Positions 1 through 57,915 of a DNA stretch of 57,915 bases are shown here, in pieces. Origin of the DNA: a virus. Lineage: Duplodnaviria > Caudoviricetes. Positions within the stretch are counted from its first letter, which is position 1; each line of letters opens with the position of its first letter. A program made the position numbers and the translations under genes. The notes below the pieces were generated by a model. The model was not told where the DNA came from, did no database searches, and saw only the letters and a list, made by a program, of their open reading frames with translations. The stretch lies in the IMG/VR virus record IMGVR_UViG_3300042480_000777, positions 1 through 57,915 of that record; one strand, given 5' to 3'.

Positions 1-278
1 ATGGTGCCCACCAGCCCGAGGGACGGAACAAAAGCCGAGGCCGCGCCAGCTCCGAAGGTGCCCGCCAGGGCCATTGATGCTATCGGCTGCCACGCCTTGG
101 TGACGATGTTGAACCTGTTCACCACCGTGTTGCTGATCGTCTGGTAGACAAACGGGTTGCGAGACACATCGGAGCGCAGGTCTGAAGCCATTGAAGCCGC
201 AGCCGCATGGGCGTTGGGCGCCGGGTTGACCTGCCGCCAGACGAGTTGGTCGATGACTTTCTTGAAGGTGTTTGCCAT
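1..278 (-). CDS. Hypothetical virion-associated protein, runs off the window edge
   Basis: ATG at 278 opens MANTFKKVIDQLVWRQVNPAPNAHAAAASMASDLRSD..., open to position 1; follows the stop of 288..704; not in the ORF track because it is truncated. Confidence 0.7.
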   Translation of the reverse strand, partial: MANTFKKVIDQLVWRQVNPAPNAHAAAASMASDLRSDVSRNPFVYQTISNTVVNRFNIVTKAWQPIASMALAGTFGAGAASAFVPSLGLVGT

Positions 279-287
279 TTTGTTCTC

Positions 288-704
288 TCAGGTGATGCGG
301 GCGCGGACACATTGCGCCCAGGCGGAACGGTTTTGATCGAACACAGTCATCTGCGCGGAGTAGCCGCCGACTGCTGCAATGTTTGCCAGCGTCGTGACTG
401 TCGTGACTGTCGTGACTGTGGTGACTGCGGTGACCGTGCCGCTTTCAACCACCACTGTGCCGCGCTGCCGCCCGATCGATTTGTCATAGCCCAGCGGGGC
501 CATGAGCACTTGCAGAATGCGCAGCAGCAGGCCGCCGGTGTGACGGTCGGCCACGGGCAGCGGCGCGTCTTCGGTGACGGGCGTGGGCACGCCGTCTTGC
601 AGGTGCTCGATCAGCGCCTTCTGGTGGTGGGCTCCGCCGCCGTCCTGGTCGGTGGCGACGTTCGCCCCCGAGCCCGGGGTGTAGCCAAGTTGTGATGCGG
701 CCAT
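288..704 (-). CDS. Hypothetical virion-associated protein with TTV repeats
   Basis: 138-aa ORF co-oriented and tightly packed with neighbours; contains VTAVTTVTTVTTVTT. Confidence 0.7.
   Translation of the reverse strand: MAASQLGYTPGSGANVATDQDGGGAHHQKALIEHLQDGVPTPVTEDAPLPVADRHTGGLLLRILQVLMAPLGYDKSIGRQRGTVVVESGTVTAVTTVTTVTTVTTLANIAAVGGYSAQMTVFDQNRSAWAQCVRARIT
391..437. repeat. 9-bp coding tandem repeat (GTCGTGACT-like, about 5 units)
   Basis: gtcgtgact gtcgtgact gtcgtgact gtggtgact gcggtgacc; encodes the TTV repeats. Confidence 0.85.
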
Positions 705-712
705 GCTCTACC

Positions 713-1093
713 TCAAGCCGCGTGCGTGATCGCCGCGCTATCGATGGTCACCGTCTGACCTGCGGTGATGGACAGCGAGTCGAGGATGATGTCGGCAGCA
801 CTCAGCCCAACCGTCAGGCCGGTAATGCGATCGTTGTTGTTGCTGTCGCGGATACGGGCGGCAGCAGGCGTGCCCGAGGCGTTCGCCGAGGTGTCAGACT
901 TCGGGAATCCGCTGAGGGTCAGCACGGCGCCGGAGACCGTTCCGCACGGGTCGTTGAGGGTGATCTCAGCCAGCACGGTGGCCATGCCGGCCGTGCCGAT
1001 CTGCAGCACGCCGGGGCCGCTGCCAGAGTCGACCTGGTCGCGAACCGCCGTCATGCGAGCTGCCTTGGTGGAGGTGTCGTAAATGACTGCCAT
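713..1093 (-). CDS. Small beta-rich phage structural protein (tail/decoration-type)
   Basis: 126 aa, Thr/Ser/Gly-rich, ends ITAGQTVTIDSAAITHA; GAAAGGA RBS upstream. Confidence 0.75.
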   Translation of the reverse strand: MAVIYDTSTKAARMTAVRDQVDSGSGPGVLQIGTAGMATVLAEITLNDPCGTVSGAVLTLSGFPKSDTSANASGTPAAARIRDSNNNDRITGLTVGLSAADIILDSLSITAGQTVTIDSAAITHAA

Positions 1094-1134
1094 GATGTTT
1101 TCCTTTCAAACAAAATGTTGGTGGCTGAAGAAAA

Positions 1135-1548
1135 CTAGAGTCGAGGTGCGGCGTCTACGGACTCGATGAAGCCGCGGACGTCTCGCTTGATGGTGAACGT
1201 CCATGACTTCGGCGAGGCCGCGGGCGCCGAAACCCGCAGCTCGCGCAATCGTTCGGCGATGGCCTGAACCACCTTCTCGTTGCCGGACTCGATGGCCTGG
1301 GCCACCGGGTCCATGTCAAGGTGGATCTGGATCGTCTCTTGGGTCGCCACGACGGGCGACGGATCCGCGGGCGCGGGCTCGGCGGCCTGGGGCGTTGGCT
1401 GCTCGGGGGCCGGCTCGGGCGCAGGCTCGGGCTCGCGGCGCGAGACCTTGTCCATGGTCGTGTTGAACTTGCTGGCGCCGAGCTCGACCTGAGCACCGGC
1501 CGCCAGCGCCAATCGCTTGAGATCGGCCTGTGACTTGACTCGTCTCAT
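1135..1548 (-). CDS. Hypothetical protein with Pro/Glu linker
   Basis: ATG at 1548 overlaps the giant gene stop (ATGA); ends WTFTIKRDVRGFIESVDAAPRL. Confidence 0.7.
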   Translation of the reverse strand: MRRVKSQADLKRLALAAGAQVELGASKFNTTMDKVSRREPEPAPEPAPEQPTPQAAEPAPADPSPVVATQETIQIHLDMDPVAQAIESGNEKVVQAIAERLRELRVSAPAASPKSWTFTIKRDVRGFIESVDAAPRL

Positions 1549-4500
1549 TTCTTCAGGCACTCCAGCAGTTTGCCGATTGTAGCGATTCGCTGATTGTAGT
1601 CAGACAGCGCCTCGCCGGCGTCAACCGTGAGCCTGGCCTTTTCCCCGGTGTCCTCGACCTCGACTTCGTAGGTCACGCGCCGGCCGCGAGCTTGGGCTGG
1701 CGTGACCTCTTCGCGCTCCTGTGGTTGAGGCTCAGCGGCCTCCGGTGCGCGGTCGGCGGACTTCGTTACTTCTGAGGCGGCTGCTCCGGCGGCAGACTCC
1801 CCACCAGGAACCTCTGCTGCCGGTTCTGCTCGTTGAGCTCCATCCCCTGCAGTTGCTGCCGCAACAGCGTCACGAACGGAGCGTCCTTGCCAAGACGCTG
1901 CTCCATCGCGGCCAGATTGTTGCGCAGCATTTCGAGTTGAGTAGGCATTGATCGCGTCCTTGTATTCGTCGTTGAAGCGGGCGTCCACCTCGTAGTGGAA
2001 GAGTCCACCGAACGACACGCCAGGCAGCCTGTCGATCACCCGGTTGACGAGCTCCTGCAAGTCGCCGCGCGCCCCCTCCATCTTACCAACGATCTGTTGG
2101 TCCGTCAGCCCATTCCAGCTGCTATCGCCGTAGCGCGCATTGAACTCAGGCAGGTACATGATGCGCATGCCAACGGCCTTGGGCATGGCGCCGGAGAGCG
2201 CCTGCGGCGTGCGCCGGCCATCAACCACAACGGTGTAGCCGCCGATGCGGAAGTATCGATCGCTGCGGCCTTCGCCCTCGGGCTGCGCGCGCGGCACGGC
2301 GGTGCGCGCCACGCGGCGCATCATCTGCTCGACCTTGTCGGGGTCGGCTGAGTCGCGGAAGTAGATCTCCACACCCGGTCGGTGCAGGGTCAGGTCGACG
2401 TTTTCGTCGGGGCGCAGCACGCGAGCCACGAAGGCCGAGTCCTGGCGCTCGCGCTGCGCGACCTCAAAGGTCTTGGCCGCCAGCGGCAGCGGATTGAACC
2501 CGTCGCGGGCGATGAACTCGCCGTCGAAGGCGCGCTCCGGTGTGCCGTAGCGGCCCTCGGTGGAGTAGACCTTGGCGGCCACCAGTGAGCGGCCGTTGTC
2601 GCCCTTGTAGGCGGCGCCGTGGATTTCTTGCGCGACCTGCGCCTGCTTGGCGTCGGTCGGCACACTGGCCTGGCCCTGAATCTCAGAGGAGGACTGCACC
2701 GAAAGACCGAGGAAGAATCGATCCAAGGTACGAGACATGCGCGCGAGCTCGCGCAACGATGACTCCCGGGTGGCGCGCAGCTGCTCGGGCAGCGGGCGGT
2801 CGAAGGTCTTGGCCAGGCGTGCAGCCTCTTTCTTGAGGGCGCCGATCCGAGCGGTGACTTGCGCGGCACTGCGGCGCGACTTGGGCAGCCGCTCCAGGGT
2901 GACCGCGACTCGGGCCTTGAGTCCCTCAAGGCTGGTCTGCAACTTGGCCAGGGCCCGGTCGGACTTGGCCGATCCGTCGTTGCTCTTCTTGGCCTTGCGC
3001 ACTGCCGCGGTCATCTTGACCACGGCAGCCATGGCGGCGGCCGCATCCTGGTACGGCTCGAGCTCGTCTGCGATCTCGTAGATGCGGGCCTGAGCAACCT
3101 CCTTCTGCGCGCTGGTGGCGGAGATGGAGCTGTCGGCAATGCGCCTCAGTTCGCGCACCCGGGCCTGGTCCTTGACGCCGGCAAGGTCGGCCTCGAACTC
3201 GAACGAGCCGCCCTCTCCGGCGGCCGACGTCCAGTTGTTGCGCGTCCAGATCTCTTTCTCGACAAACCAGACCAGTGCTTGCAGGTCGTCGTCGTTGATC
3301 TTGCTGAGCACGTCGCTCTGGGCCATCTCAGCGTCGGCGCGCACCCACTGCACAGCCTGGGTGAACACGTCTTGCCCGAAGCCGAACTGCAGCGTGGCGT
3401 CACCCGAGGTCAGCATGCTGCCCGACACGCCGGTCTCGGCCATCGAGGCGATGCGCGGCCTGCCGGCGTTGCGCTGCAGGTTGCGCGCCGCCCACACGTC
3501 GATGGTGGCGCGGCCACGGAAGCCGATCAGATTGCCGCTGAAGTTCAGCGCCTTGGGCGCCGTGCCTCCGCGACCGATGTCCGGGTCGGCGTTCTTGACC
3601 ACGCGCCACAGGTCGATCATGGCGCGCACGACGTTCTGGCCGTTGAAACCGTACTTCTTGCCCGACTCCTTCGCCGGCAGCATGTCGTCGGGGAAGTTGC
3701 GCGCTTCCTTGGCGCGCTCGGCGAGCCACTGGTATTCGCCGAGCTCCTTGATCGCCTTCTTTGACATGCCGCGCTCGAGCATGGCATTGAAAAAGTCCTT
3801 GAACCGCGCCTCTATCTGGTCGACGTTGTCCGCCCAGGCGACCCATTTCGGCATGAGCTCATCGAAGTCGCCACGCAGTGCGCGGCGCAACGAGTCGATC
3901 GCGTTGTCCCAGTTGCCGCGCACCGGCGTGTTGGGGCTGGTGGCGCCCAGCAGGTCGGCGTACAGGTCACCCAGGCCGCCGAACTCGCGGCGCAGGCGCT
4001 CGCGCATGGCCTTGTACCAGGCCGCCTGGGCGATGATGTTGGAGGCTGCCTTGTCGCCAGCCTTGGCCCGCTCGTACACCTCACGAACGTCGGCCACCAA
4101 GCCACCAGCCACGCGCCTTACCGCCGCGTCGTACTCGGGCGTGCCAGGCTTGAGTGCGCGCCCATCAGGATCGGTGTTGAAGCTGTAGGGCACGTTCTCG
4201 TAGACGTACGCGACCTTCTGCTTGCCGCTGTCGTCAGTCTCGAGCTCGGCGCGCACGAACACCACCGGCGCCCAGCCGTTGCTCGGCGGGTGCGCCGCCT
4301 TGGCGTCGCGCACCGTGGCCTCAATCTCCTCGGCATCGAGGCCGGTATTGACCGCCGACTTCTCGATCGCCTTGCGCTCGGCGTCACTGAGCACCACGCG
4401 CGCGGCCACCACGCGCTCACCGCGCTCGGCCACCAGGTTGTGCAGGCTTACGTCGCCGACGCGGTCTTCGGTCTTGCGGATGTCGTCTTCGCTGACGCTG

Positions 4501-7500
4501 AAGACCCCGCCATTGAAGTCGGCGCTCTTGAGCTGGTTGGGCTCGAAGGCCACGAAGACGTCCGCCGGCTCGCCGCCGTACCCGGGGCCACCGCCGTCGT
4601 CCATGACGCTGCGAATGATGGCGCCGTCGTTACGCGACCGGCGCGCCCCGCGAACCACATCGTCGGTGGTCTCGTAGTTGTCGCCCGCGGGCTCGGCGGT
4701 GGCGCCGTCGTTTTCGCTGGCCAGGCGCTCGGCCTCTTCCTGCTCCAGGTACGCTCGCCCGTCATCGGTGTAGATGAGATCGCCATCGGCGTCGAGGACC
4801 TGGTACTGCCCATAGCGAGACCCGTCCCAGTTCGCGCCCTCGAAGTGCGACTCGCTGGGGTTGCGGATGTTGACGAACAGGGCGTAGATGCCAGGCTGGT
4901 CGCCGGCCTGCGGATCATCATCGGCGGGCTCCACCACGCGGCGCGCCCGGTTGCGGCGCACGTAGCTTGCCGCCATGCCTACGTCGTCGGTTGCGAAGAT
5001 GCCGAGGTCGCCGCGCTTCTCGCCGCCCGGCTCCTCAAAGGCCATGAAGCCGCCCTTGCCGCTGCCGTGGTAGACCACCAGCGGCTCGCCGTTCTCGTCG
5101 ACAGCCTTGGAGACCTCATCCAGCTGATCGCTCCAGACGCCACCCTCCTTGCCGGCGAACTTCTCCCAGTCGCCGAACCAGTTCTTGAACGACGGCGTGC
5201 GCACCTGCACCCACTGCCGCTCATTCAAGTTGCTGGGCGTGCCGTTCGGCGCCTTGAGCCACTGCTCAGTGCCCTTGAACTTGGCCTCAACTTCGGCGTA
5301 CTCGCGCTTGGCGCGATCGGCGGACTTGCGGATTTCCGGCCCCACCCCTCGGGCGATGCCGGCCAGGCCCTGCTTGTCCATGCCGACGGGACTCTTTGCG
5401 GCCGCCACGACGGCGGCCTTTGCATCGGCAAACCCCGGGTGCAGACCGTCGGGTAGGCTGTCTGGGCTAAACCACTGGGCGCTCGAGCTCTCCCAATTCA
5501 GCCGCGGGCCAAACTCGGACGGAACGGTGGCGATGAACGTGTTGTAGGTGGCGTTTCCAAACTTGACGGAGGCCACGGGCTCGAGCGCGATGTCGCCCGA
5601 GTAGCCGATCTCTTCCTTGGCTTCGCGGGTGGCAGCGTCAACGAGTGACTCGCCCTCATCAACGGCGCCACCAGGAATGCTCCAGGTGCCAGGGTTGGCG
5701 ACGCCAGGGCCACGCTTCGCAAGCAGAATGCGGCCAGTGTCGGCGGCGCGGAAAACGATGCCTGCAGCCTGCGGGCCCGCGGACTTGCGCTCGGAGCCCA
5801 TGATCTGGCGCACTCTTCGTACCAGCTCGTCCTTGTACATAGCCGCGTCGCCATTGAACGCGCCGATGTCCAGCAGCTGCGCAGCCTCCTCGGGCATCGT
5901 CGCCATCAGGATCTGCGCCCAGCGCGCGGGCGCGAGCGAGCCGGCCGGCAGGCTCTTGTTGGCGGCGATGCGATCGCCCAGGTCCATTTCGCGCGCCTTC
6001 GGGGCCGGAGCGGTGGCGGTCTCGTCGCCATCAATGCGTGAGCGCGGGCCGAGCACCTCGGGGGTGATGGTCTGCTTGCCGAGCAGGATGACCTGGCCGG
6101 GCTGCGTGCCCTCCAGGCGTGTGAGGTAGCCGCTGTAGCCGTTGTCGAGCACCTTCGACTCGAAGACCCGGGCGTTGCCGCCCTTGAGCTTGAGGGGGTC
6201 CGCGTCGGCGTCGTAGATGTTGGTGAGCGTGGCCTTGTGGGCAATGCCGCCCACACCAGACTCCGGCCGCACGCCGGTGCCCTTGTCGAAGTAGAAGGAC
6301 AACCTCTCGCGAATCCGTCCGTCTGCGGAGGACATGATCTCGTCGCGCGCGCTGCCCCTCAGGCCGGTGCCGAAGAACGAAGTCGACAGCGTCTTGCGCG
6401 GCTGCTGGCTGAAGTGGTAGCCGGTGACAGTGAGGCCCTCGGGGCGATCCTCGCTCTTGCGGATGTCGGGGTTCTCGGGGTCGTAGGTTCCCTGGTTGCC
6501 GATGGCGGACTTGATCTGCTCGGGGTCGAAGGTGATGAACTCGCGTGCGCCGGGATTCGACGAGCTTTCAACGATGAGCCCGTCGTGGCCCATTTCGCGC
6601 AATGCGTCTTGAAGTTGGCGGCCAACGTACCCCGTGTCTTCGCGGCGCATCCCGGCAATCAAACGCTGCGCTTTTTCGCGGGGAAGGATGTCGCGAATCA
6701 GGTCGAAGTTCGCTTCGTCGCCTGGGTCGCGCTCGTAGTAAGCGGGCTCGCGGTAGATGTACGGGCGCTCCATGCGCAGGTACACCGGCATGACGTTCTC
6801 GCCCTCGTCCGAGTTCAAGGCGTACTCATCGGCGAGCGTCGCGTCGTCCGTGAAGTACATGCCCTTGCCGTACCAGCCGCGGCGAGACGCGCGAAAGACT
6901 GTGATGTCCGCGCCCGTCCCGTGGTACACCACCAGCGGCCGGCCCCGACCGTCAACCACCTTGCTGTCACCGAACCACTTCTTGAACTCGGGCGTCTCGG
7001 TCTGGGCGCGGTCCTCCGACTTGCGGATGCCGGCGATCTTGGCCATCTCTCGGAAGCGCTGCACCACCTTCTTGTGGTGGTTGCCGATCGACATCTGGTC
7101 GACCTTCATCTTCGGCGTGCCGGTGATGTTCTTCGTCGTTTCGCGCCCGTCAACGAACTCGGTGGCCGACGTGATCAGCGCGCCGCCAGAGGTGCGCGTC
7201 TGCAGCAAGACGGGGATACCCTCGTCGCGCAGATCGGTTGTGGCGGACCAGTCGTTGAGGCCGTTCTTCTTGAGCTGCGTGTGGGCGCGCTTGACGCGGT
7301 CCTCGCTCTTCTTGAGCTGCTGCTCGGCGCGCAGCTGCTCCGCAGCCATCGCACGTTGCGACACGCCGGAGCTCTTGAGGTAGTCGGCCATGGCGTCGCG
7401 GAACGCGGCGCGCACTTGCTCGAGCTCCTTGACGAAGCTGTCGGCCTTGTAGCCTGGCCGCTGGGCTGCATCGAGAATGCGCGCGACCATGCGCTTGAAC

Positions 7501-10500
7501 AGCGCAGAGAGCTTGGCGATGATGCCCTTTGCGTTTGCGCCGTTCTCCTCCTGGATCTTCAGAAGCACCTCGCCCCAGAACGTCGGGTCCTTGAGCAGGT
7601 TGCCGCCCAGGTCGGACACGAGCTCCTCGAGCTCGCCGCCGCTTTGCTCGGACAGCGCCTCGCTGCCTTGCTCCCCGATCTTCAGGTCGGTGCGGCCGCT
7701 CTTGGCGACGAACTCCTTGGCATTCTTGGCCGCGCTCTTGCCACCAAAGGTCTTGACCGTCTTGCCGTCGGCATCGCGCACCACGACGCTGCCGTAGTAG
7801 TCCTTACGGAAGCTCTTGGGGTCAATGACGCGCTCGCGCACAACGGCGGCAATCGCGTTCCAGGCCTCGGGGTTGGTTTCGCGCAGGGTGTGGAAGAACT
7901 CGTGGCCGAACACCGCCAACGGGTTGATCGTGGTCTCGCTCGCCACGAAGAGCGTGTTGGGCTGGCCGGGGATCGCGAAGCCGTCAGCCAGGCGCTTTCC
8001 GTCGGCCTTGTAGAAGACGACCTGCTTGCCAAGCATGTCGGCGATGGTCTGAATCAGCTCTCCGTCCTCTTGTGACAGCGGGCTGGGTCCGCTGCCTCGC
8101 GGGGCGCTGGTCTGCTTCGGTAGCTCGCTGGCTCGAACCAGGCGCAGCTTGCGCTGCTCGCCGCCGTCGCTGACGTAGAAAAACTTGGGCTGGCCGTCGG
8201 CATCAGCCTGCTCGGCGGGCGCGAGGTTGGGCTGCGTGATGGCGGCCTCAACCGCAGCACCCGGCGCGGCTGCAGCTGTTGCCTCAGGGGCAACAGTTGT
8301 TGCGCTTTGCGCAACACCCGATCCAGCCGCCGGCTTCTTCGCCGCACGCGACTTGGCCCAGGTCTTGAACTGGCCAACGCTCATCTCGGTGATGGCGCCC
8401 AGGCCGGTCCAGCCCGGCTCGTAGTTGGCCAGGTAACCCTGGCGCGCCGCCTCTTCCGAGGTGAAGCCCATCATGACCTTGTGCTCGTCGAACGAGCCGT
8501 CCTCACTCACCTGGTCGATGACGAAGATCTTGTTGGTGTCAGGACGAGGGCCAATGAAAACATCCACAGGGTCGCCGTCGGCACCTTCCGTGCGCTTGAT
8601 TTCGCCATAGTGGTGAACCATTTTGGTTTCCCATGGCTTGGCTGCGCCTGGCTTGCTGCGACGAATGGAGCCCTCCGGATTCTCAATGGTGATGACGACA
8701 CCGTTGAGGTCAATCTTGTCGCCCTTCTTCCAGTTGTTGGCCTCAATGTTCCGAGCGGTGGGCTCGCTGCGATCGTTGAGCGGGCTGGTCGCGGCGGTGT
8801 TGGCCAGGGCGTCGACGCGATCCTTGATCGCCTTGCGCGCAAGCTGCGCATCAGCCGGGCCGTCGAGCCGGAACTTCTGGCCGGTCTTGGTGTTGGTGAG
8901 GAAGAACGTGTTGCCGTCGCGCGCCACGGTCTCGAAGCCGTTGTCGACCAGCTGACGCACGACGTTCGAGCGCTTGCGCAGGAAGGCGGGCTGATCGGTG
9001 TCGCCGCCCAGAGGGCCGGTGGCCTTGGCTGGCGCGGGAGCCGTGGTCAGGAAGTCCAACTCGTTGGGTTGCGACGCAACATTCGGTTGCGACGTGGGCG
9101 CAGCAGAGCCGGGGGTCGCGGGCGCGGCCTGCTCCAGGGCGGACGCGCCTTGCGCGCTCGGCGCGCCGGTCGGGGCCTGGTAGCGGCCGACGATCTCGAG
9201 CGCCTGCTGGGCGGCGTTGACGCGGACGGTGTTCTCGCCCTGGCTGTTGTTGGCCAGGTTGTAGAGGTAGAGCAGCTGCTGGCGATCCGGGTCCGAGATC
9301 TTGCCGCGCAAGCTCGGGTCGCGCAGGGCGCTGGCCACGGCGTTGAGCGATGGCACTTCGCGCGGCGCGGCCTCAGCCGACTCGACGGGCGCGAAGTCGG
9401 GGTTGTTCTGGATCGAGTCCATCGGCGCCGGCGGCGGCGCATCGCGATTGGCGAAGAAGGTGGCGGTCTCGACGCGCTCCAGCGCAGCCTCGCGCGCGGC
9501 GCGCGGGGCGTTGACGTTGCGGGCGAGCGCCATGTCGGCGAGCACCTCGCGCGAATCCAGGCCGTCCAGGCGCAGGTTGTCGAGCCAGCCCTCGGTGCGC
9601 ATGCCCTCCTCGAGGTTGCGCACGCGCTGCACCAGATCGTCGGCGGCCGGTGGGCGAGTGTCGGTTGGCGGAACTGCGCCGGCGGGCGGCACGGCGGGGC
9701 TGGCTGTGGCCGCGGCCGCAGACAGTGCGCCCGCATTGCCGGCCATGGCGGCGCGCGACAGCGGGCTGTTGGGCTCGGCAGCCTTGGCGGCCACAGGCTT
9801 GAGCTCGGGTGGCAGGCTCGGGCTGCTGGCGAAGCCGCCGACCGCGCCGACGGGGCCGCCCACAAGGGCGCCGCCCAGGAAGTCGCCGGCCGTGTTGCGC
9901 AGGGCGTTGTCGCCGGCGGCGCGGCCCAGGGCGATGTTCTCGCCGACGTTCTGGCCGACCTTCTCGGTGGTCTCCTGGCCGCCCTCGGCAATGCTGCCCA
10001 CGCCGCCGCCAATCGCGGCGCGCCCGGTGCGCGATGCCACCGAGTCGCCCAGCACGCGGGCCATGCCCTTCTTGGCAACGAAGTCCTCGAGCACGCGGGC
10101 ATTGAGGTAGCCGCCGGCCGCACCGAAGGCGGCAGCGCCAAGGCTGGCGTACTGCGCCGCCTGGTTGACCACGGCCTGGCGCGCAGACTGCTCGTCGCCG
10201 GTGGCGTTGAATGCTTCGGCGTAGGTCGGCACTTCGGCCAGGAGCTGCTCGTGGCTCATCTTGGCCAGCGTGGCCGCAGCCGACTGGCGCACGTCCTCTG
10301 CCGCGGCGCCGCCGGTCATGGCGCCGCCGGTGCCCACGCCGATGGCGCGCGAGGTGCGCGAGGCGGCCTCGGCGGCCTTGAACAGCTCCGCCGCCTTGGC
10401 GGCATCGCCGGCGGTCTCCGCGGCGCGCGCAGCCTTGGTGAGTGAGGCCACCCGGGCAGCCGGCCCCGCAATCGGAATCAGGGTCGTGGCGAGGGAGCCG

Positions 10501-11378
10501 AAGCTGCTGGCGGCCATCATCAGCCACCCATCGACACTGCCTGGAAGTCCAGCATCGCCAGACAGCAGGTCGACCACACTGCCCTCGACCCTGGCGTCGG
10601 CTCGCGCCTGCTTGCCGCCTTCGGTCATGGAGCCGCGCACGGACTCGGCGACCGGCGTGAGCGGATTGAAGCCCTCGTAGTCGTTGGTGCCGGTGACCTT
10701 GTTGGCCAACGCCGCCGCGCCTTCGCCGGCAAACTGAACCATGGAACCCACACCCGCAATGGCCGAGGCGGCGAACTCCTTGCCGAAGTCGGTGAGGGTG
10801 GCCTTCTCGCGCTCTTTGGCGGCGTCGACGTACTCCTGGCCAGTGGGTGAGACGAACTCACCCTTCTTCGCCGCCGGCGCACCCGCGCCGACCTTGCGCA
10901 GGATCGAGGGCACGTACTGCTGCGTCTCGCGCGGCATGTACTGCAGCCAGGCCTCAGGCGTGCCGTTCTTCTCGGCGGTGGCCAGAGCGGTGCGCAGGCG
11001 TTGCGGGCCCGCGTTGTAAGCGGCCAGGGCGCGGGCGGTGTCGCCGTCGAAGTCCTGCAGCTGACGGTTGTAGTAGGCGCGACCCAGGGCCTTGTTGTAC
11101 TCCGGGTCGGTGCGGTAGCGCATCTCGTCGTACTCGAGGCCGGCGAGCTTGGCCGCCTCGGGCGCGGTGGCCGGCATGACCTGCGCAATACCAATGGCCC
11201 CCGCCTTGCTGGTCAGCGGCGCACCGCTCTTGTCGAACTGCTTGCCGCCAGACTCCTGGCCGAGCAGCGCGTCAAAGACTCGGTCCTGGCTCGGGCCGGC
11301 AGGCTGGCCACTGGCCCCGCCAGCAGGGCCGAAGGAGTCCAGGGCCTTGCCGAGTGCGATGTCGAAGATGTCTGCCAT
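1545..11378 (-). CDS. Giant polyvalent internal virion/ejection protein (lytic transglycosylase, InPase-like, zincin metallopeptidase, ART-like domains, Nudix, glycosylase-like)
   Basis: 3277-aa ORF. SLT motifs QESGG/GIAQVMP/AYNAGP/ETQQYV; IENPEGS..HYGEI..GADGDPVDVF..FDEHKVM; HEFFH; two FKxWFGD..PLVVYHG domains; Nudix box GAVDEGESLVDAATREAKEEIG; TIDVW..LQALVW. Confidence 0.92.
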   Translation of the reverse strand: MADIFDIALGKALDSFGPAGGASGQPAGPSQDRVFDALLGQESGGKQFDKSGAPLTSKAGAIGIAQVMPATAPEAAKLAGLEYDEMRYRTDPEYNKALGRAYYNRQLQDFDGDTARALAAYNAGPQRLRTALATAEKNGTPEAWLQYMPRETQQYVPSILRKVGAGAPAAKKGEFVSPTGQEYVDAAKEREKATLTDFGKEFAASAIAGVGSMVQFAGEGAAALANKVTGTNDYEGFNPLTPVAESVRGSMTEGGKQARADARVEGSVVDLLSGDAGLPGSVDGWLMMAASSFGSLATTLIPIAGPAARVASLTKAARAAETAGDAAKAAELFKAAEAASRTSRAIGVGTGGAMTGGAAAEDVRQSAAATLAKMSHEQLLAEVPTYAEAFNATGDEQSARQAVVNQAAQYASLGAAAFGAAGGYLNARVLEDFVAKKGMARVLGDSVASRTGRAAIGGGVGSIAEGGQETTEKVGQNVGENIALGRAAGDNALRNTAGDFLGGALVGGPVGAVGGFASSPSLPPELKPVAAKAAEPNSPLSRAAMAGNAGALSAAAATASPAVPPAGAVPPTDTRPPAADDLVQRVRNLEEGMRTEGWLDNLRLDGLDSREVLADMALARNVNAPRAAREAALERVETATFFANRDAPPPAPMDSIQNNPDFAPVESAEAAPREVPSLNAVASALRDPSLRGKISDPDRQQLLYLYNLANNSQGENTVRVNAAQQALEIVGRYQAPTGAPSAQGASALEQAAPATPGSAAPTSQPNVASQPNELDFLTTAPAPAKATGPLGGDTDQPAFLRKRSNVVRQLVDNGFETVARDGNTFFLTNTKTGQKFRLDGPADAQLARKAIKDRVDALANTAATSPLNDRSEPTARNIEANNWKKGDKIDLNGVVITIENPEGSIRRSKPGAAKPWETKMVHHYGEIKRTEGADGDPVDVFIGPRPDTNKIFVIDQVSEDGSFDEHKVMMGFTSEEAARQGYLANYEPGWTGLGAITEMSVGQFKTWAKSRAAKKPAAGSGVAQSATTVAPEATAAAAPGAAVEAAITQPNLAPAEQADADGQPKFFYVSDGGEQRKLRLVRASELPKQTSAPRGSGPSPLSQEDGELIQTIADMLGKQVVFYKADGKRLADGFAIPGQPNTLFVASETTINPLAVFGHEFFHTLRETNPEAWNAIAAVVRERVIDPKSFRKDYYGSVVVRDADGKTVKTFGGKSAAKNAKEFVAKSGRTDLKIGEQGSEALSEQSGGELEELVSDLGGNLLKDPTFWGEVLLKIQEENGANAKGIIAKLSALFKRMVARILDAAQRPGYKADSFVKELEQVRAAFRDAMADYLKSSGVSQRAMAAEQLRAEQQLKKSEDRVKRAHTQLKKNGLNDWSATTDLRDEGIPVLLQTRTSGGALITSATEFVDGRETTKNITGTPKMKVDQMSIGNHHKKVVQRFREMAKIAGIRKSEDRAQTETPEFKKWFGDSKVVDGRGRPLVVYHGTGADITVFRASRRGWYGKGMYFTDDATLADEYALNSDEGENVMPVYLRMERPYIYREPAYYERDPGDEANFDLIRDILPREKAQRLIAGMRREDTGYVGRQLQDALREMGHDGLIVESSSNPGAREFITFDPEQIKSAIGNQGTYDPENPDIRKSEDRPEGLTVTGYHFSQQPRKTLSTSFFGTGLRGSARDEIMSSADGRIRERLSFYFDKGTGVRPESGVGGIAHKATLTNIYDADADPLKLKGGNARVFESKVLDNGYSGYLTRLEGTQPGQVILLGKQTITPEVLGPRSRIDGDETATAPAPKAREMDLGDRIAANKSLPAGSLAPARWAQILMATMPEEAAQLLDIGAFNGDAAMYKDELVRRVRQIMGSERKSAGPQAAGIVFRAADTGRILLAKRGPGVANPGTWSIPGGAVDEGESLVDAATREAKEEIGYSGDIALEPVASVKFGNATYNTFIATVPSEFGPRLNWESSSAQWFSPDSLPDGLHPGFADAKAAVVAAAKSPVGMDKQGLAGIARGVGPEIRKSADRAKREYAEVEAKFKGTEQWLKAPNGTPSNLNERQWVQVRTPSFKNWFGDWEKFAGKEGGVWSDQLDEVSKAVDENGEPLVVYHGSGKGGFMAFEEPGGEKRGDLGIFATDDVGMAASYVRRNRARRVVEPADDDPQAGDQPGIYALFVNIRNPSESHFEGANWDGSRYGQYQVLDADGDLIYTDDGRAYLEQEEAERLASENDGATAEPAGDNYETTDDVVRGARRSRNDGAIIRSVMDDGGGPGYGGEPADVFVAFEPNQLKSADFNGGVFSVSEDDIRKTEDRVGDVSLHNLVAERGERVVAARVVLSDAERKAIEKSAVNTGLDAEEIEATVRDAKAAHPPSNGWAPVVFVRAELETDDSGKQKVAYVYENVPYSFNTDPDGRALKPGTPEYDAAVRRVAGGLVADVREVYERAKAGDKAASNIIAQAAWYKAMRERLRREFGGLGDLYADLLGATSPNTPVRGNWDNAIDSLRRALRGDFDELMPKWVAWADNVDQIEARFKDFFNAMLERGMSKKAIKELGEYQWLAERAKEARNFPDDMLPAKESGKKYGFNGQNVVRAMIDLWRVVKNADPDIGRGGTAPKALNFSGNLIGFRGRATIDVWAARNLQRNAGRPRIASMAETGVSGSMLTSGDATLQFGFGQDVFTQAVQWVRADAEMAQSDVLSKINDDDLQALVWFVEKEIWTRNNWTSAAGEGGSFEFEADLAGVKDQARVRELRRIADSSISATSAQKEVAQARIYEIADELEPYQDAAAAMAAVVKMTAAVRKAKKSNDGSAKSDRALAKLQTSLEGLKARVAVTLERLPKSRRSAAQVTARIGALKKEAARLAKTFDRPLPEQLRATRESSLRELARMSRTLDRFFLGLSVQSSSEIQGQASVPTDAKQAQVAQEIHGAAYKGDNGRSLVAAKVYSTEGRYGTPERAFDGEFIARDGFNPLPLAAKTFEVAQRERQDSAFVARVLRPDENVDLTLHRPGVEIYFRDSADPDKVEQMMRRVARTAVPRAQPEGEGRSDRYFRIGGYTVVVDGRRTPQALSGAMPKAVGMRIMYLPEFNARYGDSSWNGLTDQQIVGKMEGARGDLQELVNRVIDRLPGVSFGGLFHYEVDARFNDEYKDAINAYSTRNAAQQSGRDGAASWQGRSVRDAVAAATAGDGAQRAEPAAEVPGGESAAGAAASEVTKSADRAPEAAEPQPQEREEVTPAQARGRRVTYEVEVEDTGEKARLTVDAGEALSDYNQRIATIGKLLECLKK
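1766..1948 (-). CDS. Overprinted 60-aa helical protein nested out of frame in the giant gene
   Basis: AAGGA 8 nt before ATG; MPTQLEMLRNNLAAMEQRLGKDAPFVTLLRQQLQGMELNEQNRQQRFLVGSLPPEQPPQK; G/C-ending codons fall in this frame rather than the host-gene frame over this interval. Confidence 0.65.
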   Translation of the reverse strand: MPTQLEMLRNNLAAMEQRLGKDAPFVTLLRQQLQGMELNEQNRQQRFLVGSLPPEQPPQK

Positions 11379-11404
11379 GGGTGCTGGGTGTTGGGTTGCG
11401 GTGC

Positions 11405-13441
11405 TCAGCGGATAGTGCGCTCGATGCGCTGCAGCTCTGCGGCGTCGGCAGTGGGTAGCTGCCCGCGAAGCGAGTCATACTTCTGCGCGAGCTCAAGCGG
11501 CTGCAGGCGCGCCCTGTCGGCCTGGAACTGGCGCGAGAGCGCCTGCTGGGCGGCGGCTCGCTCCTGGTCGCGGCGCGCAGCATCGGCGCGAGCCTGGCCC
11601 TGGCGAGCCTGCCACCGAGCGGACGGGGAGTTGGGGTCCAGGCCCATGCCGCCGGGCTGCGTCAGGCTCGGCTTGGTGGCCGCGGGCTGCTCCTTCTTGG
11701 GCGCCTCGCTCTTGCCGTCTCGGGTGTAGCCAGCCTGCTCCAGCATGTCAGCCACCATCTTGGCGCCCTCCTTGGTGGACGGCATCCAGCGGCTGATAAG
11801 CTCAAGCTGCGGCTGCATGGCGGCCTTCGCAGCAGAAGAGGCCTGCGCGAGATCGGCATCGGTCGGCTTGCGACCCAGGCGCTGCTCCAGAGCGGCCAGG
11901 GCTTCAGGCGAGCGCAGCCGGGCGTCGAGCTTGGCGTCCATCTTGGCGCGAGCCTGGGGGTTGCGCGCTGCCGCGACCAGTTCGGCGCGCTGCTCGATCG
12001 GAACCTGGCTGACAAAGCCCATCGCCACCGCAGCCATCTGCTCGGGCGGCAGGCGCGAGTTGGTGGGTGAGCCAAAGGACTCGATCGAGAACTTGTTGCC
12101 CTGGTACTCGACCACGCTGTCGATGGTGCCGGTGCGCGGGTTGAAGGCGTTGGCGGGCTTGATCTTGCCGGTAGCCGTGTCCATGGCGAGCTTTGCTGCC
12201 ACGGTGTCGTCAAGGCTGCGGTTTTCAGAGATGGCGGATGACTTCAGTTTCCGGCCGATGACCCTGACGTTACCCACCACATCGGGCTCAAGTGCGCCCT
12301 TGGCAGTCGACTCCTTGATCAGGAACTCAGTCGCGGCGTCAACGCCCTTGAATGGGTCTTCTGGCTTGCCGCCAGCGCCCGCGCCCGTCCCGGCACCGCG
12401 GCCGCCGCCATCGATCCTGCGCAGAACGGTGTTGCCCTGGCCGTCGGTCATGGCCTCGTAGCCAGCCGGAAGGTTGCCTGCAGCGAACTCCTTCCACTTG
12501 CCATCAGTGGGGTCCAGCGCGCCGAACACCTCGCCCGGCTTGAGCACGCGCGGCTTGTACAGCTCTTCCTGCACCCTGGCGCGGGCATTGGCGCGGGTCT
12601 CGGCCTGCTTGGTCAAGCCCTCAATGCCCGACAGGTAGCGCAGCATTGCCTGCTCGACGTTGGGCACAACAACCAAGCCGTCGGAGTTGACTACCCGGTG
12701 GATCTTGTTGCCGGCCTTGTCGGTGACGGTCACGAACTTCTGACCCTCACCCAGGCGCTTGGCGCCGGTGGAGTTCCAGGCCTTGAGCGCACCCTCGGGG
12801 TCGCCGGCGTCGAGCATGGTCAGGGCACGGAACGCGCCTTCCTTCTCGGCCTCCTTGGCCCGCTTGAGATAGGCGTCGGCCCTCTCTTGCCCGCCGGCCA
12901 TGGTGCTCAGCTTTTCCGACATCGCCATGAACTTGGCGTAGGGCGTGACCGGGTTCTCGTCGACGAACTTCTTGGCGTCCGCGGCCGCGGTGAGGCCACT
13001 AAACAAGCGCCGGGCGCCATCGAGTGTGCGCACTGAGGCGGCCTGCTCGGCCTGGGGCGCACTCGGCGTCGCCGGTGGGGCCGGGCTCTGGCCTTCCTCG
13101 AGGCGCTGCTGCTCGGCCGCGAACTCGGCGGTCTTCAGGTCCGGCTGGTAGGCGGTCCTCTGCGCGCCGTCGGCGCCGGTGTAGCGCACTGCACCAGCGT
13201 CCTGCACCGTTCCCGCGCTCATGCCCTCGGTGATGGCCCTGTCGACGGCCTCCTTGTTGCTGCGGTCGCGCTGCTCAGCGCTAAGGCGCGCCATGTTGGC
13301 CTGGTGCAGCTCGGTCTGCATGTCGTCGAGCTTGGCCTGGCGCGCGTCGGCCTTCTCCTGGCGCTCGCGCTCGTACTCTTTGTCCCGGGCCTTGAGGTAG
13401 CCGCCACCGAATCCGGCGGCGAACGATGCCAGTTTGCTCAT
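11405..13441 (-). CDS. Internal virion (DNA ejection) protein
   Basis: 678 aa, helical, N-terminal LASFAAGFGGGYL followed by a charged coiled coil; lies between other ejection-type genes. Confidence 0.7.
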   Translation of the reverse strand: MSKLASFAAGFGGGYLKARDKEYERERQEKADARQAKLDDMQTELHQANMARLSAEQRDRSNKEAVDRAITEGMSAGTVQDAGAVRYTGADGAQRTAYQPDLKTAEFAAEQQRLEEGQSPAPPATPSAPQAEQAASVRTLDGARRLFSGLTAAADAKKFVDENPVTPYAKFMAMSEKLSTMAGGQERADAYLKRAKEAEKEGAFRALTMLDAGDPEGALKAWNSTGAKRLGEGQKFVTVTDKAGNKIHRVVNSDGLVVVPNVEQAMLRYLSGIEGLTKQAETRANARARVQEELYKPRVLKPGEVFGALDPTDGKWKEFAAGNLPAGYEAMTDGQGNTVLRRIDGGGRGAGTGAGAGGKPEDPFKGVDAATEFLIKESTAKGALEPDVVGNVRVIGRKLKSSAISENRSLDDTVAAKLAMDTATGKIKPANAFNPRTGTIDSVVEYQGNKFSIESFGSPTNSRLPPEQMAAVAMGFVSQVPIEQRAELVAAARNPQARAKMDAKLDARLRSPEALAALEQRLGRKPTDADLAQASSAAKAAMQPQLELISRWMPSTKEGAKMVADMLEQAGYTRDGKSEAPKKEQPAATKPSLTQPGGMGLDPNSPSARWQARQGQARADAARRDQERAAAQQALSRQFQADRARLQPLELAQKYDSLRGQLPTADAAELQRIERTIR

Positions 13442-14553
13442 GCTCGCGCTCCTTCCAGGGCCCGCTCAAGGCGCTCCACCTTGCGCGCGAGCGCGGCGGT
13501 GGCGGCCATGTTGATGCCGTTCATCGTGATTGGGTCAAGGGAGGTTCCGCCAGGCGCCGCGTCTTCGCCCATCGTGCGGTTGACGTCTTGCGCCATGGGG
13601 CCGATGTGGCGGGCGCTGTCGCCCAGGCCTCCCTTGTAGCTCCAGCGCGAGATGGGCGTCGCCTTGACGGCCGCAAGTGCCTCAGCGTCGGTGACCGGCC
13701 TGATGTCGGTCTTGGCGTTCACGTCGGAGAGGAACGGCAATGCCTTCAGCCCGGATGCGATCATGCTGGACCCGGCTTGGCTGCCCGCAAACTGGCCGGC
13801 GATGCCGCCCAGCGCTCCGAACACGCCGTTGTCTCTGCCCTCGATCTGCGCGACCTGTCCATACAAGCCACCGGCGCTGTTGTTGCCGGAGATGGCGGTG
13901 TTGAAGGCCTGGCCGACGACCGCCGCGTTCTGGCCGATGCTGCTCATCGTCGTCTGGCCGGTGCCGAAGGCGGCCCCGCTCGAGGCGTTGCTGCCGGCGT
14001 AGAAGGTCGACGCCGTGTTGGGCATGTTGCGACCGAAGTTCGATACTCCGGCGCGCAGTGCAATGCCCTTGTCGCGGGTCACGGTGGCGGCGCCAGTGGC
14101 CGCGCCGGCAGCAGCCACGGCCCGGGCGCGCTCGGCGGCGCCAGCGGGGCCCGAGAAGGCGGTGGAGGTGAGGCCGTAGCGACCGGCCATGCGCGCACTC
14201 CGGCCGAGAGAATTGTCGAACTCCTGGTTGACCTTGGCCGCCGCCTCGCCGGACACGCGATTGATGTTGGCGTCGGAGTCGTACTCCATCGCGTCGCTCA
14301 CCATCTTGCGCTCGACCGGCTGGAACGTCTCCTTGTAGTAGGCGTTCTGCTCGTTGGCGAAGTCCCTCTGCCGCTTCGAGGTGTCGAGGTAGTCACCCAC
14401 CAACTGGTCGGCGAGCCTCTGCTGCTTTTCTTGCGCCGGGCGGATGTCGCTGGCGTAGATGCCCTTGTAGAAGTCGAGCGCCTCCTTGGCGATCTCGGCG
14501 TTTGCTTGGGCTGCGGCATTCATGCCGCTGGTGTCGGGGGCGTCGGAGCACAT
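13438..14553 (-). CDS. Internal virion/DNA transfer protein with C-terminal peptidase S74 (autocleaving chaperone) domain
   Basis: Ala/Gly/Gln-rich body, hydrophobic GALGGIAG segment, then SDVNAKTDI..WSYK..HIGPMAQDV..coiled coil. Confidence 0.75.
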   Translation of the reverse strand: MCSDAPDTSGMNAAAQANAEIAKEALDFYKGIYASDIRPAQEKQQRLADQLVGDYLDTSKRQRDFANEQNAYYKETFQPVERKMVSDAMEYDSDANINRVSGEAAAKVNQEFDNSLGRSARMAGRYGLTSTAFSGPAGAAERARAVAAAGAATGAATVTRDKGIALRAGVSNFGRNMPNTASTFYAGSNASSGAAFGTGQTTMSSIGQNAAVVGQAFNTAISGNNSAGGLYGQVAQIEGRDNGVFGALGGIAGQFAGSQAGSSMIASGLKALPFLSDVNAKTDIRPVTDAEALAAVKATPISRWSYKGGLGDSARHIGPMAQDVNRTMGEDAAPGGTSLDPITMNGINMAATAALARKVERLERALEGARA

Positions 14554-14556
14554 AGT

Positions 14557-15162
14557 TCAGTCCCTGAAGATCTTCACGAATTCCAGCGCCACGGGCTCGT
14601 AGCCCAGGCGCCGCATCAGAACGTCAGCCCGGTTGACGAGCTTGCTGTTGACCCGGATCTCGCGAATGCCGAGGGCCAGGAGCGACTGCTCAGCAAAGCG
14701 CATCAAGGCCATGACGCGGAATCCGCCGCGATGCGCGGGCCTGATGAAAAGGGTGTCCTCGCAGGCGTAGCGGGTCTGGGTGTGGATGCTCAGCGCGATG
14801 AGCATGCGCAGGTTGCCGATCAGCTCTCCGCTCGCGCTGCGGATGGTGAACTGAATGAGGTTGCCGGCGCGCTCGCGCGCGATCACGGCGTCGTAGTCGG
14901 GGTTCAGGGCGAGGCCGTGACGGTGCTTCTCGGTCTCCAGCCAGTGCTCGACGTGCAGCTCGTGCATCTCGGGCAGGATGTCGGCAAAGCGCTCAACCTG
15001 GATGGTGTAGCCATCGCCCACCAGCTGGCCGAACTTGCTTGGCTCGTGCGTGCAGTCGGGCTCGGCGAAGAAGGCGGCCTCGATCTCGGCAGCGTCCTCA
15101 GGCAGCAGCACGCGACCCAGCTTGGCGGCGAGCGTCTGTCTGAACACCTCAAGCTGCGGCAT
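14557..15162 (-). CDS. GNAT acetyltransferase-fold protein
   Basis: EDTLFIRPAHRGGFRVMALMRFAEQ..LGI..LMRRLGY resembles GNAT motifs A/B; purine-rich RBS before ATG 15162; usual position ahead of podovirus ejection genes. Confidence 0.75.
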   Translation of the reverse strand: MPQLEVFRQTLAAKLGRVLLPEDAAEIEAAFFAEPDCTHEPSKFGQLVGDGYTIQVERFADILPEMHELHVEHWLETEKHRHGLALNPDYDAVIARERAGNLIQFTIRSASGELIGNLRMLIALSIHTQTRYACEDTLFIRPAHRGGFRVMALMRFAEQSLLALGIREIRVNSKLVNRADVLMRRLGYEPVALEFVKIFRD

Positions 15163-15187
15163 GGCCACCCCCTTTCTGGCGGGCCCG

Positions 15188-15215
15188 ATTTTACCAGCCA
15201 CGCAACAGAATGTTG
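15188..15215 (-). promoter_or_regulatory. Candidate promoter for the ejection-protein operon with palindromic site
   Basis: Extended -10 TGGTAAAAT on the minus strand; CAACAGAATGTTG at 15203-15215. Confidence 0.55.
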
Positions 15216-15261
15216 ACTCTTTTTTTGGGGTGTGCTACGCGACGCTGGGAGGGGCCGTCGG

Positions 15262-15819
15262 TTATTGCTTGTTGGCCAACGTATTGTTGGCCCCGCGCCG
15301 CCACAGCAGGACGTACGTCTCTGCCTCCGCCTGCACCGACAGCCCAGCCGACTCCACTTCGTAAAGGCGGCCCGGGCTCAATCGTTCGCCGCCGGCCGAG
15401 CACGATCCTCGGGCCACGAACAAGTTGCTGCCGGGGGTCAATGGCGTTGACTGCCCTGGGCCCAGACGCCTGACTGTGACGTGGGAGGTGTCCGACGCCC
15501 GACCATCGGAGCTGACACACCAGACCTCGGTCAGGGTCAGGGCCTGCCTCCTGTACGAACCCGCCTTCACCAGCAGCTTGTCATCGCAAGACATCCAGCC
15601 GGGCATGCGGTCTGGAAGGATTCCGTCCGTGTTGGCGAAGACGCCGGCCGGCTGAAAGTGCTTTGAGGCGAGGTCGCAGAAGCGCACATCCTCGGGGAAG
15701 TTCATGGTTTGCCACATGCCGGGCGCAAAGATGGTTCGCGTGATGTACAGGCCCGCCACGCGGAAGACGCTGTAATCAACGTCGGTCGACTGGTCAACGA
15801 GCCGCAAGTAGACCATCAC
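15262..15819 (-). CDS. Hypothetical protein
   Basis: 185-aa ORF whose GTGA start overlaps the upstream stop. Confidence 0.6.
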   Translation of the reverse strand: MMVYLRLVDQSTDVDYSVFRVAGLYITRTIFAPGMWQTMNFPEDVRFCDLASKHFQPAGVFANTDGILPDRMPGWMSCDDKLLVKAGSYRRQALTLTEVWCVSSDGRASDTSHVTVRRLGPGQSTPLTPGSNLFVARGSCSAGGERLSPGRLYEVESAGLSVQAEAETYVLLWRRGANNTLANKQ

Positions 15820-16349
15820 AGTCTCCCCGGAGAGCTGGCCGCACCGAGGGCCGAGCCCGGTTTGGTGGGCCAGGTGAGGCTGAAGGGGTCGGGGCCCTGA
15901 GCGGTGATGTCGCGCAGCGCCTGGCGGTACTCAACCCATTCGCTTGGAGTTGGCTGCCCCCGCTCCGATGACCGGGCAACAATCCAGTCGGACTCAGCAA
16001 GGAGTGATTCGCGCAGCTTGCGCACCTCGATCCACTTCTTGCGGACAGCCTCCGCTTGACCAACGGTTCGACTGGTCCCCGGGAGCCAGCGCACCCACCC
16101 CGCTGGCGGCGCCTCGTCGAAACGAGAGGCGCGGAAAACCTCGTCCGTGTTGGCCGGGTTGTACCAGGCGTGACCGCGGTAGTCGGGCGTCGCAACCCAC
16201 CGGCCAGAGATCCACCTCCACCGCTCGAGGTCGGCGAGCGGAGCGCTTGGCAGCGGCACAGTGACCACGCGATCGCGGCCGGCCGGATCAACTGCCTCGG
16301 CGGCGATGTAGCCGCGATGGAAGGAGTCGCCGTCAATGGTTGGCAGCAT
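15816..16349 (-). CDS. Tail fibre assembly chaperone
   Basis: VRKLRESLLAESDW..WVEYRQALRDIT..WPTKP signature; TGATG coupling to the upstream fibre gene. Confidence 0.85.
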   Translation of the reverse strand: MLPTIDGDSFHRGYIAAEAVDPAGRDRVVTVPLPSAPLADLERWRWISGRWVATPDYRGHAWYNPANTDEVFRASRFDEAPPAGWVRWLPGTSRTVGQAEAVRKKWIEVRKLRESLLAESDWIVARSSERGQPTPSEWVEYRQALRDITAQGPDPFSLTWPTKPGSALGAASSPGRL

Positions 16350-18718
16350 CACAGCTTGTACAGTGACCATGAGATTAGAGGGACCCTGAATGACGTGAAA
16401 GAGCCCGACACCAGCTTGATCTTGTAGTCGAACTTGAGCACCACACGAAAGTCGTTGGGGAACGATCCGCTGTTGGAGTACGTGCGGTAGATCGAAGCCT
16501 GGCCCACAAGCATGAGCTGGAATGTGGACCCATTGGCCCCAGACCATTCGCGAAATTGTGACCCGGTGAAGCTGCAGGCAACGTAATACGGCTGGTTTGC
16601 CGTCGCGCTCAGAATGTCGTAGTTGTAGATGTTGGTTTCGACGGTCTCATAGATGGACCCGGTGAAGATCGTGCCAACCGCGAATGGTGTGAAGTATGAG
16701 CCGCCCTTGGAGTCGTAGCCGCCGTACCCTCCAGCGATGACGGAGGTTGAGTCAAGAGCTCCAGACTCCAGAACCTTTCTGCGCCGAATGTCGATCAAGT
16801 CCGCAACAACTTCCCCGGTGCTGCTGACGGTGAACTTGTCGGAGATGTTCAGCGTGCCGCCGGATGAGTCGTACTGAAGGAACATCCCGGAGAAGTAGTT
16901 CCCGAGAAGAAGTCCTGAAGGGCCGATGTAGAAGCCGTGCCCGTTGACCCACGAGTAGCCCGTGTACGCCCCGCCAACAAGCGACCCCCGCAGGACGGCG
17001 TCCTGAAAGACGGCTTTGCCGCCCTTGCCAATGGCCCAGCCGGAGGTCCCGCTTGAGCTGATTACGCCGCCTGCGCCAATGACTCCATTGAAGTTTGAAG
17101 ACTGAATGAAGTCGCCGATGTAGGCATTGCCAATCGCTCCGGCGGCGATGTACGTGCTGACGTTGCCGGTATTGATCTGGTTGATGGTGGCAAAGCCGCC
17201 CAGGCCGGTCACCTGGCCGGTCGCGACCGTGTTCTGCGTTGCGAGTGCGCCGAGGCCCGTGACCGCCGTCGACGGCACGCCCCCAGAAGACAGGAGGACG
17301 CTGTCGTTGGCGCCGTAGACGGTGATGTTGCGGAAGGTGCCGGAGGTCGCGTTGATGTTGCCGGTAACATTCAGCGCGATGCCGTTCCAGTTCATGTTCT
17401 GCGTGGGCGATCCCACGTAGAACTTGTACGCTCCGGCGTCGGCGCCCAGGAAGAATCCGGTGCCGAAGTTGGCCGACGCAAAGGGCTGCAGCAGCTGGCC
17501 GAAGGTGCCGTTCGCGGTGTCGCTGCTGACGGCCACGCCGCCCCAGAGCTTGCCGGTGGTCAGGCCGAGCGCGGCGCTCACGGAGCCGGCGGTGATCTTG
17601 TCGGCAGTCAGACTGCCGATCTGTGCGCTGGCGATCGTGGCATTGGCGATGAACGCGGTGTCGATCCATGTGCCCGCCGGGTAGACCTTGCCGTTGATCG
17701 TGGTCTGCGTGGTGGTGACAACGAACGGCTGTCGAGACGGGCTGAGCGTGCCCAGCGGGTCATTCGTGTCGTTGGCGCCGGCGATCGCGAAGCGGTCGGC
17801 GCGCACAATGAACGCCGACGTGGGCGCTCCGTTGGCCAAGGTGCTCGCAAGGCCGAAGCCGGAGACGTGCCCGTTGACGTCGACCTTGACGCTGTACTGG
17901 GCCTCGAGGCCTGTGACCTTGCCTGCGGTGGCGCTGCTTTCGACCTTGACGGCAGAGTAGTCGCCAGTGTCCAGGCGGGCCTGCACTTGAGAGACCGACA
18001 ACGCAATGGCGTCATCGGCATCCGAGCGAGCAATCGATTCGGCAAGAATCCTGCTGGAGACGCTGTTCGTCAGCGTTGCCGGCCCATCGATCAGGTCGAT
18101 GCGGGCGCCAAGCGAGGAGTACAGCTGGGTTTCCGTGATCTGGCCGGAGAGGGTCTCGAGCATGTAGTCCACGGCGAGCGGCGTGGTCGCACTGACGCCG
18201 CCGGACTGGCTGTATGGGCCGGCAACGTCGGCGCTCGAGACAAACCGAATCCAGTAGTGGTGCGTGGTGCCCGGAGAGACCGAGTCCGCATAGACATTGC
18301 TGAGGGTGGTTCCGATCCTGGCCGCATCCCCGAGGGACGCGGACTCAGCCCTCCAGATCTCGGTGTACGAGTGGTTGCGGTACGGCGCGCCATCCCACGA
18401 GAGGTAGACGCTGCTGAGCCCAGCGCTGGCGGACAGGCCGGTGGGCGCGGGAGGGGGGGTGTAGTCCCTGGTGGGGTCGTAGCCATCGACGTTCGTCGGC
18501 ACCGTGACTGGAACCCTTGCTCCGCTGGTGAGGGCCGATGTGCCGCTCGCGCTGAGGGCGCCGATGTCGACGAGATCGCGAAGCGTGACGAGCTGGTCCA
18601 GCGCGTCGCCAACGCGACCCTCGCGCACGTCGAGGGTCGACTTGATGGCCAGGACGACATCCTTGAGGTTGTCGCCCCGAATGTCCGGGATGGCCGGAAC
18701 CAGGGTCTCTCGATTCAT
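16349..18718 (-). CDS. Tail tip/fibre protein (FN3 plus DUF1983/J-like region)
   Basis: PPAPTGLSA..LSWD..YWIRFV (FN3); QYSVKVDVNGHVSGFGL..FIVRADRFAI; AFIANATIASAQIGSLTADKI. Confidence 0.85.
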   Translation of the reverse strand: MNRETLVPAIPDIRGDNLKDVVLAIKSTLDVREGRVGDALDQLVTLRDLVDIGALSASGTSALTSGARVPVTVPTNVDGYDPTRDYTPPPAPTGLSASAGLSSVYLSWDGAPYRNHSYTEIWRAESASLGDAARIGTTLSNVYADSVSPGTTHHYWIRFVSSADVAGPYSQSGGVSATTPLAVDYMLETLSGQITETQLYSSLGARIDLIDGPATLTNSVSSRILAESIARSDADDAIALSVSQVQARLDTGDYSAVKVESSATAGKVTGLEAQYSVKVDVNGHVSGFGLASTLANGAPTSAFIVRADRFAIAGANDTNDPLGTLSPSRQPFVVTTTQTTINGKVYPAGTWIDTAFIANATIASAQIGSLTADKITAGSVSAALGLTTGKLWGGVAVSSDTANGTFGQLLQPFASANFGTGFFLGADAGAYKFYVGSPTQNMNWNGIALNVTGNINATSGTFRNITVYGANDSVLLSSGGVPSTAVTGLGALATQNTVATGQVTGLGGFATINQINTGNVSTYIAAGAIGNAYIGDFIQSSNFNGVIGAGGVISSSGTSGWAIGKGGKAVFQDAVLRGSLVGGAYTGYSWVNGHGFYIGPSGLLLGNYFSGMFLQYDSSGGTLNISDKFTVSSTGEVVADLIDIRRRKVLESGALDSTSVIAGGYGGYDSKGGSYFTPFAVGTIFTGSIYETVETNIYNYDILSATANQPYYVACSFTGSQFREWSGANGSTFQLMLVGQASIYRTYSNSGSFPNDFRVVLKFDYKIKLVSGSFTSFRVPLISWSLYKL

Positions 18719-20319
18719 GTCGCCTTGAGCTCCGCCGCGCTGGTGGCAAGGTTGACCTCAGATACCTCCACGGACGCCTCGACCTCGATTTCCCAGTCTC
18801 GGGCGCGGAAACCGCCGGGCAGCGTGAAGTGCTGGTCGCCTGTGACGACCTGTGAGGCCCTGAGCTGGCCGTTGGCATACACCCGAATGGTCACCGGGTA
18901 GCTTGCCGCGATCACCTGCCCCACGGCCATGCTCTGGGCCCACGGCAGGCGGAACAGCTTGCTGCGCCAGGTGGCCGTCAGCGGGCTGCCCCGATCGAAG
19001 CGCGCAATGCTGTTGCCCTGCGCCACGTACAGCGTGTCGGTGGACGGGTCGTAGTACCCACCAGAGAACGCCGAGGCGGCATTCAGGTTGGAGGTCGTGA
19101 GGACGGCACCCTGGCCGGTCAGATCGAGGACCAGCATACCGCTGGCGTGGACGATGTGGACGCGACCGTTGTAGAGGTAGGCGTCCATGGACGCAGGCGT
19201 GTAGGCCTGCCACTGCTCGCGAGAGAACAGGCTCTTGGTGATGACGTCCACGCCGGAGCCAAGCGAGACGTAGCCATCGGGCGAGGCATAGAGCACGCCG
19301 TCGCCGGTCTCGATGATCGAGCGCTTGGACGAGCACGCCTGCGGCACCTCGAGCCTGGTGGGCGTCATTGCGGCCGGGTCCGCGCCCTGCAGCAGGAAGG
19401 GGTAGGCGGTGGTGAGCACGGCAACGGTCTGGCCGTAGGTGGCGATGCCCACGATGTCGAAGTCGATGGTGTACTTGTGAGGCCAAGCGTGTGGCAGGTT
19501 GGGCTCACTGAAGTACACCGTGCGCCCAGCAAAGCCGACGGCGGCCCCGTTGGCCATCGCGCGCAGGCCCTTGAGGCCGGCCGGGGGCGCCTCCCAACCT
19601 TCGCTGGGTAGCAACTCGCCCAGGTTCGCCTGAGCCACGGTGTCGATGTAGCTGGACTGAGCCACGGGCACTTCGGCCACGTACTGAAACTGCGCCGTGT
19701 TGCCGACGGTGGACGAGCGGTAGATGCGCTTGAGGGTGATGTTGTAGTTGCCCGACGGTGCCGACGGCATCGACACCGTGACCGCGGCGCCCGGATCGAG
19801 CGCGACCACAGGGGATGGACCAGACGGCGGCCCCTCCTCGCCGTACGCGGAGACGTAGGTGATGACGTACGTGCGGCTTTCCGGCGTCACGCCAGTGCCT
19901 GCGGTGCCGTGCCCGGTGATCGCTGGCGCGGACGGCGCCGGCAGCCCAAGCTGGTAGTGGGCGCCGGGGTAGGTGCTGCCGGAGATGATGAGCGAGTTCG
20001 GCGCGTACCTCGGGGACGAAAGCCCGTCGGCCCAGTACAACCTGTCCCACTGGTCGTCGGGGATCGGCGAGCGCATGACGTCCGTGTCGTTGCCGAACTC
20101 CAGCCAGTAGTTGGCCTCGTTCGCCCCGGTGCCGTAGCGGTAGATGGTCTTGGGAGAGATCAGGGTTGCCGGCTTGAGGATCGTCGTCGCGCGCAGCGGC
20201 TCGAGCGACCCAGAGATCAGCTTCACGTTCTGCGCGACCTGCGCGTCGCTGTCGGCGAGGCGGTGCGGCTTGATGACCGGCTTCAGGCCATTGAAGGCCT
20301 TGACGGAGAGAAGCGTCAT
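18715..20319 (-). CDS. Tail tubular/nozzle (stabilization) protein
   Basis: 534 aa; YVITYVSAYGEEGPPS, YFSEPNLPHAWP, WRSKLF motifs typical of podovirus tail proteins. Confidence 0.75.
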   Translation of the reverse strand: MTLLSVKAFNGLKPVIKPHRLADSDAQVAQNVKLISGSLEPLRATTILKPATLISPKTIYRYGTGANEANYWLEFGNDTDVMRSPIPDDQWDRLYWADGLSSPRYAPNSLIISGSTYPGAHYQLGLPAPSAPAITGHGTAGTGVTPESRTYVITYVSAYGEEGPPSGPSPVVALDPGAAVTVSMPSAPSGNYNITLKRIYRSSTVGNTAQFQYVAEVPVAQSSYIDTVAQANLGELLPSEGWEAPPAGLKGLRAMANGAAVGFAGRTVYFSEPNLPHAWPHKYTIDFDIVGIATYGQTVAVLTTAYPFLLQGADPAAMTPTRLEVPQACSSKRSIIETGDGVLYASPDGYVSLGSGVDVITKSLFSREQWQAYTPASMDAYLYNGRVHIVHASGMLVLDLTGQGAVLTTSNLNAASAFSGGYYDPSTDTLYVAQGNSIARFDRGSPLTATWRSKLFRLPWAQSMAVGQVIAASYPVTIRVYANGQLRASQVVTGDQHFTLPGGFRARDWEIEVEASVEVSEVNLATSAAELKAT

Positions 20320-20340
20320 TGCGGACCTTGGGTGGTGGGT

Positions 20341-21288
20341 TCAGAGCACGCGCTGACCACGGAAGTAGGCGTGGCCGGCAATGACCTCGCACAGCTCCGG
20401 CGGCAGCAGGCGGCCGCTCTCGAACGTCAGCACAGCGAAGCCGCTGCACCACGGCGTCGGGTTGCCCTCGAGGTAGGTGTACTGGTCGCCGCCCGGGTCG
20501 GACAGCGTGCCGGTGTCGACCCCGTAGCGGCGGCCGCGGTAGTCGCCCCAGGGTGTGATGCACAGGCGGTGCAGGTGCCCGGTGACGATCGAGGTCCCGG
20601 ACTTGAGCGTGTTGTTGTAGGCGGCATGGATGCCGTTGTGGTAGCGGTGCTTGACCATCACGTCGCTGTTGACCATCAGCGACCAGCCGTGCTCCCAGCC
20701 GCGGAAGTAGTCCCACAGCGTCAAGCCCGGCATGTTGGAGAGCTCGGGCGCGTTGACCGCGATGTAGCGGTGCAGCCGCGAGTCGTGGTTGCCAATGGTC
20801 CAGAAGCGCTCCGCGCCCTTGCTGGCCTTCTCGACCTCCGCCATGCGCTCGCGCACAGCGTCGAGCTCATTCTGCGCGGACGGCAGGCTCATGGAGCCGG
20901 TGTACATCGGCTCGTGACGGCTGATGCGCGCGCCGTCGTAGATGTCGCCGTTGGCGATCACCGTCTTGGGCTTGAGCGACTTGCACAGCTCGAGCAGGGC
21001 AAGGTGGGCCGTGGTCGGCTCGCCGGGCCAGTAGTGGGCGTCACTGAACACGATGGCCACTCCGTTGGCCAGCGAGGTCTCCAGGCGGTGACGGTTAGCG
21101 GGCACTACCGTGCTGGTAGCGCGCGGGTCGCGCCAGGCCACCAAGTTCACGCCGTAGCGGTTCTCGATGTATCGGCGTCGGGCGTGCACGTTGCGCACAT
21201 GGACACCGAGCTCAATGGCAACCGCCTGTGGACTGCCGTGCTTCTTGAAGCACTCCATGAACTCGACGTCGGTGGTGGCTGGCTTCAT
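20341..21288 (-). CDS. Calcineurin-like metallophosphoesterase with N-terminal HTH-like segment
   Basis: SDAH, NGDIYD, GNHD, H, GHLH motifs in the canonical order. Confidence 0.88.
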   Translation of the reverse strand: MKPATTDVEFMECFKKHGSPQAVAIELGVHVRNVHARRRYIENRYGVNLVAWRDPRATSTVVPANRHRLETSLANGVAIVFSDAHYWPGEPTTAHLALLELCKSLKPKTVIANGDIYDGARISRHEPMYTGSMSLPSAQNELDAVRERMAEVEKASKGAERFWTIGNHDSRLHRYIAVNAPELSNMPGLTLWDYFRGWEHGWSLMVNSDVMVKHRYHNGIHAAYNNTLKSGTSIVTGHLHRLCITPWGDYRGRRYGVDTGTLSDPGGDQYTYLEGNPTPWCSGFAVLTFESGRLLPPELCEVIAGHAYFRGQRVL

Positions 21289-21324
21289 GTGCTGCTTTCT
21301 GCCGGCACTTCTTGCCGACCAGTC

Positions 21325-21350
21325 AAGAAAAAGCCCGCCGAAGCGGGCTT
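21325..21350 (-). terminator. Rho-independent terminator
   Basis: AAGCCCGC-TTCG-GCGGGCTT followed by TTTCTT on the minus strand. Confidence 0.85.
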
Positions 21351-21366
21351 GGTGCGAGGGGCGCCC

Positions 21367-21561
21367 TCAGGCTCCTGGGCTGGCCGGCTCTGCGGCCTTC
21401 TGCTCGGCGGCCTGGACCACCGGCTCGGCGGCGGCCTGCAGCTGCTGGCCCACCTGGTTGCGCACCAGGTTCTGGATGCGCGCGGCGTTGTCCTGGACTC
21501 GGGCTAGGCCCTCGAGGACGGTGTTCACTTCGTGAACTTCGAGAACGACTTGAACGGTCAT
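21367..21561 (-). CDS. Small coiled-coil protein (64 aa)
   Basis: AAGGAG RBS; MTVQVVLEVHEVNTVLEGLARVQ... Confidence 0.7.
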   Translation of the reverse strand: MTVQVVLEVHEVNTVLEGLARVQDNAARIQNLVRNQVGQQLQAAAEPVVQAAEQKAAEPASPGA

Positions 21562-21608
21562 TTCACGGGCACTCCTTCTGGGTTGAGTGAAAACGACAGG
21601 GAGCACCC

Positions 21609-21646
21609 ATTGTAGCGGCCGCGGCCGCGCGCGCAACCAAATGTTG
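21609..21646 (-). promoter_or_regulatory. Sigma70-like promoter overlapped by a palindromic site
   Basis: TTGCGC-16nt-TACAAT; CAACCAAATGTTG at 21634-21646. Confidence 0.55.
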
Positions 21647-21664
21647 TCGGGTTAACAGGGGCGA

Positions 21665-21997
21665 CTAGAGTTGCGACGGCTTGCGGAAAGCCGCGGCCGG
21701 CACAACGATGTGATCGCCGTCCAGGAAGGCGATGCTGACCCCCTCGGCGCGCACCAGCCAGCACCCGGGAATACGCTGCTTGTCATCGGCGTAGACAGCG
21801 AGCCGCGCTTCGCCCAAGCAGTGCCCCGCCTGATCGTGCAGCTCGAGGCGATGCTGGCCCTGCTGCGCAACGGCGACGACGGCCGCGTGCGCGGCGCTTG
21901 CGAGCAGCAGCGCGGCGGCAACGAGGCCGATGGTTCCTATGGCGCCTTTCTTGGTGCCCCGCTCCAGAAGGGCCTCGATCTGTTGCTCGTCCATCAT
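21665..21997 (-). CDS. Hypothetical exported/membrane protein
   Basis: 110 aa, hydrophobic signal-like stretch, two Cys; AGGAG RBS. Confidence 0.65.
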   Translation of the reverse strand: MMDEQQIEALLERGTKKGAIGTIGLVAAALLLASAAHAAVVAVAQQGQHRLELHDQAGHCLGEARLAVYADDKQRIPGCWLVRAEGVSIAFLDGDHIVVPAAAFRKPSQL

Positions 21998-22057
21998 GTG
22001 CTCCTGTGTTGCTGGTGGCGTCCTTGTCGCCGTAGGGTGATTGTTGACCGATGACGG

Positions 22058-22261
22058 CTACTTCGCCGCAAGCGGCTGGGTCGTGATGGCCCGCAGCACC
22101 ACGATGGCAGCAGCAATCGCGCTGCCAACCGCCGCCTGGCCCCAGGGGGGAATAGGGAGGTGCAGGACGAAGCCCTGAAGGACGGACAGCACCGCCAGGA
22201 TGATCGCAAACCAGACGGTGCGCGAGCGCAGGGCGGCGGCGATGAGTTGGGTGGTGGTCAT
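22058..22261 (-). CDS. Holin-like two-TM protein
   Basis: MTTTQLIAAALRSRTVWFAIILAVL...VVLRAITTQPLAAK. Confidence 0.7.
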   Translation of the reverse strand: MTTTQLIAAALRSRTVWFAIILAVLSVLQGFVLHLPIPPWGQAAVGSAIAAAIVVLRAITTQPLAAK

Positions 22262-22269
22262 GCTTGAAT

Positions 22270-22722
22270 CTATGCAGTGGGCTCTTGAGGCCACGAGACG
22301 TTGAACGGAAAACCGGGCTGCGACGTAACGTCTCGAAGCGCCTGCCGGTATGCGGCCCACGCCGCCTTGTTCACTGGGGCATCGGCGACCTGGGTCCAGT
22401 CGCAGGCAGTAAGCATTTCATTTCGCGTCTGGCGAACATCCGACGACATAGAATCCAAGCGAGTCGAGACCTCTTGCGCGCTCAGAGGCTCAATCAACCA
22501 AGAGCAGACCCATCCCGAGCCCACCTTCACGGGCTGCGCTTGAGAGAGCTTCTGCGTTAGTGAGTTGTAAAAAGGCGGAGCGGAGGAAGAGACGTAAACG
22601 TACCCATCCGGTAGCGCGGCGTCATTTGACAAATCCTCCGGCAAGCTCGCGCCTGATAGGCGCTGACGAAGATTCACAATCGGGTACTCGACCACTTGGC
22701 CGTTTTTAATTCTGGCGTGCAT
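22270..22722 (-). CDS. Tail fibre assembly chaperone
   Basis: VRQTRNEMLTACDWTQVADAP..WAAYRQALRDVTSQPGFPFNVSWP; GAGG RBS. Confidence 0.88.
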   Translation of the reverse strand: MHARIKNGQVVEYPIVNLRQRLSGASLPEDLSNDAALPDGYVYVSSSAPPFYNSLTQKLSQAQPVKVGSGWVCSWLIEPLSAQEVSTRLDSMSSDVRQTRNEMLTACDWTQVADAPVNKAAWAAYRQALRDVTSQPGFPFNVSWPQEPTA

Positions 22723-22730
22723 TTTTAACC

Positions 22731-24707
22731 TCAGTTTACTGCAAGAGCACCACGAAAACCAATTGCCAACACTTCGGAGCCGGCGCCTCTTGCGAGAATG
22801 GACACGGGGATCGTTACACCCCACGAAGACAAATTGCGAAGACTGTTGTTAAGCGTCCATGTAACGCCGTCTGGGCTGGTTGCAATATGGGCGCCATTGC
22901 CGCCGATCACGAACTCTGAACCCGTCCATACGACTGCACTAACGCTGCTCGCAGAAGTCCATCCCGCAAAGACTAGACTGGACGACCTGTCTGTCCATGT
23001 AACGCCGTCTGGGCTGGTGGCTACGCGATTGCTGCTGCCTACAGCACAGAATTGGGAGCCATTCCAGGCAATAGCGTTTACTTGCGCTGTCGTGCCCCAC
23101 GACGTGGATCGCAGGCCGCCCTGGTATGTCCAGGTGATGCCATCTGAGCTAGTGGCAATTCTGCCAGCGGCGCCTCCAACGCAATACTGCGACCCGCTCC
23201 ACGCAATAGACGTCACAGCGGAGGACGTTCCCCACGTTGTTGAACGAAGCGAGGCGCGAACAGTCCAGTTGACGCCGTCCGGGCTGGTGGCGACATATCC
23301 AAAGTTTGCGCCGACAAGGAACTGTGAGCCGTTCCACAAAATTGCGTTTGTGGTGCCTATTCCGCCAGACGACAAAGAAGATGACAAAGACCAATTTATT
23401 CCGTCTGCACTTGTGGCGCTAAGGCCAGAGTTGGATATCGCACAAAATACAGAGGCGCCATAAACCACTCCCCTGGCGGAAAAAAGACCAGACGCCAACA
23501 ATCCAGAGCGATAGGTCCAGTTGATTCCGTCTGGACTCGTTGCCGCTCTAGCAAATCCACCAGCGCCCGAGCCGCCGACTGCACAAAATTGAGACCCACT
23601 CCAAGCTACTCGGGGGATCGAGGTGCCTGTTCCGAAGACAGATTGCGCTTTAGAAAGTCCGTCCCGGTACGTCCATGTTGAGCCATCTGGACTTGTGGCA
23701 ACCGCACCGTTGCTGCCCGCTATGCAAAACTGACCCCCGGCGTAGACAATGCAAAGCGCCGATCCAGCAGAGCCAAATGCTGAGTCCCACCCCGACGGGG
23801 TAGTTACAAATGTCCATGTAACGCCATCTGGGCTGGTAGCAGCGCAACCATTGGAGCCCGTGACGCAAAACAACGACCCACCCCAGGTGATTGCGTTGCA
23901 TGCCCGTCCAGCCCAAGATGTCGAGCCTAAACCAGACTGAAATGTCCAAGTTATTCCATCTGAGCTGGTGGCAACGCTTGCGGCTATACCATTGCTACCA
24001 ACGACGCACAAAACCGAGCCGCTCCAGGCAAGACTAGAACAATTCAGCGTCCCCCAAGCCGTGGAGCTTAGGCCCGACCTGTATGTCCATGTAATACCGT
24101 CTGGGCTTGTGGCAACAGCACCAGAAAGACCTACCACGCAAAACTGAGAGCCCGTCCAGACAATGCCTGCGGCAGATGTCGTCCCCCAAGCTGTAGAGCT
24201 AAGGCCCGACCTGTATGTCCACGCAAGCCCATCAGGGCTAGTGGCGACGCCTCCACTGGAGCCAACAACACAAAATACAGAGCCATTCCATGCGATAGAT
24301 GTGCCGATTTTTGCGCCCCACGAAGTCGCGGATAGGTTGAAGTTTGGCGACCAATTTTGTCCGTTTAAGCTGGTTGCACAAGCCCCTGATTGACCAACTG
24401 CACAAAAACGCGTTCCATTCCAGGCAATGCCATAAATAGGCTCCTCTTGCGCGGAAAAGACGTAGTTCACGGAGCTGGATAGGCCTGCCTGAAATGTCCA
24501 CGTCACCCCGTCTGAGCTTGTGGCGCATCTGCCCGACTCTCCAACAATGCAGTATTTTCCATCCCCATAAGCGACGGCGTTGGCTTGGTAAAAGCCAAAC
24601 TCAGATAGGCGCTTAGAAAGCCCATCCCGGTAGGTCCAAGGAGACGTCGAAGGCGGCGGAGGTAGCGCAGACGGCGTAACCGCCATCAAAATACTTCTGG
24701 CGCTCAC
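22731..24707 (-). CDS. Asp-box/BNR-type beta-propeller repeat protein, probable receptor-binding protein
   Basis: About 13 repeats of W-G/N-GS-FCVVG..ATSPDG-TWT; GTGA overlap with the upstream fibre gene; more A/T-ending codons than its neighbours. Confidence 0.8.
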   Translation of the reverse strand: MSARSILMAVTPSALPPPPSTSPWTYRDGLSKRLSEFGFYQANAVAYGDGKYCIVGESGRCATSSDGVTWTFQAGLSSSVNYVFSAQEEPIYGIAWNGTRFCAVGQSGACATSLNGQNWSPNFNLSATSWGAKIGTSIAWNGSVFCVVGSSGGVATSPDGLAWTYRSGLSSTAWGTTSAAGIVWTGSQFCVVGLSGAVATSPDGITWTYRSGLSSTAWGTLNCSSLAWSGSVLCVVGSNGIAASVATSSDGITWTFQSGLGSTSWAGRACNAITWGGSLFCVTGSNGCAATSPDGVTWTFVTTPSGWDSAFGSAGSALCIVYAGGQFCIAGSNGAVATSPDGSTWTYRDGLSKAQSVFGTGTSIPRVAWSGSQFCAVGGSGAGGFARAATSPDGINWTYRSGLLASGLFSARGVVYGASVFCAISNSGLSATSADGINWSLSSSLSSGGIGTTNAILWNGSQFLVGANFGYVATSPDGVNWTVRASLRSTTWGTSSAVTSIAWSGSQYCVGGAAGRIATSSDGITWTYQGGLRSTSWGTTAQVNAIAWNGSQFCAVGSSNRVATSPDGVTWTDRSSSLVFAGWTSASSVSAVVWTGSEFVIGGNGAHIATSPDGVTWTLNNSLRNLSSWGVTIPVSILARGAGSEVLAIGFRGALAVN

Positions 24708-27700
24708 TTGACGTCCTTTCCAAGCAGCAGGCCGGACCACGTCGCCCCGCCGTCGTGCGTGAAAAAGCCCAGCACATCGCGGCCTGCCGCTGTCAAAGTC
24801 GGCGCCGTACCTCCCGCCCACTTCATGCCAGACCACCATGTGATCGTGGCGCTGCCGCCGTTGGTCAGGTCGAGGATGAAGCTCGCCGCCGTGCCGGACG
24901 TGGGCACGTTGCTGACGGTGAGCGTGGTCGCGCCGCTGATGGTGCGGGTGAAGTAGTTGCCGGCCCTGACGTCGATGTCGCTGGCCCCCATCGCAACCCT
25001 GGCCTCGCGCAGGCCGGTGGAGACATCAAACCCACCGGAGGCGCCGAGACGCAGGCGCTCTGTACTGTTTGTGCTCCATGCCAGCGTGTCTGCCGCCGGC
25101 AGGTACATCCCATTGCCCGTGGCGGTGCCGCCGGTTGGGGTGATCTTTGCCGCCGAGAGAGTCCCCGTCACCGCCCCGCCCGTCAGCGGCAAGTAGGTGG
25201 TCGCGGCGGTCGCGGACTTCAGGTATCCCTGGCCGACAACGTAGGCGGTCGTGGCGATCTGGGTGGTGCTGGTATCCACCGCCGCCGTGGGCGCCGCCGG
25301 TGTCCCCGTAAATGTCGGCGAGGCCAGGAGGGCGTAGCCGGCAATGGTGGCGTAGGCGCCCGTGCCCAACGTCCCGCCGCCACCGATGTTCAGCGTCGAT
25401 CCATCGGTGCCGGCAAGCGTCAGGTTGTTGCTGACCACCAGGGTCTTGGCGGTCGTGCCGCCCGAGACCTGGAAGCCGGTCGCATTGGCGGTCAGGCTGA
25501 GTCCGTTGTAGGTCTTGCCGGTCAGCGCCTGCGTTCCCGCTGGCGTGACCACATCTCCCCAAGTCGGGGCCGCGCCAGACCCGCCCGACACCAGCGCCTG
25601 GCCAGCAGTTCCGTAGCTCGGAGAGCCGGATGCGCCAAAGCCCAGGGGCGCGTTAACGATCAGGTTGCCAGCCAAGAAGTTGGCAGCAGTGCCGTCCATG
25701 AACAGGTTCCAGCGGCCGGCGCCGGTGGGGATAGAGCCGCGAAAGCCGTAGTTGCTTGTGGCCCCAGTCAGTGAGCTGTCCGCCGTAAAGCCCGACTGCG
25801 TCGTGACTGCGCTGCCCGCACCAAGCGCTGCCTGGGCGGCCTGGTAGTGGATTGCATTCGCCATCGTGAAGGAGGCGGCCTGCGTGCGCAGCACAGATCG
25901 GTACGCAGTCCCGGTGCCGGTAACGCCAGACTGAAAAGTTCCGTCCGAGACCACGCCATGAGCCGTCGTGTCGTTCTCGAGATTGCGCGCCACGCGCAGG
26001 CCGTTGTTGGTGCCCGCCTGCTGACCGATGCCCACGTACTCGGATGCGCCCGTGGTGATGAACCCGGTGCCCGTGAAAGTCAGGCGAGTCACGCCATTGG
26101 TGCCAATCGTGATTGGGATCGCGTTGGCTGAAGACAAGCGCACGTTGGTCGAGCTGGCCGTCAGGATGCCCTCGGTCACGCCGCTGACTTGAAGGTTGAC
26201 GCGGGAGTCTGTGCCGTTGGCGATCGTCAGGTTGCTGGTCAACGTGCCGACCGTGGTGATACTGCTGGAGCCGGCCGCTGGCGCGTAGGCCGTCGAGGCA
26301 GTGAAGGCCGCACTGCCCAGGGCGCCGCCCGCGCCGATGTTCAGTGCGCTTGCGTCGGTGCCGGACAGTGTCAGCGAGTTGTTGACCGTGAGGGTCTTCG
26401 AGGTCGTTCCGCCGGCCAGCGTGAAGCCTGTTGCGGCGGCGGTGAGCGTCAGTCCGTTGTAGGTCTTGCCTGTCAGCGTCGACGGGATGTCCCCATCGGT
26501 CAGCGCATCCCAGGCCGGGACTGCGGAGATGGTGCCCGTGCCGGTCTGGCGCAGGAATCTCCTGCCGTTGGCCGTCGATCCCGCCAGCCTGACGTTGTCG
26601 GTGCCGTCGTGATAGATCAGGTCGCCCAGGGTCGTGGCCGGAGACAGCGCGTCGAACGCGGCGAGCGCCGTGGTCTGCCCGGTGCCGCCTCGGGCGATGC
26701 TGATGGCCGTGCCATTCCAGGTGCCCGACGCGATCGTACCCAGCGTCGTGATGTTTACCGACCCCGCCCAGGTGGACAGCGCGGTGTTTTCCACGTTGGA
26801 CAGGCCCACGTCGGTCTTGGTGACCGCGTCCCATGCCGGCGCCGCGCCGGCCGAGCCGGTGCCCGTCATGCGCAGGAAGTTGCGCGTGGCCGTCGTGTTG
26901 GGGGCAAGCAGCGCAGTGGTCGCCGCGGCCGACTGGTACGGCAGGGAGCCGAGCACGCCGGACGCCAGGTGGGTGGATGTCGTTGCGGTCGTGGCGCTTC
27001 CGGCCGACCCGTCGATGCTGACGCCGGCCAGCGAGATTGCCGCGCTGGCGCGATTGATCGCGACGGAGGTGGTGCCGAGGAAGAACGTCTGGCTGTTCAG
27101 GGCCACCGTGCCGGTAGTGGACGGCAGCGTGATCGTCGTGCCATCCGTGCCATTGAGGGTGATGGAGTTGTTGACCGTGAAGGTCTTGCTGGTCACGCCC
27201 CCGGAGATGCTGAAGCCGACGGCATTCGCGCCAAGCGTCAGCGCGTTGTACGTCTTCCCGGTCAGTGCCGACGGAATGTCGCCGTCCACGAGTGCGTCCC
27301 ACGCGGGCGCCGCAGAGACCGTCCCGGTGCCCGTCTGGCGCAGGAAGCGCCGGCTGGCCGCGGTGTTGCCGGCGAGCCGCGCATTGGAGTTGGCGCCATC
27401 CCCGAAGATCAGGTCGCCGAGGGTCGTCGCGGGGGACAAGGCATTGAACCCGGCCGCCTTGGTGGTCGCGCCGGTGCCGCCGTAGGCGATGCCCACCGCG
27501 GACGCCTGCCACACGCCGGACGCAACCGTGCCGACGGTGGTCAGGTTACCCGAGCCGGACCAGGTCGACAGGGCGGTGTTCTCGACGTTGCCAAGGCCGA
27601 CCTGGGCCTTGGTCACGGAGTGCGGGTTGCTGGTGCTGCTTGCGTGCGTCGTGAACTCGTCCTTGGTGGGCACGGAGGCCGCAGTGAGCCGCATCTGCAC

Positions 27701-27964
27701 GGTCGTGGCGCCAGGCCAGGACTGCGCGACAGTGCTCTCTTGGCCGCGCACAATCGTCAGCGTGTTCGACGCCTTGGCCGTGACGCGAACGATTTCCCAC
27801 GACGACTCCAGGCCGTTGCCATTCAGGCCCACCAGGGTGGCGAGATAGTAGTCGGCGCCTGGGTCAGGGAACGAGCTCGCGTCAACCAGCGTCATGCCGG
27901 TGGCCGTGGGGCCGATCCCGGCGCTCAGTGCGCCGGTGACGTTGTTCTTCAGGAGTTGGGGCAT
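24704..27964 (-). CDS. Long tail fibre protein with internal duplications
   Basis: 1086 aa, Gly/Thr/Ala-rich; VTKAQVGLGNVEN, LASPTFTGTPAAPT, C-terminal KWAGGTAPTLT..DVLGF. Confidence 0.9.
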   Translation of the reverse strand: MPQLLKNNVTGALSAGIGPTATGMTLVDASSFPDPGADYYLATLVGLNGNGLESSWEIVRVTAKASNTLTIVRGQESTVAQSWPGATTVQMRLTAASVPTKDEFTTHASSTSNPHSVTKAQVGLGNVENTALSTWSGSGNLTTVGTVASGVWQASAVGIAYGGTGATTKAAGFNALSPATTLGDLIFGDGANSNARLAGNTAASRRFLRQTGTGTVSAAPAWDALVDGDIPSALTGKTYNALTLGANAVGFSISGGVTSKTFTVNNSITLNGTDGTTITLPSTTGTVALNSQTFFLGTTSVAINRASAAISLAGVSIDGSAGSATTATTSTHLASGVLGSLPYQSAAATTALLAPNTTATRNFLRMTGTGSAGAAPAWDAVTKTDVGLSNVENTALSTWAGSVNITTLGTIASGTWNGTAISIARGGTGQTTALAAFDALSPATTLGDLIYHDGTDNVRLAGSTANGRRFLRQTGTGTISAVPAWDALTDGDIPSTLTGKTYNGLTLTAAATGFTLAGGTTSKTLTVNNSLTLSGTDASALNIGAGGALGSAAFTASTAYAPAAGSSSITTVGTLTSNLTIANGTDSRVNLQVSGVTEGILTASSTNVRLSSANAIPITIGTNGVTRLTFTGTGFITTGASEYVGIGQQAGTNNGLRVARNLENDTTAHGVVSDGTFQSGVTGTGTAYRSVLRTQAASFTMANAIHYQAAQAALGAGSAVTTQSGFTADSSLTGATSNYGFRGSIPTGAGRWNLFMDGTAANFLAGNLIVNAPLGFGASGSPSYGTAGQALVSGGSGAAPTWGDVVTPAGTQALTGKTYNGLSLTANATGFQVSGGTTAKTLVVSNNLTLAGTDGSTLNIGGGGTLGTGAYATIAGYALLASPTFTGTPAAPTAAVDTSTTQIATTAYVVGQGYLKSATAATTYLPLTGGAVTGTLSAAKITPTGGTATGNGMYLPAADTLAWSTNSTERLRLGASGGFDVSTGLREARVAMGASDIDVRAGNYFTRTISGATTLTVSNVPTSGTAASFILDLTNGGSATITWWSGMKWAGGTAPTLTAAGRDVLGFFTHDGGATWSGLLLGKDVK

Positions 27965-27965
27965 C

Positions 27966-28244
27966 TCAAAGTTCCTTGATCTTGAACGTCAGCTCATCTT
28001 GAAAGACTCGGCCGTCCGCACTCGTCATGGTCACCGTGACCTTGTAGGTGGCGCCGCTGGTGCCGCCCGTAACCCAGAACCTCACCCGCGGATCGATTGG
28101 GCTCACGTTCTCCACGGTCAAGCCGGCGGGAGAAACGGAGGCTGCCGCGATGTCCACGTTGTCGCCGCTTGGCAGGACGTCGGTGTAGTCGATGGTGTAG
28201 GACAGCCGCTCGGTGGGCTGCTGAGTCACTGTGCCGAGCTTCAT
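27966..28244 (-). CDS. Fibre-tail adaptor-like small protein
   Basis: QPTERLSYTIDY..FWVTGGTSGATYKVTV..GRVFQDE pattern. Confidence 0.7.
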   Translation of the reverse strand: MKLGTVTQQPTERLSYTIDYTDVLPSGDNVDIAAASVSPAGLTVENVSPIDPRVRFWVTGGTSGATYKVTVTMTSADGRVFQDELTFKIKEL

Positions 28245-29983
28245 GCGGCTCTCCTGAATTCGGTTTGAATGGCAGGCTTGAGGAACTCGAACTGGCCGGC
28301 CGGGCGCACAAAGGTTCGCTCGGGCGGATCAAAGGAGAACGGATTTCCGAAGCTGTCGGCCTGAACTTCGGATGTTCCGGTGATGTCGCCCTGGCCGATG
28401 AGTACGCGGGTCGCGAACGCCTCAAGCTCACCGCTGGCGGGCATTGCTGCGGCAGCCATGGCAGAGCGCAAGCCTGATGCCGAGACGGCAGAGCCGCCCA
28501 GGACTTCAGCCGAGGACATGTGCAGGTAGGTGATGCTCGAGGTGACGTCGGAAGACGCGCTGATATCAGCTGCGCCAAGCGTGACGCGCCAAGGCGCCGC
28601 CTGGACGGAGCACGAGCTTGCGCACGAGGCTGCAGCGATCAGGTTGCGAACTGCGAGCGCAGTGGTCGACGACGAGGCGGGCACCTGGGCAACCGGCTGC
28701 GCGACTCGAGTCGCCATGGCGGAGACCGACGCGCTGCCGACTGGCGAGGCGATTGGGTTCTGAACGCGGACGGCGGCGGCCACGGCATTGGCGGCCCCGG
28801 AGATGGTTGCTTCAACCATGCGCGCAGCAAGCGCACTGGAGGAGACGTTGCTGGTGCCGCCGGCGGACGCCTGGGCCAGCACGCTGCGGACAGCTGTCGC
28901 TGCAGCGGAGCCGGATCCAGCCACCTGGGCCTGGCCTTGGGTCCTAACCCAGGGGGTCGCGGCCACCACGGCGCCGGACGCCTGAATGCTGGCAGCCGAC
29001 ACAACGGAGCGCACAGCGGAGGCGCTGACCGACGCAGATCCGTCGAAGACCACATCAACGGACGCAGTGCGAAGCGCGCTGGCAGAAAGGTTGGAGCCGC
29101 CCGACAGGTCCGCAGTCGCAGTAAACCGCTGCCACGCCAGCGCCGACACCGAGGCCACCCCATTGGCAGCCGCTTCGGGCACCTTGATCAACACGGGAGC
29201 GGCTGACACCGCAGCAGAGCCAATCGAGACTGCGATGGAGGCGTTGACGACGGAGGTGGCCTCCTCGACGGTGACGACGATGCCGACACCGAGGCCCTCC
29301 GCACTGCCAGGCTGGCGCCTGGTGGCGACGGCGCTGACCGCGGAAGAGCAGCCAACGTCGGCAGCGGACAGCTTGAAGTTGACGGCCGAGGCGGTGACCT
29401 CGCACCAGCCAATCGGGTCGGCGAATCCAAAGGACTGGTTGTTGACCTTTGGCTCGGCGCGCAGGAACCCAGTGCCCGAGGTCGACTGCGAGGTCGCGTA
29501 GCGCGTGATCAAGGGCGCCGTCGTTGGCGCCAGGTTTCCGCTGACGGGGATGTCGGCGCGCCCCGGCTGGATGCGGGTCGCGTTGGCCGCAACCGAGGAC
29601 GCGCCGGAAACGCTCGAGGCGGCAAGCGTGCTCGCCGGTATCGCGATGACGCTTGCGGAGCCAAAGATGTCGGAGGTGGCCGTGACGCCGCGCAGCAGGA
29701 ACGCCGAGACCGTCGCCGACCCTCCGGCACTGGCCGCAGCAGACTGTCTGTTGGAGGACGCCGCCACCAGGCTGGCGAAGCACTCAATCTCAGACGTGGC
29801 TTGACGTACGGCGGTTGCCGCCGCCGTGACGTTGGCGGTGGCAACTGTGGGCGCGGTGATGTCAAGCTGCCGCGTCGCGCTCGCCGACACCGAGGAGGTG
29901 CAGGAGATCGCGGCCGCGGCAGCAACGACGGCAACCAGCGCGCCGCCGTTGAGCGCGCCGGCGTTGATGCCGAAGAAGTTCAC
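28241..29983 (-). CDS. Ala/Ser-rich repetitive tail protein
   Basis: 580 aa with about 21-aa periodic GSASVSA repeats; begins FFGINAGALNG. Confidence 0.7.
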   Translation of the reverse strand: MNFFGINAGALNGGALVAVVAAAAAISCTSSVSASATRQLDITAPTVATANVTAAATAVRQATSEIECFASLVAASSNRQSAAASAGGSATVSAFLLRGVTATSDIFGSASVIAIPASTLAASSVSGASSVAANATRIQPGRADIPVSGNLAPTTAPLITRYATSQSTSGTGFLRAEPKVNNQSFGFADPIGWCEVTASAVNFKLSAADVGCSSAVSAVATRRQPGSAEGLGVGIVVTVEEATSVVNASIAVSIGSAAVSAAPVLIKVPEAAANGVASVSALAWQRFTATADLSGGSNLSASALRTASVDVVFDGSASVSASAVRSVVSAASIQASGAVVAATPWVRTQGQAQVAGSGSAAATAVRSVLAQASAGGTSNVSSSALAARMVEATISGAANAVAAAVRVQNPIASPVGSASVSAMATRVAQPVAQVPASSSTTALAVRNLIAAASCASSCSVQAAPWRVTLGAADISASSDVTSSITYLHMSSAEVLGGSAVSASGLRSAMAAAAMPASGELEAFATRVLIGQGDITGTSEVQADSFGNPFSFDPPERTFVRPAGQFEFLKPAIQTEFRRAA

Positions 29984-30003
29984 CCGCGCCCCTGCGCTAG
30001 GCC

Positions 30004-30429
30004 TTAGGCCACAGTGACGGTGATCGAGCCGATGCCGAAGCTCAGGACGTCACCCACCAGCAGGGTCTTGCTGGAGGTCAGGGCGGCGTGGTACAGCAGG
30101 TTGCCGCCGGTGGCTGCGTCGTACAGGCCGATGTGCGTCACCGTGACAGAGCCGGCCCCGTTGTTGGCGGCGAAGGTGATGTTCTTGGCGTTGCTCGACA
30201 CACCATCGGCTGAGGCTGTCCACCCGGTGGAGATGGCTGCGCCGTCAGCCGCGTCGCGGCGAGCGTAGGCCGGCCAGGCTGCGGTCTGCACCTCGTTGGC
30301 GGTCACGTTGGCGTCCGTCGGGTCGGCCGTGAACAGGCCGACATACACGCCGGCGGGCACGGGGAAGGCGGCGCCGCGCAGCGTCGTCTGGACGATGTTG
30401 TTCTCGGTGTAGTTGGAAAACTTGCTCAT
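30004..30429 (-). CDS. Conserved small tail/fibre-associated protein
   Basis: MSKFSNYTEN..YVGLFTADP..VTHIGLYDAATGGNLLYHAALT. Confidence 0.8.
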   Translation of the reverse strand: MSKFSNYTENNIVQTTLRGAAFPVPAGVYVGLFTADPTDANVTANEVQTAAWPAYARRDAADGAAISTGWTASADGVSSNAKNITFAANNGAGSVTVTHIGLYDAATGGNLLYHAALTSSKTLLVGDVLSFGIGSITVTVA

Positions 30430-30568
30430 GGGGATAGCTCCGTGAAGATGGATTGCTGGGATGGTTGCGCGGGCGCGCGTTGCCCGTTGCCGGGCGGTTG
30501 ACTCGGCCCGTGGTGTGGGCCGAGAAGGTCAGTCAAGCCGCGTTGTGCGCGGCCCAACGGCGAAGCGC

Positions 30569-31213
30569 TCAGCGGTAGCCGTAGCGCACCGGCCGCACGC
30601 GCACGCTGCCTGCGACCTTGTCATGGGCGATGAACACCTTGGCCTTGGTGACGCCCTCGTTGAAGAAGGCCTGGTTGAAGGCGGCCAGCTGCGGATTGCT
30701 CCAGGCCTTGCCCGGCATCTGCATCAGGCGCGCCTTGGCGCCGGCCAGGATCTCGTCGAGGTAGACGTCGACGAGGAACTGAGGGAGGTTGGCGCCGAAC
30801 TGGCTGGGTGCGTACAGCGCGCGGATGGTGATCGTCTGACCGTTGGCCCCGAACGGGATCGGGTAGACCCGAACCGTCGACCAGTCCTGCGGGCAGTTGT
30901 AGTAGGCCGGGTCAGAGCCCTTGGCCTCCTGCCAGTTTGGGATCAGCTCCTGCAGCCGCTCCATGGTGACCGGCACGAGCTCGCGGTTGACCATCCAGAT
31001 GGACTTGACGGTCACCACCTGGGCGCCGGCCGGCGCAACCAGGTCGTACTCGTTGACGTCGTCCTCGACCGGGATCGGGTCCTGGATCTCGTTCCAGACC
31101 CCGGTCTCGCGGCAGAAGTCGTTGGCCGCCCGCATGATCGACTGGGTGGCCAGGGCATCCGGCACCCCAGGCACCTCCGGCAGAAGGTAGGGCAGCAGCT
31201 GCGTTGGCGTCAT
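30569..31213 (-). CDS. Head-tail adaptor/connector protein
   Basis: LPEVPGVPD..AANDFCRETGVW..GAKARLMQMPGKAWSNP; position downstream of the capsid gene. Confidence 0.7.
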   Translation of the reverse strand: MTPTQLLPYLLPEVPGVPDALATQSIMRAANDFCRETGVWNEIQDPIPVEDDVNEYDLVAPAGAQVVTVKSIWMVNRELVPVTMERLQELIPNWQEAKGSDPAYYNCPQDWSTVRVYPIPFGANGQTITIRALYAPSQFGANLPQFLVDVYLDEILAGAKARLMQMPGKAWSNPQLAAFNQAFFNEGVTKAKVFIAHDKVAGSVRVRPVRYGYR

Positions 31214-31216
31214 GGC

Positions 31217-32002
31217 TTAGGGCGCCGGCGGCTGGTTGACGGGCACCGTCGGGTTGAACGGCAGGCTGCGCAGGTTCGGGTTGACGCCGGTCAGCGCGGC
31301 CACCTGGGCGTTGATGCTGCCCGTGAAAAGCTGCGTTGCTGCGGCCGCCTGGTTGGCGTTGTTGGCGAACTCGGCGTCCTTCATGTAGGCGCGGGCCAGG
31401 ATGTAGTTGACGAGGTCGTCGGTGTAGCGGTCGTCCACCGAGATCTTGGTGGTGTCCGCGCCGTCCATGCCGTAGCTGCCGCCGGTGCTGATCTCGACCG
31501 GGCTCGCCAGGTAGGAGAGCTCAACCCACACGTTGGGCGACGCGGGGACGCCGGGCGAGACGTAGAAGACCTTCGGGGTACGGGGGTCGAACACGTACTG
31601 CGACACCGCGTTGGCGGAGGCCGTGTGCCAGTTGGGCGTGTTGACGTCCAGAACCTCGCGGTCGGCGATGCGGATGGCGTTGCCCGGCGTGGAGCCGTTG
31701 GCGCCCATGTTGCGGATCACCGACTGCAGGTAGTTCCCCAGAACCTGCGCGGGGTTGGAGCCGTCGCCGGTGATGAGGTTGGCCGCCAGGATGGTCTCGA
31801 TCGACTGGCGCGTGCCAGGGGAGAGCTTGACCGAATCCACCCGCGAGCAGGACGACGGCATGTACTTGGCGATGGCCTTCTGGCCGTCGTTGAGCCAGGA
31901 GACCAGTTCGCGCTGGGTCCAGCGCGTGAACTGCGGACTGATGTCGTGCAGCTGCGACGACACCCGGTAAAGGACGTCCTTGACGAGGGTGGATGCGGCC
32001 AT
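31217..32002 (-). CDS. Head-tail adaptor protein (DUF6682-like)
   Basis: RWTQRELVSWLNDGQ..LDVNTPNWH..YILARAYMKDAE. Confidence 0.75.
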   Translation of the reverse strand: MAASTLVKDVLYRVSSQLHDISPQFTRWTQRELVSWLNDGQKAIAKYMPSSCSRVDSVKLSPGTRQSIETILAANLITGDGSNPAQVLGNYLQSVIRNMGANGSTPGNAIRIADREVLDVNTPNWHTASANAVSQYVFDPRTPKVFYVSPGVPASPNVWVELSYLASPVEISTGGSYGMDGADTTKISVDDRYTDDLVNYILARAYMKDAEFANNANQAAAATQLFTGSINAQVAALTGVNPNLRSLPFNPTVPVNQPPAP

Positions 32003-32024
32003 GGTGTTACCTCAGGTTGGCGGA

Positions 32025-32375
32025 TCAGTGAACGCTGAAGGCGAACCGATTGTTGATGCGCTCCACGAACTCGCCGGGCTCCTTCGTCGGATGGAAGGTG
32101 GTGACCTTGGCGTTCTCGAGGATGTGCACCAGCTCCTCCGGCACCTCGACCGGGATGCCGCGGGGCACCTGGTACATGTAGCCGTTGATGCCGATGGGCA
32201 CGGCGTCGTGGCCGCCCTCGGACTCGGAGGTGTGGATCGTGATCGTCTTCTTCTTGCCCGACAGGGCGGCGTCGAAGCCATCGACCTTGGCCGTGCGCTT
32301 GGCGACGGCCTTGGGCGCGGTCGCCGGAGACTCCGGCGCGCTGTCGATGTCTGACACTTGCGTGTTGTTGCTCAT
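32025..32375 (-). CDS. Conserved hypothetical protein downstream of the capsid gene
   Basis: VPIGINGYMYQVPRGIPVEVPEELVHILENA. Confidence 0.75.
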   Translation of the reverse strand: MSNNTQVSDIDSAPESPATAPKAVAKRTAKVDGFDAALSGKKKTITIHTSESEGGHDAVPIGINGYMYQVPRGIPVEVPEELVHILENAKVTTFHPTKEPGEFVERINNRFAFSVH

Positions 32376-32453
32376 GTTGATGGGTCCTCACAGAAGGTGC
32401 CGGGGATTACCCGCCCCGGCATCGGGTTGGTCGCGATCGATTTCTCGCAGCAC

Positions 32454-32482
32454 CAAAAGCAAAGCCCCCACGAATGGGGGCT
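32454..32482 (-). terminator. Rho-independent terminator after the capsid gene
   Basis: AGCCCCCA-TTCG-TGGGGGCT followed by TTGCTTTT on the minus strand. Confidence 0.8.
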
Positions 32483-32514
32483 GCCAGTCGAGGCCGGTGT
32501 TACCCGGCCAACGA

Positions 32515-33498
32515 TCAGGCGGTGGCGGCCACTTCCCCGCGCACCATCCAGCTGTCATTCAGGATGACGCAGGTCTGCATCGCCTTCCAGGCGACGTGAC
32601 CACGCTGGGCCAGCGGATCGGAGTCGCTGGGCTTGGGGTTCACGACCATCGGCGTCAGGGCGAACATGCCCTTCAGCGCGACGATGCCGTAAGCGTCCCG
32701 GCCCAGGAACAGCACCGGGTACACGTCGGCGCTGGTGCCGGTCGTGGACAGCATGGTGCCCTTGGCGCCGCCGGCGTCGGCGAACGGCTCGAAGATGGTC
32801 GAGGACACGTAGCGCACGTCCTCCACCTTGCCGAGCTCGTTCTCCCACGGGGTCATCGTGCCGTACTTCTCAGCAGGCACGAAGCCGGTCAGGCCGCGCA
32901 CGTCAGCCTCGCAGTCCGGGTGGATCAGGGCGACGAAGCCAGGAGCCACGTTCTCGGTGCCGAAGGACGGCGTCGAGCGGATGACGGAGGTGATGAAGCG
33001 CGCGTTCTGGCGCTTCAGGGCACGCACAGCACGGCGCTGCAGCGTGATGCTGATCGCGGTGTTGACGGCGTTGCGGGCAGCGCCGTTGGCGTACAGCACG
33101 TTCGTGCCAGCCTTCAGCACGCCGAAGCGCATCTTCTCGATCATCTGCGCCGCCTGCTCGCCCAGCAAGGCCACCGACTCGTTCAGGGTCGGGTCCTCGT
33201 GGGTGTCCAGGATCACGTCGGTGATGGTCACCTTGTCGCCGTACTGGGCGAGGGTGGCCGTCACGTCGGTCACCGCCAGCGTCTGGCCGGCAGGCGTCAC
33301 GCCTTCGGACAGGGTCGTCGGGGTGTTCGGCAGCGCGTTGTAGCGGCGGAACTTGATGACCTTGGTGCTGGCCTCAGGCAGGGCCTTGGCTTGGCCAAAC
33401 TTCTCCAGCACCAGGTAGGGGATGCCGCGCTTCAGCAGTTCTTTCTCTGCGTAGGCAGCGGTACGGGGCGAAATGTCGCCGTATGCGGTCTGAGCCAT
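32515..33498 (-). CDS. Major capsid protein, N4-gp56 family
   Basis: LVLEKFGQ..IKFRRY..LSEGVTP..QYG..ENELGKVEDVRY..DPLAQRGHVAWK; GAAAGGA RBS. Confidence 0.92.
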   Translation of the reverse strand: MAQTAYGDISPRTAAYAEKELLKRGIPYLVLEKFGQAKALPEASTKVIKFRRYNALPNTPTTLSEGVTPAGQTLAVTDVTATLAQYGDKVTITDVILDTHEDPTLNESVALLGEQAAQMIEKMRFGVLKAGTNVLYANGAARNAVNTAISITLQRRAVRALKRQNARFITSVIRSTPSFGTENVAPGFVALIHPDCEADVRGLTGFVPAEKYGTMTPWENELGKVEDVRYVSSTIFEPFADAGGAKGTMLSTTGTSADVYPVLFLGRDAYGIVALKGMFALTPMVVNPKPSDSDPLAQRGHVAWKAMQTCVILNDSWMVRGEVAATA

Positions 33499-33827
33499 TT
33501 GAATTTCCTTTCGTTAATGGCGGGTCAAATTTGCTGTTTTCACAGCCATCTCGGAGAGGAGCGTGTGGACTGTCCCGTGTGCCGTGTGCAGATACGCAGA
33601 ACCCATGCTGGGGCGCCGTAGCGTGTCCCGGGTCCTCTTCTCATGCGCGACTGGTTTGTCGTGCTCCAGGTGCTGGGTGTTTGGTATCCGGCGCACCCCG
33701 CTACGCCGGCTGTGAGGCAGCTCGTGTGGACTGCCTTCCACATGGTGTTGGCATTCGCGATTCGAAAACAGCGAATGCCGGTGTGGTGAAAGCCGAGGCG
33801 TGCAGCGCAGAGGCCTCGGGCGTTTGA
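33499..33827 (-). ncRNA. Candidate structured RNA leader between scaffold and capsid genes
   Basis: 329 nt without a credible ORF; several hairpins and an 11-nt direct repeat. Confidence 0.4.
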
Positions 33828-34889
33828 TCAGTAGTCGTTCCAGGCGTCTTCGTAGTTGGACGACTTGGGCTGCTCGGGCAGCTTCATGCCGGAGCTGCGC
33901 ACACCTTCGGCGGCGTCCATCTGCGCCTCGGTCGCCGCGTCGACGATCGACTCGCCAGCGGCTTCGGTGAGCTCCTCGGCGGGCGCCGCGGTGGCGCTCT
34001 TCTTGAAGCCGTCCAGCAGCCTGACGATCTGCTTGGCCGAGCCGCTGGAGATGACCTCCATGGCCTGACCCTTCTGGTTCTCTGGCAGCGCCTCGATGTA
34101 GGCCTTGAACTCCTCGCTCGCACCCACCTCCTGGAAGTCAGGGTGGCGGTCGGCGATCTGCTCGAAGTGGCTGCGCGCCTTGGTGTCGACGATGTCGGCG
34201 ATCACCTCGTCGACGGTCTTGGAGAGCTCGCCGAACTTCTCGCTGGCCGCGCTCGAGCCGGCCTCCTTGGCCTTGGCTACGGCGATCGCCTCGATCATCT
34301 TGACGAAGTCCTCGCCGAAGTCCTCGGCCAGTTGCTTCATTGCCTGCTGGGGCGTGATCGTGCCGTCTTCGACCTGCTCGGCGATCTGCTCGATGTTCTC
34401 GCTGTCGGCGGGCGTGTCGGCGGCGTCGGCGGCCTGCTCGATGGCATCACTCACGGCGGCCTTCTGCTCGCCGGGCTGGTCGGCGCCAGCGGCCTTGAGC
34501 TTGGCCTCCATGGCCTTGAGTCGGCCCTCCCAGCTCTTCAGGCGCTGGACTTCCTTTTCCATGTCGACCATGGGCGGCTTGACCTCCGCGGCGTCGCCCT
34601 CGTCGGAGACCACCTCAGCCTCGCCTGCGGGCTCTGCGGCAGCCTCTGCGGTGTCCTTGGCCATGGCGTCCCCGGAGGCCTTCTCGACCTCGTCGGCATC
34701 CATCACGATGGCCATGTCGACGTCCGCGGCCTGGCCCTCGGCGCCATCTTCGGCGACGGGGTCGGCAGGCGCAGGGTCGGACAGGCCAAAGGCCTCGTCC
34801 TCGCTCATCTCCTTGGCGGGAGCGCTGTCTTCGTTGAAGGCGGCAGCGAACTCGTCTTGCTCGCCCTTCATCTGGTCTTGGGTTGCCAT
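33828..34889 (-). CDS. Capsid scaffolding protein
   Basis: Very acidic helical protein, LKSWEGRLK, HFEQIADRHPDF; lies between portal and capsid genes; GAAAGGA RBS. Confidence 0.8.
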   Translation of the reverse strand: MATQDQMKGEQDEFAAAFNEDSAPAKEMSEDEAFGLSDPAPADPVAEDGAEGQAADVDMAIVMDADEVEKASGDAMAKDTAEAAAEPAGEAEVVSDEGDAAEVKPPMVDMEKEVQRLKSWEGRLKAMEAKLKAAGADQPGEQKAAVSDAIEQAADAADTPADSENIEQIAEQVEDGTITPQQAMKQLAEDFGEDFVKMIEAIAVAKAKEAGSSAASEKFGELSKTVDEVIADIVDTKARSHFEQIADRHPDFQEVGASEEFKAYIEALPENQKGQAMEVISSGSAKQIVRLLDGFKKSATAAPAEELTEAAGESIVDAATEAQMDAAEGVRSSGMKLPEQPKSSNYEDAWNDY

Positions 34890-34988
34890 GTTGTCCTTTC
34901 GATCGGCTTCCAACAGCCGGTCGCCCGGCTCACACTGTCCCTTGCCGAACCTGTAAGCCGCGCTTACACGTTGGCCCGGGGGCTGAGA

Positions 34989-35234
34989 TCAAACTATCGG
35001 CAGGGGCTGCTGCCCGCGCAGCGTTGCGCGAATGGCCAGCGTCTGCTTCAGGTGCGCCTGCACGCGCTGCAGCTCATCGACAGAGACGTCGGCCAGCTGC
35101 GCGCGGTAGACGTCGGCCAGGCTCGAGAGCATCTTGTCGATGTGCACAAGCGGGTCGGCGCCGCGGAACTCGGCCACGGCAGTGGAGGCGCTCTGCAGCT
35201 CGCGAATGGCGACCATGCCTGCGTCTTCCATCAC
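34989..35234 (-). CDS. Small helical protein after the portal gene
   Basis: 81 aa, start overlaps the portal stop. Confidence 0.7.
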   Translation of the reverse strand: MMEDAGMVAIRELQSASTAVAEFRGADPLVHIDKMLSSLADVYRAQLADVSVDELQRVQAHLKQTLAIRATLRGQQPLPIV

Positions 35235-37573
35235 ACCTCCGGCGTCTCAATGCCGCCGCGCACGCCGTCCATGCCGGTCATGGCCTGGGGGTCGGGCTGA
35301 GGCGCGTTCATCTGCATCTGCGCATCCATCGGCACGCCCGGCTCGGCCGGGCTGGTGTTGCCACGCGGCTCGATGGCGAACTGCTCGTTGCCGCCCATGC
35401 GCACCATCGTGCCCTGGTCGTCCTGCACGGGCGGACCGTTGAGCTGGGCGATCGACGGGTCCGGCGTCGCGTCCTGCCAGCCGGAGCTGCGCAGGATCTC
35501 GTCGCCGGCCGGCGCGATGGTCGGATTGCTGGTGGCCACACCGCCGGCCTGCAGCGCAGCGTAGACCGCCTCGACGCGCTTGTTGACCGCCTCGGCCACA
35601 ATCATGTCGATGCGCGCCAGGGTCTCGCGCGACTTGGCCTGTGCGAGCTCGGCGTCGGCCATCATATTCTGGACCTTGGCCTGGGCCTCCTGCAGCATGA
35701 GCTGAGCCTGGGCCTGTGCGAGTTCAGCCTGCATCCGTGCCTGCGGGCTGTTGATCTCTTCCTTGACCTCGTCCTCGCTCTTGACCACGTCACCCAGCTC
35801 GTTGGCCTCGGCGCGCATGCGGTTGAGCTTGTCGCGCTTGATGTAGGGTGCGTCGAGGTCGTTGGCGGTGAGGTTGGCGAACTCGTTGAGCTGCCGCGCC
35901 CTCACCTCCTTGGCCACCAGGCTGGCTGTGCCGCGGGCCTTCACGTCGAAGTCGCCCTTGATGCTGTTGTCCTTGTGGAACTGCATGTTCCAGCGGTACA
36001 GCGCGGTCAGGAATGGCCGGGTCACGCCCTCGTCCCAGGCGGTGATCAGGTCCTTGATCACGATGTTGGCCGCGCCCATCAGCATCGACATGCCCGAGGC
36101 GGTGCCGGCCGCGCCGGCGCCCACGTTCTCGCCGCTCATGTAGCGCGGGATCGCGGTGACCTCGTCGGCGTTGTTCTCGAAGCGGTCGGCCATGCCGGCC
36201 AGGTCACCCAGGCGCGAGGGCAGCTCGATCGAGCGCACCGCCGGCTGGCCGGGCTGGGCCGTGTTGCGGAACCAGATCTTCCACGGGTGCATCTCGTCCA
36301 TGCGATCCGTGTTGGACAGCAGGCCCGGCGCGACCTCGAGCATCGGGCCCGAGGTGATCGCGCTGTTGTCGAGCATCATGCGCACGCTGGCGTTCAGCAT
36401 GGTCTGGTCATCGCGCATCACCGCGGCCAGGCCCTCGCCGAAGATCGACGTCTCGTCCTTGTCGAAGTAGTACAGGTGGTACGGCCAGGTCACGCCGTTG
36501 ATCGGCTGCAGCACCGCCTTGATCACTTCGCCGTTGGGCAGCAGCCAGACGTTGCTGAAGAACGTCTCGTGCATGCGATCCTCGGGGACCTTGACGCCCA
36601 CGCCCTTGAGCTTGGCGCCATCGATGTAGCCCCAGCGCTCGAGCACCTCGTACTGGTTCTGCTTGTTGCCCTGGTTCGCTGTGCGCTCGCCGATGATGCG
36701 CAGCTCGTTGTCGTAGTAGCGCAGCTTGATCTCGCCGTCCGGGTGCGCCTTCAGGTACGCGACGATCTTGGCGCGATCAAAGCTCTTGCGCTGCGCGAGC
36801 TCGGCCAGGTCGGCCCGGGTCATGTTGTGCCGCTCGTACACGTACTTGCACTGCTCGAGCGTCGTGGCGTTCATGTCCGGGTAGAAGCGCCAGATGGGCA
36901 CGTAGTCCACGAACGGGACCACGTAGGTCTCGGACTTCGGCACCCAGTTTTTGCCCTGCTGCGTGAACGTCGTGCGGATCTTGCGCTCGACCAGCGGGCC
37001 CTTCATGATCCCCGTGCCGTACAGGTGGCCGCTGTGGATCGTCTTGATCGAGACGTCCTTGTAGCGCGCCTCGACCAACTGGTCCTCGATGACCTTGGAC
37101 ATCTTCTTGGCCGACTGGCGCACCACCTCGAGCAGGAAGCGATCGAGCGCCTCCGGCGGAACCGGCTGGCCGCGCGACATGCGCTGCAGCTGCTGGGCCG
37201 CCGCGGCGCGCTGCTCACGCGACACGCTGGGCACCGGCGTGCTGTCGACCTCCCAGTTCTTCTCGGCGCCAGCCGGGAACAGGAGGTCGGCCACGCGGCT
37301 GTCGACGGTCTTGACCTTGACCCGGGTCTTGCGCACGAACGCCTTCGAGCGGTTCGGCCCGATGGCCGCCAGCACGTCGGGGTCGTACTTGCCACGGTAC
37401 TGGCGCAGGTCCATCAGCCAGCGCTCCTCGGTCAGGCGCCGGTCGAGCTCAGCTCGGGCGAACTCGGCCAGCAGGTCGACGCCCAGGGAATCCAGGGCCA
37501 CCGTCTGCTGCGGATCGTCGCGGAGCTGGTCTACGGCGGCCAGCGCGTATTGGGTCTGATCTGATGCGTCCAC
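35231..37573 (-). CDS. Portal protein
   Basis: 780 aa; HLYGTGIMKGP, FYPD, SIFGEGL, GTASGMSMLM, KGDFDVKARG; follows the terminase. Confidence 0.9.
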   Translation of the reverse strand: MDASDQTQYALAAVDQLRDDPQQTVALDSLGVDLLAEFARAELDRRLTEERWLMDLRQYRGKYDPDVLAAIGPNRSKAFVRKTRVKVKTVDSRVADLLFPAGAEKNWEVDSTPVPSVSREQRAAAAQQLQRMSRGQPVPPEALDRFLLEVVRQSAKKMSKVIEDQLVEARYKDVSIKTIHSGHLYGTGIMKGPLVERKIRTTFTQQGKNWVPKSETYVVPFVDYVPIWRFYPDMNATTLEQCKYVYERHNMTRADLAELAQRKSFDRAKIVAYLKAHPDGEIKLRYYDNELRIIGERTANQGNKQNQYEVLERWGYIDGAKLKGVGVKVPEDRMHETFFSNVWLLPNGEVIKAVLQPINGVTWPYHLYYFDKDETSIFGEGLAAVMRDDQTMLNASVRMMLDNSAITSGPMLEVAPGLLSNTDRMDEMHPWKIWFRNTAQPGQPAVRSIELPSRLGDLAGMADRFENNADEVTAIPRYMSGENVGAGAAGTASGMSMLMGAANIVIKDLITAWDEGVTRPFLTALYRWNMQFHKDNSIKGDFDVKARGTASLVAKEVRARQLNEFANLTANDLDAPYIKRDKLNRMRAEANELGDVVKSEDEVKEEINSPQARMQAELAQAQAQLMLQEAQAKVQNMMADAELAQAKSRETLARIDMIVAEAVNKRVEAVYAALQAGGVATSNPTIAPAGDEILRSSGWQDATPDPSIAQLNGPPVQDDQGTMVRMGGNEQFAIEPRGNTSPAEPGVPMDAQMQMNAPQPDPQAMTGMDGVRGGIETPEV

Positions 37574-37574
37574 G

Positions 37575-37943
37575 TCAGGCCAGGTATCGGAGCTTGTAGA
37601 GCGTGGTGGCGACGAGCTCCATCATGTCGTCGCACACCTGCTGCAGGTAGCCGTTGTCGGCGCACTCGCTGCGTGCGTCACCGATCACGACCTTGAGGGA
37701 CCCGAGCATCCTGATGGGGTCGCGATCCATCTTGAAGCTCGAGCCGCCGAACTTGATGAGCTCGCCGTAGCAGCCCATGTAGGTCTCGGCGAAGCGATCG
37801 GCGAGCTCGGCGATGCCCTCGTAGAACTCGGCCAGGGCGGTGTGCCTGGCGAACGATCCCGGGCCGCTGACCGACAGGTGCGCAACGTGCGCCGCGGTGC
37901 GGGCGTTGAGCAGGGTCAGGACGAACTCGCCCGGGTTCTTCAT
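37575..37943 (-). CDS. Ferritin/Dps-like four-helix protein (DUF5856-like)
   Basis: AHVAHL..HTALAEFYE..DRFAETYMG..TLYKLRYL. Confidence 0.75.
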   Translation of the reverse strand: MKNPGEFVLTLLNARTAAHVAHLSVSGPGSFARHTALAEFYEGIAELADRFAETYMGCYGELIKFGGSSFKMDRDPIRMLGSLKVVIGDARSECADNGYLQQVCDDMMELVATTLYKLRYLA

Positions 37944-38155
37944 GCCGACTTCTCCTCGTCCTTGGACTTGGCCTTGGCCTTGTCTTTGACGTCCTCGCCC
38001 TTGGCGGCCTTGCCGTCCTCGAGGTCAGCGTAGGCCGTGATGTAGGCGTCCTTGTCGGTCGCTGCGGCCTTCTTGGCGGCGGCGGCCACGGCGTTCTGCG
38101 CCGGCGCGTCCTCTTCGCCCTCGGTCCAGGCGTCTGCGTATGCGGTCTTGTCCAT
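37940..38155 (-). CDS. Small charged hypothetical protein
   Basis: 71 aa; GAGGA RBS; internal DKxAYxxAW/Y duplication. Confidence 0.7.
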   Translation of the reverse strand: MDKTAYADAWTEGEEDAPAQNAVAAAAKKAAATDKDAYITAYADLEDGKAAKGEDVKDKAKAKSKDEEKSA

Positions 38156-38164
38156 CGCGTGTCC

Positions 38165-39700
38165 TCAGTAGCCGGCCGAAGTCGGCGGCTTGTACGAGCC
38201 CCCGGGCGCACCCAGGGTCTCCTTGATCCGCGGCGCCACAGGCACGGCGAACGTCAGGGCCAGCGCGTCGCCGCCGTCGGGGCTGCGGATGCCGCGCTTG
38301 GCCATCTTCTTCTTCGACTCCAGCAGCTTCTTGCCGTTGGAGTGCACCTCGGGCTGAGGTGCCGTCACGTCGGCCATCAGCGCCGCGTCGTTCGGGATGC
38401 GGCACGGGAAGTCGTGGAACCACTCCTCCATGCGCCACCACATGCCGGCGCGGATGTTCTCGTAGCGCTCCGGGTCGATGTCGCGCTCGGCGTTGTTGAC
38501 GCCGATCACCGGCACGTTCAGCTCAACCAACCGATCGTGGATGCCAGCACCCAGGCCGCCCTTGTCGACGATGATCGCGTCGGGCTGCATCGTGTTCCAG
38601 ATCTCGACCAGGCGGCCGGCGATCTGCATCGTGTTCCAGTCCTCCGGCAACCACTCGAGGCGGAAGCAGGTGCGACCCTGGCGGAACGCGATCGCGCTGC
38701 GGTCGTGCTTGCCCTCGCCGTCGCCGGCCGGGTCGCAGCCGATGATCAACGGACCCGAGCGCTCCCGGAAGTCCGTGGCAGCCGCCCGCGCCACCGCGTT
38801 CGGGCTGATCAGCGGGTTCAGCGTCGACGTCTTGAACGCCAGCGCCGCAGTAGCCGGGTACTCCTGGTCGAACAGCCACTCGTGGCCGCGGCCGTAGGTG
38901 GAGATCTTGTTCGCCCGCCACTGCATCTGCTCCATGTCCAGCCCGTAGGCCAGCATGTACTCGCGGTCCTCGTCGGACAGCTCGAAGTCCTCGCGCACCT
39001 TGGCGCGGTACTCGGCCTGCCAGTACCAGGGCACGAAGATGGCGATGTACTCGCCACGCCCGGCCTCGGCCTCCTGCCACATCGTGTGGAACTGGTTGCC
39101 CAGGCCGTTGGCCGTGGACTCGAGGATGATCTCGCTGCCCGGCAGGTCACCGATGGTGTTGCCGATGCCCGCGAGGTGCATCGCCGCGTTGTCCCAGAAC
39201 GCGAACTCCGAGCCGTGCAGCAGCTGCGCGGTGTTCGATCGACCGACGTCCTTGGTGCCCGCGGTGGCCAGCTTGTAGCCACCGTCGAGCTTGTCGAAGA
39301 TCAGCTCCTGCGCGTTCGTCGCGCCAGTGCTGATCGGGCAAGGGTTGTTCTCGTGGTAGCGCTTGACCATCGAGAACAGGTTGTTCGTCGCCTTCTGCTC
39401 GTGCGCCACGATGAACGCACGCTGGCCGTGGAACATCGAGGTCTTGTGGTAGTAGCGCGCCCCGACGTAGGTCGAGACACCCTGCTGCCGGCCCTTCAGG
39501 ATCAGCGCCCGGACCCTGCCGGTCTCGGCGAGCTGCCTCTCCAGGCGCTCGTGCACGAAGCTCTGCGCCTGGTTGAACAGGAACGGCAGCTTGGTGCCCG
39601 CCTTGTCGAGGATCTTCAGGCAGTGCGCGCTGTAGACCTCGAGGCTCTTCTGCAGCCGCCGGATCTTGGCGAGCTGATCAGGATCGAAGGCCTCGGCCAT
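38165..39700 (-). CDS. terL: Terminase large subunit
   Basis: LKGRQQGVST (Walker A), LLHGSEFAFW (Walker B), ESTANG, GCDPA and SPDGGDALALTF nuclease motifs. Confidence 0.95.
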   Translation of the reverse strand: MAEAFDPDQLAKIRRLQKSLEVYSAHCLKILDKAGTKLPFLFNQAQSFVHERLERQLAETGRVRALILKGRQQGVSTYVGARYYHKTSMFHGQRAFIVAHEQKATNNLFSMVKRYHENNPCPISTGATNAQELIFDKLDGGYKLATAGTKDVGRSNTAQLLHGSEFAFWDNAAMHLAGIGNTIGDLPGSEIILESTANGLGNQFHTMWQEAEAGRGEYIAIFVPWYWQAEYRAKVREDFELSDEDREYMLAYGLDMEQMQWRANKISTYGRGHEWLFDQEYPATAALAFKTSTLNPLISPNAVARAAATDFRERSGPLIIGCDPAGDGEGKHDRSAIAFRQGRTCFRLEWLPEDWNTMQIAGRLVEIWNTMQPDAIIVDKGGLGAGIHDRLVELNVPVIGVNNAERDIDPERYENIRAGMWWRMEEWFHDFPCRIPNDAALMADVTAPQPEVHSNGKKLLESKKKMAKRGIRSPDGGDALALTFAVPVAPRIKETLGAPGGSYKPPTSAGY

Positions 39701-40356
39701 CAGTCCTCCGCGGCCTGAACCCGGCGCAGCATCTCCTCGAACTCACCGGCGGACTTCTTCTCGGCATCCAGGCCGAAGATCTTGCGCTGCAGCGGCAGGT
39801 ACACGCCGTGGCTGCCAGCGACCTCCTTGGCCATCTTCACTCGCCCGGCCAGGCTGATGATGTAGCGGTACAGCTCATTGACCTTGTCGGTCTTCCACGC
39901 GCCGTTGGCCGTTGGTCCCGACTCATCCATCGCGTCGGCGATCGCCTCGAGAGCGGCGCGGAACTTCGGGTCGCCCAGCGTCACCAGCTCCTGCAGCTGA
40001 TTGCGGCTGTTGTCGATGGCCAGCTTCACGTCCTCGCGCTGGATCTGATCGACCGACGCCACGATGTCGGCGTACTTGTCGACCACCTGCGCATCGGTCA
40101 GCTTGGCCTCTTTGGTTTCCAAGCCGGTTTGGTAACTCGCCTTGGTAACCGCGGCCTTGGTAACCTTCTCTTTCGCTTTGGCCTGAATCTTTTCGCTCAG
40201 GTCGCGCGTCCAGCCGTACTGCTTGGCCTTCTTCTGGATCGCCACATGGGACACCCCACGCTCTTCGGCGATCTGCCTCAGTGTCTTGATGCCGGCCCGG
40301 TAGTCCTTCTCGATGAGCTCCCAGTCGATCGGCTGCCTATCCGCCTTGCCGGTCAT
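39700..40356 (-). CDS. terS: Terminase small subunit
   Basis: DWELIEKDYRAGIKTLRQIA..GVSHVAIQKKAKQYGWTRDL HTH; directly upstream of terL. Confidence 0.85.
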   Translation of the reverse strand: MTGKADRQPIDWELIEKDYRAGIKTLRQIAEERGVSHVAIQKKAKQYGWTRDLSEKIQAKAKEKVTKAAVTKASYQTGLETKEAKLTDAQVVDKYADIVASVDQIQREDVKLAIDNSRNQLQELVTLGDPKFRAALEAIADAMDESGPTANGAWKTDKVNELYRYIISLAGRVKMAKEVAGSHGVYLPLQRKIFGLDAEKKSAGEFEEMLRRVQAAED

Positions 40357-40359
40357 GAC

Positions 40360-40497
40360 CTACTGACAGGCCTCGCACTCACCCTCACCCGGGTTGAGCG
40401 GGCAGGCGGGCGCCAGGGGCGCGTCGGAGTCGAGGTCGAGCTCGAAGCCCTCGAAGTCTTCGGCCTGCTGCTGCGCTTGCGGGTTGGGGTTGCTCAT
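40360..40497 (-). CDS. 45-aa acidic peptide ending ACPLNPGEGECEACQ
   Basis: Fills the gap between the lysis-region gene and terS exactly; G/C-ending codons. Confidence 0.7.
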   Translation of the reverse strand: MSNPNPQAQQQAEDFEGFELDLDSDAPLAPACPLNPGEGECEACQ

Positions 40498-40499
40498 GA

Positions 40500-40871
40500 T
40501 CACTTGCCTACGATCACGGGTGGGTTGGCTGCGGGCGCCGAGGGCTGACGCACCCACAGGCCCGAGATCACCGCGCCCAGCACGGCGACCACGACGTACT
40601 TGGTCACGGTCTGCACCATGTCGCTCGAGTGCTTGTTCAGTGGCTGGCTCTGCTCGAGCACGGCGATGCGCTCGCCCAGGCTCTTGATCTCGGTGAAGGC
40701 GCGACCGATGCTGTCACTCGTGTTCGCCTGACGCTCTTCGACGACCGCCAGACGCGCTACTGCGTTGGCCAAGTCTTTCATGGTTGCCTTGATCTCCTGC
40801 AAGTCCGCGCTCATGGACTGCATGCGCGAGAGGGCGACAGCGAGTTCGGTGGCTTCTGGCGTCATGTTCAC
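40500..40871 (-). CDS. Coiled-coil plus single-TM lysis-region protein
   Basis: LAVVEERQ coiled coil, C-terminal YVVVAVLGAVISGLW helix. Confidence 0.7.
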   Translation of the reverse strand: MNMTPEATELAVALSRMQSMSADLQEIKATMKDLANAVARLAVVEERQANTSDSIGRAFTEIKSLGERIAVLEQSQPLNKHSSDMVQTVTKYVVVAVLGAVISGLWVRQPSAPAANPPVIVGK

Positions 40872-41395
40872 TTCTCAATGGCGTCAACCCAGCCCTGAAG
40901 CCCGGTCACTTGGTCTCGGAGTCGGTCAGCTTCCGCTGCCACTCCTCGATACTCTTCTGCGCACGCGCCGAGGAGCTCTCGGGCGACGGTGGCTTCGCGA
41001 GCGTGGCCGGCAGCCGCGGGGCAGCTGGGGGCGTCGGGCAGGGGGCGGGCGTTGAGGGCGGCGATGGTGTCGCGCAGGCCGTCAGCAGCGCGCTCAGCGC
41101 GAACAGCACGAACAGCAGTAGCAGCCTGGGCCTTGCCCAAGTCGTCCACGATTCTCTGAGCCTCATCTGCACGTCGCTTCTCCTCGTCGCGGGCCGCCTT
41201 CTGTGCGGCCGCGTACTGTGTGGCGAGCGCAGCGCGCTCCTCGCTCCAGGCGGCGCGCTCCTGCGCCCAGTCCGCCTTGGTCAGCTTCACCCCGAAGTGG
41301 TAGCCGGTGAAGAGCAGGGCGGCCGCCAGGGCCAGCACCGCCACCGCCTTCACCCAGGCCCGGGCGGCGTAGGCAGCAAGCACGGGCGGAATCAC
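40868..41395 (-). CDS. Inner-membrane spanin (Rz-like)
   Basis: N-terminal TM, Ala-rich coiled coil, follows the endolysin. Confidence 0.8.
   Translation of the reverse strand: MIPPVLAAYAARAWVKAVAVLALAAALLFTGYHFGVKLTKADWAQERAAWSEERAALATQYAAAQKAARDEEKRRADEAQRIVDDLGKAQAATAVRAVRAERAADGLRDTIAALNARPLPDAPSCPAAAGHAREATVARELLGACAEEYRGVAAEADRLRDQVTGLQGWVDAIEK
40906..41172 (-). CDS. Outer-membrane spanin lipoprotein (Rz1-like), embedded in the i-spanin gene
   Basis: Hydrophobic signal plus lipobox LTAC, Pro-rich mature part, fully nested in another frame. Confidence 0.8.
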   Translation of the reverse strand: MQMRLRESWTTWARPRLLLLFVLFALSALLTACATPSPPSTPAPCPTPPAAPRLPATLAKPPSPESSSARAQKSIEEWQRKLTDSETK

Positions 41396-41880
41396 TCAGC
41401 CTCCCCGATGCACTGCTTGTACTCAGCCTGGCGGCGGTTGGTCAGGCCTCGCAGCGGCTGCCCCTGGAACTTGTCCCAGCGCAGGATCTCCTTGCACGCC
41501 CCGTCGTAGTCCAGGGCGTTGAGCTTGCGCGCCAGCGTGCTCGTGCAGAACGCGGTCTCGCCGATGTTGTACGTCAGCGAGACGTAGGCCGAGAACTCGT
41601 ACTGGTGCATGGGCACCGGCGCGCAGCGCTTGACGGCGCGCTCTGCCTTGGCGGCGTCATTGAGCAACAGCACCAGGGCCCGCGTGGGCGGCACCTTCTC
41701 GCCCGGCCTCATCGGCGCGCCGTCCTCGCGCCGGGTTGAGCCGAAGCCACCCGTGTCGACGTCACCCGGCACCGGCGGCTTGGCCACCGGCTCGTAGCCC
41801 TCATGCAGCGCCAGGCCCACCAGGGCGGAGGCGCTGAGCACGAGTGCCGCGACCTTGGTGCGAGCCTGCGGCGGGATCAT
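41392..41880 (-). CDS. Endolysin, GH24 lysozyme with SAR-like N-terminus
   Basis: VAALVLSASALVGLALHEGY..GDVDTGGFGST (E-8x-D-type triad region), YNIG, GLTNRRQAE. Confidence 0.9.
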   Translation of the reverse strand: MIPPQARTKVAALVLSASALVGLALHEGYEPVAKPPVPGDVDTGGFGSTRREDGAPMRPGEKVPPTRALVLLLNDAAKAERAVKRCAPVPMHQYEFSAYVSLTYNIGETAFCTSTLARKLNALDYDGACKEILRWDKFQGQPLRGLTNRRQAEYKQCIGEAE

Positions 41881-42086
41881 TGGCGCAGCCTCGGTTGCGC
41901 CACCAGGCGCGACACCGCCGCACCCAGGGAGACCACGATGGCGAGCGCCGCGAACGTGCCGCGGTGCACAGCATCGCTGAACAGCGGCAGCGCCACCTCG
42001 GCGCCGGACAGGATTGCGGACAGCACGACCAGGCGCATAGACCACGCCCTGGTCGCAACCGCCTTCCAGTTGTCGATCAGAGTCAT
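41877..42086 (-). CDS. Holin
   Basis: MTLIDNWKAVATRAWSMRL.., two TMs, RLVAQPRL end; directly upstream of the endolysin. Confidence 0.75.
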   Translation of the reverse strand: MTLIDNWKAVATRAWSMRLVVLSAILSGAEVALPLFSDAVHRGTFAALAIVVSLGAAVSRLVAQPRLRQ

Positions 42087-42101
42087 GGGAGGCCTCGGAG
42101 A

Positions 42102-42178
42102 TGGTTGCGGGAGACGGATTCGAACCGCCGGCCAGCGGCGTATGAAGCCGCTGCTCTACCAGGCTGAGCTATCCCGCG
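42102..42178 (-). tRNA. tRNA-Met (CAU), initiator-like acceptor stem
   Basis: CGCGGGA TA GCTC AGCCTGGTA GAGC A GCGGC TTCATAC GCCGC TGGCC GGCGG TTCGAAT CCGTC TCCCGCA A CCA; complete cloverleaf with encoded CCA. Confidence 0.93.
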
Positions 42179-42261
42179 TCTGAAACAGGCATGGCTTCGC
42201 CCTCAAGAGGGGAAGCCACTGGCGTGTTGTTCTTGGCCCGCGCTGTACGCGGTTTGGCGCG

Positions 42262-42301
42262 ACTGTAGCACAGTCTGTTGGCTTATTGCAACACTTTGTT
42301 G
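42262..42301 (-). promoter_or_regulatory. Leftward promoter for tRNA/lysis/late genes with palindromic site
   Basis: TTGCAA-18nt-TACAGT with TGn extension; CAACACTTTGTTG at 42289-42301. Confidence 0.6.
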
Positions 42302-42434
42302 CGCACTCGCCACACGGCACTAGGGTTCTCCCTAATTGACTACCGATTTGGTCGGGCTTTGTTTGCCCTGCGTGTTTTGTTGCACAACAATTTGTTTTGT
42401 CCACCACCAACCTTTTGCAACCAGGAGCAGCGAC

Positions 42435-42650
42435 ATGGACATCTACCGGCAACTCGAGGCCCGCGAAGCCCGCCGCATCAAGAGTGAAAACCGCTACCAC
42501 GCACGCATCGCAGCTCGCGAGGAGGCGGCCGAAAAGATGATCGGTGAACTAAGCAGCGGCAAGTGCTACGTGTGGCCGGTCGGCGGCAAGTACCGCGAAG
42601 GCAGCCGCCTGGAGCTGGTGCAGTTCTTGATTCGCAACCGCTACGCTTGA
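42435..42650 (+). CDS. Early hypothetical protein
   Basis: AGGAG RBS; MDIYRQLEAREARR... Confidence 0.75.
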   Translation: MDIYRQLEAREARRIKSENRYHARIAAREEAAEKMIGELSSGKCYVWPVGGKYREGSRLELVQFLIRNRYA

Positions 42651-42659
42651 GGAGCCGCC

Positions 42660-43019
42660 ATGCCGTTCGCTTACACAGTCAACATGCGCGGCCAGGCTGG
42701 CGCGCTCCGCACCGACCAGCTTGAGGCGGCTGTGGCCGCCGTTGAGCGCGCGCCCAAGAATTACTCGCCTAGCTGGCGGCGCGCGTTGCGGGATGAGCTC
42801 ACGAAGCGCCAGTCGCGCCATGTTGTATCCGAACTCCTCCAGCAAATCGCCGCGCTGCCGAACACGACGGTGCGGCCGTACCGCGAAGGCGGCGGGGTCC
42901 AGATCATCGAGACGCGCACGAACGGCGTCAGGCAGGTCGGTGTCTGGCTCGACCGGCCCGGCACGGTGGGCCACCTGCAGGAGTACCTGCAGACCCGCCA
43001 GGAAAGCCGGCGCGATTAG
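42660..43019 (+). CDS. Early hypothetical protein
   Basis: GAGGAG RBS; 119 aa. Confidence 0.7.
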   Translation: MPFAYTVNMRGQAGALRTDQLEAAVAAVERAPKNYSPSWRRALRDELTKRQSRHVVSELLQQIAALPNTTVRPYREGGGVQIIETRTNGVRQVGVWLDRPGTVGHLQEYLQTRQESRRD

Positions 43020-43078
43020 GGTTTCCCCTAATTCAACACAATGTTGCGCAACATATACTTTCTCTCGTCAACCAACCC
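43016..43078 (+). promoter_or_regulatory. Repeated early promoter unit, copy A
   Basis: TTAGGGTTTCCCCTAA...GCGCAACATATACTTTCTC...CAACCAACC. Confidence 0.7.
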
Positions 43079-43096
43079 TTTCACAGGAGCAACGAC

Positions 43097-43429
43097 ATGA
43101 CCCAGCCCCGCATCTACTGCGCCCTGCAGTTTGCGCCCGCCACACCCGAGGGCCGGCGCCCCTACATCGCCATCTACATCGCCGCGACCAGCTTCGACCT
43201 GGCCGTCAAGTACCTGCGCGAAGAACAGTACCTGGTGGGGCCCGGCGAGACCTACCTACTCTCCGACGAAGCGGTGCGCCGCGGCCCCGCCAGCTGCATC
43301 GTGACCGGCCAGGAGCGCCACGATGAGCCAACGCTCGAACAGCACGCTAACTGGGTGCGCGTCATGACGCGCCCAAGCTGGTGCGACGGCGTGCGCGAAG
43401 GCCCCACCTACATTCGCGTCAAGCATTGA
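43097..43429 (+). CDS. Early hypothetical protein
   Basis: AGGAG RBS; 110 aa. Confidence 0.7.
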   Translation: MTQPRIYCALQFAPATPEGRRPYIAIYIAATSFDLAVKYLREEQYLVGPGETYLLSDEAVRRGPASCIVTGQERHDEPTLEQHANWVRVMTRPSWCDGVREGPTYIRVKH

Positions 43430-43503
43430 TACCCACAACCCGCTGCGGTGGCAGCGGCAAGCCTTCGGGTTTGCCAGTGTCACCCACCAACAGGAGCCAC
43501 ACC

Positions 43504-43740
43504 ATGATCAAGGCAACACAAGACATCCTCAGCGCCGCCCGCCGCAACCCGGCAATCACCAGCGCCGGCCTGATCGACGAGATGGAGCGCGGCGCCATCG
43601 ACGGATGGCGGCATCTGGACAGCGTGCGCTGGGGCACCTTCTCCAGCTGGACGCGGGCCATGTGCGAGGCCGCCGCGGAACTCAAGCGCCTGGAAGACCA
43701 GAAGGCCCGCGCCGTCGCCCGTCGCGCACTGACAGCCTGA
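43504..43740 (+). CDS. Early hypothetical protein
   Basis: AGGAG RBS; MIKATQDILSAARRNP... Confidence 0.7.
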   Translation: MIKATQDILSAARRNPAITSAGLIDEMERGAIDGWRHLDSVRWGTFSSWTRAMCEAAAELKRLEDQKARAVARRALTA

Positions 43741-43754
43741 CCGGGAGAGCCGAA

Positions 43755-43940
43755 ATGAAGACCCAACTCACCGACGCCGAACTCTGGCGGGCCATGGTTG
43801 AAGCAGAAGAGCGCAAGGCCGACAGCAGTCTGCCGCTCGACGTTCGCATCCGGTCTTTTGAGACCTACGCCCTGTGCCTGCGCGAAGCGTCAAACCGCGG
43901 ATACAGCTACACCGGGCTTCGCGCAGCGGCGGCCGCCTAG
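43755..43940 (+). CDS. Early hypothetical protein
   Basis: GGGAG RBS; MKTQLTDAELWRAM... Confidence 0.65.
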   Translation: MKTQLTDAELWRAMVEAEERKADSSLPLDVRIRSFETYALCLREASNRGYSYTGLRAAAAA

Positions 43941-43972
43941 CCCTCTCCGCCAACATCAAAGGGAGCCCCAAC

Positions 43973-44326
43973 ATGTTCACAATCCACTTCGACACCCTGC
44001 GGACCGAGACGGTCGAGTACACCGACCGCAAGGGCCGCCCCCGCAGCTACGAGAGCCAGAACGTCGAGATCACGCTGCGCGGCGACCGCCGCCGCGTGAA
44101 CTGCCACAGCCGCGGCGACAGCACCACGATCGGCGGACTGGCCGTGCGCTTCCGCACCGGCACCAAGGTGTGGCCCGGCAGCGCCGTCTACTGGGCCAAG
44201 ACCGGCAACATCAACAACCTGCGCCCGAACATCGACAAGTTCAGCGGCCAGTTCTGCTCGCTGGTGGGGTTCTTCGAGGACCACGCCGACAGCAAGCACC
44301 GCAGCCAGCACAACGCCGTCGCATAG
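43973..44326 (+). CDS. Early hypothetical protein
   Basis: AGGGAG RBS; MFTIHFDTLRTE... Confidence 0.7.
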   Translation: MFTIHFDTLRTETVEYTDRKGRPRSYESQNVEITLRGDRRRVNCHSRGDSTTIGGLAVRFRTGTKVWPGSAVYWAKTGNINNLRPNIDKFSGQFCSLVGFFEDHADSKHRSQHNAVA

Positions 44327-44335
44327 AGGGCCGAC

Positions 44336-44686
44336 ATGAGCCACTACGGAAAGATCGGCCTCAAGGGCCTGCCCAGCGAGGCAAAGAAAATCTGGTACAG
44401 CCGACACGTCGAGCCCGAGCCCTGCGAGCCGATCGACATCTACTGGCCAACCAGCACCGACCCGGAACTCGAGCTGCTCCAGGACTACGCAAGGCGCCTG
44501 CTGGACGCTACGCCGATGACTGTGCGCGAACAGCAGGCCGTAAAGCTGTGCCTGATGGACAACTGCACGCTCCGCGAAGCGGGGCTGGAGCTGGGTGTGT
44601 CGGGGGGCCGCGTGCACCAGGTTCTGCAACGCGCGCTACACAAGCTCCGCAGCACCTATGGGCGCCACATGCGGGTTTGCACTTGA
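44336..44686 (+). CDS. Sigma-70 region-4-like HTH protein
   Basis: MTVREQQAVKL..CTLREAGLELGVSGGRVHQVLQRALHKLR. Confidence 0.8.
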   Translation: MSHYGKIGLKGLPSEAKKIWYSRHVEPEPCEPIDIYWPTSTDPELELLQDYARRLLDATPMTVREQQAVKLCLMDNCTLREAGLELGVSGGRVHQVLQRALHKLRSTYGRHMRVCT

Positions 44687-44710
44687 TTCCCAACTCGCTG
44701 ACGCGAGGGG

Positions 44711-44772
44711 TTAGGGTTTTTCCTAGTACCACGCGATCTTGCGCAACATATACTTCTCTTCACCAACCAACC
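44711..44772 (+). promoter_or_regulatory. Repeated early promoter unit, copy B
   Basis: TTAGGGTTTTTCCTAGT...GCGCAACATATACTTCTCTTCACCAACCAAC. Confidence 0.7.
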
Positions 44773-44804
44773 GTTTCGCAAGAAACAACACCGAAAGCAG
44801 CACC

Positions 44805-45290
44805 ATGCAGTACCGCACCCCTACCCTGATCCTGAACATCGGTCTCAACGTCCGCGGCGGCGGCCGCAACACGATGACCCAGACACTCCAGGCCCTGGAG
44901 CGCACCGGCTTCGCCGTCAATCGCCTGGCCCTGGTGCACTCGGACACCGAGCCGACGCTGGTGGCCGAGGTCGATTCCGACTCCAACTGGGGTGTCAGCG
45001 ATCACCAGGCCACCGCGCTGTACGGCGTGGCCGTGTGCCTGGGCCAGGAGGCGATCGCAGCGTTCGAACCCAACCGCGGCCACGGCGTCCTGGTGGGCCC
45101 GGACGCGGCGAGCTGGGGGAAGTTCGATGCAACCCAGTTCTTCACCGTCGACGGCCGGCGCCTGGTGCGCAAGCCCGCCGGCCAGACCTGGCTCGGCGTC
45201 ACTCGCGACCAATCCGAGGACCGCGGCCAGCCCTTCACGCTCGAGCAGCTGGCCGCCCTTGGCCTGAGCTCGGTCGGCCAGGCCGCCTGA
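44805..45290 (+). CDS. Early protein, possible SAM lyase (T3 SAMase-like) family
   Basis: First gene behind an early promoter; EPTLV..LGQEAIA pattern recalls the E-x-T..Q-[DE]-x-[VI] pattern of phage SAM lyases; assignment is tentative. Confidence 0.5.
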   Translation: MQYRTPTLILNIGLNVRGGGRNTMTQTLQALERTGFAVNRLALVHSDTEPTLVAEVDSDSNWGVSDHQATALYGVAVCLGQEAIAAFEPNRGHGVLVGPDAASWGKFDATQFFTVDGRRLVRKPAGQTWLGVTRDQSEDRGQPFTLEQLAALGLSSVGQAA

Positions 45291-45291
45291 C

Positions 45292-45381
45292 ATGCACGGC
45301 GTCCCTCTCACCACTGCCGACGCCGTCTTTGCGGCGGCGTTTGGCATCACCCTGGGCCTGCTTGTCGGGTTCGCAATCTAG
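45292..45381 (+). CDS. 29-aa single-TM peptide
   Basis: MHGVPLTTADAVFAAAFGITLGLLVGFAI fills the gap between two genes. Confidence 0.5.
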   Translation: MHGVPLTTADAVFAAAFGITLGLLVGFAI

Positions 45382-45391
45382 GAGCCCGACC

Positions 45392-45634
45392 ATGCGCCTT
45401 GCACCTGTCCCTCAGTCCGCCGCCTCGGCCACGTATTTCAGCGTCTACAAGCTGGGCCCCTGGGAGCTGGGCCGGTGCGTGGCTCCCTCGTACTACGACA
45501 ACGGCACCCCCACGGGCCGTGAATGCGGCGACTTCGTGCGCGACGACGGCACCGGCTACGCGGACCTGGACGGCCAACCGTTCCGGGCCTACGTCTGCCG
45601 GCGCTGCGCACCCCGCCTCCTGCGGGCCGCCTGA
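45392..45634 (+). CDS. Early hypothetical Cys-containing protein
   Basis: AGGAG RBS; ends YVCRRCAPRLLRAA. Confidence 0.65.
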   Translation: MRLAPVPQSAASATYFSVYKLGPWELGRCVAPSYYDNGTPTGRECGDFVRDDGTGYADLDGQPFRAYVCRRCAPRLLRAA

Positions 45635-45705
45635 CCCCACGGCTCTGCCCTTGCTGAGGGCAGACCTGTGGCGCCAACCCGGCATCACGCAACAGAGAAA
45701 GCACC

Positions 45706-45954
45706 ATGCACGACCTTCACACCATCAACCAGCTGAACGCCGAGGCCCACGCGGCCAGCATCAAAACCGCCTGCGCCGCCGGCAAGTACGTCGTGGCTGA
45801 GTACACCGGCCTGCACCTGATGAGCACCAAGACCTTCGACGACGAGGCCGCGGCCACCGAGGCCATGAACGCGCCGCTCGAGCACGGCGACACCCGCCGA
45901 CTCTACTCCCACCGATACCACCCGGCCAAGGCGGCTGAGCCAGCGGCAGCCTGA
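45706..45954 (+). CDS. Early hypothetical protein
   Basis: 82 aa, strongly G/C-ending codons. Confidence 0.7.
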   Translation: MHDLHTINQLNAEAHAASIKTACAAGKYVVAEYTGLHLMSTKTFDDEAAATEAMNAPLEHGDTRRLYSHRYHPAKAAEPAAA

Positions 45955-45997
45955 CGCTCACGGCCCGGCTTCGGCCGGGTTTCATCAAGCCCGGAAG

Positions 45998-46058
45998 TTA
46001 GGGTTTTTCCTAGTGTTGCGATTTGTGGCGCAACATATACTTCTCTTCACCAACCAAC
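45998..46058 (+). promoter_or_regulatory. Repeated early promoter unit, copy C
   Basis: TTAGGGTTTTTCCTAGT...GCGCAACATATACTTCTCTTCACCAACCAAC. Confidence 0.7.
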
Positions 46059-46075
46059 TGTTTCAGGAGTCCGAC

Positions 46076-46405
46076 ATGCCCAAGCCCACATTCACGCTGC
46101 GCACCAAGAACGGTGGCGAGATTGCCAACGTCGGCTACTCGCCGCTGATGGTGGTCGCCGGCAACCAGGCCCACCGCCTGGCGCTGCATCGGCACCCCAC
46201 GCTGCAGCACTGGACCGTGTCGGACCCCAAGTCAGGCTGCAAGATCTGCACCGTCGAGGGCCAGTACCTCGGCATCCGCGTGAGCTCGGTCGGCCTGGCC
46301 CTGCGCGACATCCGCCAGCTTGCCCTGGCCACCGTCGAGACCCTGATCGCCCGCGTTGGCAGCGACAAGTTCAACGCCACCCTCGCCAACCCCCAGCCGT
46401 TCTGA
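46076..46405 (+). CDS. Early hypothetical protein
   Basis: AGGAG RBS; MPKPTFTLRTKNGG... Confidence 0.7.
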   Translation: MPKPTFTLRTKNGGEIANVGYSPLMVVAGNQAHRLALHRHPTLQHWTVSDPKSGCKICTVEGQYLGIRVSSVGLALRDIRQLALATVETLIARVGSDKFNATLANPQPF

Positions 46406-46412
46406 GGTCAGC

Positions 46413-46664
46413 ATGATCGAAGCCCGCATCGCCGGCATTCCCTGCCTCATCGAGGTGACGCACTACGCCGCTCGCGTGCCGGGGCGGTACTCGGGGCCAC
46501 CCGAGCGCTGCTGCCCCGACGAACCCGAGGAGGTCGAGTTCGAGGTGCGCGACCGGCGCGGGCGCCCGGCGCCTTGGTTGGCGCGGAAGATGGACGAGGA
46601 CGACCGCGCGGAGGTTGAGCGGCTCATCGCCCAGGACATGAAGGAGGCCGCCTATGACTACTGA
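46413..46664 (+). CDS. Conserved phage hypothetical protein
   Basis: GAGGT RBS; IAGIPCLIEV..DRRGRPAPWLARK. Confidence 0.75.
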   Translation: MIEARIAGIPCLIEVTHYAARVPGRYSGPPERCCPDEPEEVEFEVRDRRGRPAPWLARKMDEDDRAEVERLIAQDMKEAAYDY

Positions 46665-46788
46665 CCGCAAGCCCTGGCCGTTCCCGCCCAGGCTGCTGGG
46701 CTACCCCAGCCTTCCGCCCGCCGCCAAGCGGGCCCCCAACCCCCAACCCAAGCCGGCATACCCAGCCGGCAAACCGGCACCGTTCTGA
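46654..46788 (+). CDS. 44-aa Pro-rich peptide (WPFP...APF)
   Basis: AGGAGG RBS; MTTDRKPWPFPPRLLGYP...KPAPF. Confidence 0.6.
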   Translation: MTTDRKPWPFPPRLLGYPSLPPAAKRAPNPQPKPAYPAGKPAPF

Positions 46789-46790
46789 CC

Positions 46791-47015
46791 ATGCGCATCG
46801 TCAACCTCAGCGCCGCCCGCACCGGCGCCTCCGGCCCGTACTGCATCGACTTGCAGGAAGAGTTCTGGAGCGACCCCGCCAGGCACGACGTCATCGACGC
46901 CCCGCAATGGATAGCAACCGGAAGCCACGTCGCGCGCCCGCTGCACAAGGCAGACGGCGGCGGCTACAGCATCTCCGGCGAGACGCTGCGCATCCTATTC
47001 ACCCTCGCCGTGTAA
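46791..47015 (+). CDS. Hypothetical protein
   Basis: 74 aa, starts 2 nt after the previous stop. Confidence 0.55.
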   Translation: MRIVNLSAARTGASGPYCIDLQEEFWSDPARHDVIDAPQWIATGSHVARPLHKADGGGYSISGETLRILFTLAV

Positions 47016-47055
47016 TAGCGGCACAACCCCTCACCCCACCAACCCGGAGTCAACC

Positions 47056-47232
47056 GTGAAGCAAGACAGCAAGACCCCGCCCGGCGCCCGCCGCACCAAC
47101 CCCACCATCCCCGCCGACGACCCGCGGTTCGTCTGGACCGCCGGCGCCAATGTCCAGGCCACCTGGCGCCGCTTCGGGTGGTCGCCGCCGTCCGAGCTCA
47201 AGGGCAACGGCGGCAACAGCAAGGAGTCCTGA
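47056..47232 (+). CDS. 58-aa hypothetical protein
   Basis: GGAG RBS, GTG start; VQATWRRFGWSPPSE. Confidence 0.65.
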   Translation: MKQDSKTPPGARRTNPTIPADDPRFVWTAGANVQATWRRFGWSPPSELKGNGGNSKES

Positions 47233-47234
47233 CC

Positions 47235-47495
47235 ATGGAGATCATCGAGATCACCTCGGACGGCTGCGTGGCCGAGCGGCACATTGGCCACCTGCGCGGC
47301 AAGCCCACCGCGGCGTGGCTGGTCTACGCCGCCGGCATCGAGAAGGTCAAGCACCTGGTGCGCCTGAGCCACGAGGCTCGCGGCCTCATCCTGGTGTGCC
47401 CCGTCACCGGCACGCTGTACGACCCGATCACCAAGCGCAGCAGCGACAGGGACCTCTACCTGTTGCGGCCGGCCGAGGCTGAGGAGCAAGCATGA
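47235..47495 (+). CDS. Hypothetical protein
   Basis: AAGGAG RBS; MEIIEITSDG... Confidence 0.7.
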   Translation: MEIIEITSDGCVAERHIGHLRGKPTAAWLVYAAGIEKVKHLVRLSHEARGLILVCPVTGTLYDPITKRSSDRDLYLLRPAEAEEQA

Positions 47496-47713
47496 CTGAA
47501 AGAGCAGAGGCCCTGCGACTGGCCGAGTATCACGAGGGACTAGCGGCTATTCCCCCGATTTCACGAGAGGAAGGCTACCTCAGGCGCACCGCCGCCGAAC
47601 TGCGCCGATTGCACCACAACAACCAAGTGCTGAAGGACGCCTTGTGGAGAGCCTGCGGCGACGATGAGGAAGCAGTCAACGCAACCATTGCGTCTGAAGG
47701 AGAGCTGAAGTGA
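47492..47713 (+). CDS. Hypothetical protein (AAELRRLH family)
   Basis: ATGA overlap; GAGGAG RBS. Confidence 0.65.
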   Translation: MTERAEALRLAEYHEGLAAIPPISREEGYLRRTAAELRRLHHNNQVLKDALWRACGDDEEAVNATIASEGELK

Positions 47714-47759
47714 CCACACAACCAGATGCACTGCGGTTGGCCGAGGCCGAGGAGCAAGC

Positions 47760-48146
47760 ATGAACCGCGACGTCTGCGAACACTTCAACCCGGCGCCGTG
47801 CGCCGGGTGCAAGCGGCTGGCGTTAGCCGACACCATTGAGCAAGACCCAACAACCACTTGGGGCTACCGAGAAGCGGCGCATGCTGCCGCTGCCGAGCTG
47901 CGCCGGTTGAGCGTGGCGGAGCAGCAGCGCGACCACGCCCGCGCATGCTATGGGCGCGCATTGAAACTTCTGGTCAGCATCCACTCGTTGATGTACCCGC
48001 CGCCAATCACTCTGCCAGATGGTCGCACGATGGTGTTCCGGCCAAGCGGAGCAGACCCCAACACGATACTGCAAGAGTTGAGCGATCGCATTCGTACGCT
48101 GCCAGAAGAATTGGACGCCATCTCCAAAACGGAGGGGCAAGCATGA
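47760..48146 (+). CDS. Hypothetical protein (AAELRRL family)
   Basis: GAGGAG RBS; 128 aa. Confidence 0.65.
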   Translation: MNRDVCEHFNPAPCAGCKRLALADTIEQDPTTTWGYREAAHAAAAELRRLSVAEQQRDHARACYGRALKLLVSIHSLMYPPPITLPDGRTMVFRPSGADPNTILQELSDRIRTLPEELDAISKTEGQA

Positions 48147-48397
48147 CCATCAAAGCGACAGAGCACGTCAAGCGCAAGATTCTCGATGGGGAGATATCTC
48201 CCCTGATCTGCGACGGGAAACTGATCTTCCATGCCATTCGCCTACAGCAGGTGGGCGGAGAGATGCGCGTCGAGTTCATCAACGGCAGCACGCTAGTCGG
48301 CCACATGACGTCCGCCATGCCGGCCTTCTCGGCGGGCGAGACGTTGACCCTGACCGGGATCGATGGCGGTGTGGCGGTGTGCCTGGAGGTCATATGA
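48143..48397 (+). CDS. Hypothetical protein
   Basis: ATGA overlap; GGAGG RBS; MTIKATEHVKRK... Confidence 0.65.
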   Translation: MTIKATEHVKRKILDGEISPLICDGKLIFHAIRLQQVGGEMRVEFINGSTLVGHMTSAMPAFSAGETLTLTGIDGGVAVCLEVI

Positions 48398-48591
48398 CCA
48401 CGCATCACTACCTGCCATACGACCGCCAGCGCTGCGCGCCGCATCAGCCCGACGCGAAGTGCAAGGCCTGCCTGCGCTGGCATGAGCTGCCAGGACAAAC
48501 CTGGGGGCCACGCACGCCCGTCGTGCTGGGCCGCAACGACAGCACCGACGAGCGCTGCGACTTCATCCCCATCGAGGAGCACAAGCAATGA
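48394..48591 (+). CDS. Small Cys-rich protein
   Basis: GGAGGT RBS; RC..CKACLR..C. Confidence 0.65.
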   Translation: MTTHHYLPYDRQRCAPHQPDAKCKACLRWHELPGQTWGPRTPVVLGRNDSTDERCDFIPIEEHKQ

Positions 48592-48788
48592 CCACCAAGA
48601 CCCGCGGCCGCAAGGCCGTAGACGGCGCGACAAGGGCCACGGAGCGCGTCAACATCGTGCTCACGCGCGAGCATCGCCGACGCCTGGAGATGCTTGCGCA
48701 AGACGGCTACAGCGCCTGGGTGCGCCGCGCGATTGATAATGCCTGGGCGGCAGGCTGGGCCGCAGCCAACAAAAGGAAAGCCCCATGA
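48588..48788 (+). CDS. Ribbon-helix-helix-like DNA-binding protein
   Basis: RGRK..ERVNIVLT..LEMLA..SAWVRRAID pattern. Confidence 0.65.
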   Translation: MTTKTRGRKAVDGATRATERVNIVLTREHRRRLEMLAQDGYSAWVRRAIDNAWAAGWAAANKRKAP

Positions 48789-49027
48789 GCCGCACCAAGA
48801 TCTTCCCACCCAGCGAGCTGCCCCAGAGCAAGGGCGTGTACCGAACGTGCACCGTCGACGTCGAGACTGGCGAGGAGTCCGAGGTCTGGGGCTACAGCTT
48901 CTTCGACGCCACCGATCGAATCTGGGGGTGCACGCACACCACGATCAAGGATGCCGTCGAGGCGCCGGACTTCGAGTTCGCGAACCAGAACAAGCGCTGG
49001 TCCGAACTGAGCGAGCAAGACTCATAG
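48785..49027 (+). CDS. Hypothetical protein
   Basis: ATGA overlap; 80 aa. Confidence 0.65.
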   Translation: MSRTKIFPPSELPQSKGVYRTCTVDVETGEESEVWGYSFFDATDRIWGCTHTTIKDAVEAPDFEFANQNKRWSELSEQDS

Positions 49028-49044
49028 CAGCAAAGGTAAGCATC

Positions 49045-49146
49045 ATGAAGGTCTACTGGATGTCCAACCGCTTCTTTCGCCGCGGAGGCCTGTTCCTACA
49101 GGTCGGCGGCCGGCGCTGGCGCATCGTGCCCTGGCCGCTGCGGTGA
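49045..49146 (+). CDS. 33-aa basic peptide
   Basis: AAGGT RBS; MKVYWMSNRFFRRGGLFLQVGGRRWRIVPWPLR. Confidence 0.45.
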   Translation: MKVYWMSNRFFRRGGLFLQVGGRRWRIVPWPLR

Positions 49147-49187
49147 GATCAGCGTGGTGGATGCACCATAAATCGACGGCTATGGGG

Positions 49188-49634
49188 CTAAGGCTCGATT
49201 AGACGAGCGCCCACCCGAGTCCGCTCGCGCACGCCGTCCAGCAGGTCGGCTTCGCTGAAGCCGTAGTGCTTCTCAAACCCCTTGGTTCCCAGGCCGTGCA
49301 CGCCTGTCTTGCCTCGGTGGTGCTCAACGCATAGGGGCAGCACGTCCTGGTGACAGGCGCGCTGCGCCATGCCGGCGCCGCGACGCGGGTGGTGCAGCTC
49401 CACCTGTGGCGTCATGATGCCGAACACGCGCCGGCACACAATGCAGCCGAGCTGCGCCACCGCGTCCATGTGGCGCCTATCCTCTTCGGTCTTGTTCTGC
49501 CGCACCACAACTTTCGGCACGGGCGCAAGCTCAGCGGACCCAGTGCTGACGGCCCGGCGGAACTTGGGGTCAAGCGGCACGGCCACCGCTGGCCGGCGCT
49601 CCAGGGTCGGGCGCCGGAATCCAGAGCGTTTCAA
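49188..49634 (-). CDS. Ref-like HNH recombination-enhancement nuclease
   Basis: VAQLGCIVC..ELHH..GMAQR..LPLCVEHHRG..GVHG. Confidence 0.85.
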   Translation of the reverse strand: MKRSGFRRPTLERRPAVAVPLDPKFRRAVSTGSAELAPVPKVVVRQNKTEEDRRHMDAVAQLGCIVCRRVFGIMTPQVELHHPRRGAGMAQRACHQDVLPLCVEHHRGKTGVHGLGTKGFEKHYGFSEADLLDGVRERTRVGARLIEP

Positions 49635-50080
49635 TGCGCGGGGTCCTTCAGCGTCAGCACATCGACTCCGCCCCCGGTGTAGGCGTCGAGCTCGGACGCG
49701 ACCTCAACTGCCTTGACCGCGTCGTACCCCATGTGCAGCACGGCCACAGCGAAGTCGCGGCCGGACCCGATAGCGTGGAACTCATGCTCCCCGATCAGCG
49801 GGACCGGGAAGCGCTCGTAGTACGACACCTTGCCCGCGGGGCTGACGACCAGCATGCTGGCCTCGGTGCCATCCTCGCCGTGCGGATCCGGCCACTCCGC
49901 CGGGTCTGCGCCCTTATCGAACCACTGCAGCAGGACCATCGCCACGTCGGCTGCTCCGGAGAAGCCGACCAGGTGGCCGCGCGAGCGGAAGATCTTGGTC
50001 ATGCGTCCGTACTTCGCGTTGCCCTCACAGGACATGCGATCCCCGGCCATGACACCATTTTTGTACGCCACCGTAGTCAT
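49631..50080 (-). CDS. Ntn-hydrolase (proteasome beta/HslV-like) protein
   Basis: N-terminal MTT, AGD..K..GFSG, AIGSG, DAYTGG. Confidence 0.8.
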   Translation of the reverse strand: MTTVAYKNGVMAGDRMSCEGNAKYGRMTKIFRSRGHLVGFSGAADVAMVLLQWFDKGADPAEWPDPHGEDGTEASMLVVSPAGKVSYYERFPVPLIGEHEFHAIGSGRDFAVAVLHMGYDAVKAVEVASELDAYTGGGVDVLTLKDPAH

Positions 50081-50089
50081 GGTTTCCCT

Positions 50090-50605
50090 TTACCGCACCA
50101 GCCTCGCCACGGCGCGCTCTGTCACCTCGTCGATCGACTCAAGCACCGTGATGAGCTGCTGGATCTGCTCGCGGTGCCTCTTCTGGATCGGCCGGCGCCC
50201 CGTGCCGTGACAGGCCTTGCACGCCTCGGTGCTGAGTGTAGGCGTACCCTCGAGCACCTCGAACTTGCGGCCGTGGCAGTGCGGGCAGGTGGGGGAGACG
50301 TGGTGCGATAGGCCCTGCATGGCCACGGTGCTGAGCGAGCGGCCATTGAGGCGCCAGTTGCGCTTCGCGTTGAGCCGCTTGGTCAGAGACAGCACCGAGT
50401 TGTAGGCCGCCTTGAGGTTGGTGTTGGTGCCACTCAGGTGTAGGCGCATCAGCGGCGACGCGGCGGCGCTGTGCCGCGAACAGGCGATTCCTAAGGCGAT
50501 GACGTAGTCGGCATCGGTGCGGTGGTCCGGGTCGACCGTGAGGTCGGACGTTTGCACCGCCGTGCTCAGGCGCTCGAAGGCGGAGGGCCGGTCTGCTGAG
50601 CTCAT
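50090..50605 (-). CDS. Zinc-finger protein, antiterminator Q-like
   Basis: CPHCHGRK..CKACHGTG; at the end of the nin-like region. Confidence 0.6.
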   Translation of the reverse strand: MSSADRPSAFERLSTAVQTSDLTVDPDHRTDADYVIALGIACSRHSAAASPLMRLHLSGTNTNLKAAYNSVLSLTKRLNAKRNWRLNGRSLSTVAMQGLSHHVSPTCPHCHGRKFEVLEGTPTLSTEACKACHGTGRRPIQKRHREQIQQLITVLESIDEVTERAVARLVR

Positions 50606-50979
50606 CGTACCCTCACCTCCTGGACCTCAATCCCGTGAATGGCCAGCATTAGGTGCTTCTTGATGCGGTAGCCCTGGGTCACCGGCCCACCCTTGACGTC
50701 CTCGACCACGAGTCGACCAAGATGGTCTCGATACCTGAAGTCCCCAACGTAGCGCAGGGCCGGCGTGGCCCGGGCGGAATCCGAGAACTTCACGCCTGGC
50801 GCGAGCTCGTACTTCGGCTGCAGCTCAAGGCTGTCAATCTGCCCAAGGCGCTCAAGCTCCTTGAGTTGGACGAAGCGCCTGGACTCCGCTTTGCTGGCGA
50901 AGACGTGGCCGTCGATCTGGGTCTTGACTGCGCCGTACTTGGATCGCACGCGACGTGCGGACTGCGGGAGCGGCATCAC
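50602..50979 (-). CDS. DUF1064 family endonuclease
   Basis: SKYGAVKT..DGHVFASKAE..LELQP..YVGDF..VVEDVKG. Confidence 0.88.
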   Translation of the reverse strand: MMPLPQSARRVRSKYGAVKTQIDGHVFASKAESRRFVQLKELERLGQIDSLELQPKYELAPGVKFSDSARATPALRYVGDFRYRDHLGRLVVEDVKGGPVTQGYRIKKHLMLAIHGIEVQEVRVR

Positions 50980-51257
50980 TGCTTGGAGTTGGCGGCCTCG
51001 ACCAGGGAGTCGCTGGGCTGCAGCAGCACGGCGTGACGGGGTGGCACGATCACGGGCTCGCCGGTGCGGATGTTGCGAGCTCGCTTCGCTCCGCGCTGCA
51101 CCGTGTGCAGCTTGCCAAGGCCGAACAACATCACCGGCTCGTGCTGCACGATGGAGCGCTTGACAACGGCGGCCACGGCATCCAACACGGCGCGCACCGC
51201 GGGCTGGGATTGCCCCGACACATACGCCACCCTCTTGATCAGGTCATTCTTCAGCAT
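50976..51257 (-). CDS. HU/IHF-like DNA-binding protein
   Basis: KNDLIKRVA..LFGLGK..ARNIRTGEPVIVP. Confidence 0.88.
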   Translation of the reverse strand: MLKNDLIKRVAYVSGQSQPAVRAVLDAVAAVVKRSIVQHEPVMLFGLGKLHTVQRGAKRARNIRTGEPVIVPPRHAVLLQPSDSLVEAANSKQ

Positions 51258-51323
51258 CAACTGTCCCAACAAAATGTTTGCAAGTGAGCGTTTGTAGCAC
51301 AAAAGCAACAGCTGCGGAACCGT

Positions 51324-51800
51324 TCAGAGAAAATCGTTGAGCAGAGCGTCGATCATCTGGTCGGCGTTGGCGTCCTCCACATGGGGCCAGAGGAAGCGCA
51401 GCGCGTGCCGACTGCGCAGGAACTCCACCACCTTGGCGTGATGCTCGGCGAACTCGACGTCGTCCAGCTTGGCCCAGGAGATCGACTTCGGGATCGCCAC
51501 CGGCTTGCCCTTGGCGCCCGGCACGATGTCGCAGAAGCCGGCGCCCACCTGTACCCACATGCGAAAGTGCTCGGGGTCGATGAACTGCTCCTGGCTGTCG
51601 AACACCTGGGCCAGCATCGCGAAGTGCCGGCGATGGAAGCCGGGCGAGCGGGGCGCCCACCAGCTGAACTTCAGGGTCTCACCAACCTCCAGCTCGCGCA
51701 CCGCCTTCTGGAACTTCGCCCAGGCCTTGGCACCCTTCTCGCCAAGCCCCTGCAGCTTGCCGTCCTCGCCCTTGAAGATGACCACATCAGACATGCACAA
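51324..51800 (-). CDS. DUF1367-like protein
   Basis: PRSPGFHRRHFAML..GAGFCD..IPKSISWAKLD. Confidence 0.8.
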   Translation of the reverse strand: MCMSDVVIFKGEDGKLQGLGEKGAKAWAKFQKAVRELEVGETLKFSWWAPRSPGFHRRHFAMLAQVFDSQEQFIDPEHFRMWVQVGAGFCDIVPGAKGKPVAIPKSISWAKLDDVEFAEHHAKVVEFLRSRHALRFLWPHVEDANADQMIDALLNDFL

Positions 51801-51951
51801 ACCCCACCCCGTCCCCGAGAACCCACAAGGCCCAGTTGATCACCGACTCAGGCACATTGAACCCGGCCACGGCCATATCGAGGACGCGGTGCGCCTCGAG
51901 CTCCTCGTGGTTGCAGTAGCGACGACGCCACTCCCAGATCTCATGCTGCAT
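51787..51951 (-). CDS. 54-aa hypothetical protein
   Basis: GGGAG RBS; AHRVLDMAVAG..INWALWVLGD. Confidence 0.6.
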   Translation of the reverse strand: MQHEIWEWRRRYCNHEELEAHRVLDMAVAGFNVPESVINWALWVLGDGVGFVHV

Positions 51952-52747
51952 CGCGCATCTCCCGCCGGGCCTGGGCCCTGTGGCTGGGCCAGTCGAACGG
52001 CATCCAGCGCGCCACCTCGGTGAGCCGATCGAACACCCGCTCTCCAACGGCGGCACGGAATTCCTCCTTGCCCAGGTTGGTCATCAGGATGACCGGCTTC
52101 ATGCTGCGATAGCGCCGATCGAGCACGTCGAACACGATTGCCCGCTCTCCGTCGGTGCCGTACTGCATGCCGATCTCGTCGATCACCAGCAGCGGCACGG
52201 CCTGCAGCCTGGCCAGCAGGGCCGACTCGCTGGTCTCGCTGTCGCGGCGCCAGGTCTCGCGCACCATGCGGATCAGGTCCATCAGCGTGACGTAGATGCC
52301 GACGTGCCGCGGCAGGATGGCCTGCAGAATGGCGCCGGCCAGGTGGCTCTTGCCGGTGCCCGGCAGGCCCGACATCACGAGCGACGTGCCGGCCTTGGCA
52401 TGGCGGTCGAAGTTCTCAGCGAACAACCTGCAGACCTCGAGCGCCTTGCGCTGGCCGTCGGTCTCGGCGCGGTAGGTGTCGAGCGTGCGGCCGATGAAGC
52501 GCTCCGGGATCGCGGTCTGCGCCAGCATCGCCTCAAGCTGCGCCTTCAGTGCGGCCTGGCGAGCCGACTCGACGTCTGCCTTGGCTTGCGCGTCGCGGTC
52601 GGCCCGGCAGCCGGGGCATCCAGTCCAGACCTCACGAACCCCGAGCCGGCTTCCCTTGGACTCGAACTCGCCATGCTTATCGCAGGCCCGCGTCTGGGTG
52701 CCAATGAACGAAAACGCGATGGACTCACTCAAACGAGCCGTCATCAT
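51941..52747 (-). CDS. DnaC/IstB-like AAA+ helicase loader
   Basis: CDKHG..CPGC Zn site; GLPGTGKSHL; LLVIDEIG; RVFDRL. Confidence 0.92.
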   Translation of the reverse strand: MMTARLSESIAFSFIGTQTRACDKHGEFESKGSRLGVREVWTGCPGCRADRDAQAKADVESARQAALKAQLEAMLAQTAIPERFIGRTLDTYRAETDGQRKALEVCRLFAENFDRHAKAGTSLVMSGLPGTGKSHLAGAILQAILPRHVGIYVTLMDLIRMVRETWRRDSETSESALLARLQAVPLLVIDEIGMQYGTDGERAIVFDVLDRRYRSMKPVILMTNLGKEEFRAAVGERVFDRLTEVARWMPFDWPSHRAQARREMRDAA

Positions 52748-53483
52748 TGATCCCCTTGCGGTAGTCGGTTCCGGCAAAGCCGGAGTGAGCACTGGCGGCG
52801 CGACGCAAGCCCTGCTTGCTGTTGCGAACCCAGTTGCGCCAGGTAGCCAGCCAGTCGAGCTTGCAGCCGTCCTTGCCCGGCTTGGCTACCCAGTAGTCCT
52901 TGAACCTGGCCGCCACGTCATCGACGTCCAGGTCTGGCCGCTCAGCCCGGGCCCAGGCCGCCCAGTCAACAGGCAACACCCACTCCTTGTCGAGTCGTGA
53001 GGCTCGGGGGGTAACAGGTACGTCAGTACCTGTCGAAGATGAAGATGAAGTAGAAGATGAAGGGGTTGGCTTGAGGTTCGGCGGAAGGTTAACCTTCTCA
53101 TCACCCTTCCCCTCATCCTTCTTCTTGCCCTTCAGGGCCGGGTTCCCGCCAAGAGATCCGCCTGCAGCCCTTGACTGGCGAATGCTTTCGTCGCGGATCA
53201 TCCGCCGCGACATGATGCAACCCTCCTCGTCGCGCGAGAAAACGCCGAACGACTCGAGCTCGTCGAGCCAACCCTCCACATCGGGCAAGGTGGCCCCAAG
53301 CATGCGAGCTAGGTTTGCTGGAAGGATTGGCCTATGGTTAACCTTCAGGTAGCCGTAGTCCGAACCTTGGTGCATCAGGCACAGCATGTCGATCCAGAAT
53401 CCGCGAGCCCCAACGGAGCACGCCCTGAGGGCGGCGTCATTCAGCCAGTCGCCAGGGTAAAACTGAAATGATGGGCGCTTCAT
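52725..53483 (-). CDS. Phage replication initiator protein
   Basis: MKRPSFQFYPGDW N-domain, Ser-rich linker, FKDYW..KLDWLATWRNW C-domain; upstream of the DnaC-like gene. Confidence 0.88.
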   Translation of the reverse strand: MKRPSFQFYPGDWLNDAALRACSVGARGFWIDMLCLMHQGSDYGYLKVNHRPILPANLARMLGATLPDVEGWLDELESFGVFSRDEEGCIMSRRMIRDESIRQSRAAGGSLGGNPALKGKKKDEGKGDEKVNLPPNLKPTPSSSTSSSSSTGTDVPVTPRASRLDKEWVLPVDWAAWARAERPDLDVDDVAARFKDYWVAKPGKDGCKLDWLATWRNWVRNSKQGLRRAASAHSGFAGTDYRKGINDDGSFE

Positions 53484-53557
53484 GCTGAGGCCTCCTTTTT
53501 GGATGCCCTCAACCCGCGAAGCGCGGCGGACCTTCTATTGCTCATGCCTTACCTTCC

Positions 53558-53637
53558 GCGCTTGGGGTGTGGAGCTGGAAGACTCCCCAACAGGTGGGAG
53601 CGCTGTCCTTACGGTTTCAGCTCTCCACCCCAAGCGC
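53558..53637 (-). ncRNA. Multi-branch stem-loop in the leader of the replication operon
   Basis: Arms GCGCTTGGGGTGTGGAGCTGGAA and TTTCAGCTCTCCACCCCAAGCGC enclose two small hairpins. Confidence 0.55.
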
Positions 53638-53712
53638 CCTGTCACTTGCGTTATCCGCCGAGCTTCCAACTCGACGGGGCTTTGGATGCCGACAGTTGCT
53701 GCCGGCGGTCGG

Positions 53713-53752
53713 ATCATAACAACCGCATGGTTGTCGTGACAACATTCTGTTG
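53713..53752 (-). promoter_or_regulatory. Replication-operon promoter with palindromic site
   Basis: TTGTCA-18nt-TATGAT with TGn extension; CAACATTCTGTTG at 53740-53752. Confidence 0.7.
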
Positions 53753-53755
53753 CCT

Positions 53756-54061
53756 TCAGGCCACAAGCAATTCGCCGACCTGTCGCGCGACATCGTCCGA
53801 TTCAGTGCCCGGCCGCAGCGGCCGCAGGCAGCCGTCTGGTATTGGGCCCTCGTCATCTCGGATCGTCTCAATGCCGAGCGCACCAGCCCAGCGCAGATCA
53901 GAACCCTCTGTACGGCACAACCAGATCACGTCTTCAGTGTCCAGGCTGATGATGTGCGAGTCTCCGTTTTCAAACCGCCCAACGACGTGCACGATCTTCC
54001 CGAGGTTGCTGGCGATCCTTGATCGCACAACGATTGCCAAGTCGCCTGGCCTGCAGTTCAT
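53756..54061 (-). CDS. Conserved phage hypothetical protein
   Basis: GGAG RBS; MNCRPGDLAIVV..NLGKIV..PDGCLRPLRP. Confidence 0.75.
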   Translation of the reverse strand: MNCRPGDLAIVVRSRIASNLGKIVHVVGRFENGDSHIISLDTEDVIWLCRTEGSDLRWAGALGIETIRDDEGPIPDGCLRPLRPGTESDDVARQVGELLVA

Positions 54062-54175
54062 GTGAGCTCCGTCAGTGTGGTGTTGCTTCCGAGTGTAAGG
54101 CTCTCTTGCCAACGGAATGTTAGGTGCGTATTCTGAATTTGTTGGGCCACTGCCCGAGCGCCGTAGGAGCGCCAA

Positions 54176-54697
54176 ATGAAAGTCAAGGATCAACTGCGGA
54201 CGCGCCGCCAACAGCTTGGTATCTCGGTCAACGAGCTTGCCGGGCGCATGGGGGTATCGGCGCAGGCGGTGCGGTACTGGGAGAGTGGTCGGAGCTTCCC
54301 CGGCAAGGCGAAGACGTCCGCCCTGGAGAGTGCGCTGAGCATCCGCATCGACTGGACGGAGGGCGCAAGAGCTGCCGCGAAGCGGCCGCAGGTGGCATCG
54401 CTGATAGACCCCGACGATGTTGAGCTCCTGCTTCAGATCGCCCGGCTGCCGCCGCCGGCCAAGGCCTTAGTCGCAAGCCTGGTGCGAATGCACCTCGAGG
54501 CGACTGGGATCGACCCGCGAGCCGGTCTTGAGCGGGCAATAGAGAGTCGCGTAAGGCCTTTCAACGAGCCCGAGTGGGCAACGAGAGTAGGAGACGTAGT
54601 TGGTAAGCAAGAAGGGAAACACCACAAGCAAAACAGCACCAGTACAACACCAAAGCAGCCCACTAGGAGTCATCAAGCTCGTCGAAAGACGGCGTGA
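54176..54697 (+). CDS. XRE-family HTH transcriptional regulator
   Basis: LRTRRQQLGISVNELAGRMGVSAQAVRYWESGRSFP; AGGAG RBS; no S24 peptidase domain visible. Confidence 0.9.
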   Translation: MKVKDQLRTRRQQLGISVNELAGRMGVSAQAVRYWESGRSFPGKAKTSALESALSIRIDWTEGARAAAKRPQVASLIDPDDVELLLQIARLPPPAKALVASLVRMHLEATGIDPRAGLERAIESRVRPFNEPEWATRVGDVVGKQEGKHHKQNSTSTTPKQPTRSHQARRKTA

Positions 54698-54893
54698 CGA
54701 GCAGCTGATCCGGCAGCTTCAGCAATTGCTAAAGGATGCCCACGAGGGTCAGCTCGTTGGCATGGTGGCCGCCGTCCACTACGGCGGGCGTGAGTACGGC
54801 TACATTGGCACGGGCTCGATGTGCGAGCACCCGAGCATCGGCATCGCCGCGGCGCACCGACTGGCCACAAAGCTGTTGCACACCAACAGCTAG
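54600..54893 (+). CDS. Hypothetical protein overlapping the regulator 3' end
   Basis: AGGAG before TTG; LQQLLKDAHEGQLVGMVAAV.. looks globular; start uncertain. Confidence 0.65.
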   Translation: MVSKKGNTTSKTAPVQHQSSPLGVIKLVERRRDEQLIRQLQQLLKDAHEGQLVGMVAAVHYGGREYGYIGTGSMCEHPSIGIAAAHRLATKLLHTNS

Positions 54894-55027
54894 TTGCTAC
54901 ACTGGGGGCTGGATGCCATCCACCATCTGGCACATGTGACCCGCGCAAGCGCGGGACTCCTGAGCAGCGTGCTGCAGCTGAATGTGCCGCGCAGATGACC
55001 CCTCGGAAAGACGAGGACCATCAAACA

Positions 55028-55054
55028 AGAGCTCGCTACGGCGAGCTTTTTTTT
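55028..55054 (+). terminator. Rho-independent terminator
   Basis: AGAGCTCGC-TACG-GCGAGCTTT with a run of 8 T. Confidence 0.88.
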
Positions 55055-55064
55055 CTCATGGCTA

Positions 55065-55104
55065 CAACAAAATGTTGCACCTACAACCTTTTCTTTGGCA
55101 CAAT
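55065..55104 (+). promoter_or_regulatory. Rightward promoter with palindromic site
   Basis: CAACAAAATGTTG overlapping TTGCAC-18nt-CACAAT (TGn extension). Confidence 0.6.
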
Positions 55105-55129
55105 CGCCGAACTTTGACAGGAGGTTCGA

Positions 55130-55273
55130 ATGCCGCAATGGCTCTGGTTACTGCTCGCCGCGCAGGCAGGTTTCATTTTCGGATTCATCGTGTCCGCCTT
55201 GATGAGCATGGCGGCGCGGTCTCGGTCGGACGAAGAGATCGCTCAAGCCGAGAAGGAGTATTACAAGCTGTGA
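55130..55273 (+). CDS. 47-aa single-TM protein
   Basis: AGGAGGT RBS; MPQWLWLLLAAQAGFIFGFIVSALMSMAARS... Confidence 0.7.
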   Translation: MPQWLWLLLAAQAGFIFGFIVSALMSMAARSRSDEEIAQAEKEYYKL

Positions 55274-55473
55274 CCAGGGTCAAAGTGACCGGCGACGGCG
55301 CGGCCGCGGTGGACCAGAACTACTTCTGGCAGCCGCTCACGACGTGCCCGTCGTCGACCAAGGTGCAACTGCTGACCGATGGCGGCGTCGCCGTCTATGG
55401 CCAGTACAACGGTAGCAAGAAGGGCTACAAAGGCTGGGCTCCTCTGCCCAAGAAACCGGAGTGGATGAAGTGA
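55270..55473 (+). CDS. DUF551-like small protein
   Basis: GTGA overlap; WQPLTTCP..KVQLL..GWAPLPK. Confidence 0.7.
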   Translation: MTRVKVTGDGAAAVDQNYFWQPLTTCPSSTKVQLLTDGGVAVYGQYNGSKKGYKGWAPLPKKPEWMK

Positions 55474-55682
55474 GCGATGAAGAATTCAGGGGCCTGTGCA
55501 ACACGTACGGCTTTGCCCCGTCTCGATCACTGCGTGAGCTGCTAGAGACGGCGACTGCGCAGGCGGCGATCAGCGAGCGCGAGGCGTGTGCTGTTGCTGC
55601 GGAAAAACAGGCGCGATGGATTGGCTATAACGCGCATGCCGAGGCCATCGCCGCCGCCATTCGCGCAAGGGGGCAAGCATGA
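55470..55682 (+). CDS. Hypothetical protein (EREACA..AAAIRARG family)
   Basis: GTGA overlap; characteristic C-terminal motif. Confidence 0.7.
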   Translation: MSDEEFRGLCNTYGFAPSRSLRELLETATAQAAISEREACAVAAEKQARWIGYNAHAEAIAAAIRARGQA

Positions 55683-56326
55683 GCTTCGTCTGCCCCTTGC
55701 CGCCGGAGAAGGTCTTCGTGCGTGCCGAGTACCTGTACGACCACGACCCGGCCCGGGTCGGCCAGCTCATTGAGGGGGTCTGGGTCAGCGCGAAGTCCAT
55801 CCGCGGCCAAGCCTTCCGCTTCGAGACCTACCTGCCTGAGTTCGGCGCGCTGTACGACAAGCTGCCGATCGGCGCATTCGTGTGGCACGACGTCCTCGAG
55901 GAGGGCGACCAGCTGCCGCTGGACGTGCTGCAGATCTGGGACTGCATGAGCTACCACTTCGAGGTGATCGACAAGCCGTTCCTCAAGGGTCTGCGCGCCG
56001 AGTTCCTCGGCAAGGACAGGCAGCTGCACCGCGGCGAGTTCATGTTCACTATCGACAGCTGCAACCCCGACCCGCGCATCCCCGACTTCGGCTTCAGCGA
56101 GACGCCGGAGGAGCACAAGTCGTTCAACCTGCTGCGCCTGGACAACGGCCAGTTCGCCCTGCAGCCGAACAACCGCTGCCGGTTCTTCGACCCGGCAATC
56201 ACCCACAACGAGCTACGCTCGCCCGACTTCAAGGTGTGCACCAAGACCTACCGCGTGGAGAACACCGCGAAGTGGCGTCTTGGCGACACGTCGACCGTGA
56301 CCTACGACCTGAGGAGCGAGGCGTGA
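55679..56326 (+). CDS. Conserved phage protein of unknown function
   Basis: 215 aa; VRAEYLYD, GALYDKLPI, QIWDC, EHKSFN, NGQFALQPNNR. Confidence 0.8.
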   Translation: MSFVCPLPPEKVFVRAEYLYDHDPARVGQLIEGVWVSAKSIRGQAFRFETYLPEFGALYDKLPIGAFVWHDVLEEGDQLPLDVLQIWDCMSYHFEVIDKPFLKGLRAEFLGKDRQLHRGEFMFTIDSCNPDPRIPDFGFSETPEEHKSFNLLRLDNGQFALQPNNRCRFFDPAITHNELRSPDFKVCTKTYRVENTAKWRLGDTSTVTYDLRSEA

Positions 56327-56526
56327 CAACTTTGACTGACATGGCTGCGGAGGTGGACCGCATCGCAAGCGGCGTCGTGAGCCGGGCGCTCGCAAAGCAG
56401 GAAGAGCGGATCTCGTCCGCGCTCGAAGAGGCCCTGATGGCTGGCGCCATCCGCGGCGAAGTCGCGGTCGTGCTGGTCTACGACCTGCGCCTGCCGTTTC
56501 CGCGCATGCGGGCGAGGTTGGTATGA
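56323..56526 (+). CDS. Hypothetical protein
   Basis: GTGA overlap; GAGGAG RBS. Confidence 0.55.
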   Translation: MTTLTDMAAEVDRIASGVVSRALAKQEERISSALEEALMAGAIRGEVAVVLVYDLRLPFPRMRARLV

Positions 56527-56759
56527 GCCTCGTCACGCATGTAGCCGTGTTCTTTGCCCTGAACCCGGACGAGCAACTCACCGCCGCCGACATAGGCGCC
56601 AAGTGGGGCGTGGTGCCCGGCAACGTGGGCAACACGCTGCGTTACGCCGAGGAGAAAGGGTGGGTTCGGTCCTCGCTGGAGCCCAACCCAGAGCGCATCA
56701 GCAAGAAGATCAGGGTGTACGCGCCCGGCCCGCGCCTGCTCAAGGAGATCGGACGATGA
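56523..56759 (+). CDS. Winged-helix-like protein
   Basis: FFALNPDEQLTAADIGAKWGV..LRYAEEKGWV. Confidence 0.7.
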   Translation: MSLVTHVAVFFALNPDEQLTAADIGAKWGVVPGNVGNTLRYAEEKGWVRSSLEPNPERISKKIRVYAPGPRLLKEIGR

Positions 56760-56881
56760 AATGGCGATATGAAGGACAGGGGCTCGAGTGGTTCTTCCGA
56801 ATCGTGTTTGGGCTGGCGGGAGCCACCATAGTTGCCCTGGTGGGCGGGGCTGTATGGGGAGTGTGGAAATGGCTGACCTGA
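56756..56881 (+). CDS. 41-aa single-TM peptide
   Basis: AAGGAG RBS; ATGA overlap. Confidence 0.6.
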   Translation: MKWRYEGQGLEWFFRIVFGLAGATIVALVGGAVWGVWKWLT

Positions 56882-57366
56882 TTACCCTACCCCGCGCCGT
56901 CGTCCAGCAGGCGCTGGCGTTCACCATGCGCAACTTTGCGACCGTGCGTGATTTTGAGGCAGCAAGAGCGGTGCTTCATGACACTCTCAAGGCCGCGCTG
57001 GAGCAGCCGGAGCAGGCCGACGGCATGCCAGCGTCGGCAGATGAGCGCTACCTGCGCCGGCTTCTGGCGGCGCGCGCGGGGATTCCTGGCGCGTACTACG
57101 ACGACGGCGAGGCGCACGGGGCGCAGCACGGCATCAGCATCGACTTCATGCGCGAGCCCGTGGCCGACATCGACGCGAAGCTGCGGGCGCTCAACGCGGC
57201 GAGGGCGAAGGTGACGCAGCCGGAGCGGCTGGAGTGGGAGTTCTTTGGCTGCATGAAGATTCGGCCGGACATGGGCGCGGACATCTTTTTCGCTCGGTCT
57301 CTCACGCTTGAGCCTGGAGTGGAGTTCGCCCTCTGTATGGCCAAGCCGAAGGGAGCTGACGCATGA
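56869..57366 (+). CDS. Hypothetical protein
   Basis: LKAALEQPEQ..YYDDGEA..IDFMRE. Confidence 0.65.
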   Translation: MADLITLPRAVVQQALAFTMRNFATVRDFEAARAVLHDTLKAALEQPEQADGMPASADERYLRRLLAARAGIPGAYYDDGEAHGAQHGISIDFMREPVADIDAKLRALNAARAKVTQPERLEWEFFGCMKIRPDMGADIFFARSLTLEPGVEFALCMAKPKGADA

Positions 57367-57854
57367 GAACCAACTACGAGATTCGCGAGCGCATCAGCCG
57401 CCTGAGGGGTATCGCATGCGATCACACAATCAGCCACGCGGTCGTGATGAGCTCTCGCTTCTTTGACCCTGAGCAAGAGATCAAGCAGATCATGGCCGAC
57501 AAGGTGGCGCACAGCATCGCTGGCGACGTCATGCGCGGCGGCACATGGTCCCAACGGTGGGAGCCGCAGGGCGAGGTGTTCAGCGTGCGCGGGTATTGGC
57601 TCGCCTACGAAGACCTGTACAGGCTGATGGATGAGGCGTACAGCATGGGGCGCGCTGCGCCGGTAGGCCAGGCGGTCGCGCCGGATGGGCGGGCTCCTCG
57701 CCGCGAGTGGCAGTCGCTGACGGAGGAGGAAATACAGAGCGTGATCCAACTGGAAAGAGAGAAGCGTTTTCAGCGGAGGCCACCGCTGCCGCTGTCGATG
57801 ACGGAACTCTCTCATGCTATCGAGGCCAAGCTGAAGGAGAAGAACCATGAGTGA
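57363..57854 (+). CDS. Hypothetical protein (WQSLTEEEI..AIEAKLKEKN family)
   Basis: ATGA overlap; characteristic C-terminus. Confidence 0.7.
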   Translation: MRTNYEIRERISRLRGIACDHTISHAVVMSSRFFDPEQEIKQIMADKVAHSIAGDVMRGGTWSQRWEPQGEVFSVRGYWLAYEDLYRLMDEAYSMGRAAPVGQAVAPDGRAPRREWQSLTEEEIQSVIQLEREKRFQRRPPLPLSMTELSHAIEAKLKEKNHE

Positions 57855-57915
57855 TTCCATCATCGCGTACCGCAACCCCCTCGAGAAATGGTTCTGGGAG
57901 GGTGGCGCCATCTAC
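57847..57915 (+). CDS. Hypothetical protein, truncated by the window end
   Basis: AAGGAG RBS; MSDSIIAYRNPLEKWFWEGG... Confidence 0.55.
   Translation, partial: MSDSIIAYRNPLEKWFWEGGAIY

Follow-up and report, generated by a model that had tools for sequence, protein, structure and literature searches.

What is the role of a short peptide that recurs along a single giant phage protein? We addressed this question in a 57,915-nucleotide stretch of DNA from a virus of the Caudoviricetes (IMG/VR record IMGVR_UViG_3300042480_000777; hereafter the window), in which ORF 1545..11378 on the minus strand encodes 3277 aa. The first-pass annotation had proposed that the peptide is cleaved by a metallopeptidase within the same chain and may also be a junction for swapping cassettes. 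The protein is best explained as three parts, a conserved N-terminal trunk, exchangeable enzyme cassettes and a conserved C-terminal tail. Matching phrog_10089, 'DarB-like antirestriction' (E 5.1e-50), the trunk runs from a cell-wall hydrolase through a long Gly/Ala-rich region and an InPase domain to an HExxH...E zincin-like domain. The tail is identical in kind across many homologues, irrespective of the cassette that precedes it.

1545..11378 (-): giant ORF, 3277 aa, polyvalent virion-type protein
10965..11279 (-): SLT lytic transglycosylase domain, aa 34-138 (Pfam PF01464, E 4.8e-16)
8352..8750 (-): InPase domain, aa 877-1009 (Pfam PF18823, E 1.4e-48)
7317..8123 (-): HExxH...E zincin-like domain, aa 1086-1354, HEFFH at 7890-7904; conserved residues, without a Pfam, PHROG or PDB sequence match
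7296..7316 (-): motif 1, LKKSEDR, aa 1355-1361; immediately C-terminal of the zincin-like domain
7029..7295 (-): 89-aa cassette without a family match, aa 1362-1450 (motif-to-motif piece 96 aa); segment cluster 12, 4 proteins
7008..7028 (-): motif 2, IRKSEDR, aa 1451-1457; pattern and PSSM
6465..7007 (-): ART-PolyVal cassette 1, aa 1458-1638 (Pfam PF18760, E 1.2e-46)
6444..6464 (-): motif 3, IRKSEDR, aa 1639-1645; pattern and PSSM; first half is the ART-PolyVal C-terminal tail
5793..6443 (-): 217-aa unit, aa 1646-1862, with conserved H, Y and E; homologous to segment cluster 2, 43 proteins
5772..5792 (-): degenerate joint ERKSAGP, aa 1863-1869; PSSM score under threshold
5334..5771 (-): NUDIX cassette, aa 1870-2015 (Pfam PF00293, E 2.1e-16, at aa 1870-1981)
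5313..5333 (-): motif 5, IRKSADR, aa 2016-2022; pattern and PSSM
4482..5312 (-): ART-PolyVal cassette 2 with a large insert, aa 2023-2299 (Pfam PF18760, E 6.6e-17)
4461..4481 (-): motif 6, IRKTEDR, aa 2300-2306; pattern and PSSM
1770..4460 (-): 897-aa cassette without a family match, aa 2307-3203; segment cluster 9, 6 proteins
1749..1769 (-): motif 7, VTKSADR, aa 3204-3210; pattern and PSSM; the relative L001 has an extra cassette inserted here
1548..1748 (-): conserved C-terminal tail ending ...YNQRIATIGKLLECLKK, aa 3211-3277; shared by many homologues

Two ART-like units and a Nudix unit had been predicted from the sequence, and all three correspond to Pfam matches (PF18760, PF00293 and PF18760, in protein order). 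Other labels did not hold: the 'glycosylase-like' unit at aa 2307-3203 has no match in Pfam, PHROG or PDB sequences, and no family match was found for aa 1646-1862, taken for a second ART-like unit. Profile comparison of the latter with ART-PolyVal gave a probability of 2.1%, with H, Y and G-x-D-G-like landmarks aligning in order. The surrounding capsid-tail module is of the GP4/phi24B type (gp80 fibre domain), and no other protease was seen in it among 20 ORFs searched against PHROGs and 10 against Pfam.

The motif marks the joints between cassettes

Seven copies had been described, at coordinates that proved correct to within a few bases. Six of them match K[ST][EA]DR (starting at aa 1357, 1453, 1641, 2018, 2302 and 3206), compared with a mean of 0.0145 and a maximum of 2 in 2000 residue shuffles of the protein; for [RKT]K[ST][EA]DR the same number of shuffles gave a mean of 0.0035 and a maximum of 1. 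The remaining copy, ERKSAGP, is degenerate, having only RKS in common with the motif, scoring under the threshold of our position-specific scoring matrix (PSSM) and showing no conservation in homologues that span the site. This joint, which precedes Nudix, is also degenerate in P0005 and P0007, both relatives that share it. The InPase domain contains an extra weak PSSM match, GSIRRSKPGA at aa 905, probably by chance, and no matches came from the window's 58 other predicted ORFs (12,758 aa).

The motifs had been placed at domain boundaries, and mapping confirms this, as the Pfam envelopes exclude them. The first ART-PolyVal envelope (1476-1631) is flanked by motifs 1451-1457 and 1639-1645, the NUDIX envelope (1870-1981) by 1863-1869 and 2016-2022, and the second ART-PolyVal (residues 72-271 of piece 2023-2300) by 2016-2022 and 2300-2306. 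At the DNA level, the copies share only 11-18 of 21 bases; Ser is encoded by AGC, TCG or TCC, and each pair of copies differs at 0-2 same-residue codons.

Across 121 giant homologues, the pattern [IVL][RKT][KRF]S..R occurs 262 times, compared with 6.4 ± 2.4 in shuffles, and a PSSM with its threshold set to allow about 6 matches per shuffled set finds 376 in the homologue set. The family consensus, [G/P/S]-D-[I/V/L]-[R/K/T]-[K/R/F]-S-x-[D/E]-R, sits within a short hydrophilic linker: the hydrophobic fraction in the five residues on each side is 0.09-0.12, against 0.267 overall. Non-ART cassettes from at least 15 clusters precede 227 of the 376 PSSM matches, mostly with G/S/A/D/E-rich stretches before the motif. 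Because Ser is encoded by AGC/AGT as well as TCG/TCC/TCA, drawing on both codon families, selection acts on the peptide, as the first-pass annotation had suggested. This peptide-level conservation spans proteins that are only 30-50% identical. In alignments picked without regard to the motif, identity to the query in the I, S and R columns of motifs 3, 5 and 6 is 65-77%, compared with 41-48% in the flanks; the former range leaves out the motif 6 Ser column, at which the query carries Thr.

A conserved zincin-like domain adjoins the first motif

The HExxH domain described earlier is real and conserved and adjoins the first motif, with HEFFH at its reported position and ELEELVSD downstream. All 233 homologous domains have intact H, E, H and distal Glu residues, and 229 of them the Asp. 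Pfam has no model for the large family that includes the HEFFH region (3664 representatives at E<=0.001). Searches with the domain against Pfam, PHROG and PDB sequences gave no meaningful match, and three of 11 family members matched Peptidase_M48 weakly (best E 0.019). The domain belongs to neither of the Pfam families MPTase-PolyVal and MuF_C, and PF18818 and PF18819 were absent from the matches. Since no curated peptidase family was matched, the label 'peptidase' derives solely from the conserved residues; judged by these, the domain looks catalytic. A tblastn search of a phage collection with aa 600-1360 returned the InPase part only among the matches listed (30 of 462 records), with no cultured phage bearing the HExxH domain among them.

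The first set of 121 proteins, chosen by a query that included ART, contains 98 with both domain and motif, 13 with neither, 6 with the motif only and 4 with the domain only. Of 99 domain-bearing proteins, 88 lack the motif N-terminal of the domain, and many have a first motif that begins 1-7 aa past it. Likewise, 124 further representatives have 0.751 motifs per 1000 aa downstream of the domain and 0.217 upstream. This coupling is loose, not strict. No downstream motif is present in 50 of the 124, including 36 with more than 300 aa downstream. Two motif-bearing proteins give no match to the domain profile: P0106, with a single HExxH string in a non-zincin-looking context, and P0081, with no HExxH anywhere.

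Cassettes are exchanged at motif-bearing joints

Stand-alone ART-PolyVal proteins have the first half of the motif as their natural C-terminal tail. Of the 120 short ART-PolyVal proteins listed, 99 carry this tail, ...GTFDPxNPDI[T/R]x; among the listed tail-bearing proteins, 20 stop exactly two residues past the Ile and 33 within 22-27 residues of the tail start. Because this half is kept with nothing following it, this half, at least, has another role. The S-x-x-R half is nearly invariant at joints and nearly absent from stand-alone ARTs (S..R in only 2 of the 65 listed tail-bearing proteins that run on past the tail), so it is specific to joints.

When the proteins are divided at the motif, the resulting pieces group into families of closely similar length, which are arranged in many different orders. 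Of 68,498 internal BLAST alignment ends, 18.4% fall no more than 5 aa from a motif Ser, compared with 1.4% for random positions. The closest relative, L001, is 94-100% identical over most parts. Its ART1 cassette is 39% identical, whereas neighbouring parts are 98-100% identical, and its extra cassette at the last motif spans about 300 aa; both swap and insertion are at motif-bearing joints. The exact crossovers between the two proteins, however, fall outside the motif itself, about 15-20 aa into the conserved ART ends. Modules also get replaced without a motif, as happened to the InPase (70% identity, flanks 94-97%). The first-pass interpretation is partly supported: comparison backs the motif as a boundary of exchangeable cassettes, where breakpoints pile up.

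Possible roles of the motif

We tentatively favor, as the most likely role, that the motif is a site cut by the protein's own zincin-like domain, a putative peptidase. The domain would cut the packaged or injected chain at the motifs, freeing the trunk, the 96-aa unit, ART 1, the 217-aa unit with Nudix, ART 2, the 897-aa unit and the tail. The likeliest scissile bond would be the one joining [K/R/F] to Ser, as this is precisely where stand-alone ART-PolyVal proteins terminate; the alternative would be just before Ile. Direct support exists for the motif, its position at joints, its conservation as a peptide, the exchange of cassettes and a conserved, catalytic-looking HExxH...E domain, while we infer that this domain is an active peptidase, that it acts on the motif, and where and when it cuts. 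We count in favor of cleavage the motif excess, the linker position, selection on the peptide, the joint-specific S-x-x-R, the linkage to a catalytic-looking domain, the failure to find another protease among the ORFs scanned, and published precedent: autoprocessing of polyvalent proteins by zincin-like domains was proposed in 2017 and is already in print (PMC5512222, consulted in part). Against it we count the lack of a curated peptidase match, the loose coupling, P0106 and P0081, the ART-tail half, the degenerate Nudix joint and the HExxH-bearing N4 virion RNA polymerase, which is said to be packaged unprocessed (same part of PMC5512222) and whose HExxH is mentioned, with no reference to proteolysis, in the consulted part of PMC13434306. 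The polarity and the clustering of breakpoints are also counted against it, as both would be expected too if the trunk is just the non-exchangeable part.

A more doubtful explanation is that the protein works as one chain, in which the motif serves, without being cut, as an inter-domain connector or docking peptide. The motif would cap or space cassettes or bind a shared partner (capsid interior, DNA, ejection channel or chaperone), and the HExxH domain would target something else, such as the cell wall or host proteins. Stand-alone ART-PolyVal proteins with the ...PDI[R/T]x half at their very C-terminus, where nothing is left to cut off, fit such a role, as do ART-PolyVal arrays of 7 and 10 stretches that each close with this half, the 36 of 124 domain-bearing proteins with long motif-free downstream parts, the N4 polymerase, and the proposal, in the consulted part of a preprint, that the phi24B gp47 metallopeptidase attacks peptidoglycan (10.64898/2026.04.10.717836). 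However, the restriction of S-x-x-R to joints points to a role that depends on the presence of a following cassette, and the at least 15 unrelated cassette types that precede the motif show that it belongs to no single fold. Moreover, Ile, Ser and Arg are kept while surrounding residues drift, which is not expected of a plain spacer.

Cutting by another protease, whether one of the host that is encountered after injection or one that the phage encodes elsewhere, is improbable. It would accommodate P0106 (8 motifs) and P0081 (3 motifs), and with CheckV putting the completeness of the record at only about 70%, a protease gene could lie in the missing portion. Yet the domain is present in 98 of the 104 motif-bearing proteins of the first set, and the ORFs scanned (20 against PHROGs, 10 against Pfam) include no protease family. 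There is similarly little chance that the motif is a recombination joint only, a shared short sequence for cassette exchange with no role in the protein. The accumulation of alignment ends, the many cassette orders and the recent ART1 swap and cassette insertion are what such a joint predicts, but the low base identity and mixed Ser codons of the copies, their conservation as peptides in distant proteins, the displaced ART1 crossovers and the motif-free InPase exchange are not; furthermore, N-terminal hydrolases belong to three Pfam families in the proteins listed, yet 88 of 99 proteins have no motif upstream of HExxH. Finally, the conserved Arg, Ser and Arg could be acceptors for the protein's own ADP-ribosyltransferases, with Arg or Ser modified, which we consider very unlikely. 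ART-PolyVal is found in nearly every first-set protein listed, which is weak evidence given the ART-containing query, and the motif is present in 30 of the 63 HExxH-chosen representatives (124 in all) without a detectable ART.

Comparison with known systems

Like the polyvalent proteins of Iyer et al. 2017 (PMC5512222), the giant protein combines many effector domains in one virion-module polypeptide, here ART-PolyVal (twice), InPase, NUDIX and a cell-wall hydrolase. The consulted part of that paper reports ART domains in many copies per protein and contains no recurrent joint motif; a further difference is that the HExxH domain here lies outside Pfam MPTase-PolyVal and MuF_C. DarB-like giant proteins of Bcep22-like phages and phi24B gp47 occupy the same place, at the end of a 933W/GP4-type podovirus capsid-tail module, and resemble our protein in its DarB-like trunk. 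JC1 gp69 (4515 aa; PMC9144972) and phi24B gp47 (2811 aa; preprint 10.64898/2026.04.10.717836) were detected in virions by mass spectrometry, and the consulted parts of these sources report no processing of either giant protein; the preprint reports the phi24B capsid protein as unprocessed. Unlike the protein described here, none of the cultured phages among the 30 of 462 records listed has the HExxH domain.

T4 and phiKZ-like phages use a separate prohead serine protease to process packaged or ejected proteins, and its short consensus sites end in Glu. Short consensus sites in such proteins are the common element; here the site is different, and no prohead-type protease was found among the ORFs scanned. 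MARTX toxins, which are giant delivered proteins, contain their own inositol-phosphate-activated cysteine protease, and its cuts after Leu in the inter-cassette linkers release exchangeable effector cassettes. We know of no homology between these toxins and the phage protein, which differs in its putative metal-dependent HExxH domain, its basic-Ser-acidic-Arg site, its phage carrier and its lack of RTX repeats. If cleavage here is real, the working principle would be the same. The motif itself is common to about a hundred related proteins, in which it joins swappable enzyme modules.

A polyvalent protein closes the capsid-tail module

The virus record (57,915 bases, linear, about 70% complete by CheckV) carries a podovirus capsid-tail module with small and large terminase, an SU10-type portal, a major head protein, a GP4 gp80-type fibre domain, tail fibre proteins and an internal virion protein. 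The closing gene of this module encodes the giant protein, in which Pfam identifies several enzymatic domains.

The giant ORF and its Pfam domains
1545..11378, minus strand: giant ORF, 3277 aa
aa 34-138, minus strand: SLT
aa 877-1009, minus strand: InPase
aa 1476-1631, minus strand: ART-PolyVal (PF18760), first copy
aa 1870-1981, minus strand: NUDIX (PF00293), 60.6 bits against a cut-off of 21.1
within aa 2023-2299, minus strand: ART-PolyVal (PF18760), second copy, 63 bits

Because SLT, InPase, two ART-PolyVal domains and NUDIX sit together in a single viral ORF of 3277 aa, the giant protein counts as polyvalent as defined by Iyer et al. 2017 (PMC5512222). The whole protein scores 159.4 bits for ART-PolyVal against a curated cut-off of 31.2, and its trunk matches phrog_10089, "DarB-like antirestriction." ART-like 1, ART-like 2 and the Nudix unit named in the first-pass annotation are borne out by Pfam matches above cut-off. 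That the gene comes last in the capsid-tail module, and that positional analogues have been found in virions, indirectly supports the idea that the protein would be packaged in the virion with the DNA.

Judged by sequence, the fibre domain (30004-30429, E 1.1e-40) and the SU10-type portal (35231-37573) place the phage in the GP4/phi24B/933W-like short-tailed group. For the capsid proteins, the closest counterparts come from Pseudoalteromonas phage vB_Pun_Y3 (47%) and Pseudomonas phage Rollin (45%). The tail/virion gene block also includes an acetyltransferase-like ORF (14557-15201, phrog_1249) and a metallophosphoesterase-like ORF (20341-21288, phrog_221). G+C content falls to 0.575 at 22001-24000, compared to 0.63-0.71 elsewhere in the window, and this stretch may hold foreign DNA or a compositionally distinct gene. 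No ORF passes the GC3 filter at 22361-24703, and a second such stretch lies at 52793-55678.

A selected peptide recurs between the cassettes

Six copies of K[ST][EA]DR are found in the giant protein, at aa 1357, 1453, 1641, 2018, 2302 and 3206 (mean of 0.0145 with shuffled residues), and when motifs were mapped against domain boundaries all six fell outside the Pfam envelopes. The first-pass annotation had placed its motif copies at the correct coordinates and counted seven of them; six hold up as matches to K[ST][EA]DR, while the seventh, ERKSAGP before NUDIX, is degenerate, lies below the threshold of the motif PSSM and is not conserved. The copies have 11-18 of 21 bases in common, and their Ser codons are drawn from both codon families in the query and in four related loci. 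These features agree with the earlier proposal that selection acts on the peptide, and on the same grounds we rejected a DNA repeat as the explanation of the motif.

Alignments made blind to the motif measure its conservation. In motifs 3, 5 and 6, the I, S and R positions are 65-77% identical to the query, compared to 41-48% for the flanks, a range that excludes the Ser position in motif 6, which is Thr in the query. Motif 1 reaches 54-61% identity against 33% in its flanks. In the same alignments, neither motif 2, which has few true orthologues, nor ERKSAGP was conserved above the flanks.

A homologue search with query residues 1100-2400 identified 611 proteins at E<=0.001 among 2640 scored candidates. 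The best 120 of these are giants of 1889-5553 aa, with metagenomes as the main source, and together with the query they form a first set of 121 proteins. The pattern [IVL][RKT][KRF]S..R occurs 262 times in this set, compared to 6.4 +/- 2.4 times in shuffled sequences, and at least once in 90 of the proteins. At a threshold passing about 6 matches per shuffled set, the motif PSSM finds 376 matches in 104 of the 121, with the consensus [G/P/S]-D-[I/V/L]-[R/K/T]-[K/R/F]-S-x-[D/E]-R. These counts, like the later ones on cassettes, alignment ends and domain-motif co-occurrence in the first set, are not independent events, because the proteins were chosen by likeness to aa 1100-2400 and are mutually related; the residue logo is also partly circular, as the PSSM was trained on the regular-expression matches, and the motif-blind alignments are the non-circular check. 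A search of bacterial genomes by peptide pattern returned no relatives. Within the window, the PSSM has no match in the other 58 predicted ORFs. One further match in the giant protein, GSIRRSKPGA at aa 905 (about 8640-8666), scores 12.2 against the threshold of 11.9 and lies inside InPase, where it is probably due to chance.

The motif marks joints at which cassettes are exchanged

Cutting the proteins at motif matches gave 492 pieces in 134 clusters, the large ones tight in length (for example, 198-276 aa in 43 proteins) and variable in order (1-2-0-7-3, 1-2-0-4-3, 1-0-8-3 and 1-2-0-9-10). Internal BLAST alignment ends (68,498 in all) fall within 5 aa of a motif Ser in 18.4% of cases, compared to 1.4% for random positions. 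The hydrophobic fraction beside the motif is 0.09-0.12 on both sides, compared to 0.267 overall. The giants thus have what is looked for in an autoprocessing polyprotein, a recurring conserved site in linkers between functional units.

The nearest relative, L001, is 94-100% identical to the query in the trunk, the HExxH domain, the 96-aa, 217-aa and 897-aa units, Nudix and the second ART, and at the last motif it has an additional inserted cassette, about 300 aa long. The first ART is only 39% identical; its low-identity core spans about 6522-6962 (aa about 1473-1619) between neighbours at 98-100%. The sequence pattern suggests that an allele was recently replaced, with crossovers located in the conserved ends of the ART, 15-20 aa away from the motifs. 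InPase (8352-8750), 70% identical with flanks at 94-97%, is a second mosaic patch of the gene and has no motif at its edges. The suggestion that the motif serves as a swap junction survives in part: reordered cassettes, the pile-up of breakpoints and the L001 insertion speak for it, but the crossovers of the first ART sit off the motif and InPase was replaced without one.

The two halves of the motif differ in their relation to the ART domain. The tail of stand-alone ART-PolyVal proteins, ...QIKSAIGNxGTFDPxNPDI[T/R]x, is present in 99 of the 120 proteins listed, and 20 stand-alone ARTs end exactly two residues past the Ile, so that the next position would be that of the invariant Ser. Among the 65 that run past the tail, only 2 have S..R. 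Distant giants contain 6-11 such tails each, in arrays of ART-like domains, and many-copy ARTs are also reported in passages of the 2017 polyvalent-protein paper (PMC5512222). From the stand-alone tails and the arrays we infer that the first half of the motif is part of the domain, at least for ART; the S-x-x-R half, by comparison of these sequences, belongs to the joints. The motif is not a mere ART-PolyVal tail, since 227 of the 376 matches lack that tail before them and come after at least 15 kinds of non-ART cassette.

An HExxH family precedes the cassettes

Directly before motif 1 lies a zincin-like domain (aa 1086-1354) with HEFFH at 7890-7904 and ELEELVSD downstream, just as the first-pass annotation described. 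Sequence and profile searches with this domain gave no usable Pfam, PHROG or PDB match. Neither MPTase-PolyVal (PF18818) nor MuF_C (PF18819) matched the window at E<=10, and both were also absent among the matches of 11 family members scanned at E<=10. The sequence matches to peptidases were weak: Peptidase_M48 (3 of 11 members, E 0.019) and MMP-2 (E 2.1). An Atlas search with a homologue from the family returned solely unnamed viral clusters. A profile of the 11 members matched 3664 representative clusters at E<=0.001, 238 of them at E<=1e-30. When aa 600-1360 were compared with a phage collection by tblastn, no cultured phage with the domain was among the matches listed. The two His, the Glu between them and the distal Glu are intact in all 233 homologous domains; the Asp is kept in 229 of them. 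HExxH with a conserved downstream Glu ligand is the arrangement expected of a gluzincin-like domain.

Domain and motif occur together in 98 proteins of the first set; 13 have neither, 6 the motif only and 4 the domain only. No motif lies upstream of the domain in 88 of 99 proteins. Two homologues, P0106 and P0081, carry motifs and no HExxH domain. Among 124 further representatives picked by the HExxH domain alone, 74 have a downstream motif, and 36 are motif-less with more than 300 aa downstream; the motif is still present in 30 of the 63 that are ART-less. A looser regular expression revealed no variant of the ART tail in the 36 motif-less proteins, and exact 4-mer counting in such proteins was uninformative, as it also missed its positive control.

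Among the homologues P0054, P0251, P0294, P0334, P0353 and P0359, some start with the HExxH domain, as though trunk and domain-plus-cassettes had become separate genes, and others end soon after it. Several of these may be fragments cut at contig ends.

Cassettes without a family match

The 89-aa (aa 1362-1450), 217-aa (aa 1646-1862) and 897-aa (aa 2307-3203) units and the C-terminal tail have no Pfam, PHROG or PDB match. Aligned to stand-alone ARTs with hhalign, the 217-aa unit shows its landmark residues in matching order at a probability of 2.1% (E 0.022); a search for stand-alone forms of this unit found one protein, probably a fragment, on a 1176-base contig. The last 20 or so residues (...YNQRIATIGKLLECLKK; 1548-1640, aa about 3247-3277) are kept at many homologue ends (P0002-P0121) regardless of the preceding cassette. 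The strict C-terminal pattern is found in 46 of the 121 proteins, many more end in CLNK or CLQK, and a second class ends in ...FLDILExLExSGxxxINC[D/E/K/P]. The conserved end could be a packaging or anchoring signal.

Discussion

For many phages, polyvalent proteins are considered the chief means of bringing enzymes into the cell together with their DNA, and the joint motif offers a way into the question of how a chain of about 3000 residues becomes working enzymes. We tentatively favor a processing site as the best reading of the motif, because a strongly selected peptide lies in linkers between enzymes and a domain with invariant catalytic-type residues is present in the same chain. The positions where stand-alone ARTs naturally stop suggest that the likely scissile bond would be the one between [K/R/F] and Ser. 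Extended to the family, it is possible, if a shade more speculative, that these mostly uncultured phages package a true polyprotein, in which cassettes between a conserved trunk and tail, each bounded by D-I-R-[K/F]-S-x-[D/E]-R, would be cut after packaging or injection by an in-chain, previously unmodelled HExxH...E peptidase.

The chief rival is that the motif is an uncleaved connector or docking motif. The presence of its first half on ART tails, the fact that domain and motif are only loosely coupled, and the N4 enzyme, which passages of PMC5512222 describe as unprocessed, all favor this explanation, which we consider less likely than processing. We regard cutting by another protease as improbable, and give equally little weight to a motif that is purely a recombination joint, a role that the breakpoint pile-up supports and the off-motif crossovers speak against. 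A function as an ADP-ribose acceptor is the least probable of these alternatives, and we think it very doubtful.

Passages of PMC5512222 already describe polyvalent proteins and propose their processing by zincin-like domains. A word search of those passages found no mention of the joint motif. The literature passages searched on polyvalent proteins, cleavage and ejection proteins likewise contained no joint motif or processing of such a protein; searches for motif peptide strings gave noise only. The class itself is known, and what is new here is the defined joint motif and the unmodelled HExxH family.

With the joint motif, sequence alone suffices to read where cassettes begin and end, and dozens of unknown cassette families can thereby be delimited for expression. 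It names the exact residues at which processing could be probed by mutation, and work on it defines a large HExxH family (the 3664 representative clusters) missing from domain libraries. Should cleavage not be real, hundreds of phage proteins would still contain a strongly selected peptide that calls for an explanation. If it is real, motif and peptidase would make up a natural self-releasing fusion system, and the polyprotein would be the phage equivalent of MARTX toxins and RNA-virus polyproteins, its anti-host enzymes arranged by a plug-and-play grammar that can be read.

Follow-up and report, generated by a model that had tools for sequence, protein, structure and literature searches.

A probable gene for a small helical hairpin protein, crossed out of phase by a giant polyvalent protein gene of a tailed phage

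Introduction

Small phage genes that lie entirely within a larger gene, in its +1 frame and with both products made, are exemplified by Rz1 inside Rz of phage lambda and by 18.7 inside 18.5 of T7. Rz1, a secreted lipoprotein whose lipobox contains a Cys, acts with Rz as a spanin. A different two-frame arrangement is found in the tail assembly chaperones G/GT, where the second frame has no independent start and is reached by a programmed −1 frameshift. In CdiA-CT/CdiI and Rhs systems, a small immunity gene lies directly behind the C-terminal toxin module.

Here we describe a locus in a 57,915 nt stretch of tailed-phage DNA (IMG/VR record IMGVR_UViG_3300042480_000777, referred to below as the window) where a putative gene of 60 codons lies in the +1 frame of a gene for a 3277 aa protein. 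Like Rz1 and T7 18.7, it is a small phage gene wholly embedded on the same strand in the +1 frame, with its own start. It differs from them in its host gene, which encodes a polyvalent protein, and in that the embedded frame rather than the host frame has genome-typical codons; its product lacks the Cys and signal peptide of an Rz1-type o-spanin. The locus shares with G/GT a conserved two-frame arrangement adjoining a very long virion protein gene, but here an ATG and a Shine-Dalgarno (SD) sequence are conserved and a shift would have to be +1. As in CdiA-CT/CdiI and Rhs, a small gene stands behind a module, and the two are inherited together, moving between contexts as a unit. However, the module in question (domain X) has no recognised toxin identity, the small protein has no match to an immunity family, the small gene is overlapping or nested rather than separate, and the other enzymatic modules have no partners.

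Codon usage has been used as a criterion to distinguish ancestral from new frames (Pavesi et al. 2013, PMC3744397). The overprinted genes of phiX174 (E in D, B in A) resemble the present case in being dual-coded out of phase in a phage, with one frame genome-typical and the other not. The new-looking frame here, in contrast, is a linker of the large protein, apparently made by reading through a resident small gene, rather than a young small gene that arose within an older one. The host gene belongs to the polyvalent proteins of phages and conjugative elements (Iyer et al. 2017, PMC5512222) and lies within a virion module. The main text of that paper contains no mention of 'overlap' or 'frameshift', and domain X might appear in its supplements under a different name; the architecture that the main text describes does not include a gene nested between modules.

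Results

The small gene and the giant gene around it

The giant gene stands at the end of the structural module and belongs with the polyvalent proteins in that it encodes SLT, InPase (PF18823), ART-PolyVal (PF18760, two stretches) and NUDIX domains in one polypeptide. The features of the locus are as follows.

1545–11378, minus strand: giant polyvalent gene, 3277 aa, with SLT, InPase, two ART-PolyVal, NUDIX, domain X and a C-terminal tail
1950–4475, minus strand: domain X, a conserved module of 842 aa that always precedes the small gene
1957–1961, minus strand: Shine-Dalgarno-like AAGGA, 8 nt 5' of the small-gene ATG
1766–1948, minus strand: small gene, 60 codons and TAA, +1 relative to the giant gene; its product is predicted to be a helical hairpin with a short tail
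1764–1949, minus strand: read-through linker of 62 codons in the giant frame, rich in G/A/R and with GC3 0.34, on DNA that also encodes the small gene
1749–1763, minus strand: KSADR codons, the last copy of K[ST][EA]DR, a motif that stands at domain borders
1545–1748, minus strand: C-terminal tail and stop of the giant protein, where GC3 is back to 0.72–0.80

The ATG of the small gene occupies 1948–1946 and its TAA 1768–1766 (both minus strand), and the AAG of KSADR, one of six copies of the K[ST][EA]DR motif in the giant protein, begins at 1763, 2 nt past the TAA. The AAGGA, the ATG, the shifted frame and the spacing of TAA and KSADR are all present as described in the original prediction. 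The spacing holds for the window and is not a general rule; in the nearest relative (L001) the small ORF has 108 codons and crosses an IRRSADR motif that is read in the giant frame.

The base composition by codon position sets the two frames apart, as the prediction had proposed they should be compared. Over 1766–1948, GC1/2/3 was 0.72/0.33/0.82 in the small frame and 0.79/0.71/0.34 in the giant frame (the same 62 codons), against 0.68/0.49/0.86 for the giant gene as a whole. GC3 fell below 0.5 in 52 of the 3217 in-frame 61-codon windows of the giant gene, and since all of these start between 2012 and 1859 they form a single block over the small-gene interval, the sole such stretch in the giant gene. 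The low-complexity, G/A/R-rich giant-frame reading that had been noted in this interval was also seen (NAYSTRNAAQQSGRDGAASWQGRSVRDAVAAATAGDGAQRAEPAAEVPGGESAAGAAASEVT). Contigs from lake metagenomes had no insertions or deletions across 1545–2200 in any of four runs, and the agreement of these independent contigs indicates that the frame structure is not an assembly error.

A second GC3 dip in the giant gene of the window, at approximately 8363–8200, corresponds to an Ala-rich linker whose alternative ORF looks spurious. No embedded partner ORF was found in the two ART-PolyVal cassettes, the NUDIX cassette or the InPase cassette of the giant gene.

Conservation of the small gene

Homologues were retrieved using only the C-terminal part of domain X, which leaves the test of the small ORF unbiased. 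The 104 loci obtained, together with L001 and the window, made up 106 sources, 105 of them assessable as one (L010) stops short of the site. An HMM of the small peptide matched directly after domain X in 104 of the 106 sources, 103 of these matches being in the +1 frame. Automatic scoring recorded a homologous +1 small ORF at the same spot in 103 of the 105 assessable sources, and inspection brought this to 105: the small ORF of L070 is +1 relative to the local domain end, allowing for a frame break upstream, and L019 has a divergent +1 ORF that was seen by eye. Stops or a lack of conservation in the shifted frame were looked for in the homologues, and the frame was found to be kept in all 105. 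In the reverse direction, a search with the small peptide alone led to 36 loci, all on contigs carrying domain X (contig names matched by eye), as would be expected of a gene that travels with the preceding domain.

The homologues included 83 distinct small peptides, 56 from nested ORFs and 27 from ORFs overlapping the domain X gene partly, by 17–152 nt; none lay outside an overlap. All 83 begin with ATG, for which the background is 0.027 per codon, though the rule used to choose starts favoured ATG and one of the picks (L104) is 21 codons off the expected start. An SD core (GGAG/GAGG/AGGA) was present at −16 to −4 in 68 of the 83, nested and partly overlapping homologues counted together, compared with a control rate of 0.11. 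The C-terminal tail of the small ORF is of variable length (50 to 144 aa), and the hairpin core and a [YF]xxG[MST] motif are conserved. A C-terminal extension (IRAEALRRLKV) found in L001, L003 and L035 was considered as a second conserved +1 element and was rejected, because where the two frames disagree it is the giant-frame motif PL.GAP...GPDPRLV that is kept.

Members of the family are also called as stand-alone proteins. One protein search returned 84 matches of 51–215 aa without a Pfam domain, and a second returned 413 cluster representatives; 147 of the best 150 of these are 51–201 aa long, and in most of the best 150 the match begins at residue 1. No in-frame fusion of domain X and the small protein was detected among 8000 candidates of 253–2000 aa, which is weak evidence. 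There was also none in the best 150 of the 413 representatives, where inspection of two of the three long matches (all but P0198) showed repeat proteins. Cultured-phage and plasmid records gave no match to 1545–2700 by blastn or to the small peptide by tblastn (E ≤ 1).

Substitution phase and selection

Differences were counted at the three phases of the small frame in 25 non-overlapping pairs. In the 60 codons upstream of the small ORF, the counts at phases 1/2/3 were 156/526/213, with the maximum at the third position of the giant frame, whereas in the first 36 codons of the small ORF they were 132/105/210, with the maximum at the third position of the small frame and the minimum at that of the giant frame. 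The switch between the two falls exactly at the small-gene ATG, and this flip in 25 pairs indicates that purifying selection acts in the small frame. Together with the start signals conserved among the homologues, it bears out the prediction of a gene with its own start that is under selection.

When the nested pairs were considered alone, the counts were 111/92/160. The enrichment at the small-frame third position was weaker in nested pairs (160 vs ~100) than in partly overlapping ones (50 vs ~17), and the upstream control was also more strongly enriched (526 vs ~185). The weaker enrichment in nested pairs could be due to dual constraint, or nesting may have relaxed selection on the small protein.

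Two arrangements and the direction of overprinting

The homologues fall into two arrangements. In one clade, the small gene is the next gene, its overlap with the domain X gene is short (17–152 nt, as above) and the giant-frame reading stops inside the small ORF. In the clade of the window, the giant ORF continues through the small gene into further domains. The giant frame is open in all 56 nested sequences, while synonymous shuffles of the small ORF left it open with a mean probability of 0.15 (0.24 for the window alone). It is a host frame that is open through the small gene and coding on both sides. In relatives, the giant frame 3' of the overlap encodes modules such as a domain matching phrog_3170 (L001) or an HExxH segment (L004), and the C-terminal tail of the giant protein is kept in L001 at the very C-terminus, behind an extra domain. 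Across the nested clade, the giant-frame peptide has a conserved pattern, W.GR.[VI]R.G.E.A.R, which we read as a by-product of conservation in the small frame, though the peptide may have a function.

The small gene had been described as overprinted inside the giant gene. The direction was probably the reverse, judging from codon usage and conservation. The small frame has genome-typical codons and is conserved across the family, and hence appears to carry the selected frame, while the atypical giant-frame reading would be a low-complexity linker laid over it. The distribution of nested and partly overlapping forms needs only two changes on the tree; the tree is unrooted, and either arrangement may be ancestral.

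Domain X

Relatives of domain X are encoded by 254 IMG/VR stretches, and its alignments contain an invariant RPGVEIYFRD. No match was found in Pfam, PHROGs, PADLOC, NCBIfam or PDB sequences. A search with the AF2 model (pLDDT 73.2) returned 357 PDB matches, none at E ≤ 0.001, with a weak likeness of the C-terminal part to ferredoxin-like/ABM folds (E 7e-3). Matches in BFVD were only to uncharacterised proteins of uncultured phages, and tblastn with domain X from the window and from L072 found nothing in cultured-phage and plasmid records. The original prediction treated the preceding domain as an effector or enzyme, but these sequence libraries and folds gave domain X no toxin or enzyme signature. 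Domain X and the small gene were found within giant genes and also with domain X as a stand-alone gene of ~900 aa, and as the pair occurs in both contexts it behaves as one cassette.

The small protein

A helical product had been anticipated, and a hairpin of two helices is indeed predicted with confidence (residues 4–19 and 24–50; mean pLDDT 83.8). The 60 aa product contains no Cys, hydrophobic N-terminus or signal peptide. It matched no known family in Pfam, PHROGs, PADLOC or NCBIfam, including antitoxin, immunity and defence families. When 79 members of the family were compared with Pfam, no family was matched consistently, and the commonest was matched by three members at E ≥ 0.015, which is chance level. 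The best match among PDB sequences had an E value of 0.25, and a fold search with the hairpin returned only generic helical matches with E above 2.

Variants in lake samples

Two segments of the locus vary among lake samples.

1886–2075: polymorphic patch of equal length and diverged sequence, extending from 42 codons before the end of domain X to codon 21 of the small gene
1677–1789: segment in whose place a co-occurring variant has ~1 kb encoding an extra domain, a cassette junction that also changes the end of the small ORF

Both forms of the 1886–2075 patch occur in the same lake samples (runs X7 and X8), with the same length and diverged sequence. Identity between the window and L001 is 60–78% over 2100–1861 and 98–100% upstream. 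The junction of the second variant (1676/1790) was seen in a 1134 nt contig in runs X7 and X8, and L001 is of this form.

Discussion

The comparisons make it very probable that the small gene is real, separately translated, conserved and nested, with a read-through linker in the giant frame. The explanation that we favour as a whole, and consider likely, is a separately initiated gene for a hairpin protein behind domain X, which in the clade of the window is read through by the giant frame. Ribosomes would initiate at the small gene's own SD sequence and ATG, and the product would represent an unnamed family encoded always directly behind domain X of virion-borne polyvalent proteins of phages. 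In the clade of the window, the domain X frame would have no stop and would cross the small gene one base out of phase, so that read-through yields a low-complexity linker joining further modules, in the window the KSADR motif and a 70 aa tail. Over the 183 nt that appear to be dual-coding, the small frame would dictate the sequence and the giant frame would merely be kept open.

As to its role, the small protein could plausibly be a non-covalent binding partner of domain X, namely a folding or assembly chaperone, a subunit or a regulator, although we put this forward tentatively. The idea is based on gene order, because domain X is the sole invariant neighbour and the small gene is placed for synthesis alongside it.

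A less probable alternative is that the small protein has an independent function in assembling the virion or packaging DNA, and lies behind domain X only through the conserved order of the structural module. The position of the giant gene at the end of that module is in keeping with this, and the next ORF begins with a TerL-like N-terminus in seven of the 27 distinct partly overlapping loci, and that of L083 was confirmed as a terminase large subunit (phrog_3717, E 3e-56). However, what lies downstream differs between loci, from TerL or an acidic protein to other virion-like ORFs or further polyvalent domains, and only domain X is constant, with which the small gene behaves as one cassette, in giant genes and in the stand-alone form alike. 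As TerL follows the small ORF in L083, a small terminase subunit was also considered and was rejected for the window, which has its own TerS, a separate gene for 218 aa at 39700–40356 that adjoins TerL and matches phrog_1206 (E 9e-40); the small ORF has no PHROG match.

We regard as improbable the role originally predicted, in which the small protein, encoded within the cassette, would be the cognate inhibitor, antitoxin or immunity protein and neutralise the preceding effector in the cell that makes it. Such a role would account for a small gene directly 3' of domain X and strictly co-inherited with it, as immunity genes are behind polymorphic-toxin domains; the predicted small helical fold would be compatible with a binder, and the patch in which the two closest relatives have diverged runs from the end of domain X over the first helix of the small protein. 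On the other hand, domain X has no toxin or enzyme signature in sequence libraries or among its PDB fold matches, the small protein matches no known antitoxin family in any consistent way over the 79 members, and the family is rather conserved, not hypervariable like the usual immunity proteins. None of the enzymatic cassettes of the same gene (ART-PolyVal, NUDIX and InPase) has a partner embedded in it, and this speaks against enzyme plus immunity gene as a general design.

It is highly improbable that the small ORF of the nested clade is a dead relic that now serves as linker DNA only, its frame signature inherited and not maintained. The weaker third-position enrichment in nested pairs and the variable C-terminal tails (50 to 144 aa) would fit a relic, but the 56 distinct nested sequences keep an open small frame and the ATG across a deep clade, the hairpin core and [YF]xxG[MST] motif are conserved, and the counts for nested pairs alone are the opposite of what is expected if selection acted in the giant frame only.

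An upstream SD-like element is what stimulates the +1 frameshift in prfB, and as the frame here is +1 with such an element just upstream the peptide could in principle be an alternative C-terminus of domain X made by programmed +1 frameshifting, but with an ATG at the same position in all 83 distinct homologues, neither a zero-frame stop nor a conserved slippery site at the junction, and family members called as stand-alone proteins mostly beginning at match residue 1, this can practically be dismissed.

Returning to the separately initiated hairpin-protein gene, its arrangement is not new in principle, because nested +1 genes have been known in phages since Rz1 and phiX174. It would be a well-supported natural case of a large dsDNA phage gene that is dual-coding, and ~100 contigs are available for comparison. 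Gene callers skip genes nested out of frame, so that no genome of the nested clade reveals the small family, and databases show it, as a 'hypothetical protein', only in cases of short overlap or of a broken contig.

The locus also gives a hint as to how giant polyvalent proteins may be built, with a resident gene read through and not displaced, and with both cassette forms present in the same lakes. In a bolder reading, which we consider possible but doubtful, domain X and the hairpin protein would form a two-gene cassette with an obligatory partner (chaperone, subunit or inhibitor), and polyvalent genes would have grown by loss of the domain X stop and reading through the partner gene, whose −1 phase became a linker. 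The codons of the small gene would then be selected to keep the giant frame free of stops, and the linker may itself carry a function, e.g. as a processing site like KSADR. If true, gene fusion would have a new route, leading across a live gene, and standard callers would be missing a new, hidden class of phage protein. The small companion may provide a handle on domain X, which is widespread.

A small gene in the +1 frame of a polyvalent gene

The small gene is a conserved +1-frame ORF with start signals that is under selection in its own frame and strictly linked to domain X, the module immediately preceding it, and the giant frame is kept open across it. The giant gene is a single ORF whose SLT, InPase and NUDIX domains and two ART-PolyVal stretches place its product among the polyvalent proteins as defined by Iyer et al. 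2017 (PMC5512222). The motif K[ST][EA]DR occurs six times in this protein, at domain borders and mostly as IRKSEDR (five copies conform to IRK[ST][EA]DR), and may serve for processing or mark a recombination joint; IRKTEDR and IRRSADR were found at matching places in L001, the nearest relative of the window. The record is viral, with a podovirus-like structural module at 16349-40356 comprising small and large terminases, portal, major head protein, internal virion protein and tail fibre, and none of the cultured phages in INPHARED matched the window region tested. The giant-gene TGA overlaps the ATG of the next ORF (ATGA; 1545-1560, minus strand), which suggests that the two may be translationally coupled; this next ORF (1135-1548/1560) was without a PHROG match.

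Features of the window (strand not given for the structural module)
11378-1545, minus strand: giant gene, single ORF of 3277 codons
7310, 7022, 6458, 5327, 4475 and 1763, minus strand: first base of the K codon of each K[ST][EA]DR motif, at module borders
1961-1957, minus strand: AAGGA upstream of the small-ORF ATG
ATG at 1948 to TAA at 1768-1766, minus strand: small ORF, +1 frame relative to the giant gene
39700-40356: TerS
38165-39700: TerL
35231-37573: portal/adaptor
32515-33498: major head protein
18715-20319: internal virion protein
16349-18718: tail fibre

Every sequence detail of the original prediction (the AAGGA, the ATG, the TAA and the 2 nt separating this stop from the KSADR codons) was located. 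GC content at codon positions 1/2/3 was 0.72/0.33/0.82 in the small frame over its 60 codons and 0.79/0.71/0.34 in the giant frame across that interval, against 0.68/0.49/0.86 for the whole giant gene. When the giant gene was scanned in frame in 61-codon windows, GC3 fell below 0.5 in just 52 of 3217, all 52 forming one block over the small-ORF interval. A second, weaker dip at approximately 8363-8200 (minus strand) lies in an Ala-rich linker after the InPase module, and an alternative-frame ORF there (8054-8377) reads as R/P/S-rich junk and is implausible as a gene. Contigs from four lake-metagenome runs contained no insertions or deletions over 1545-2200, so the frame structure is not an assembly artefact.

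Conservation of the small gene and its linkage to domain X

Relatives were gathered by the preceding domain alone, to keep small-ORF presence from biasing the set. Searches were started with the C-terminal 251 aa of domain X (window 1950-2702) and continued with a profile of that segment. The best 80 of the 254 matching IMG/VR stretches were used, and the final sources (104 loci, L001 and the window, 106 in all) came from roughly 99 different contigs. When an HMM made from 13 small peptides was run against every forward-frame translation of the sources, a match was found directly after the domain end in 104 of the 106, and 103 of these 104 matches were in frame +1 with respect to the domain. 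The exception (L070) scored as frame 0 merely through an upstream break in its domain, and its local frame is +1. One of the two sources lacking a match (L019) carries a divergent but similarly built +1 ORF, as judged by eye, while the sequence of the other (L010) ends before the small-ORF site. Stops or a lack of conservation in the shifted frame, named in the original prediction as counting against a gene, were therefore not what the homologues displayed, with a +1-frame HMM match in 103 of 106 sources.

All 83 distinct small peptides start with ATG, under a picking rule that favoured this codon (background 0.027 per codon), and an SD core was present at -16 to -4 of 68 of the 83 distinct small ORFs, compared with a control rate of 0.11. 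In L003 (3390-3578), and at the same place in L037 and L040, a further +1 ORF, some 60 codons long and beginning with ATG, directly follows the small gene; it is probably non-coding because the giant-frame motif PL.GAP...GPDPRLV is better conserved there.

A reverse search using the most conserved pattern of the small peptide recovered 36 IMG/VR loci, all 36 on contigs already found with domain X (names compared by eye). Domain X is also the only constant neighbour of the small gene. Downstream, a TerL-like N-terminus opens the next ORF in seven of 27 distinct partly overlapping loci, and for L083 this ORF was confirmed as a large terminase (phrog_3717, E 3e-56); elsewhere the neighbour varies between an acidic protein, a different virion-like ORF and additional polyvalent modules.

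Selection on the two frames

Differences were counted by small-frame phase (1/2/3) in 25 non-overlapping sequence pairs. In the 60 codons upstream of the small-ORF ATG the counts were 156/526/213, the maximum falling at the third position of the giant frame. In the first 36 codons of the small ORF they were 132/105/210 for all pairs, with the maximum at the third position of the small frame and the giant frame's third position the least variable. The maximum was again at the small frame's third position in nested pairs alone (111/92/160) and in partly overlapping pairs alone (21/13/50). The maximum thus moves at the ATG, the point at which selection passes from the giant to the small frame. 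The weaker phase contrast in nested pairs would fit some extra constraint from the second frame or relaxed selection. Given the small-protein sequence and local codon usage, the chance of the giant frame staying open across the small ORF averaged 0.15 (0.24 for the window), yet it was open in all 56 distinct nested sequences. The giant frame is therefore being kept open, which makes this stretch genuinely dual-coding.

Two arrangements and the direction of overprinting

An unrooted tree of the C-terminal part of domain X (85 rows) split into clades of 34 and 51 rows. In the smaller clade, 31 rows were partly overlapping, with the domain-X gene stopping 17-152 nt inside the small ORF, and in the remaining three it stopped just after it. 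In the larger clade, which includes the window, the small ORF was fully nested and the giant frame continued for a few codons or into further real modules, among them a phrog_3170-matching domain (L001, L003, L007 and L014) and an HExxH segment (L004). Domain X forms a stand-alone gene of about 900 aa in L008-L013, so the unit of domain X and small gene is found in several contexts.

The small frame has genome-typical codon usage and is conserved family-wide, whereas the giant-frame reading is atypical, low-complexity and absent from one clade. Judged by codon usage, the usual criterion for such pairs of frames (Pavesi et al. 2013, PMC3744397), the giant-frame linker would be the younger reading. 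Dual coding within the giant gene, as originally proposed, stands, but the direction of overprinting is better reversed, with the giant gene reading over a resident small gene. None of the papers listed in literature searches describes a gene that is nested in or overlaps the reading frame of a polyvalent protein; both terms occur once in one of them (PMC13299392). The words 'overlap' and 'frameshift' are absent from the main text of Iyer et al. 2017 (PMC5512222).

Variants in the population

The window and L001 were 98-100% identical over about 2.4 kb except in a patch (2100-1861) at 60-78% identity, which takes in the end of domain X along with helix 1 of the small protein; next come 60 nearly identical nucleotides and then the cassette junction. 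In two lake runs the window's form and a same-length diverged form (1886-2075) were both present at similar depth, together with a form in which about 1 kb, an extra domain, replaces 1677-1789. One population thus contains cassette variants side by side. The replacement variant matches the architecture of L001, in which the small ORF has 108 codons and runs across the IRRSADR motif. The small-ORF stop just before KSADR, to which meaning had been attached, is thus an unconserved accident of this cassette junction.

The two products and their possible roles

The predicted structure of the small protein (mean pLDDT 83.8; 91-95 for the first 40 residues) is a helical hairpin (helices at residues 4-19 and 24-50) that ends in a loose tail. 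The family consensus comprises helix 1 (..Q.E.L...L..LE), a loop (G.D.P[FY]V), helix 2 (..LK.QIA..E) and a [YF]xxG[MST] motif. The small protein matched nothing in Pfam, PHROGs, PADLOC, NCBIfam or PDB sequences, and fold searches gave nothing meaningful. In protein collections the family appeared only as short stand-alone 'hypothetical' proteins (84 matches of 51-215 aa in one search). An exhaustive search gave 413 cluster representatives (E <= 0.001), and among the best 150 of these, 147 were 51-201 aa long and matched mostly from residue 1. The three long matches had 7-13 stretches each, and both of those inspected were repeat proteins; these searches turned up no in-frame fusion with domain X. 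One 61-aa member (P0032) is named 'predicted HAD superfamily phosphohydrolase YqeG' at source, almost certainly a mislabel given its size. The domain X module, about 800 aa long, is widespread (254 IMG/VR stretches) and contains invariant motifs, RPGVEIYFRD among them. Its AF2 model (pLDDT 73.2) is helical with an alpha/beta C-terminal part. Searches of Pfam, PHROGs, NCBIfam, PADLOC and the PDB gave no match to it and no known PDB fold, its structural relatives being only uncharacterised proteins of uncultured phages.

Ribosomes initiating internally at the SD and ATG of the small ORF would produce the hairpin protein, and those translating the giant ORF would decode this stretch of DNA into a flexible linker. 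The hairpin protein may in turn be a binding partner of domain X, whether as chaperone, subunit or regulator, which we hold tentatively, at slightly under even chances. An independent function for the small protein in assembly or packaging is unlikely; a terminase-like ORF follows the small gene in some loci, and the window has a separate small terminase of 218 aa. The inhibitor or immunity protein originally proposed is one form of binding to domain X, and is more doubtful still because domain X bears no mark of being harmful and the clearly enzymatic cassettes of the giant gene are without a partner. A frameshift product or a dead relic is highly improbable for an ORF with its own start signals and selected frame. 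Nested +1 genes are a known kind in phages, as in Rz1 and phiX174. Compared with these, the new elements are the protein family itself, its location within polyvalent genes and an apparent joining of modules across a live gene.
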